A DNA stretch of 44,949 nt from Dimorphilus gyrociliatus (lineage: Eukaryota; Animalia; Annelida). How positions within the stretch are numbered: position 1 is the stretch's first letter; every line of letters starts with the position of its first letter. The notes beneath the pieces were generated by a model. That model saw only the letters and a program-made list of their open reading frames with translations. It was not told the DNA's origin and did not search any database. Where the stretch lies: the NCBI GenBank assembly GCA_904063045.1, contig CAJFCJ010000005.1, positions 95,011 to 139,959 of the forward strand, written 5' to 3'. A program made the translations under genes and the position numbers. This document shows positions 1 through 44,949 of the stretch, piece after piece.

Positions 1-292
1 CTCCTTCATTTTGTTGAAAATTTTGAAATAAAGATTACTGTAAAGTTAGAAAACTTTTTGAAAAAGTTTTATCTATAAATTTCGTTGTATAAATATCTTA
101 TCCTTCATTCTAAACAAAAAGATTTAATTAAGCAAGTCCTGTTGGTTAAATAATTCACTTTTTCCAATCTAACAACAACCCTGGCAGAGACTTTATATCA
201 GTACTGTATATGTGGTGAGATTTCTGTACAATTATGTCATATACCAGAACTTTTGAAACAATGATATCAAATGCAGTAAAAAGTGACATATA

Positions 293-1794
293 AAGTGAAG
301 GTCTAAAATACCCGGACACCGTAAATTGTGATAGGCTGAAGATTAAAAATCTTTTTCTTGATCAAAAAAGAATTTTTTTTCTATTTTGTAGCAATGAAAT
401 ATTAGGCGAAACTTGGATCTACATAGAAATTTCTATCAAATAGTGTTTAGATAAGTTTTTACATAATTTTTTTCATTTTTATATAGTGTATATTTTCATA
501 AGTTTTTTTCTTATTTGGCCGTGAGTCACATTATTCAGGACAATGGTTGGAGGACTAATATTTTTACTACTTCTGTATTTCGTGACCTTCTTTCTCAATG
601 CATGTACTGATCCTACCCCCATTCCATCATACAGATTTGGTAGCAAGTCAGGATTTTTGTTCATCCTGAATGCCCTGCTGGTAACTCTTGCAGTATGGCA
701 CCCAGCATTATCCTGCTGGAAGATATAATCTCTCCCCATTTTATCTGAGATTTCTTCTATAACTGGGAGAACATCTTTGACCACAAATGTAGCATAGTTT
801 TGGGCATTCAATCTTTTGCTTACTCTCCATACCTCAAACACACCATCCGAGGTTATCAGTCCCCAAACCATTACTCCACCTCTGCCCATATTTTTTGTTA
901 ATCTCATCTCTTTTTCCCTGTTATTTGTCCAGGTCCTGAAGTTGTCAGGACCACTCAATGAAAACCTTGCCTCATCTGTAAATATGACTCTTGACCAATC
1001 TAAGTTATCTCGAATAGTTTTTAAACAATACTGTTTCCTTCTTTTGCAGTCATTGCTTGTGAGATCAACTCTTTGTCGAATTCGTTTATAACAAAAATTT
1101 TGCAATTTCAACTCTCTCTGAATTGTCTTCAGGCCTACATCTACCTCTAATTCATTTAAAATCTTCCTAGCAGTCACCCTTTCCTTGTTTCTTTTAAGTC
1201 TCTTCACAATCCTATTCATTCTAGCTACATCTCTTTCTGTGAGTCTCTTTGGATGACCCCTATTCTCTTGTTTGGGTGGCTTATACCTTAAAATGTCACT
1301 AACTGTAGATGATACCATTCCCAAAGCCCATGCAGTTTCCCTTACTTTCCCCAATTCTTCATATTTCTGGATTACCAGGTTCCTAACCTCTTTTCCCCAT
1401 GCCATAATGAAATAAATGATATAAAAATTAACCAAAGTAGGTAAAATAGATAATAAGTAATCAACTTAACTTGGAAAATTAATTTTGCTTTAAAAAAATT
1501 TCAGTTTAAGACATCTATTCAAATGCAAAACTGGATGTAATCCGGATGTATGGTTAATTTGGACTTATGGCCAAATAAAGAAAAAAACAATAAAAATTAA
1601 TAAAAAAATTTTGCTAATAATTTTCACAAATATGATAATTTTCTATAATTTTTTTCAGTATTACATAAATATAACTCTTTCTTCATGGAAATTTAGACAA
1701 AAAAACCAATTTAAAACAAAGATAACATTTTTGGGGTGTTTTCAAAATTGGCTTATCAAAATTTCCAGTGTCCGGGTATTTTAGGCCTTGACTT
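293..1794 (-). mobile_element. Tc1-like DNA transposon, full length by its ends, with a defective transposase
   Basis: Terminal inverted repeats: aagtgaaggtctaaaatacccggacac (293-319) vs the reverse complement of 1768-1794, 25/27 identical, with similarity continuing to about 45 bp. TA flanks at 291-292 and 1795-1796. Encloses a transposase ORF. Confidence 0.92.
479..1405 (-). pseudogene. Tc1 transposase missing the C-terminal WPxxSPDLNPIE catalytic segment
   Basis: N-terminal HTH with RGHPKRLTERD, VIFTDEARFSLSGPD (D1), GGVMVWG, FQQDNAGCH (D2). The sequence then runs to ...YDG without the SPDLxPIE motif seen in the 24.8-kb relative. The likely ATG is at 1405. Confidence 0.85.
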
Positions 1795-2355
1795 TATTTA
1801 GAAGAATCTAAACAAACAATTAGGGATAATGTATTTAAAGAATATATTATTTGCAAGCGATGGAACAACTTTTTGTTGTCTATAGAAAATGGCTTTATTA
1901 AATTTGGCAAAGCTATAATAGACTATTTAAATGTTATGTTGAGATCTAATTTTCAAAAAAATTGTTGAGATCCCCTAATATCACTCCGGAATACAGTTGC
2001 TGGTTTAAATCGTAAATTACGAATAAATGATATTGGTTTAAAACATCCTCACTAATATCTTCAAATATTTGCAGAAGGAAGAATTATTACTGTAAATCAG
2101 CAAAACACTTGTTAAGAGACTCAAAGTGAATATCTATCGGACAAGTTACATTCAACTTGTGTAAATTTAAGAAAAAGTTGTAAAAAAAATATTAATTAAG
2201 AGTAAAAGTCAAAATGACAAAAAATTTCATTCTAAAACTAACTTACCGGAAGTGACTTAAAAATTTGGAAAAAATATTACAAAATTTTTAAAGTGAATAT
2301 ATTTTATAAGAATTTAAATTCAAAACAAACTATTGCATGCTGTGTAATCTACATT

Positions 2356-2457
2356 AAATAAGCCATTTAAAATTCAAACATTTGTTTATAGGTTTGAGTA
2401 GAACCAGTACTGTTAAAAACTTGTAAAGTCATAAAATGGCGGAGAAAGACCAGTACA
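2356..2457 (+). repeat. Diverged remnant of the 3' (U5) end of an LTR related to the Gypsy LTR at 13778/22480
   Basis: aataagccatttaaaattcaaacatttgtttataggtttgagtagaaccagtactgtta...cagtaca aligns by eye with LTR 14314-14412 (aataaaccattttaatttaaacatttgtttaaaggttcgagtagaaccagtattgtta...cagtaca). Confidence 0.8.
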
Positions 2458-2559
2458 GTTTGAAGTGGAAATTTTGAAAGTCAAGAAAAAATATTACCAA
2501 GCCAGTAGAGTAAGATTAGCAAAAAGACAACCTGTTGCTATCAATACAGTTAACTCTCG

Positions 2560-3330
2560 AAAGAAAAAAAGACTACAGGAACACTTTTTATCAGGGAATC
2601 AATATCTTACACAATATTCGGATTATACCGTCTTAATTTGGTACAAGCAAACACATCTATAATAAATGCAAATTTAGCCCAAAAATTAATCCTAAAATAG
2701 GACAAAAATTTTTTGGTGAGGTTTCACCCTGGAAAACTGTCTGATATTTTGAATGCATAAAGCTTGTTGGATACTACTCATGCCCAGACTGTGTATTTGC
2801 CAATCTATAGTTCAAGCTTAGTCCATATTGAACTCCTGGAGTATGGGGAAGTAGTCAACTCCATACAATATGTTTCATCTATGAACCAGTGATTTTGATT
2901 TGCCAAGTAAATCAACATGACGATTTTGGTAAAAAGAGGATGCTGTTGTTGTTTTCATAAATGTCATTTTTTAAGAAATCAACAGAAATGAAATCTTTAT
3001 TTAATTCACTTCCCTTGGTTCATAGGGCCTAAATTTTTGTCTTGGAAAATTTCCAACTCTTTCCAAAGAGTCAATATTTGGCAGAGTATGAGTTTGTTCT
3101 TTATGTTCAAAGAGATCTGTTTCAGACATTCTTGTTCCACTTTAATGTGCGTCAATCTAGCACATATCTCTTAAATCTTTTTTTATTATTATGTATGATG
3201 ATACATTTCCATTTGCTCTATGAATGTGTTCTTTTCTCCTCTCCATCAATTAATTTTCCAGCAGGATACGCCTGCTTTTTGGCTATTTTGCTGTACTTTT
3301 AGAAGTTTCATCTGTTGGCATGAGTGAATA
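2560..3330 (-). pseudogene. Heavily decayed MULE (Mutator) transposase remnant; boundaries approximate
   Basis: Minus-strand frames give RPYEPREV..DFISVDFLKNDI, NHWFIDETY, EFNMD*, WQIHSLG in the same order as the MULE motifs RPKEP..DFLQSDI, W..DGTF, MDFE, RKIQELG. Many stops and frameshifts. Confidence 0.5.
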
Positions 3331-3645
3331 AAATTTTGAATAAAACAGTTACTATAAATCAGGTATTTTTATTTAGACATTCTGTTATATCTGTATCAAA
3401 GCATGCGTGTGAAGATTGTGGTAGAATCTTGACGAAATGAACTACTGTTAAATCATTTATAAAACGTAATAATTGAATTTTTAATGAAGTTTTAAATTGT
3501 TTTTTAAAGATGGAAATTAATAAAGAATTGTATGAAAAAGGCAATCATTGATGAGTTCTATTGCTTTTATGCATAGTAATTAAGGTTGAGAAAACTGAAA
3601 ATAGAAAATTTGGTCTTATTTTTTATTATTTTTATTTATTTCAAT

Positions 3646-4765
3646 TCATAAAATTCCATCGGAAATGCTGGTTGGAAAGTAACTCAGAGGAACTATAACA
3701 TATTTTGCCAAATTACCAACTGAATATCTATTTTTAGGCCATACTGAAAGAATGGAATGTTCGTATGCATCAGTAACGTAATCTATTCTATCACTTAATG
3801 GAATTTTACCAAGCTGTCGCCAAACTAAAAAAATGATGTTGTTTGTATATGGTAAAGATGAAAAGGTAACAAAATTACTTACAAGTATTAAGATAATCAT
3901 TTTCAGTTGGATATTTTTCTTTTGTAAATTTTGATACTCTTTTATATCCATCTTTAACACTATTTTCAAGAGCTCTATTTACAGATAGGGTAGTTGAAAA
4001 ATGCTGAGGTTCAATTGTATGAACAGAAACATTCCAATCATATTTTTTCAATTGAAAACTGTTTAATATGAAAATTTATACAATAAATGTATGAATATTT
4101 ATCATAGTTTTTTTTACCTTAAAATGCTTGATAAACCCTCAATACAATATTTAGAAATACCATATAAGAAATATACAGATGGAACTCTTCCAGCCATTGA
4201 TCCCATATTTATTATTCTGCCTTTTCCCATATGTAACAATTCAAGAAATTTAAAACAAAGTACTGCTGGTCCAACAGTATTTACTTTTAAAACTTCTGTT
4301 AAATCTGACATTAATAAAGTCTCTGGCGAACCAAAATCTTTTCCAAGGATTCCTGCATTATTCACTAAGGCATGCAAACCTTTATCACCAACTTTTTTTG
4401 TAATCATTTCCTTTAAGTTATCAATTTCATCTTCATTAGTAACATTTAGAATGTAAGTTGTTAACTTCATTGAACAACATTCAGATAATTGTTTAGCTCC
4501 ATCTTCAGTTAGACAAGTTGCTATAACATTTATTCCTTTATTATCTAAACTTTTTGCAAGTAAATTTCCAAATCCTTGAAAAAAGTGTTTGAATAGAAAT
4601 TTTCTAAGAAATAACATCAAAACAATAAAATATTTTACCTGTGTCGCATCCTGTTATCAAAACATACTTATCTTCTATATCAGGTATATAAAATGACCTG
4701 AGAAATTGTTCTATATATCTTATTAAAAATATAAGAACACCAATCAAAAATAATGTAATGAACAT
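3646..4765 (-). CDS. Short-chain dehydrogenase/reductase, retinol dehydrogenase / 17-beta-HSD6-like; 4 exons (4765-4639, 4574-4118, 4058-3883, about 3824-3646)
   Basis: N-terminal hydrophobic anchor, YVLITGCDTGFG NAD(P) motif split by a 64-nt intron, LVNNAG, catalytic YGISK, VSVHTIEP, DAYEHSILSVWPKNRYSVG. GT-AG introns keep the frame. Confidence 0.9.
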
Positions 4766-5585
4766 ACTTTATAAGTATACACCGTAGTATGTTGTAGTGC
4801 ACTGCATCCAGATAATTTAATTCACCCTTATCCGTGTTTAACACGTGACCATTTATTTCTTTAAAAAATGGCCTCCCATCTGATTTTTTCCCGATAGATA
4901 AGAGAGTAAATTTTTATATATAAATTGATTAAATCTATTAGATTAACCTTATCTAACCCTATGCTAACCTGGATTATTGTGAAAAATGTAGGAAATCAAT
5001 TATATTACAAATAATACAAAATGAAACAGATGTTAGTTGTTTTCAATGAATTTATACAACTCAATTAAATAGTATTTTTTGAATGTATTCAATTTTAATG
5101 AATGCTCAATTAAAGCTCGATAATTATTCAGTCTTTGGTATGCAAAAAATATCCGAGTAGGCTAAGTAAGTTTAAGGTAACAGTTTTTCATGTCTAAAAG
5201 AAAATTTGTTACATGTTAAATATGATCTCATCAGAATTTCAGCTTTTTAAATCTTTATTGATACAACAAGTCAAAATGAAAAGTACTTACTTTTATGGAC
5301 ACTGCATGTTTCAGATTAGAAACATTTTTCATTCTAATTCCTAATTCTAACAACCACTCTTATAACCATATTTTAGACAATAAAGTTATACTATTAACCT
5401 TTTTATAACCATTAAACATTTCTGTTCCTCAATTCTCTCTTAGAATACTGAGTGTCTATCTGTATATAGATAACAACGCATCAAGATTAATTTTTAAGTG
5501 TAAACAGAGTTAGATCTTCAATAAGGCTAAATAACAAAGTATTTAATTAGCAGATTTGCTTATCCAATATTAATGAAAGTAAACA

Positions 5586-7394
5586 ATGGATGTAACTGCT
5601 ATTAAAAATATGGAAAGTGGCTTTTTTAATATTTGCCAAAGACTTAAACAATTGTCAAAAACATTAAAATTTCTTGATTTCCCAAAATGTGTATTAAATG
5701 AAGAACGATGTAAAATATTGCAGAATTTGCTCAGGAATTGTTGTAGTGTAGAAATAATGAATTTATCATACAACAAGGAAATGGGAAGTGGATTTTTTAA
5801 TATTTGTGAGGGACTTCAACAATCAGTAAAAACATTAAAGTTTGTTGATTTGGCTGGCTGTGACTTGAATAAAGAACAAAGTAAAGAATTTGGAAATCTC
5901 CTTAAATATTGTTCCAAAATTGAAGGAATTGATTTATCATTTAATGATAAAATGGGAAGTGGGTTTTTTGATATTTGTGAAGGATTACAGCAGTCATCAG
6001 AAACATTAAAGTTTGTTAACTTCTCTTCCTGTGATTTGAATGAAGAACAAGGGACAAAGTTTGGAAATCTCCTCAAATATTGTTCCAAAATAGAAAAAAT
6101 AAATATAAATTGCAATGACTGGGTGGAATGTGGATTTTTCGATATTTGTAAAGGGCTTCAACAATCATCTGAAATACTAAAATTTATAAAATTAGCTTCC
6201 TGTGATTTAAGAGAAGAACAAAGTAAAGAATTTGGAAATCTCCTCAAATATTGTTCCAGGATAGAAGGAATTGATTTATCAGGTAACAATGAAATGAAAA
6301 GTGGGTTTTTTAGTATTTGTGAAGGACTTCAACAATCATCACAAACATTAACATTTGTTAACTTCTCTTCCTGTGATTTGGGAGAAGAACAAAGTAGAAA
6401 GTTTGGAAATCTCCTCAAATATTGTTCCAAAATAGAAAAATTTGATTTATCATGTAACAGTGAAATGGAAAGTGGATTTTTTGGTATTTGTGATGGTCTT
6501 CAAAAATCAGCAGAGACATTAAAGTTTCTTAATTTGTCTTACTGCAGTTTGAGTAACGAACAAAGTACAAAACTTGGATATCTCTTCAAATATTGTTCCA
6601 AAATTGAAGGAATAGATTTATCATTTAATGATGACATGGGAAGGGGTTTTTGTGATATTTGTGAAGGGCTTCAAGAATCATCAAAAATGCTAAAACTTCT
6701 TAAGTTGTCCTCCTGTGAATTGAGTGAAGAACAAAGCAAAGAATTTGGAAATCTACTGAAATATTGTTCCAATATAGAAAAAATTGATTTATCATTTAAT
6801 GATAAAATAGGAAGTAGATTTTTTGATATTTTTAAAGGACTTCAACAATCATCAGAGGCATTAAAGTTCGTTAATTTGACTGCTTGTGATTTGAGTGAAG
6901 AACAAAGTACGGAATTTGGAAATCTTTTGAAAATTTGCTCAAAAATTGAAAGAATTGATTTATATATTAATCAAATTATGGAAAGTGGGTTTTTTAATAT
7001 TTGTGAAGGACTTCAACAATCATCACAAACATTACTGTTTGTTAATTTGTCTTACTGTAGTTTGAAAGAAGAGCAATGTATACAATTTGGAAATCTCCTC
7101 AAAAAATGTTCCAAGATAGAAGGAATTGATTTATCAGGTAACAATGAAATGGAAAGTGGGTTTTTTAGTATTTGTGAAGGACTTCTACAATCATCAAAGA
7201 CATTGAAGTGTGTTAACTTGTCTAACTGCAGTTTGAGTAAGGAACAAAGTACGGAATTTGAAAATCTTCAAAAATATTGTTCAAAGTTAGAAATAATAAA
7301 TTCAAATAGTAATATGTTAAAGGAAAATGGATTTTTTAATATTTGTGAAGGACTTCAACAATCATTGAAAGCAATAGAATTTATTAACTTTTAA
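5586..7394 (+). CDS. Intronless ribonuclease-inhibitor-type LRR protein built from about 10.5 tandem 57-aa (171-bp) units
   Basis: GNLLKYCS recurs every 171 bp (5892, 6063, 6234 ...). Each unit holds two LxxLxLxxN/C motifs. A degenerate repeat with stops precedes the ATG, so the 5' end may be decayed. Confidence 0.85.
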   Translation: MDVTAIKNMESGFFNICQRLKQLSKTLKFLDFPKCVLNEERCKILQNLLRNCCSVEIMNLSYNKEMGSGFFNICEGLQQSVKTLKFVDLAGCDLNKEQSKEFGNLLKYCSKIEGIDLSFNDKMGSGFFDICEGLQQSSETLKFVNFSSCDLNEEQGTKFGNLLKYCSKIEKININCNDWVECGFFDICKGLQQSSEILKFIKLASCDLREEQSKEFGNLLKYCSRIEGIDLSGNNEMKSGFFSICEGLQQSSQTLTFVNFSSCDLGEEQSRKFGNLLKYCSKIEKFDLSCNSEMESGFFGICDGLQKSAETLKFLNLSYCSLSNEQSTKLGYLFKYCSKIEGIDLSFNDDMGRGFCDICEGLQESSKMLKLLKLSSCELSEEQSKEFGNLLKYCSNIEKIDLSFNDKIGSRFFDIFKGLQQSSEALKFVNLTACDLSEEQSTEFGNLLKICSKIERIDLYINQIMESGFFNICEGLQQSSQTLLFVNLSYCSLKEEQCIQFGNLLKKCSKIEGIDLSGNNEMESGFFSICEGLLQSSKTLKCVNLSNCSLSKEQSTEFENLQKYCSKLEIINSNSNMLKENGFFNICEGLQQSLKAIEFINF

Positions 7395-8401
7395 CTATCT
7401 GTTATTTAAAAAAGTTTAAATATCTTAAGTAGAGAATATGAATTATAAAGAAGAGAAGTTTATTGGTCTCTCTCAAACATTAAATGATAGTTAGTTCTCT
7501 AGAATTATTTATTACATGTTAGTTTTAAGTGAAAATCTACCTTTTCTGGTTAAAAACCAAGGAGCAACTATTTTGAACAAGTAAGGGCTAATTTTGCGAA
7601 ATTAACACATTTTCGCTAAAATTGATTTTGATTATTGCCCTAAAGATCTAATTTTTCAATTGTAGAACGTTTTTGTAGCATATTTCCAAAACTTTATATA
7701 TATATTTAAAAAATATATAAGATTATATAAACTGTAAAAATTTAATAGTTCTAACTGTCAACCAATATATTCTTTCTATTAGCTTCCAAAGTGGAAAAAA
7801 AAGAGAAACAGAACTCTCATATTTCAACACTCTTAATTGATTTTGGGAAGCAGTTAAAGAAAAAATCAATTTTTAAAAGTAATTTTCAATAGAAAATTTG
7901 TTTAAAAGCATTCCTTCATACTCGACCTACTGGACTTTTGTCACTGTCTCTTTTAAATTTAACATTGGTCACTTTTCAGGATCCACTATTCTGTTTAAAA
8001 TAGTGATAGGTTTGAGGATCTTTTTAAAAGAGTTTCTCTTCAGATGTTTTTATTATTTATAGATAAAGATTCTTACATGTGTTTTTGTTTTGAGCTCTCA
8101 TCATAGAAGTAAGGTCAGCCTCTCTTTTCAGCCCATCAACAATCAAATAAAATAATAAATTTGAACCAATATTTTTTTGGTGACTAGATCTTGGCAAAGA
8201 TGTTTTTTTCATTTTTACTTGTTCACTAAGGTTATTGGAAAGTATTCGCTACATTAGTTAATTATAGCACAAAGTTTGAAATATTTTAATTGTACTCAAT
8301 ATGAGGATCAACCTGAGAGTTTTACCCATTTGTGTCTTACAGCTAAAAAAAAATTACATAATATGTTTTGTCATAAATATTAATTAATGTCTTATGTATG
8401 T

Positions 8402-9150
8402 CTATATAGCTTCGAATTCCCTATTATTGTCAATGCATGTTTGACACCTGACAGGAAGCATATCAATTCCTTTGACGAAGTATTTAAGCAATTTGGACCT
8501 GAAAAATGCCTTTATTGCATTTTGTAATTCCTCATCATTCTCATATATTTCACCCCAGAGATTGTCCTTTAATTTCCAGAAAAGATAATAGTCTGATGGC
8601 GCCAGGTATGGACTGTAGCCTGGATGAGGCAAGATTACCCATCCAGTTGTTCTAAGATATTGAGTAGTTTGTAAGCTTGTATGAGATCTGGCATTATCTT
8701 GTAATAAAATCACCTCTTTACCAGGCATGATTCTATTTATTCTTTGTTTTAATCTCTTTAAAAAGCTGACTTAAATCTCTGAATTCATTCTGACTTGCAC
8801 ACTTAAAAGTTCTAGGTGAATAAGCCTTCCTTGTCCCAAAACATACATGTCATCAGTTTGTCTGCAGACTTACCTGTCTCTAACCTTTTTTGGTGATGAA
8901 GAAAACTTTGTATGATACTCTAAAGAAACTCTTTTAGTCAATGATTTATGATAGAATACCCATGTTTCCAAAAAAAAGCTTTCAGTTGCCTGTGAATATC
9001 GATTGCAATAACTTACTGTGAAGCAAGAAATTGAATAATTACTCTTTGCTTTATACCATCATCCATACCGTGCCACCACTGAAGTGTCAATAACTTTTCA
9101 TTCAGGGATCACAAGTTGTGAAAGTTTTTTAGTGATAGTGCATTAATGAA
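8402..9150 (-). pseudogene. Mariner (DD34D) transposase remnant; 5' boundary approximate
   Basis: LLQDNARSH...HPGYSPYLAPSDYYLF with 34 residues between D2 and D3. An upstream ETWVFYH motif near 8960 lies in a broken frame. Confidence 0.85.
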
Positions 9151-9255
9151 TTGACCTTCTATTAATAATGATAACATAGGCCTACAATGTACTGTTTTAA
9201 AATTACAGGGAAATAGGTAAAACTTTAAGGTTGATCCTAATATAACAAACATATA

Positions 9256-10677
9256 TTATTTAATTGGGATCAAGTCTTTTAAACTTCTCCGCATCTCTTT
9301 TTCATCTGACGTTTTTAGTAGAACGTTTCTGATCTTCCCATCGTCAGACTTAATCAAATGAGATATCTTTGCTTTCTTATATTCAACCCTATTTCTGTCA
9401 TTCTTAACTAACACTTTTTGTCCAATATAAGGCCTTTCTCTCTTTTCATCTTCTCTAACTTCTCTCATAACTTCTTCCAACATTTCTCTGTTCCATTTGA
9501 AACAAATCTTCTTCCAATTGTCCCTGGCTTTCTTGGAGTTTCGCCAGTTTGCCATTAAGTCTCCATAATATTTAATGAGAGTTTTCGGGCTTAGTACTTC
9601 TTGATCCGGGTCTTTCATGAGTGCTGTAAGGGGTTTCCTGGAGACAGCTTCCTCAGCAACTGCGAGTAGGCTTCTCCAACTTTCTTCTTTAAAACAATTC
9701 TTTAGGTAAGGATACAGAATCCATTTCACAGTTCTTATTGATCGTTCCCATAAGCCTCCTTGATACGGAGCTCTAGGGCTTGTAAATTTCCAGTTTCCAT
9801 TAAAGTTTTTTGAAACTTGGGCAAAGGTTGCTGCATTGTCCAATCTAATGTTTGTTATTGGTCCTCTTAAATATCTTATTCTCAGTAAAGCTAACTGAAC
9901 ACTATTCTTGTTAATAGATTCCATTAGTTCTAATGCGACAGCCTTTGTTTTTAAGCATACTCCTATAAGGACATATCTTTTTTCACTGTTTTTATTCTTG
10001 AATGGTCCGAACACATCTATTCCGATTGATTTGAAGGGAATCGGTTCACCCATAATTTGATCCTTACACTGTTGATTTCCATCATATTGGAACCTTTTGT
10101 TTTTCCTCCACTCCTCACACTCCTGGCACTTATCATAAACGTCATTTGCTAACACTACCTCTCCAACTGTCCAGAACAAATGCCTCAATCTATGTCGCAT
10201 GGCATTAGGTCCAGAATGGCCAGTTCTTAAATGTACATATTTCATAAGTACTCTCGCTACACTCATATTTTTATGCAATAAGGTTCTAGTTTGTTTATCT
10301 CTTAAAACAACTTCCAAATGTCCCCATTCATTTCTGGTCAATTTTAATTTTTCCATTACTGCAGATGGTATAATTTTCTGTTCCTTTGTTTTTCTCTCAT
10401 TAATTACTGAAGTAAATTTATTGGGATCACCTGCTACTTCTCTTCTGAAATTGCTTTCTTGTTCCCATGGCAAGATCACCTTCCCCAGAAGGACTGTTTG
10501 AACACTTTCTCTCTCTGCTGCATCTTCCAAACTGAACCAATTGTCCTTTAAAGAAAAATCTCTTAATTTTGACAATTTATCAGCCAGATTATTCTCTGTG
10601 GGTACATATTCCCATTGATAATCCTCAGTATGATTAAGAATTTTCTTGACTCTTTCTCTCTCGAATCGTAGTATCAT
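9256..10677 (-). mobile_element. BEL/Pao retrotransposon fragment: end of RNase H plus complete integrase ORF, no LTR seen
   Basis: WEYVPTENNLAD, H-x4-H...C-x2-C zinc finger, SIGIDVFGP, RLDNAATF, SPRAPYQGGLWERSIRTVK, and the BEL-type C-terminus SDDGKIRNVLLKT...RRSLKDLIPI. Confidence 0.88.
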
Positions 10678-10806
10678 CCCTAGCTTTCAATTCTGACTAT
10701 TCATTAATTCTTTTGAAAAGTAATAAAATATTAAATTTTACAACCAAAATAAAAAATTGATTTTTAAATCATTGTCATTAAAATTTCCCTTTTATAACAA
10801 AATTCA

Positions 10807-13777
10807 GATAAAAAGCACGCAGTTTGCGGAATAGATGAAAATCAATTACCACTAATTGAAGAGTGTTATCATCAGATATGGAAAGAAAATGGTTGTTTTG
10901 GTCAACAATTTAAAGTTGAAACTAATTATCAAACAATGACTGTTTTACAATTTGATAATTATGCAAAAGATGTATATGAGAATTCTATAAAATTATATGG
11001 TGTGAATTTGCATTCAAATTTCTATAGGCGAATCTGTTTCGAACATATGGATGGCAATGAAATGAATATAGCATTCAATTTTAAAAAAATTGATTATAGT
11101 GGATATTTTGAAGGTTCTCTATATGATCCAAAACATGTTGTAGATGGTTTACATGATAATAAAATTACATTGGGTTCTTGTACAATATTAAAGAGACTCT
11201 TACGCATTCTTCAACCCATAATTACAATTCATTTAAAAGGGCAACATACTCTCAAGAAAGTAATTCTATGGCCAACCAATCAGCAAAGTAGGTCAATAAT
11301 TTGATTATTTTTTTTCTCTGCAGATAAAAATCTATTGTTTTCTCCTTTAGTTACTCAACAATTGGAAATTTACATGGACAATATTTTTAATATCTGTACT
11401 GATGATAATATCATATTGGCAAATAATTCACCAACAACAGTGCTATGTAACAAACTACAACAATCTAGAAGTTCTAGTTTAACAGTTAAATCAAAAAATA
11501 CAAACTTTTTGCATTTATGCGAAATTGAAATAATTTCTAGTAAAGTTATCATCATTTTTCAATGATTGATATAATTGTTTCTTTTCTTTCTATTTATAGA
11601 CAATATAGCCTATTTGAAAGGAGTTACCTACAAATTTTCCCAGATGGACTTGTTTATATTAACTGATGGTTTTACAAGTGAAACTACACAGGTGAAAATT
11701 GGAGGGCAGTATTGGATTGCAATTAATCTATTTGCTTACTATAATGTTCTTGTTATTGATTTTATATTACCGGTACAAAACACTCTCTCTAATCAATTTC
11801 GTATTGAACTTACAAATGAAAATCCATACTTAGAATATGACCCATTAAAATACAGTTTATGTGGAGAACATCCAGACAATACAGAAAGTTTCATTTCCCA
11901 CTTTGAAATCTCGTATTCACTTTTGTGCCCTAGAGGAGGGGTCGAAGGTCAATTTGTTGTACTTAGAACACAAAGAGCTACTCCTGTGACATTTGTAATT
12001 GGTGAAATAGAAGTTTTTGGCAATTATATAAGACAATCCAATGAAGAAAATATTAATATATTGTATCGTAAACCAGTATGGACATCTTCAAATTATAATT
12101 CTATATACACTCCTCAAAAGTTAACTGATGGTCTGTACAATAGTTTCTTTCATTCTGAAGAAGGTTTCCAACAATGGGCAAGAATTGATATGTTTTCAAA
12201 GTACACTATTTATAAAATGGCAATTTTAAATGGAGATATGCATGGTATTGTTTGACTCTAATCTAATATTCTTTTAATCAGTTATTATCATTTGAATTTG
12301 CAGGTTACAATACAGCAAGGCATATCAATGGTTTAGTGTCGAATTATCAAGATTTTAGCATTCAGGATTATCATTTATATTCTGAAAAATGTTTTACGAA
12401 TAATGAAGACTTTTCAGGTGGTGAATATAGATTATGGGAATGCAAAATGCCGTTTCCAATTGGTCGATTCGCCATCTTTTTCCAAAATTCACATACTTCT
12501 ATCAATATTCTTGAAGTAGAAGCGTACGGTCAGAAAATTGTAGATAACGATATGGTTCTCTTACCAATTGCGCATATTGATAGGAATAGTAATGCTAAAA
12601 GTATTTCTGACAAAGAAGAAAGTGCTCAATATCCAATAAAGATTATAGATGGTTTAGCCAACAATGCCTTTACTGATGGATTCTTATCATGTTCGGGTAC
12701 TTTAACAACAAATAATAATGAAGTAGGACGAATAACACTCTATATGGATAATCAGTATTTAATAAATCAAATAGGTGTACTAATTCCATTTGAAGCGCCT
12801 AAAGGTTAGCATCTTCTTTTAATGTTTGTATCATATTCTTTCCCATTCAAATATTTCTATGTTGTTGCAGAAAATTTTGAAAATATTCAAGTTACAGTTG
12901 AAATGATCATTGATACAACTTTACAAAAATCAGTTTGTTCAAATTTGACAAACAACTTTAAAATAAAGCAATTGTTGTACAAATGTGAATATATTGGCGA
13001 TAGAGTATCTTTTTATAAATTTGGTGGAAATCATTTAATTCAAATTTGCGAAGTTTATATTTTTGGTAGAAAACAATTTGTCAATAACAATAAATCAATT
13101 CATTCTGCTGCCAATCTTATATATTCATTAGATACTTCGACAATCTTTTCAAATTCAATTTGTAATAGTTTCTATCCTACTAAAGATTACTTTATTGAAT
13201 TACCAGTTTATTCTCAAATTTCTGCAATTGGCTTCCTTTTAATGAAAAGTGTAGACTTTCAATCTGATTTAGATGTTTATGCTGTATCTTATGGGATAGA
13301 AATACTATGTACAACTTTAAATATATACCATCTTCGCGTTGACAAACCTACAAATTTTACATTTCTTTGTAAACAGGAAGTGTTTGCCAAATATTTAAGA
13401 ATTTCCTCACAAATCAAAACAAATATTACTTGTAATTATTACATAATAATTAAAAAAATTATTGAGAATATTCCAGGTTTGAGAGAGATATGTTTTTTTA
13501 CTTGAGCTAATCAATCTAATATTTTGTTTCTGGTTTTTTACACAGTAAAATATCAATTAAAATATGAACAAAAATGGATTAAGCCATCCTACATCTACTC
13601 AACCATTCATCAAATACAAAATGTTATTGACTGTTATAAAATTTGCAAGATGGATAGTCAAGATTGTCAAAGTTTAATCTATTCAGAAACATTAAGACAA
13701 TGCAATCTCAGTTCTTTTCCAATTTTTCCAAATTCCAATGAATATTTATTGCAATCAATAGATAATCACTATTCCAT
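10807..13777 (+). CDS. Multi-exon extracellular protein: Cys-rich N-terminal module, about five tandem F-type lectin / F5-8 type C-like domains, and a C-terminal PAN/Apple-like domain; 5' exons not found, 3' end cut by the Gypsy LTR
   Basis: Repeated domain-closing strands LHLCEIEI, VIGEIEVFG, INILEVEAYG, IQICEVYIFG. Domain 3 reads NILYRKPVWTSS...LTDG...FHS...QWARIDM. PAN-like Cys pattern DCYKICKMDSQDCQSLIY...QCNLS. ORFs are separated by short GT-AG introns; exon limits approximate. Confidence 0.68.
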
Positions 13778-14412
13778 TGTACAACTTTGGTTATATTTTA
13801 CATGCTTGAACTCTATTATTTTATGCAACATATACATGTACATCTTAAAACCTACGCAAGAAAATGCTATAACATTGGCCAAACATAAGTCTGATTAGTC
13901 AGCTTGAAGGCTCATCTTTAATTACCAATAAAGGTTTGGCCAAGTTATAATTTAATTAACTTGCCTAGGGTGTGGCCAAGTTATAATTCAATTAACCTTC
14001 CTAAATGTTCAACCTTGTAACATCCTGTTACTAAAGATAAATATGAACTACACATTTCGGCAACTGTAAAGTGATGATTGGATGTCAGAGACAAACCTCA
14101 AAGTATATAAATCCTCATTATTCTCATTTGGCATGCAGCTTCCATCTGGACCCAAGGACCTGGGAAAATCATCTGGAAACAACCTCCACTGGAACCATCC
14201 ATCTACTCCTCAACATTGGAAGACAGTTTGGTAATTTGGCAACCTGCTATTACAAACTATCTACTCTGCTATTGAACTCTCATATTGTTACTTGCTTAAG
14301 TATTATTATTGCGAATAAACCATTTTAATTTAAACATTTGTTTAAAGGTTCGAGTAGAACCAGTATTGTTATAACTTGCAAACGCATAGATTTTGCCAGC
14401 AAGAGCAGTACA
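13778..14412 (+). repeat. Gypsy 5' LTR
   Basis: Four substitutions by eye relative to the 3' LTR. TATA-like tatataaa near 14104, aataaa at 14314, and an internal 37-bp-period direct repeat ggccaagttataatt(t/c)aattaac at 13938 and 13975. Confidence 0.97.
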
Positions 14413-14416
14413 AATT

Positions 14417-14434
14417 TGGCGCAGTCGACAGGAT
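14417..14434 (+). promoter_or_regulatory. Primer binding site, tRNA-Ser type
   Basis: tggcgcagtcgacaggat lies 4 nt after the LTR and resembles the complement of the tRNA-Ser 3' end (...ATCCTGCCGACTACGCCA), the primer type used by Drosophila 17.6/297-like gypsy elements. Confidence 0.8.
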
Positions 14435-14472
14435 ATTCTTTTGGTTTATTCAAAAGTTTTGAGAAAGTAAAT

Positions 14473-17400
14473 ATGGCAGAAGGAGGAAATGGAAACGCCA
14501 CTGGGGCAGTTACAGACTCTAACCCTTCAACCCCAGCAACTCCAACAATTACAATTCAGCCAGCAGGAATGTCAGAAAGGCAACAAAGACTAATTGAAGA
14601 CTATGATAGATTGGTGAGTGAAATGAAAAGAAATCGAATCACAATTCCAACAGATCATGGAGATGGAACACATCACCCAGCACAGAACCCAAATGTTGAT
14701 ATCACAACAGTAATTCAAGCATTAAGGGCTGCTTGGGACCGCCCTCAAAGAACTATTCTCAAGTTGTATGATGGAAGCAAGGAGTGTTCAAAATTCAAAG
14801 AAGACTTTAATCAGGCATGTTATGCTTATGGTTGGATAGGAGAAGATGTTGTGAAAGCAAATCTTTTAGATTATTTAACTGGTCCTGCAAAGGATTTGGT
14901 GTTGGCTCTGGATGGAGAGCCTACTGTGGAGGAAATATGGAAAGCCCTCCATGACGAATTTGATCTGGATCCTTTGGAGTATCAAGAGAAATTGCTTAAC
15001 TTAAAGCAAATGAATGGCGAAAGTGTGGTTCAGTTTGTTAATAGAGCAAAGAAATTGATAAAGAGGTTTTCTCCACCTAGACCAATGGAACCACAATTGC
15101 TTGCAACTATGAAAGAAATAAAACTGATGGAAGTTTTACAAAGAGGATTACAACAGGATATTCTACATTTAGTGTACACCTTACATCCTAAATGTCAAAC
15201 ATTGGCAGAACTATATGAGGCTGCTAAGCAAGCAGAAACTTCATTAAAACTAACTCAAAGAAAACCGATCACAATGGTGTCAAAATTGGAAACTCAACAA
15301 AGAAAAGAGACCAAAAAGACCCAGGTAATCAGAAAAGATGCTTCTACAGAAACCCCAAATTTCTGGAATAGAAAGCATGTACCTGACAACAAAAATGCTA
15401 CTAAAGAAAAGTTTTCAAGCCAAAAAGTCCAAAAGTATGCACCAACTACAACAAATAGGTATTATAAGAAAAATCAACCAGCAAAGACGATACTGAAAGA
15501 GGAACCTAAGCTACAAAAATTACAAACATTAGACAATGAAAGCATGTCAGAAAACGACGAAGTTCAAGATATTCTCTGTTTTTCAGATAGTGACGAATCC
15601 ACTTGTCAGCTGTTACAAAGCAAACAATCTGAGCGAAATGCTTCAACATTTATTGGACAATTTGAAACTAATACTGGTTTTAAGTTTGATGCCTTGATAG
15701 ACTCTGGTAGTGACAGATCTTTCATTTCAAAAAAGGTATTAAGACAAGTTCAAGGAAAAGCATCCTTCCCAGAACAAACTGTGAAAAATGCTAGAGATGC
15801 TTCAGGAAATAGCATCGAGATATGTGGAGAAATCATTCTCAGACTTTATTTTAATGAAAAGATTATTAAACAACGCTTTCTGATCAACAAAATCATTACA
15901 CAACAATGTATTATTGGGTGTGACTTTCTACAACAAAATGGAGCTACCCTTGACTTTGGCAAGAGACAGATTATACTCCAGCCAGGTACAGAAAAGAATT
16001 ACCCTGTTGGAACACAACACTTATCTTTCAAAGGGTTTTACCCAGTTCCTCTTATTATGAAAAAGAATGAGAGTCAAATACATACCCTTCAGACAACAAT
16101 TGAACAAGAAAATCCCGAGATGAAGAACAAAGTTACCCAAATTCTGGCAAAATATAAAGAAACTATTGCAGAAGACAGATTTGATATTGGCAATCCAGAG
16201 GTACCACCCTTGGAAATAACTCTTGAACCAGGTTCAACACCATATAGACAAAGGCCATATAGAATGCCTCCTCAAAAACAAGAAGAATGTAAGCAACAGA
16301 TAGCTGAATTGGTAAAAAGCAAAGTTATTCAACCAAGCAAGAGCAATTGGGCTTCACCAATTGTTTTCGTAAGAAAGAAGGAAGGTAGTCTACGAATGTG
16401 TGTAGATTATAGAAAACTAAACAAAATGACAGTTAAAAACAAGTATCCACTGCCAAATCAAGATGATCTTTTTGACCATTTGGGAGGAGGAAATAAATTC
16501 TTTTCTACAATGGATTTGACAAGTGCATACCACACATTAACATCAAGAAAGAAGATAGGTCTAAAACAGCATTTATTACACCTTTTGGCTTGTTTGAATT
16601 TATTAAGATGCCTTTTGGATTAACCAATGCCCCTCCTCATTTTAGTTATGTAATGAATTCATTTGTGCTAAAGGATGTAAAGCATTTGTGCCTAAACTAC
16701 CTTGATGACATAATAATATTTACCAAGTCGCTGGACCAACATTGGGAAGCATTGGAGACCATTCTTCAACAGATTCAAAAGTACAATTTTAAGATTAAAC
16801 TAAGTAAATGTGTGTTTTTGAAAGAACAAGTTCAATTCTTGGGACACATTGTATCAGAAAAGGGGATTGAAACAGATAAGTCCAAGACAGATAAATTATA
16901 TAATTTACAGCCACCAGTGTTTGCAAATTCACTACTAAGCTTTGTTGCATTTTGTGGCTATTACAGAAAATTTATACAAGATTTTGCAAGAGTAGCTAAA
17001 CCTCTGTATATGTTAATGAAACTACATGGGAAAAAGGATAAATTGCAATGGACTGAGGAAGCCAAGCAATCATTTTTCAAGTTGAGAGATGCAGTAGTTA
17101 ACCCTCCTGTATTACAACTACCTGATTTTGCTAAAGATTTTCACTTAACAACAGATGCATCGAATGTAGCTGTAGGAGGAGTTCTTGAACAAGTTTATGT
17201 AGATGAGAATGGGAAGAAAACAATGAAACCCATTGCCTACGCTTCAAAACAATTCAACAATAATCAAATGAAATATGCAGCCTATCAAAAGGAAGCATTT
17301 GGTGTTTACTGGGTTGTAAAGAAATTTTTACATTACCTTCAAGACAAGCCATTCTTTTTATATACTGACCATCAGAGTCTAGTACAAACATTTAAGCAAA

Positions 17401-19028
17401 ACAAATTGAATGTCAGCACAGCAAAATGGGTCATGGCTTTAATGGATTTAAAATTTACAATTAACTATGTGACAGGACGAAAAAATAGAGCAGATGCATT
17501 AACAAGATTAGAAGAATATACACCCCAAGGAAAGTAACATTTGAAGAGCTAATTCATGGAAAGATCAAAAAGGAGAATTCTCCCTCTATTTCAGTTAAAA
17601 TGGAACAGTATGAACATACACCAGAGTTAACTTTTGTAGCTACCAGTGATAACAGTGAAGAGAAAATTGATTTGTCTTCTGTTGACTTACAGTCAGAGCA
17701 AGAAAAAGATGTGAATTTAAAATCAATTAAAGAATATTTAACATTGGATGGTCAGCTACCTATTCCTTATTTTGGAACTTTTACACCTTTCATAATGGAG
17801 ATGTTTGTTCACAAGGAAATGATCTGGATTATCCTTGAAGAAAGAAACATTCTGGTTTTACCTGACCATTTGATGCTAACTCTGCTCCCTAAATTCCATA
17901 AAAATAAAATTCACAATCACCATGGACCCAGAATGACATTACAAATAATTACAAAGACCTTTTGGCACCAAAATTAAAGATTATGATTGAGAATTCAATA
18001 AAGGATTGCACTTTGTGTGAACAAATGAATGGTAGGAGTAGAGTATACCCTTTGGTAGAAACCTTTCACCCTGCATCACCAATGGAGTTGGTAGCCATGG
18101 ATATAATGGGACCCTTACCCATGGTTAAGTCATACAGATTCATACTTGTGATAGTGGATCATTTCAGTAGATACACAGTTTTATATGCACTCAAACAGCA
18201 AACCAGTAAAGAAATTGCAAACCTTCTTTTCAACAGATTTTTTCCCATTTTTGGAATTCCAAAACAAATGTTGACAGATCAAGGAAGAAACTTTGTTGGT
18301 AAAGCTTTTAAAGAGTTTATGAAGGTATTAGGTATTGAGAAAATCCAAACAACAGCTTATAGAAGCCAGAGCAATGGACTAGTTGAACGAAGAAATAGAG
18401 AAGTGAGGAAGGAAATCAATAAATTAGTGGTGGAAGAAAATCAGCATAACTGGGTTGCAAACCTACCCTTGATTCAAGCATTTTTGAATCAATCACCTGT
18501 AGGAAGTACAAGACTACCACCCCAGGAACTTCTTTTTGGCACCAGCACAAGAACACTGATTGATGTAACAATGCATACTACCTCTCCTGAAACAAATGTA
18601 CTATTTGTATTCAATCACCAGCAGCAATTAGTACAGTTAAGAGCTACAGCCTTCTGTAAATCCATCATGGCAAAAGAACAATATAGGGAAAGAAAGAATA
18701 GAAATCTCAATCTTCCAAAATATTTTGAGGTTGATGATGAAGTATTCTTAAGAAATGATGCTGCAAGAATTGCAATAACAAAAATCCTTCTTTNTAACAA
18801 AAAATCCCTTCTTTAAAATGGTTAGGCCCATACCGAATAACAAAAGTCAATCATCAAAAGTGGATATATGAAATACAAATGGATGATAATACATGCAAGT
18901 TGGTACATGGTAGCAGATTAAGACTAGCCAATGAATCTAATAAGTTGCAAAAGCAGGAAAGAAGCAACAACAATCTTTCACCTTGTGGAGAAGGAAATAC
19001 ACACACCTCCAATATCTTTCTCAGGTAG
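14473..19028 (+). pseudogene. pol: Gypsy gag-pol (Gag, PR1, RT, RNase H, integrase) with several frameshifts or stops
   Basis: Capsid-like gag without a CCHC knuckle. PR1 ALIDSGSDRSFI (D at 15700). RT motifs WASPIVFVRKK, LRMCVDYRKLN, MPFGLTNAP, YLDD. RNase H LTTDAS. Integrase VAMDIMGP, TDQGRNF, NGLVERRN, and a GPY tail. Breaks near 16540, 17537-17600, 17970 and 18794. Confidence 0.93.
18775..18815. other. Single N (18794) inside a short duplicated sequence; probable contig or gap-fill junction
   Basis: taacaaaaatccttcttt N taacaaaaaatcccttcttt: the same ~18-20 nt on both sides of the N. Confidence 0.75.
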
Positions 19029-19384
19029 AAGGAAGAAATGACTTCCAATTCCGTTTGAAGAATCAAAAAGGCCAGAAGTCATTGCCTTGTGTGACACAGG
19101 AGCATTGAGATCCTTTATTACTGAAAAGAAATCAAGTTAATGGATGTTACAATTAGGAGAAAGAAACAATTGGCTTACACAATATATAACTTCAGCTGAT
19201 GGGAAAGCTTTAAAGCAAAAAGGAAGCGTAAAGCTGAATATCCAATTTGCTGAGAGAAAGTATGGAACAAGAATTTATAGTTATGGAAAATCTAGACATA
19301 GCAATAATACTTGGTTGTGATTTCCTACAAACTGTGGGAGCAAACCTCAATTTTGAAGCTAAACAGTGTTTCTCTCAAATTTGA
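19025..19384 (+). pseudogene. Second retropepsin (aspartic protease) domain downstream of the integrase, disrupted
   Basis: EVIALCDTGALRSFIT (DTG at 19093-19101), flap-like ITSADGKALKQKGSVKLNIQF, then EQEFIVMENLDIAIILGCDFLQTVGANLNF. One in-frame stop (19138) and small frameshifts. Confidence 0.88.
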
Positions 19385-19690
19385 TAGAAGGAAAGGGAAC
19401 CTGGCTGAAAGAATAAGGCAACCTCAACTAAACAAAGTCACTATAGCCATGATGGGACAGCATGACTCTTCATCAGAAAGTTCAGATAGTGATGACTCAG
19501 AGATGGAAGTTACTAATTCTGATACTGGTTATGACACAAGCAATACTTTCAAAACAGACAGTAATTACAGTCTCAATAACCTTCAAGCTCATCTGAAAGT
19601 GATGACACAGAAACAAATAATGAACTGGATCAAAATACAGATTCAGAGGCAAACATTATCTCTGATAGAGAAGATGAAATATCTAGTTCA

Positions 19691-19810
19691 GACGATGAGT
19701 CAATAATTATTGAAAGCAAATTATTGATATAACCCATTCGGATAATGAGTCAATAATTATTGAAGGTGAAATTATTGACATAACCCATTCAGATAATGAG
19801 TCCCTCATAG
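19691..19810 (+). repeat. About 2.3 copies of a 51-bp (17-aa, D-ESIIIEGEIIDITHS-type) repeat inside an acidic D/E/S-rich spacer
   Basis: Units start at 19691, 19741 and 19792; the first unit is 50 bp, which shifts the frame. Confidence 0.85.
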
Positions 19811-20028
19811 TGGTAGATTCATCCCAAGATGAGAAAGAAAATACAAGTGACACAGACAATGAGTCAGTCATATTTTTAGATGAGACTAAAATCATCTCTG
19901 AACAATTAGATTCCCAACAAGAAGTGGAACCACAATATATAGAGTTAGAAGATGGAATAACTATCAGAGTGGAACAACAACACAAAATTTTCAACCATTC
20001 AACTATAGCCAACACAGGAAGAGCTAAC

Positions 20029-22448
20029 ATGAAACAGATGTTGTGGCTTCCACTAGTGATGACTGTAATGGTGATCTGTGGCTGCATCCACTCAATAACA
20101 GTCCCAAAACCATCCTACCAAGGTGCCCATGTTACAAGTGCAAACATTACCTTAACATTTAAACCACCGTTATACTTTTGTTCTAACCAACTACCAAGCC
20201 AGGCATTTGATCTAGCAGATGAGCCAACTTGTAATATAGAATCACAAGAAACCAAGACAATTACAGCTGATATCTATGAATTGAACTTGGAAGAAATTGA
20301 AACAAGAGCAGTAAAATGTCAAGTGTATCTAAGAACTAATTTTTACACTTACTATTTCTTTGGAGCAAAGAAGAGGAGGATTGTTAACTCAGTTATCAAA
20401 GTAACTCATGATCAATGCAGACAGATGATAAAAGACAAACGATCTTTTCAAGGAAAACCTTTAATGGTGAAAAGAAACACTTGGATCCACCAAGATCAGT
20501 TTCCTGCTGCCTACACATGGCCAACAACGACCAAGGTGCTGGAATACACCACAATTATCCAGTTTGGCAAAGCATATTGGCAACCTCCTAATATGAAAAT
20601 TACAACTAATCTGGACTACCTGGAAGATTGTTTACCAGGGCAGTCCTATTGTGAAACAGAAGAGGCAATTATTGTCTTTAGGAACCTCAAGAATAATTAC
20701 ACACTTGGGCAACAATCACCATGGATAAAAATTAGCAACAGAATTAGTTGTATCAAATTTGCTGGTCACTATTCTTGTCCAGGGTATTCTATTCTGGACA
20801 TCCCTTATCAAGATAAGTTCATTGATGGAATTGGTGGTCCTGGAACAAAAGTACTAGTACCACTGGAGGAACAGAGTTTAATACAGGAAACAAGCAAGGA
20901 ACACCTATACAATTTGCTACAATATCAGAAGATTGGCAAAAATGAAGAAAAACGACTATTAAACTATCCCAATAAAGTTAAAGAACAAATTATACTATAC
21001 AAGCGAAACAACCCCTTACCAAGTCTTAACCAATGGTACAGAGAAACAAACACAAAGTATAAACTAATGAGAAATAAAGGCACACTCAAGGAAGTTGTGA
21101 TATATCATCTACAACAACCCATTAGTCCATCTTACTGGGAGCTGGATAACTATTATATCCAAGAAATGCTGCAAGCAGTCAATTGGACAAGGGCAACAAG
21201 ACAATCTGTCACGATTCAAAATATGTATACAGTGAGAAAAGAATCAAAAAGAAGGTATTACCAACATTGGGCATATGGTATAAAGGACCACCAGCCAGAG
21301 AATTTAAGATTACCTATGAAGGAATTTATTTTACTCTACACATGAGAATGGCTAAAAAGCAGATGAAGAAGGAAGCAAAACTGAAACATAAGATAAGTAA
21401 AAACCCATACCACAAATTCCCATTGGAAATGAGAGAAGCTGCCCAAACATCTACCTTACTACATGGTATTGATTCAAATTTTAAGAATTTAAAAAAGTTT
21501 ACCCAACAGCTGTCAAGTCTTCTCTGCAATCAATTTGTTCAAAGAAGCAGAATGATGGCATTACTAGCAAATTTGGATCCTCAATTGACCACAGTGTTAA
21601 CAAATGAGTTGGGAATGCACAGTAGTCAGATGGGAGAATTAGCTATAATTAAACAATGTTCACCAATAGCCTCAACAGAAGTAGTTTGTGACTTAAGCAT
21701 GATAAAAAAGAATAACAAATGTTCTCAATTTTTACTTGTCACCATGAACAACCTGCTTTTCCAAGTAGAACCAGTTACTCATGTTTTACAGCAAGTCAAT
21801 CCTGAAGAGATTACCTATAATGAGTGTAAGTCTAACAAGTTATTCTACAAAACAACTCACAACCCATTAAATCCTATAAGAAACCAACCAATGAAAGACA
21901 AAACGTATGTGTATTATTCAGAAAGAGGATGCAGATTTCACACTGTGTCTGCAAAATCCATGCAGTTACATATCCACAATCACCTTTCTGAACCAAAAAT
22001 TGAAATTGCCAGATTAGCTGATCTACTCCACCATGGGGTAAAGAAGGATATTGCATACCAGCACTCAAAAATTAAGCAAGTTATCAGTTCACTGGAACAG
22101 AAGCAGGCAAGGTATGATAACATGGTCACTGTTGCAGAGAAAAATGGCATTGTACCCAATTTATCTGGAATTAAAAAGTTTTTCCATAGTTGGTACTATA
22201 AACCTGGGAAAACACTTTATGTTATCATACGAAATATTTGTTTGAGTATTGTAGTGTCAATGGTATGTATCATCATTTTCAACTATATTATTGGAAGAAG
22301 AAAACAAAGAGAAGAAATTGCTACCCCAAGTGAGAGCACAGATAACTCTCCTGAAAACCCAAAACTAATGAAACAAAGTTGTAGCTTTAGTCAACATCAA
22401 ACTAATGAAGAAGAACAACCACCTGTAATTCTCATTAAATCAAGATGA
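20029..22448 (+). CDS. env: Env-like class III fusion glycoprotein (gB / rhabdovirus G-like), about 800 aa, one frameshift near 21180
   Basis: Signal-like MKQMLWLPLVMTVMVICGCIHS. Fusion-loop-like AVKC...FYTYYFFGAK...VTHDQCRQMI and AYTWPTT. gB-like LCNQ...LLANLDPQ...MHSSQMGELAIIKQC. C-terminal TM (NICLSIVVSMVCIIIFNYII) and a short tail ending just before the PPT. Confidence 0.8.
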
Positions 22449-22464
22449 AGGGACTCATCTTCAC

Positions 22465-22479
22465 AAAGAAGGGGGAAGT
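22465..22479 (+). promoter_or_regulatory. Polypurine tract
   Basis: aaagaagggggaagt immediately 5' of the 3' LTR. Confidence 0.88.
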
Positions 22480-23114
22480 TGTACAACTTTGGTTATATTT
22501 TACATGCTTGAACTCTATTATTTTATGCAACATATACATGTACATCTTAAAACCTACGCAAGAAAATGCTATAACATTGGCCAAACATAAGTCTGATTAG
22601 TCAGCTTGAAGGCTCATCTTTAATTACCAATAAAGGTTTGGCCAAGTTATAATTTAATTAACTTGCCTAGGGTGTGGCCAAGTTATAATTCAATTAACCT
22701 TCCTAAATGTTGAACCTTGTAACATCCTGTTACTAAAGATAAATATGAACTACACATTTCGGCAACTGTAAAGTGATGATTGGATGTCAGAGACAAACCT
22801 CAAAGTATATAAATCCTCATTATTCTCATTTGGCATGCAGCTTCCATCTGGACCCAAGGACCTGGGAAAATCATCTGGAAACAACCTCCACTGGAACCAT
22901 CCATCTACTCCTCAACATTAGAAGACAGTTTGGTAATTTGGCAACCTGCTTTTACAAACTATCTACTCTGCTATCGAACTCTCATATTGTTACTTGCTTA
23001 AGTATTATTATTGCGAATAAACCATTTTAATTTAAACATTTGTTTAAAGGTTCGAGTAGAACCAGTATTGTTATAACTTGCAAACGCATAGATTTTGCCA
23101 GCAAGAGCAGTACA
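22480..23114 (+). repeat. Gypsy 3' LTR
   Basis: 635 bp, TG...CA, near-identical to 13778-14412. Confidence 0.97.
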
Positions 23115-24120
23115 ATAATATTCAATGTCCAGTTATTATTCAACAAAAAAAGAAAATATTTTCATAAAGAGTAACAAAAGGAAAAGCCTTATTGTGAATA
23201 TTTGTGCTAAAAAAGAATTGAGAGCAATCTGTAACATCAAGACATCTGGAAGGGCAATTGCTGAAGATCTATTAACTAATTTAAATATAAATGAAAATAA
23301 CCTACCAAAACTGGAAAATCTGAGGAGATTAGCCTATTGATATTAATCAATAGGCCAAAATCAAGGCCTAAAGAACCAAAGAAAATTGATTTTGAAATTA
23401 ATACAACATTTATACAAGATGATTTTCTTCAAAGTGATATTGTTGTAAGAAATCAAAGAGTTTTACTATTTGCTTCCAAGAAAGGTTCTACTTGGACCAG
23501 TACTTTGGCAGATTGGTAAATGATTGGAAAGGACAATTACAGTTGTGACAAACCAGAAATTCCTACAATTGCAATACAACAAAGTACATAAGCTTCTATT
23601 TGAATTCAGTGGTTTGCCTTATTATTAAATTATTGTAGAATTTGGGATACACACAACAATATAATAGGGAAAAGAAGAAGGTAGGACTGCTGAAACAAGT
23701 TTTGGCATTACCTTTTCTTCCAGATGAGGCCATTCTAAACAGTTTTTACATGCTAAAAGATGAGGCCTTTGAGAGAAATGAATTTTTGGATTTTTTCCAA
23801 TACATTGAAAGTACTTGGATTAAGCATTCAATTTGGACACCAGATTGTTGGTCTGTATTTGATCTTGCCATCAGGACCAACAATAATGTTGAAGGATGGC
23901 ACAGAAGAATAAATGAAAATACTCCTGCAAAAGGCTCATTTTATATGCTCATAGATATTTTAAAACAGGAATCAAGTTTCATTCCAGTTGTAGAGAAACT
24001 TCTGTCAGAAAAAAGGCTAAAGAAGTATCAGAAGAAAAGTGTCATCCACATGCAGAACCAAGTATTTGCTGTTTGGGATGAATACAAATTGGGAATGATT
24101 ACATCTGCTGTCCCATTGCA
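23115..24120 (+). pseudogene. MULE transposase remnant
   Basis: RPKEPKKIDF..DFLQSDI..RVLLFAS, LALPFLP, YIESTWI, WSVFDLAIRTNNNVEGWHRRIN. The central catalytic region is missing. Confidence 0.82.
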
Positions 24121-25060
24121 GAAGACTTTAATTAAAAGAAGCACCAAGAAGGTTTATCCTATGGGCAGATTTCGGAGATTTTTAATATTCTGAAATCTTC
24201 CATACAATGCATTATTAAACCAAATTATACAAAGAGTGGAGGTGTTGGGAGACCAAAATCTCTGTCAATTAGAGATAGGACCCTCATGAAGAGAGAAATA
24301 AACACACTGAAGAAAGAGAAACAGAGGGTTACAAGCACAAAGCTGGCATCTAAGTGCAACCTTACTGTTTCAAAAATGACAATTCAAAATGCCCTTAAAG
24401 AAATGGGAGGGAAATTTAAAAAAATTCCTAAACATTCCCCTCTCAAGAAGAAGAATCAACTTCAGTGAGTGGAAATTTGTAGAGGGTGGTTTGAAAATAA
24501 GGTAAATTTGGACAATGTAATCATCTTTGATGAATGTAGATTCAGTTTGGATGGGCCAGATAACTTCCAAACCTGGCAGTCTAATCCAGAAAGAGAAAAC
24601 TTAAGATGTCAACATTCAATGGGTAGTGGAGGAGTCACAATCTGGGGGTGTATTGGACCAGATGGGTTTGTGCAAATTTCTAGAATTGAAATAAAAAGGC
24701 ACAAAGGCATGGTACCTGGCTCTTTTGAAAAAAGAGGTCATGCCATTCCTAAAAAAACTATATAGGAAGGGTTTCATTTTCCAACAGGACAATGCCCTTG
24801 CCACAAGGCCAAAATTATGCTAAAATATTTTAAGACTGGAAAGTGCACAGTCTTACCATGGCCAGCCTACTCGCCAGATCACTCTCCCATAGAGAATGTA
24901 TGGCATATGCTGAAGATTATTGCATATGATGGGCCACAGTTTAGCAAAAAGGAAACTTTGTAGAAGTGTATCCATGAAAAAGTTGAAATACTGAACAAGA
25001 GATGGAAAAAGTACTTAATCGCCTTTCCCAACTCATTGCTGAAGAGAGTATTAAAGTAAT
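24121..25060 (+). pseudogene. Degenerate Tc1 (DD34E) transposase, no TIRs seen
   Basis: KHQEGLSYGQISEIL, GRPKSLSIRD, IIFDECRFSLDGPD, GGVTIWG, FQQDNA, WPAYSPDHSPIENVW. Restoring one base gives 34 residues between D2 and E. Confidence 0.88.
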
Positions 25061-25728
25061 GTTATATTTATTATAAGCTACGAATGAGTACTATTTCTTC
25101 ATCATATGTGGAGATTGTAGAGACACCGGCAATATGGTATCGTCCCTATCTGTCTTTCTAGTGAGATAATGAACCAGTGCTGGCTGCCATCCGTTACCAC
25201 TCTAATACTAATTTAAAAAAATGAATATCAATTAGGGATTGTCCTATTTCAAAGAAAATAGATTAATTGATAAGAATTCTGATAGAGAATGAGTTAAAAC
25301 CGACGTGAATATAAATTTATTTCCCTCTACAAGTCACGAATGTTTTAATAAAGGAAATACGTTAGATTATAATTAAACATTATAAAATTGACTATATGGA
25401 AAACGACACTTTGGAGGAATATTATCATTTTGTCATTAGAATATGATGGACACGACTATTGACAAACAAAACGTTTTTACGTTGTCAATGTTCATTATTT
25501 CTCTAATAAACAAACTAAATATTATCTTTAATTAGCAATAATTGTAAAAAGAAATTTTCTACTTTCGATTTAATAAGCCTATCATCTATGGATTGTGTGC
25601 GAAAATAATTGCGCAATATTTGTAATTTCTTATAATATAAATATTCAAGATGTCGCCTTTTAAACTGGTATGCAATTGGGTATTCCAATCTAATAGCGTG
25701 TTATTGAAGTGTTTTACTAATAATAGAA

Positions 25729-27525
25729 ATGTATATTTCCAAGTTATCAGTGCTCTGTTTGGAAAATATCTGTGATAATATGGATGTATGCTACGAAATA
25801 ATGAAATTGAAAAGATGGTGTCTACCCCATCAAATAGGAAATTCAATTTTAAATCATTATTGTCTTATTTCCAATACGAGATATAAACAAGATGATTTTC
25901 GGCTATTCTCCTCCGAAATTATAGAGTTAACTCGTATAGATTCAATGCAATTTTCATCAAATTACAAATATGAATTCTTAAGAAATCATCAAATTGAAAA
26001 ATTACATTTTAACGGAAATATGAATTTAATAGATTTCCTTCAAATTATTAATGAAAAGGAATTAAAGGAGTTTTCTATTAATAAAACAAATATGGCTGAT
26101 GATGAATATGAATATTTAATAGAATTCCTTGAAAATTGCCATAATTTGGAAATATTTCATATTAAGAGAAACAATATCAGATATTATCAATTGAGTTGCC
26201 TTACGAATAGTCTGCAATTGCACTCGAAGATGAAATCTCTTCATTTCGACGTTACTGTTGAAAAAGTTCATATGGAAATTACGAGGAAATCTCTCAACAG
26301 TGATAAGATATTGGGAGTCAATTCTTTAATTATTGAACTACCAGTTTTCGACGATATATCGTATTTTTTTGACTTTTATCTAGTTTTTAAATCTTTACAA
26401 AAGTCATGTGACCATTTGGAGAATATTGACTTTTCATTCGGCGAACTAGACGAACAGGATTCAAGGAATATTGGACAATTTTTTCAATTATGCAATAATT
26501 TAAAAACGGTTAAATTATATTTATCAACAGTTCAAAAAGAGTCGAAATGTTATATTCTAGAAGGTCTTGAAAGTTCATGTCAACGTTTAGAGACAATATT
26601 AATACGTGGAAATCTGTTCAATCAAAAGAATTTATCAAATTTCTTTAAAAAATGCTCAAATTTACAAAAAGTTACCATAGTTAATCCAAAATTGTTTACG
26701 GAATACGATATTAAAGAGATATTAACCGGTTTAAAATCGTCTAATCTATCCTTAAAACAATTAACCTTAACTTACGATATTGATAAATTATCGGATCAAA
26801 TCTTTCATGATTTCTTCCTCATTTCTCCCCAATTGGAATATATTGAAATGAGAAAAACTCGGGGAGATCGTTCTACGTTCATCTATAATCTTATTAAACC
26901 GGAACTTATTAAAAATATTCATCTTGTTAATAGGCCTATTGGATATTTTCAATCAAAGGTAGCCGATTTATTAACTACTTGTACAAATGTGGAATTGGTG
27001 GATTTATCATTTAATAGGAATCCTTTCGATGAGAGTAATAATTATCTTTTTTCACTTTTCAAGAATTCTTCATCAACATTGAAAATAATCAATTTAAATT
27101 CATGTTGTTTGAACGATATTACAGCCATTCAACTTGGTTATTCGTTAAGCTATTGTAATAGAATACAAGTCTTTAACTTTGATAATAATCCAAATTTACC
27201 GAATGGATTAAACGAGATATTTATTGGTTTAAAATCATCATCTTCTTGTCTGAAAGAGTTGAAATTTTCAAGATGCGCCCTAACCGGAGAACATACTGAA
27301 AATTTAGAAAATTTACTCTTATCCTGTTGTAAAATCTATCAACTTTGCGTTAGTATGAATAAAGATATGGGCGATCATTTTAAAAATATCTGCAATGGAT
27401 TAAGATCGTCTCGTCTAACTATTGAAAAATTCTTTATTGCCGATTGTAATTTCACATTATCTCAACTTGCTTATTGTAAAAATTTCTTTAAAAACTATGC
27501 AAAACTTACTATTATTGTTGTTTGA
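25729..27525 (+). CDS. Intronless LRR protein (598 aa) with N-terminal BC-box/cullin-box-like motif and C-terminal RI-type LRRs, paralogous to 5586-7394
   Basis: Starts ISKLSVLCLENI...LPHQIGNSIL. C-terminal units such as ELVDLSFN...LKIINLNSCCL and NEIFIGLKSSSSCLKELKFSRCAL follow the same 57-aa pattern. Confidence 0.82.
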   Translation: MYISKLSVLCLENICDNMDVCYEIMKLKRWCLPHQIGNSILNHYCLISNTRYKQDDFRLFSSEIIELTRIDSMQFSSNYKYEFLRNHQIEKLHFNGNMNLIDFLQIINEKELKEFSINKTNMADDEYEYLIEFLENCHNLEIFHIKRNNIRYYQLSCLTNSLQLHSKMKSLHFDVTVEKVHMEITRKSLNSDKILGVNSLIIELPVFDDISYFFDFYLVFKSLQKSCDHLENIDFSFGELDEQDSRNIGQFFQLCNNLKTVKLYLSTVQKESKCYILEGLESSCQRLETILIRGNLFNQKNLSNFFKKCSNLQKVTIVNPKLFTEYDIKEILTGLKSSNLSLKQLTLTYDIDKLSDQIFHDFFLISPQLEYIEMRKTRGDRSTFIYNLIKPELIKNIHLVNRPIGYFQSKVADLLTTCTNVELVDLSFNRNPFDESNNYLFSLFKNSSSTLKIINLNSCCLNDITAIQLGYSLSYCNRIQVFNFDNNPNLPNGLNEIFIGLKSSSSCLKELKFSRCALTGEHTENLENLLLSCCKIYQLCVSMNKDMGDHFKNICNGLRSSRLTIEKFFIADCNFTLSQLAYCKNFFKNYAKLTIIVV

Positions 27526-27543
27526 ATGTTTTATTATCAATCT

Positions 27544-27573
27544 TTTGTTTGTTTGTTTGTTTGTTTGTTTGTT
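27544..27573. repeat. (TTTG)n microsatellite
   Basis: About seven tandem tttg units just after the LRR stop codon. Confidence 0.9.
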
Positions 27574-28005
27574 AAATTTCTTAGTTATTCATTATCGCTC
27601 AGTTGTAAAATTTATTTAAGTATACTTTTTGTTCTGTTTATATAAAATATGCTCAGGCGTTAAATTTGAATAGTTAACAATTATTTAATATACAGTATAT
27701 ACGACAACCATTTTCTTTGTTTTCTTTTTTTAGTGCGTAACCATAACAACCGATTTATAAATAAGAAGATTCTATCGGGAAAGCTTTTTTAAGACTATTT
27801 TTTAGATATTTTACATTATATTTATAGGCATTAATCATATTTATTTGCCTTCAAAATAGCTTTCAAATCTAGAGATATACAGTATTTCATACCAATTAGT
27901 CAATATATTGGCCTACGAAGGCCTATTGGTGTGTAGACTACACAAAAGCAGCCAACGCTACTCTATATTTTCGAACGTATTCCCTTCCCTGGTAACCCTG
28001 TCAAG

Positions 28006-28296
28006 ATGCTAACAAATTTCTATATTATATTTGGAATATTATTAATTTCAAGTCAACTTATCAATACAATGGTTGATGTAGAAAGTGTCATTGTCGCTCT
28101 AGACGAATTCGAAGAGGCCGATAAAGGGGATAAAAAATCTGGAAAATTAATATCAGAAGATATAAAAGACAGAGGTAAGAGAAAAAAGATTACACTATTG
28201 ATTTTTAATAATACTTCTCTTTACAGATATGCTAAAATGACGAAATGTATTATGAATATTCAAGAATTGTGTATTGAAATTACTGTTAGTGAATGA
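28006..28296 (+). CDS. Possible small secreted peptide gene
   Basis: Signal-like MLTNFYIIFGILLISSQLINT, a charged body, a donor ag|gtaag near 28174 and an acceptor ttacag near 28226. No family recognised. Confidence 0.3.
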   Translation: MLTNFYIIFGILLISSQLINTMVDVESVIVALDEFEEADKGDKKSGKLISEDIKDRGKRKKITLLIFNNTSLYRYAKMTKCIMNIQELCIEITVSE

Positions 28297-28619
28297 TGAC
28301 TATTTTTTAAAAGAGAGAGAGAGAGATAGTGATTAGTTGAGATTAAGAACTCTAAATCTACTAAATTACCAGATCAGATAACTTTCAAGTACATAGGTAG
28401 AATATTGGCAATCGCTACAAAAATACATTATATATTGTCCGTTTGACCGAAAATACTACCATCTATCTCGAATTTCAATAAACCTTCTTTACTATTTGTT
28501 ATCATTGAATATCTTAGCCAATGATTATCGCCTAGAATTTTCATCTACTATATCATTAGAATAATGAATATTTATATTTCTTGTTGCGTTCAAATCGGCT
28601 ACACAATCGTTTAGCTGCT

Positions 28620-28770
28620 TTGTAACAGTACTTTGAATACATTCAGATAATTCAAGAAAAAGTATTGCCGAATTGTTCACCAGTCGTCGAAAATTGGAAA
28701 GAATAGATTTATCTAATAATCCTTCAATGGGAGAAGGATTATCTACAATTTGTAAAGATTACAATAAATA
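28620..28770 (+). pseudogene. Fragment of a third RI-type LRR paralog
   Basis: Translates to SIAELFTSRRKLERIDLSNNPSMGEGLSTICKD, matching the repeat consensus of the other two LRR ORFs. Confidence 0.65.
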
Positions 28771-28826
28771 CAACAGCAATCACGTTAGAGGACAGTGAAA
28801 ATAGAAAAGTTAATTTTTTACATATA

Positions 28827-29609
28827 AAAGTGGACGACAGGAATATGTGGACACCATAAATTTTGATAGGCCAACTTTTATAATTAATGGTTAAAATTGT
28901 TTTTTTGATGCAAATTAGTATTTTTTCTCTAAATTTATATAGAAAAAGACTTAAATTGATATAAACATTTTGTGAACATTATTAGCAAAAATTCTTAGTA
29001 ATTTTCATAAGTTTTTTCTTTATTTGGCCGCGCGACATGTTTATTGGAACATTGAGTTGACATCCGGTTTAGCATTCAAATAGATGTCTCAAAAAAAATT
29101 TTTTTCAACTTATTTCCTGTTTTAGGTTAAGTTAATTAGTTATTGAATATTAAAAATTACTGTATATAATTTATATTGTATTTTTTTTAATTATGGAGCG
29201 GAGTAAAGATATTAGGGATCTTGTAATAAAAAAATATAGACAAATAGGGAAATTGAGGGCAACAGCAAGAATTTTAGTAATGGCACCATCATCAGTTAGT
29301 AACATCTTGAAATATAGGCAACCAGAACAAGACAATAGGGGCAGTCCAAAGAAGATTTCCGACAGAGAAATAACCAGGATGAAAAGGATTGTGAAGAAAC
29401 TGAAAGATAACAAGCAAAGAGTGATAGCAGCAAAGGTATTGAAGGAATTAGAAGGAGATTGAAGCATCAGAACAATTCAGAGGGGGCTGAAAACACAAAA
29501 CTTCAAATACAAAAGAGTCAGACAAAGAAATGATCTCACCTCCAAAGGTTGTAAACACAGAAAAGAATATTGTCTCAATATTATTAGCAAATATCTAGAC
29601 TGATCTACA
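28827..29609 (+). mobile_element. 5' half of a Tc1 element related to 293-1794, truncated just before catalytic D1
   Basis: TIR-like aagtggacgacaggaatatgtggacaccataaattttgataggcc after TA, a 5' region homologous to 1436-1794, and transposase MERSKDIRDLVIKKY...YLD*ST that breaks at about 29610. Confidence 0.85.
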
Positions 29610-31492
29610 ATAAATACATTAGGTTTTTTATCAATTCCATCATTTTTCATTGTTAGTATGTTGCATATTTCTTGTAGAGTTTTGTATATTTCACCGCCAA
29701 TTACTATTAATATTGAAATTAAATAGTAATCAGGAATTTTATTGATCTCTTCCGCTTGTATAATTTGTTTCTGCAATATCGCTTTAGGGAGAAATGATGA
29801 GCTGTCCATTTTTTTAAGTGATTTAAACTTAATATGATTAGGGCAAATCCCCTTTGAGCTATGTTTAAGACATGACGGTTCTGTACTATATAATTTAATG
29901 TTCTTTTCTTGTATCGCCTCTTTACAGGGTCCTAATAATTTTGAACATCCATCAATTAATATCAATGGTGAGAATGCTTCTACAACTGCATTAAATTTCT
30001 TTTCAAAGATTCTCTTAAACTGATTATCAAAGTTATCGTGCTCGTAATTATTGTTAAATGTTATAAATAAATGTTTGTCTTTCAGTATATCTTTCATTTT
30101 TTTCAAAGTATTTTTTACAGTTGCGTTCTCTTGTTCATCAATAAAGTAGGATGAATAATTTTCTTCATAAATCTCTTGAAGGCAGTCTTTTAAACCATTT
30201 TCCTCTTGTTTGAATGTTTTCAAATATTTCTTGCACTCTTCATTCATCCTCTCATCTTCTACTTCAGTTAGAGAAATAATATATTTTTTAGACTTTAACC
30301 TTTGAATAACCTCATCATTACTATTGCCTTCAAAATTAATTAAGACATCAATAACCTTTTCATGTTGTGTCTGAACATATTTAATGAATGCTTCTTTAGT
30401 TTCCATTTCATCCTCACCTTCTCCAAGAAAATAGAAATATTGATGATTTAGGTCCAAACCGGCACCCTTTAATGCGTCTTGACTTACACTATCTTGATTT
30501 GTGATTAAATCATGTTTACCCGCTACAAATCCACACCATATAGATTTGTTGTCATTTGTATCATCAATCATACTTGTCAATAATCTATTCGATGTTCCAT
30601 CAGTTAAAAATAATGATGTAGTTTTTGTTAGATGCGACTTTAATTGTTGAATATTATCATCAGATAGAGTTGAATTTGGTAGTTGTATTATAAAGTTTGG
30701 TTTCATGTTGAAATTAGGAAAGTTTTTAACCTTACTATCTATTTTAATAACAGAAGAATATAACTTTCTTTTAAATATTTTATTTTTATTGTTCAACCAT
30801 ATTACATCTTGTCTCTTTTCTAAACAGTTTTGTATTTTTAATAAATTATCATCATTTTCATCAAAAATCAAATGAATTACATCATTTTCCATCTCTCTCT
30901 TCAAATCATCAACAATCGATAAATAATTAACATTTCCCTCATCGTTTTCTTTTGGATTATATATAACTATTGGAACAGGACAACCTCCATTTTCCTTATA
31001 TTTTTTAATACTTTTTAATAGTAATTTCAATGCAGGATATTCAAGACTATCCGATGTTATTAATACTTTCTTTTCTTTAAGAATATCTATAAAATTCTCT
31101 ATAAATTTGTTTTCAATCTCTTCTTTTTGCTCATCAAATGTGTCATTTGAAGGATGACAGACAAATGTTTGATCAAATTTATCAATAGAAAATTTTTCTT
31201 TTAGTTTTGATAAAATTGTTGTAGTTTTTTTTCTTGAAGAAGAAGAATCTGCGGTCTTATTTCTTGATTCAATCTCTTTATATGTTTCAATACAAATTTC
31301 TCCATTAAAAATAATCATCTCCTTCTGAAAAGAGCAGTCAACTCAAGGTATTTTGTTTAATAATACAATCTGGTCAAAGAAATGAAATATTTAGTTGTTT
31401 AAATTTTAATAGATTATATGAAAAATAGGGTATTAAACTTTTCAAATAAATATTTTATTTACCTGCAAAGATGATTCTGGAGGAGGAGTTGC

Positions 31493-31537
31493 TGTTTGAG
31501 AACCTGATCGCGATCGGTAGGTGTTGTTGTGGTGGTC

Positions 31538-31572
<35 letters not shown>

Positions 31573-31744
31573 AGTATCAAGTCTCATGTGTCATGCTTCG
31601 AGACGTAATCTCGTAGTTACGTAATCACGTGTATCCACACGTGATAATTATTAGCTTTGGTCATTAGAATACAGCAACCGTTTGATACAGTTACCGACAG
31701 TAAATATACATAGTTCGTAATTGTAGAAGAACCGATCTTGAACA
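31493..31744 (+). repeat. BEL 5' LTR with internal (AT)n tract
   Basis: Direct repeat of 36285-36536; both copies carry a 27-nt AT tract. Confidence 0.95.
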
Positions 31745-34700
31745 GTATCAAATGTAAGCAAGGATATTCTAAGCGAATATACGAGAATCCAATTAAGAAA
31801 TTGTTCTGCAGTTCCTTTTTTTTCTTTTTTTTTTGGAACGTTCAAAAGAAAAGAATCGAACATTCTTTTTTTTTTCTCAATTGGACAATTCAACCTCCTC
31901 TCTTGGAATAAGTCTAAGTTATATTAAGTGAGCATAAGAAATTAAGATGATGAAACCTCAAAGAAGGCAAACTATGAAAAGGAAGAGTGGAGAAATACCA
32001 GAGAAGGAAGTTCTCTGTTCTGTTAGAATGTCATTAGGACATATTGGAAATAGTTTGGAGAGAGGAAGGGTGACGCAAGATATACTCAAGAGACTCAATA
32101 ATGCCTTGGATAAAATAGATGAACTTCCGAGAACTAAAGAAGTTCTTACAGTCTAAGAGAAGGTATTAGACCTTCAAAGAAGAGCCAAATTGATACCTCT
32201 ACAAAATAAGAGGAAGGCCAGTGGGACTAAGAAATCTCCTAACAGCCCTGACAAAACAGTGGAGATGGCACCATGGGAAGAATGTTGTACAAGATCACAG
32301 TATAAAAGCACCCCAACAGTAAGAGAACCAATAGGTACCCAATATCCCAATAGTGGACCAATGGATTCCTTCGATATCCAATTGAAAGAAGGCATTAAAA
32401 ATGGCACCGCCACCTTGGAAATGGAGGAATCAAGTCTTGAGGAACTAAGTGAAGAGGCGTCTGAAAGGGAATCACAAGAGGCAACATACAACAACTACTC
32501 TGATACTCAATGCACCCAAAATTCAACACTAACCGAAGCACAGCTGAGAGAAGTAGAGTACGCTACCCATTGTCAGACCAAAAGGCAGCTGGAAGTTGTC
32601 AAGAAGGAACTACAGGTAGTTTTCAACAAAAAGCTAGACGACGTGAAAGCCCTGATGAAATGTGATCAGAACTGCCAGATGGCGAAGGAAAATAAGGGGT
32701 GGTTAGAAGAAATAGCACAGAAGGTGGATAAAATCTCAGATAGGATAAGTCCCGCAGCTGCAGTGGGCATAGTGGATATTTCACCTCCTGGAGACTTGTC
32801 CGAATATATCTATGATGGACATAATATGCCACTAAGACAATTCGTGTTGAGAACTCAAACCGTCTTAGAAGCATACCCTCACACAACTGATAGGGTAAAG
32901 TACCATTACCTACTAAAAGTCACAAAGGGACTACAACACAAGTATGTCCTGATGTATCAGTACGCAAAAAACCCCTTTCAGGATGTATGGAAGGCGTGGA
33001 AGAGCAGAATTGGAAAGGATGGGCTAACTATTAATGATACTATAGAGAAAGTAAAAATGGGTTTTGGTCAGAGTATAGAGGAAGGTATGATGGTGTCATT
33101 GGCCATCTTACAGAGATATTTAATGGTAGAACAATTGGAGAACAGAGCTACTTCAGAAGAGGTATCCTTCCTTTGTTCAGCTATTTTATCTCTGCTGCCT
33201 AAAGGGCTACGTCATAGGTTCCTCGAAAAGTTCAGTTTGGAAGTTAATGAGTCCATTCAATCAGCACCGCTTTGAGAGGAACTACTGAAGTTTATAAACT
33301 CAACATGCAAGAATGAAGAGGCAATGACGATGTACAAGAATGATGACGCTCATAAGAAATTCAAGCCAGCAGCAATAGCAACTCACAGGAAGAACAATTG
33401 TCCAGCTTGCAAATGCTAGCATGACATCAGAAACTGTGAGTTTTTTAGGGACTGTTCCTATGGCAGCAAAAAGGGGATCCTACGGGAGAACAAACTCTGC
33501 TTTAAATGCTTTGGTACAGGACATCTGATCACAACCTGCCAGTCTGGCATCAGATGCAATAAGTGCAAAGGGGATCATAACACCTTACTGCATACCTCAA
33601 AGGAGGACCTTACATCAGGGCCTGGGACAGGTTACAATATGCCCAGAGTCAAACCTAAATATAAGAAGGTGAATGGGGTAACTGCTACAAACTCTCCAAC
33701 TATTTCACAATTGCCTCTGACAGTCTTTGAAGTAAAGAATGAGAGGATATCGGCATTAATGGATGCAGGCTCACAGATCTCAATGGTGTCAAGAGAGTGT
33801 GCCACAAGACTTAAGCTGGATAAAGTTGGAGAAGTAGGCTTGCAACTAAGGACACTCCTTGCAGAAAAAAGGTTCATGGCAGATGTAATAGTAATTCCTC
33901 TACCAAATGGACTGGGCCTGATAGAGGCAGTTGTTAGAGATAAACTCATAGAGGTCTATCAAGAACAAGAGAACATAGAGATAGAATGGGAAGGGAAGAC
34001 TACCCTTATAAGAATCCCAGAAGTAATGGGAGATTTAGATTTGGTAATAGGAGTAGACAAGCCAGATCTACATCTGCAGCAAGGCAATATGTCCCTCAAT
34101 AGCAGGAGAATAGTAAAGTATCCATTAGGTTGGGTCTGTATTGGTAGAAAAATGCAGGATCCATTTAGCCTACTTACTCAAGTCGAGCTGGGAGCCAATG
34201 TCTGCATCACTATGCAATCAGTTGAGCAACAGGAATCTCTAGTGGAGGATGATGAAATCAAAGCTAGAGATACCTATGAAGGAGAAAAGCTCAGCATAAA
34301 CGATGTTAAAGCACTGGAGCAATTCAAAAATGAATTTGACATCCAAGAGCTAAAGGCTGCTGTTCCTTTCAAAAGGAATGTCAGAGATCTGAGGCTGAGC
34401 CGTTCACTAGCAGAGCGTAGGTTGTGGAGTCTCTTAGTGAGATTTAAGAGAGATCCGGTATATGAGAGAGAATATGACCAGTCTGTCTATGAATATATAG
34501 AACAAGGGTTTGCTACTGAAAAGCAGGCTCCATAGAGGTGGCCTGGTGTATAGCTCATCATGGGGTCTCCAGCCCTAAAAAGGATACCTTATCTAGGGGA
34601 AGGTAAAAAGATGACTCTGTTAACTGCCAAGGCTAGAATCAATGAAAAGAATGTCAATTCTATGCAAAAGGCAGAGCTACAAGCAGCAGTACTGGCAGTG

Positions 34701-36284
34701 AGGTTGTACAAAAAATTGAACTTGAAGGGAGTAGAAGTTACTTTTCATACAGACAATAATGCAGTATTTACACTGATACAAAATGCAGATGCTAAGTTGG
34801 ACGCCTTCACTAGAAATAGGATAAGATATATCATAGACAATTCAAATCCTTCTTTATGGAGAAGGATTGAAGGCAAGGTAAATCCTGCTGATCTAGGGAC
34901 CAGGAGAAGAAGACACTCAGACAATGAGTTGTTGCCACCAGTCATATCTGGAATGACCCAGTGTGTAGCACTAGGGGACATTTTTAGGCCATTCTCTTAT
35001 GATTGGGAAAAGATGGTTAGGATAGCCCAAATTGTTGTGAAATGGGCTCACTCAAAAATACCAGTCTATCAACAGAAAAGGTTGGCAATAGCCTACTTGC
35101 TGAGAGATGAACAAAAGTATATCTCAATTGAGAAGTTTCCCCAATTAGAACCATTTAAAGACACCTATGGGGTGATCAGGATAAATGGTAGGCTAAGGAA
35201 TGCATATGGATTACCATATGATGTGCGGCACCCCATCCTTGTTTAAAGCTATAGTATTTACATCTCACAATGAAGCAGCACATCAAGGTGTACAAAAGAC
35301 AAGGGCGTGGATTAGGAAGCGGTTCTGGCTGCATAAAGGGACAGCACAGATAAAGGCCATTGTTGAAACATGCCCTTACTGTGTACGGTATAGGAGGGGC
35401 CGGACTTATAGTATACCACAAGCTCCTCTGCCAAAATCGTGTACTGAGAAACCACTGCGACCCTTTAGAAATGTAGGAGTAGATCACGCGGGACCATATT
35501 ACGCTGATGAAGGTGAACAAAGATTTGTTCTACTCATAGCCTGCTACCAAATGAGGGCAGTACACCTGGAGATCTGTACATCAACATCCTTTGGACACAC
35601 AAAGGGGGCATGGACTAGGTTTATGGCGAGGCCAGGCCACCCAGAAAATGCACACTCCGATGGTGCAGGAGCCTTTAGGAGATTGGCTGAGGAAATGGAA
35701 AGGGCAGGAATCTGCTGGAAACTGATACCAGCTAATTCTCCTCATAGAGGAGGGTTATGAGAATCTTTGGTGAAACCAGTCAAGGGTACCCTGCAAGTGC
35801 TAAACAAGGAGATACCAACAGAGGAAAGCCTAAGGACTGCAATCACTCTGACCGAAAGTATTGTCAATCAAAGACCATTGACAACTATCCTGGAGGATCA
35901 CACAGAAACCCTCCTCACTCCAGCATCCTTCTTATGGATTCAATCTAAGGAAAGCAAAGGAATAAAAAACTCCTACAAACAGATGGAATCTGTCAGAGCT
36001 ATGCTGGAGAGAAGATGGTTCCAGGAGTACATAGCCACTTTACAAACTACCTCAAAATGGAACAAAAAGAGTGGACGAACTCCGAGGGCTAATGACCTAG
36101 TAGTCCTAGTTAGTGACTCCTTAAAACGTCACAATTGGAAGATAGAACGTATACAGAAAACCAAGAAATCAGCTGATGGGCAGCCTAGGAACCTACAGAT
36201 TCTCACTGAAAGGTCCTTAGTGTGGCGAGATCCGAGAAGGGTAGTCCCATTCTAAAGAAACACGAGGTTCTTTAGGGGGGGGAG

Positions 36285-36329
36285 TGTTTGAGAACCTGAT
36301 CGCGATCAGTAGGTGTTGTTGTGGTGGTC

Positions 36330-36364
<35 letters not shown>

Positions 36365-36536
36365 AGTATCAAGTCTCATGTGTCATACTACGAGACGTAA
36401 TCTCGTAGTTACGTAATCACGTGTATCCACACGTGATAATTATTAGCTTTGGTTATTAGAATACAGCAACCGTTTGATACGGTTACCGACAGTAAATATA
36501 CATAGTTCGTAATCGTAGAAGAACCGATCTTCAACA
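36285..36536 (+). repeat. BEL 3' LTR
   Basis: Preceded by the purine tract ggggggggag and followed by TSD gttgc. Confidence 0.95.
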
Positions 36537-36689
36537 GTTGCCATTCTTTTTAAAGAATTAGACATTTAAACTGTCTCTGTTCGAAGACAAATGAATAAAT
36601 GAAGGATTGTCAATAATGCGAATAATTAAGTATCTTGGGTTTTCCAACTTTCGTTTTTGGCTAATTTTTTATCAATATTTGCAGTGAAG

Positions 36690-36795
36690 CTGTGGATGAA
36701 ACAGCCAGTTTTGTTACGAGGTCTACATGATGGAATGGGGCATAGGCTCAAGCAATGTATCGAAAAAGATGGTAGTCACATCAAAAAAAAAGACT
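36690..36795 (+). pseudogene. Short Tc1/mariner-like C-terminal remnant
   Basis: LLRGLHDGMGHRLKQCIEKDGSHI resembles the terminal SMxxRLxxxIxxxGGH motif of these transposases. Confidence 0.4.
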
Positions 36796-36798
36796 AAT

Positions 36799-38180
36799 AT
36801 GAACATTATTTCTCTTGTTCTAATTATTATGAAGCGTCCTTAGCAACCCTGGCCAAATAGGAAAAAGAATCAATGAAACATGTACAACAGTTGAGTAAAT
36901 ATCATTGACATTTGACCTTCCGGTGGCCAAGATGTTGTTACCAATGCTACTTTCAATCTATAAAGTGAGTTAAAGCAATAAAGAATCGAAACGAATTTTT
37001 CAACGTAATCCTTTGTTTCATACAGAAATTCAACAAATTCAAGATTCTTTGCTAAACTCTATGAGTTATATTCGAAATTTGAATATTCATCAAATCGGAA
37101 AATTAATGAATTATTTGCGAATATAAGTGAATATTTTAATGATAAATTATCCTTCGTAAGTATCATTAGATAGAGTAAAGATTTCTTCCTCTTTATCATA
37201 ATTATCTTCAATGCAGTTGTCCTATTCTGGAAAATCGACTATAGACACATTTCTAGATAATATAAGGAATATTAAAAATGGCGAACAAGCCAACTACTTT
37301 ACTATTATCTTTAGGGATCATTACTTTAATGATATATTACCAATTCTTAAGTAAGTTGTCTTCAGGGAAAGAAATGAATTTCTCTATCATTTTTTCCATT
37401 TTGTTTATACAGGAATGAAAAGAATAAATTAAGACAATTTCTAACCGCAATAATTGAAAATCCTTTCAAGGATATCTGCAAAGAATTCTTTGAAGATTGC
37501 GTAGAACGTTCGCAAATGGTTAATATTCAAGGGGACGCTGATCTATTCTTGATGTCATTTAATTTAATGTACATGTACCAATGGGGTAATAGCAGGGAAG
37601 CCAAAGAAGCATTTGGAGCAATTGGTACAGGATATTGTCAATTAATTAAGTTGGTTTAATATCAACAAACAACAATAATGAATTATTAGTAATTAATTAA
37701 TTAATTAATTAATTTTTAATTAGAAATAATATCGAAATCCCAAAAATAAAGACCTATTTAAACGGCATTGTGGAAAAGGCTTTTGATTTTAATAGCGTCG
37801 CTTATCAAGAGGCTTGTTCTCAATTTTTATACGAATTAGATTGGAAGGTAAAACTAAGATAATATGTTTTTGTCATCTAATATACATTTATCTATTATAG
37901 GATGACTTTAGAACCTTTCATAATATACTGAAAAAACTTCGAAGGAACGTTGAACGAAACGCGAATCTTTTCTATAGTCAAGATTCAATTGTTTGGATGA
38001 CTCAACTTCTCATTGAAAAGATGGATGCTTGTAATAGGTAACGTTTTAAGTTATTTTAATTAACCATACCTTTCTATTACCATTTCTCTTCGTAGTAAAA
38101 GTGAAAGGTTTAAGGAATTGACGGATAGTTACGGTAATTTATTCAACGCTTGTTACGGTAATAATGTTACCAATAAATAG
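36799..38180 (+). CDS. Unannotated 8-exon gene for a probably secreted ~324-aa protein of unknown family; one extra base in exon 1
   Basis: GT-AG introns at 36895-36931, 36965-37025, 37156-37216, 37351-37412, 37650-37723, 37848-37900 and 38038-38095 join open exons in frame to a TAG at 38178-38180. The N-terminus is signal-like, MNIISLVLIIM(S)VLS. Confidence 0.72.
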
Positions 38181-38189
38181 CATCCTTCG

Positions 38190-38990
38190 ATTTCCTACAT
38201 TTTGTATGTACAAGAGTAGAATTTATACGCAATACAATTGTTATTACGTAATAATACTAACGATATTTCATAAAAGAATCTTCTAGCTATAGAATCGTAC
38301 GTATCACACCATAATTGAACATTTCGATCGCTTTCCAAAGGTTTAATGTCCTCCTGACAAAGAACTTTTAAAAGCTTTTTTATCTCATTTTCTTTAATTT
38401 CTTTCTGATAAGAAGAGACGTTTAATTGTTATTAATTTAAATTATTAATTAAAAACTATATTTATTGATTACTTGTAGATAATCGCCAAAGTTTTGTAAT
38501 TCGAAAAAGTTCATTAGAAAAGGAATATTACCGCATGATACGCAATTCTCTTCGTAAACGGCTAGGATTATTATCATTAATTTCTTACAAATTGGCTTCC
38601 ATTTACTAACATTATCGGACATTTTACTGTAAGATAATTGAAAACAATTCTTTTTATTACATAATGTAATTGAATAATGGTAGAGAGATGAGGGAAGAGC
38701 GGGAGGGAAGGGGAAAGAGAGCTGTTGTTCTCTCTTATTCTTTCTACTTACTTATCATAAATAAATTTAAAGCGATCAAAAATTATTTGTAATCCTCTAG
38801 CTCCAGGTGAATTTTCGCTGTATCCATTTTTACTACAAATCTTCAACTGCAATAGATTTAAAAATTCTGTTACAGTTTGTACTGTATATTTTCTTTGCGG
38901 TATATTTGAGAAATCTTCTGATAAATTGTTCAGATTATCAGCAGTTAATTTACTTAAAGGACAATATTTCTGAACTATTTTAGTTTCTTC
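38190..38990 (-). pseudogene. Unknown multi-exon gene fragment converging on the previous gene
   Basis: An exon ending at 38752 (...GLQIIFDRFKFIYD) splices in frame to exon 38626-38473 (NKMSDNVSKWKPIC...WRLST). The next exon goes out of frame. No family recognised. Confidence 0.4.
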
Positions 38991-39419
38991 TGTCATGTTG
39001 ATCTCAAAATTATATAACTGTAAAAATGGGAAAAACTGCAAATTACGCCACACTATATAGAGAAAATTTGCTGATTGTGTAGTCACGTTTGAACTGAATA
39101 TGCTTTTTTTATAACCTTCACCTTTGAGGATATTGATTAAACGGTCACTTATTGAACACAGTTGTCATAGGTGATAGGGACAGAAACTATTAAGTCTAAG
39201 GTTTCAGCCAAAAGAGAACGATTTCTAAATTCAATAATTACCAGTTTCTTCTAGTAGAAATATATTATATTTTGTTAAAAGGAACATGCTCTGACAGGTG
39301 ATAATCAGCTATTTAGATAAATCAACATTTTACACTATTGCGATATTACTCTCTTCAACAGGCTAAATCGTTCACGCATTCATTCTCAAAGAATTACTAA
39401 TGATGACAAAAATGTTAAC

Positions 39420-41347
39420 GGTTCTCTACACTGTAGGCCCACGGGATCAACAGAAAACGGCCCCAACAGAAAACGGCCACAAATCAACAGAAAACGGCCA
39501 CAAATGAACAGAAAACGGCCCCAACCGGAACAGAAAACGGCCCCAATCAGAACAGAAAACGGCCACAAAATTTCGAAATATACAATACTCATAAATTGAA
39601 TAGAATAAGTTAATTTAAAATTTTTTTCTATTAGTTAGTAAATATTGGATGAAAAAATATTAAATTGTCCACCAGTTTTTCCTAAGAGGTTGAATATTTT
39701 GCACTATTTTTAAATTCCTGCCAATAGGTTAAAGCAGCTCAAAGGAGATTTTTGCCACAATGCTACCATATTGTTTTGGATGTAAGAAAAAGATTAATAA
39801 GCTGAAGCAAGGTGTTTGTTCACTTTGTCATCATAAAGTCCATTGGGCTTGTTTATCAGGTAAGATCCAAATTGATTTTAATGTAAACTAAGCTCTTTCT
39901 TTTGTAGATGGATTATGTTCTATATGTTCAAGTGTTGATAAAAAAAGAATCAGAATTATTCTGAGCAAATGTGATGAAATTTTACAAGATAAATCTACCA
40001 ATAAAGTCTCAAATGCTGAAAATATAGATCTAAATCATTCAAGAGAAGAGATAGATGTGCAAAATATAATAATGGATGTTGATCATGAAGAAGTGGTTAC
40101 CCTTATTGAAACACTGAATTGTGATGCAGAGTACAGGCTTGTTGATAATCTTAGTGAAAGCAGCCCTCTGCATGGAAATATATTACATTTGAATGAGAAT
40201 GATATCAATATGGAGGAGTCCTTTGAAAGTATACCAGAGGTGAACTATGACAGCAATGGTAAATTCAGAATATTCCCTACAGGAAGTCAAAAAGGCAAAG
40301 AATTACTTGTATCTAATGGTCACTCATTTGTTGTCAAAAGAAAAGACAAGACTTCCATAATTTGGAGATGTGGAGTTTTAATGCATTTAATATTCATTTC
40401 ACTGTTTTTCAGTGCATTAATCAACTGCTACAATATAAGGAACCAAAAAGATAGTTATGGATTTTGAAAAAGCTGTTTGGAAAGCTGTATTAAATAATTG
40501 GGAAAATGTAAATCTGTCAGGATGCTTATTCCATTGGAATCAGGCAGTTTATAGAAAATTCAGGTATTATTCAACCTAAAACTCAAACTGGAGTCATTTT
40601 TAATTTTGTTTTTTTAGGAGCTTGGTTATTCATCAGACTTCAACAAAAAAAATGGACAATGGTTTGAAATGAGACAGCTAATGGCTTTGCCATTCCTTCC
40701 ATCTCACATTATTCCAATAGAGTTTATTAAAAATAAGGATTACCTTAAATCAATTGATAAACTTGCTGATTTTATTGATTATTTTGAAAGAACTTGGATT
40801 TTGAATGATGTTTGGTCACCAAAATGTTGGTCTATCTATCAATGTGCAATCAGAACAAATAATGATGTTGAGGGATTTCACAATAGGTTGAATGGAAATG
40901 TTGGAGTGAATGTTTCATTTTATTCTGTGATAGATGAATTGAAAAGGGAAGCAGACCTTATAGCAGCATATCAAAGAATGTTATCAGAAAAGAGATATTA
41001 AGATACCAAAGAAAGTTTTATAAGAACCTCCAAAATAAATATTTTCAATTTGGGAAAGATTTGAAAAGCATGAGATTACTTCATCAGAAGTTCTAGTAAA
41101 GTGTTCTGAACTTTATTTAGTAGCTCAATAAATAAATCAATTGTTGTTAATTGCATGATCTTTTAAGTTGTAGTCTCATAATGTATTCAACTCTTCAAAT
41201 AACACACTTTCAAAATTTAATTCATTTCTTGTTTTATATATTTTAGGTTGAAGAATCCTGTGGCTGTTTTCTGTCTCAGTTGGGGCGTTTTCTGTTGATT
41301 TGTGGCCGTTTTCTGTCGTATTCGGCCCACTTTTGCAGTAGAGGACC
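39420..41347 (+). mobile_element. MULE element with short TIRs, subterminal tandem repeats and an intron-containing, internally deleted transposase
   Basis: Ends ggttctctac / gtagaggacc. Arrays of acagaaaacggcc(c/a)caa at 39450-39570 and, inverted, at 41260-41325. Coding PHD-like finger, FLYWCH-like GSQKGKELLVSNGHSF...WRC, VMDFEKAVW, GCLFHWNQAVYRKIQ, IRTNNDVEGFHNRLN. Confidence 0.88.
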
Positions 41348-44300
41348 ATAATTTGTCAATAGCAGTCCTGACAATCTGAAATGAATGTTGAACATAAAAA
41401 GTGAACAAAGAATTCTAATTGGTCGGTTAACTACTTACTCCTGAGCGGAAAAAATAGTGAAAACTATAATTGAAGTCGTATCTTTTATAACGATAAATAA
41501 TTTCGGATCTCGCTTCAATTCTATTATATGTACTTGCAAACATAGCAATAAGCAAATTAACCAACACAATAATAGCTCCAAATAGATAAATTGCCATCAG
41601 TATTACTGCTACTGCTGAATTTTGTGGACAACGATCGCTGCTACCATTTATAGATGTTGAATTACACGATTCTTCATCATTTCCCGTAATTTCTTCAAGA
41701 AATAATTCTCCGTATATTTGCCAATATGGCACGTATACAATATTTTTGAAAAGGGTAAGTCCAAGTGGAAAATTGGGATATAAAAGTCCTTGTAGGGCAA
41801 CTCCATAGGCCAATATAAATATTAAGAATATTGGAATCATTACTCCTGTATCTTTAATCATTTCAAAAATCATAATTAGCCTTATTCCAAATGTTTGCCA
41901 ATTGTATAAGAATAGTGCAGTTCTCAAATAAAACAACGAAATTGAAATGGCGTAAAAGCTTCTTACAACTGCAAAGTTCTTGTTTGGTATTACAAAAATA
42001 AGTATTACTGATAGTAAACAGAAAATGAATATAAGCAATTCAAGAATATTCCAAATATCTCTGTCAAATGTTTCCAATATTGTAGAAGACTCAGCTCTTT
42101 TATCTATTTTATATGGGGGAGGTAGAGGGGAGGGAGGGGAAGACAGAAATTGTCATTACAGTGAATTATGGGAATGAATTTGTTACCTGACTTATTTCCA
42201 TCAGTACAATAAGACTAAGGAAAAGTAAAAAGCCACTTCGCTAACATGTAAAATTTATCAGTTTTTGGTTGAAGATCAATTAAATAATAGAAGGAGAATG
42301 TGAATAAACATAGAAGATGGAGTATCTGTTGATTGAATGGTAAAATTAGAAAATTAGAAGTTAATTAAATATCATACTTACGAAGCTATCCAAAATTTTC
42401 TCTTGGTGAAAAATTGGTTCCTTGCCCAAGTTTCCTCGCCATAATTCATTCAAATACCATTGGCCAAATGCACTGGCAATATATTCTTTAAATCTACAGC
42501 TCTAGCCCAGTCTATGGAATTTGGTCTCTGCTTCGCTTCTTCCTTTACTTTTTTGTCAATATTGTTTTATCATTTTCACAAGCATCATTTAAATATCTAA
42601 GGGCTTTGTCTTTCCAAACTTGTTTCCTCTCTAACAAGGATGTAGCTAAAAAAGTATCATATTCCTTGATTGCCTCTTTCCTAGCCTGTTTTAAAATTCC
42701 AAAAGCAAATATAGCCAATCTTAAAGGATTGTTACTCTTCAGCCAAAAGTATTCCGAGACTTTTGTCTTGTTGGCAATAATTGACCAAGCAAATATGAAT
42801 GTTATGTCATCACCATCTAACAATTTATTTTCCAGTGAGCTATAAACTGAACAATTCTTATCAAAATGTTCATTAAATAAATTCAGTACAGCATTCTTAA
42901 ACTCTTTTTTGAAATTATTAAGCTTTTCTTTATGATTTTGAGCATCTTCATTTTCATTAAAGGCTTCATTATTCAAAATGCTTAAGAGTTTTTCAGCCCT
43001 TCACACGATTGTTTCTTATTAAACTCTTCAAGACGCACATTGTAGTCTTTAATCGATTTCCCTTCACCATTTAACTTTTCTAAGACAACAATTGGCTTTT
43101 TCTCTAAATTCTGAATGAATTTAAAACCTTTAACGTTGTTAAGTGAAAGTGGAAAAAGTTCATCAGGGTAGAAAGTCTTTGTTACATCTGGAAAATACTA
43201 TGAACTATTTCAACGACACGTTTATTGTCACTTTTTAAGGAATCTGTAAAGAATTCTTGGTAATTTTGAAATTTTTCTTTTTCAATGTAAGGATCAAAAT
43301 CTTCCTTAAACTGTTTATGAGTAATTCCCCGCGGATTGCCAATTCAAATTGATCATCATCATTTAATTTGTTGAAATAGGCATCTTCAATAGCAGTTTTT
43401 AAATCTTCTTTATATAAATTAACTATATGAATTTGATCTTTGTATTTAGAAATTGTTTTACACAATTCAAAACATTCATCTACTTTTTTTGTCATTGTAA
43501 GATTTTTTATCTTCTTTTTCCATAAATCGGAAATTTCACTTTCTGCCTTTTCAGATTTAATTATAGAAATAAATCTATAAAGAAATAATGATGTTTTTCC
43601 ACATTTTCTAATGATAAATACATTAGGTTTTTTATCAATTCTATGATTTTTCACTGTTAGTATGTTGCATATTTCTTGTAGAGTTTTGTATATTTCACCG
43701 CCAATTACTATTAATATTGAAATTAAATAGAAATCAGGAATTTTATCTTCCGCTTGTATAATTTGTTTCTGCAATATCGCTTTAGGGAGAAATGATTTTT
43801 TAAGTGATTTAATATACTCTTTATGATTAGGGCACTCCTCCTTTGAGCTATGTTCAAGACATGACGGTTCTGTACTATATAATTTAATTTTCTTTTCTTG
43901 TGTCGCCTTTTTACAGGGTCCTAATAATTTTGAACATCCATCAATTAATATCAATGGTTTGAATACTTTTACAACTACATTAAATTTCTTTTCAAAGATT
44001 CTCATAAACTGATTATCAAAGTTATCGTGCTCGTCATTATTGTTAAATGTTATAAATAAATGTTTGCCTTTCAGTATATCTTTCCTTTCTTTCAAAGTAT
44101 TTTTTACAGTTGCGTTGTCTTGTTCATCAATAAAGTAGGATGGATAATTTTCTTCATAAATCTCTTGAAGACAGTCTTTTAAACCATTTTCCTCTTTTTT
44201 GAATGTTTTCAAATATTTCTTGCACTCTTCATTCATCTTCTCATCTTTAATTTCAGTTGGAGAAATAATATATTTTTTAGACTTTAACCTTTGAATAACC

Positions 44301-44949
44301 TCATCATTACTATTGCCTTCAAAATTAATTAAGACATCAATAACCTTTTCATGTTGTGTCTGAACATGTTTAATGAATGCTTCTTTAGTTTCCATTTCAT
44401 CCTCACCTTCTCCAAGAAAATAGAAATATTGATGATTTAGGTCCAAACCGGCACCCTTTAATGTCTCTTGACTTACACTATCTTTATTTTTGATTGTATT
44501 ATGTTCACCCTTTACAAATCCACACCATATAGATTTGTGTCATGCTTTTGTAGCTTTTGTCAATAATCTATTTGTTTTCCATCAGTTAAAAATAATGATG
44601 CATTTTCTGTTAGATGATGCTTAATTTGTTGAATATTATCATCAGATAGAGTTGAATATGGTAGTTGTATTATAAAGTTTGGTTTCATGTTGAAATTAGG
44701 AAAGTTTTTAACCATACAATTTACTCCAATATCAGATAAATATGATTTTCTTACAAATATTTTCTTTTATTAATTATATTGAATATAATTATCTTGAGAA
44801 AGTCGTCTCTCTTTTCATCGGCTATTCTTAACCATTCAGTATTTTTGTCACCTTTTTAGCTAAACGATGTTTATTTTTTATTGTTCAACCATATTACATC
44901 TTGTCTCTTAGCTAAACAGTTTTGTATTTTTACTAAATTATCATCATTT
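41348..44949 (-). pseudogene. TRPM: TRPM-like cation channel paralog B, running off the window end; several frameshifts and 3' end cut by the MULE
   Basis: MHR-like FAWSIIANK...FWLKSNNPLRLAI, an S1-S2 exon (about 42333-42190), and S3-S6 DIWN...FYLR...FGIRLIMIFEMIKD...PYWQIYGELFLEEI...LVNLLIAMF, followed by the TRP helix YNRIEARSEIIYRYKRY. Confidence 0.88.

Follow-up and report, generated by a model that had tools for sequence, protein, structure and literature searches.

A second, divergent retropepsin between integrase and envelope in a Ty3/gypsy element of the annelid Dimorphilus gyrociliatus

Ty3/gypsy elements usually carry one protease, which is placed before the reverse transcriptase; this layout is a custom and not a formal criterion. 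The window analysed here is a stretch of 44,949 nucleotides from Dimorphilus gyrociliatus (GenBank assembly GCA_904063045.1, contig CAJFCJ010000005.1, positions 95,011 to 139,959 of the forward strand) and contains an element which, unlike this usual layout, has two protease domains, the second (PR2) situated between integrase and envelope gene. An initial annotation of the sequence had regarded PR2 as a dedicated protease that releases or matures the downstream envelope product, in a layout not known to have been described. Here we ask whether PR2 is a genuine and intact domain of this element, where it came from and what it may do.

The element lies on the plus strand between two long terminal repeats (LTRs) of 635 nt each, at 13778..14412 (TG...CA) and 22480..23114, which are 99.4% alike (4 mismatches in 637 aligned bases) and spaced by 8702 nt. 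The primer binding site (PBS; 14417..14428) is located directly behind the 5' LTR, and a polypurine tract lies at 22465..22479. The gag region (14473..15666) starts with the first ATG at 14473, is in frame with the pol protease and has a weak PNMA capsid-like Pfam match below the cut-off (E 4.5e-4). The pol aspartic protease PR1 (15667..15990) carries the motif DSG and scores 58.3 bits against a home-made profile of fetched pol proteases, with weak matches to Pfam RVP. Reverse transcriptase and RNase H (16360..17444) match Pfam RVT_1 and RT_RNaseH as well as profiles. The integrase (17860..18923) comprises a zinc-binding part, the core (Pfam rve, E 1e-13) and an SH3-like C-terminal domain; its Integrase_H2C2 and Integrase_p58_C matches are weak. 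PR2 (19025..19381) is followed by an acidic linker rich in Ser, Asp and Glu (19382..20028, D+E+S up to 60%), a hydrophobic stretch predicted to be an internal Env signal sequence (20032..20109), a predicted gB-type (class III) envelope ectodomain (20110..22208) and a predicted Env transmembrane anchor (22209..22301), with the end of the open reading frame at 22448. LTRs, PBS, polypurine tract and the order gag-PR-RT-RH-IN are the hallmarks of Ty3/gypsy elements (Metaviridae), and the order IN-PR2-env given in the initial annotation is confirmed inside the two LTRs. A home-made profile of 66 chromodomains gave no positive score in the window. Elsewhere in the window, at 2357-2816, a relic of a related element was observed, with a 79% match to the LTR end and an env fragment of 44% identity to the protein P0002.

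The diagnostic motifs of PR2, ALCDTGALRSFI, SADG and IILGCDFLQTVGANLNF, were placed at 19084-19369 in two plus frames with a stop codon between them, outside the track of open reading frames, and the catalytic DTG is found at 19093-19101. Read as 113 residues, the stop and one frame change being replaced by X, PR2 passes the curated cut-offs of both Pfam RVP_2 (27.3 bits; cut-off 20.3) and Pfam RVP (26 bits; cut-off 20.7). Against the profile of pol proteases it reaches 54.6 bits and covers positions 6-102 of 107. A sequence search of the PDB with PR2 delivered no meaningful match. PR1 and PR2 share 32-37% identity and align over 101 residues (32% identity, E 5e-13), so that the end-to-end but distant likeness noted initially holds. 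On the nucleotide level, the comparison of the two gave nothing beyond chance words of 8-21 nt, and a fresh local duplication of PR1 is therefore rejected. By its motifs and profile matches PR2 is a true retropepsin, for which dimerisation and proteolytic activity are predicted.

In the window PR2 is broken by several small indels. Five public sequencing runs (X1-X5) from two studies match the stretch, and the best-matching runs may be the source of the window itself. The breaks are absent from the runs: four of four share the same small indels relative to the window at 11 or more places of the coding region, and further indels of this kind lie inside PR2. Over 5.6 kb, the longest contig of X1 shows 3 substitutions relative to the window but 37 gap letters, and such a ratio is the pattern of assembly error. 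When the window was cut where the runs differ, 13 of the 15 pieces had exactly one stop-free phase each, and these phases succeed one another as the sizes of the indels imply; one of the remaining two is short and open in all three phases, the other lies inside PR2 with its further indels. The net phase across 18880-19800 is equal in X1 and X5, as judged from record lengths. Because the frame breaks coincide with indels in the runs, they are most likely assembly errors and not decay; neutral decay of this copy is rejected on the same grounds together with the continuity of phase. A short duplicated stretch around the only N of the window (18780-18814) is absent from all four runs, which indicates a local misassembly.

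The phases being continuous in the runs, PR2 shares the frame of integrase and env. In natural copies a single open reading frame of about 2650 codons most likely extends from gag through env, as judged from the phases of the window pieces and not from an assembled sequence, and the polyprotein probably has the order Gag-PR1-RT-RH-IN-PR2-acidic linker-signal-Env. Surveys of domain order on error-prone assemblies can thus miss whole domains.

Could PR2 be part of a second element, nested or in tandem, or of an assembly chimera? The many assembly errors of the window would fit such an origin, as would the lack of a clean target-site duplication: none was found at the element flanks (13770-13777 and 23115-23122), where 4-5 nt on each side differ. 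This difference may reflect recombination between copies or misassembly, the two ends then stemming from different insertions. Against a second element or chimera, single contigs span IN-PR2-env in X1, X2 and X4, no LTR-like or terminal repeats flank PR2, no gag precedes it and no RT follows it. The spanning contigs largely refute a nested insertion, and we consider this whole group of explanations very improbable.

As to the identity of the element, two published names come into question. Dingle designates the Gypsy-like elements of Dinophilidae in the genome paper (PMC7854359), and Dgyr_errantivirus_1, with seven copies and a gB-type env, was listed by Chary and Hayashi (PMC13524379). The element resembles both, being a Ty3/gypsy element with a gB-type env behind the integrase (PMC7854359, PMC13524379). 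The PBS listed for Annelida_Polychaeta_Dgyr_errantivirus_1 is the reverse complement of the 12 nt of the element, its LTRs measure 631-636 nt against 635, and its spacing is about 8680 against 8702 (PMC13524379). The closest named protein likewise comes from this species, and a Dimorphilus gyrociliatus gene model is among the matches of the env search described below. From PBS, LTR length and spacing, env type and host, the element very likely belongs to this known Dingle/Dgyr_errantivirus_1 family. The published table differs in giving a GAG-POL with chromodomain and a separate ENV, whereas the element has one likely open reading frame and no chromodomain score (PMC13524379). The chromodomain was called there with HHpred and AlphaFold (PMC13524379), and the label of GAG-POL plus separate ENV may go back to the same errors or to a real difference. 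The available texts on Dingle and Dgyr_errantivirus_1 make no mention of a second protease, the word protease occurring a single time in either main text and in another context, and the Dingle gene map (Extended Data Fig. 3d, PMC7854359) may show the domain.

The view that the layout is undescribed stands so far for Ty3/gypsy elements: the openly available article texts on gypsy and other LTR elements, as distinct from figures, Repbase and subscription journals, yielded no second-protease layout. It falls for reverse-transcribing elements at large. According to the available text, Wendovirus (Caulimoviridae) has a pair of divergent aspartic proteases: the first is part of pol, while the second adjoins the gene for cell-to-cell spread, is of unknown function and has been proposed to stem from recombination (PMC9794742). 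Like the element, Wendovirus is reverse-transcribing with two divergent aspartic proteases; unlike it, this plant pararetrovirus is without LTRs or integrase and has its proteases in separate open reading frames, and the partner of its second protease is a movement protein, where that of PR2 is a membrane-inserted fusogen (PMC9794742). Since the element possesses integrase and LTRs, Wendovirus-like Caulimoviridae are an analogy only. Among the fetched loci, the caulimovirid-like genome L003 has its second aspartic protease in a frame of its own, directly before that of the movement protein (5639-7118); the gene order, coat - PR-RT-RH - unknown frame - protease - movement protein, differs from that described for Wendovirus (PMC9794742).

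A single polyprotein that ends in Env also has parallels. Atlas virus (Belpaoviridae) makes a polyprotein with Env at its C-terminus, as is likely for the element, from which that virus differs as a BEL/Pao member with a class II envelope and no second protease mentioned in the available text (PMC9094657). The same arrangement is found in the GAG-POL-ENV errantiviruses of PMC13524379 (supplement 4), again with no second protease mentioned in the portion available.

Synteny of the type IN-PR-env was sought in other hosts and found in none of the 42 fetched loci. An integrase match is present in 32 of these, four of which have a protease further downstream. In L009 a gag frame stands in front of that protease; in L014 and L017 RT follows it, which assigns it to the next or a tandem element; in L019 the distance to it is 8 kb, and it is situated where the contig ends. 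Two protease matches occur in 11 of the 117 fetched proteins with any such match, and none of the 11 lists an env family. The env-bearing loci L001, L002 and L006, and P0107, have no protease between IN and env: L006 and P0107 show the order gag-env-pol with one protease, and L001 and L002 are distant gB-env relatives whose pol ends in an acidic tail before env. In L001 (4900-6230) the slot behind the integrase that PR2 occupies in the element is taken by a long domain of pol without annotation and by an acidic tail. Protein searches for long polyproteins with the env of the element and for PR2-bearing proteins of 421-1343 aa found nothing, both being weak negatives; scans of viral contigs with env and RT and of genome contigs with the env alignment revealed no relative. 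PR2 is thus genuine and unusual, the family that carries it is known, and the layout has been seen so far only in this family of one host. L004-L042 and P0107 are eukaryotic Ty3/gypsy elements in contigs filed as bacterial or archaeal genomes, one of them, L006, with a gB-type env and gag-env-pol order; such elements are likely bin contamination.

Where did PR2 come from? The Dimorphilus gene model P0008 represents a sister family, with RT 58% and integrase 55% identical to those of the window. The end of the acidic linker is 59% identical to residues 277-330 of P0008, in which it stands directly before RT and not before env; P0008 is a spliced gene model whose linker-RT junction may not be contiguous in the genome. 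Contigs of a sister family, about 82-87% identical and covering both halves of PR2, start matching the window at 19019; a match from X2 ends at 19982, and the similarity to P0008 ends at 19986. The resemblance of PR2 and linker to the PR-RT junction of a sister family points to recombinational capture. In the simplest reading, protease and linker would have moved together, as a block of about 960 nt, between the PR-RT junction of the sister family and the IN-env slot, and PR2 was likely captured by recombination from the pol of that family. The direction of the transfer is presumed, the PR2-like contigs being known without their surrounding context.

In a tree of 64 dereplicated proteases (from 116 candidates plus three; 108 columns), PR1 and PR2, which are mutual best matches (37%), are placed as sisters with a support of 91/51, which is not firm. 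This grouping could also mean that the pol protease was duplicated long ago, with PR2 present from the origin of the Dingle clade onwards, and that the sister family received its pre-RT linker from the IN-env slot by the reverse transfer. The several PR2-like variants in X2, X4 and X5 would agree with such antiquity, as would the acidic tails that end pol before env in L001 and L002. An identity of 37% is, however, what is expected of two sister-family pol proteases, lying at the high end of the values for families whose RT identity is near 60%. Moreover, the PR2-like contigs resemble PR2 much more closely than the families resemble each other in their RT, IN or env proteins, so that a later transfer is needed in one direction or the other. 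We regard an ancestral PR2 as improbable and retain capture from the sister family.

PR2 is not limited to the copy in the window. It is present at full length in three of the five runs (X1, X2 and X4), and DTG, flap and C-terminal motif are intact in these runs and in the window; no substitution in DTG is listed in the main contigs of X1, X2, X4 and X5. In X3 and X5 a stretch of PR2 (19121..19185, plus strand), present in X1, X2 and X4, is lost in frame with a net 60 nt, and these two runs have no full-length contig across the loss. The loss falls between the DTG strand and the flap and leaves the frame into env open. It would shorten the distance from the catalytic Asp to the flap Ala from 34 to 14 intervening residues, a change of spacing that very likely destroys the fold. 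As the loss occurs in two of five runs, PR2 is dispensable in some copies. A derivative 9-13% diverged (record 20 of X3, record 24 of X5) has the RT start joined to the linker and is without RT, integrase and PR2.

These copies raise the possibility that PR2 is a passenger, a captured protease-linker block that is idle now and whose frame is kept open only for read-through into env. The in-frame core deletion is found on the main high-depth contig of each of the two runs (depth not being copy number), the diverged derivative does without PR2, the linker is common to the pre-RT region of P0008, and PR2 is absent from the distant gB-env relatives examined. On the other hand, all motifs are intact in the window and in three of five runs, and the end branch of PR2 in the tree (0.77) is shorter than that of PR1 (1.38). 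Between PR2 and the sister contigs, 12 of the 13 differences listed, with one indel place left out, are at third codon positions, an excess with a binomial p of 1.7e-5 against 1/3 for these best-conserved stretches; p rises to about 0.017 when half of the divergence is taken as neutral, and to 0.14-0.37 for a neutral share of only 10-25%. This signal may date from the time when PR2 was the pol protease of another family. Also speaking against an idle PR2, a closer donor contig was not found in four runs at a threshold of 80%. Taken together, an idle PR2 is a serious possibility, which we hold to be clearly short of an even chance. The core loss and the likeness of PR2 and linker to a sister PR-RT junction in any case weaken the word dedicated in the original proposal.

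What PR2 could do depends on its position relative to the membrane. A hydropathy scan of eight pieces, with the PR2 pieces and the integrase tail lying outside it, shows two hydrophobic stretches, 20032-20109 (mean 2.07) and 22209-22301 (2.69), both behind PR2; the signal role of the former is predicted from its hydropathy. A search with the N-terminal half of env against 1.84 billion representatives gave 11 matches, three of which match rhabdovirus G, herpes gB or Monjiviricetes fusion families with E 0.0012 or better (Pfam families Rhabdo_glycop_FD and Monjiviricetes_fusion). A profile comparison of the same half with the env of P0107 was not significant. The matches listed by Foldseek for a model of this half (mean pLDDT 61) are all herpesvirus gB, the best having E 2.7e-7 and a low TM-score of 0.26 for a half-domain model. 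The ectodomain between signal and anchor is predicted to be class III and gB-like.

PR2 stands before the only N-terminal hydrophobic stretch; it would therefore be cytosolic and the ectodomain luminal, out of its reach. Maturation of Env by PR2, one half of the role first suggested, is not supported; release, the other half, is plausible given a single polyprotein. We tentatively favour PR2 as an accessory cytosolic protease that would cut Pol free from the membrane-tethered Env leader, a reading which includes the likely capture from the pol of a sister family and a single long polyprotein and which we place only a little short of an even chance. As judged from the phases of the runs, no stop codon interrupts the frame between gag and env, and a continuous protein presumably results. 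The stretch 20032-20109 would insert Env into the ER. There the ectodomain would be released by host signal peptidase, and the signal remnant would hold Gag-Pol-PR2-linker on the cytosolic side. Copies of PR2, a retropepsin with intact motifs, would dimerise when crowded on the membrane and cleave close to the end of the integrase; the later maturation of the particle would be a separate task of PR1. The source of the PR2-linker block would be a sister Dingle family, from whose PR-RT junction it would have been transferred by recombination. Since the PR2 core is missing from some copies, PR1 or other copies can probably stand in for it. Against this reading, PR1 could make the same cut.

The alphavirus capsid protease is also a cytosolic domain, placed in its polyprotein immediately ahead of the envelope signal sequence. 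It is an analogy of position only: it is a serine protease acting as a monomer in cis, whereas a retropepsin must dimerise, and no homology exists. A stricter form of the proposed release, in which a selected, early PR2 unhooks Gag-Pol from the ER-anchored Env precursor and PR1 matures the particle, is doubtful in our view. Should it hold, Metaviridae would gain their first example of proteolysis divided in this way, with a counterpart in Wendovirus, whose second protease sits next to the movement protein.

PR2 might instead be the leader protease of a spliced env message, made as PR2-linker-Env without Gag-Pol and cutting itself off. Spliced env messages are known in insect errantiviruses, and an acceptor-like pyrimidine run ending in CAG (19008-19024) is found just before PR2. 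A single site of this kind can arise by chance, however, and with IN and PR2 in continuous phase in the runs no splice is needed; we judge a spliced leader to be quite unlikely and keep to release from a single polyprotein.

In single-frame Gag-Pol-Env elements, enzymes of the cytosol are synthesised in one chain with an envelope that is inserted in the membrane and holds them there, which is an unsolved problem. A second protease at the Pol-Env junction suggests one, testable, solution, and natural variants with and without intact PR2 coexist in the same species. If PR2 is only a passenger, it is a curiosity of the transposon family of one worm. The PR2-linker block also illustrates module exchange between co-resident retroelement families.

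The window contains further features. A BEL/Pao-type LTR element at 31493-36538 has LTRs of 254 nt that are 97% alike and matches to protease, Peptidase_A17, integrase zinc and DUF5641 families, with no RT match; it is probably internally deleted. A second BEL/Pao-like integrase fragment (Integrase_H2C2, DUF5641) is located at 9256-10686 on the minus strand. A duplicated open reading frame with no Pfam family lies at 29477-31342 and 43235-44949, both on the minus strand, about 91% alike over 1.2 kb. At 5530-7410 on the plus strand, an open reading frame with leucine-rich repeats consists of units of 171 nt (57 residues).
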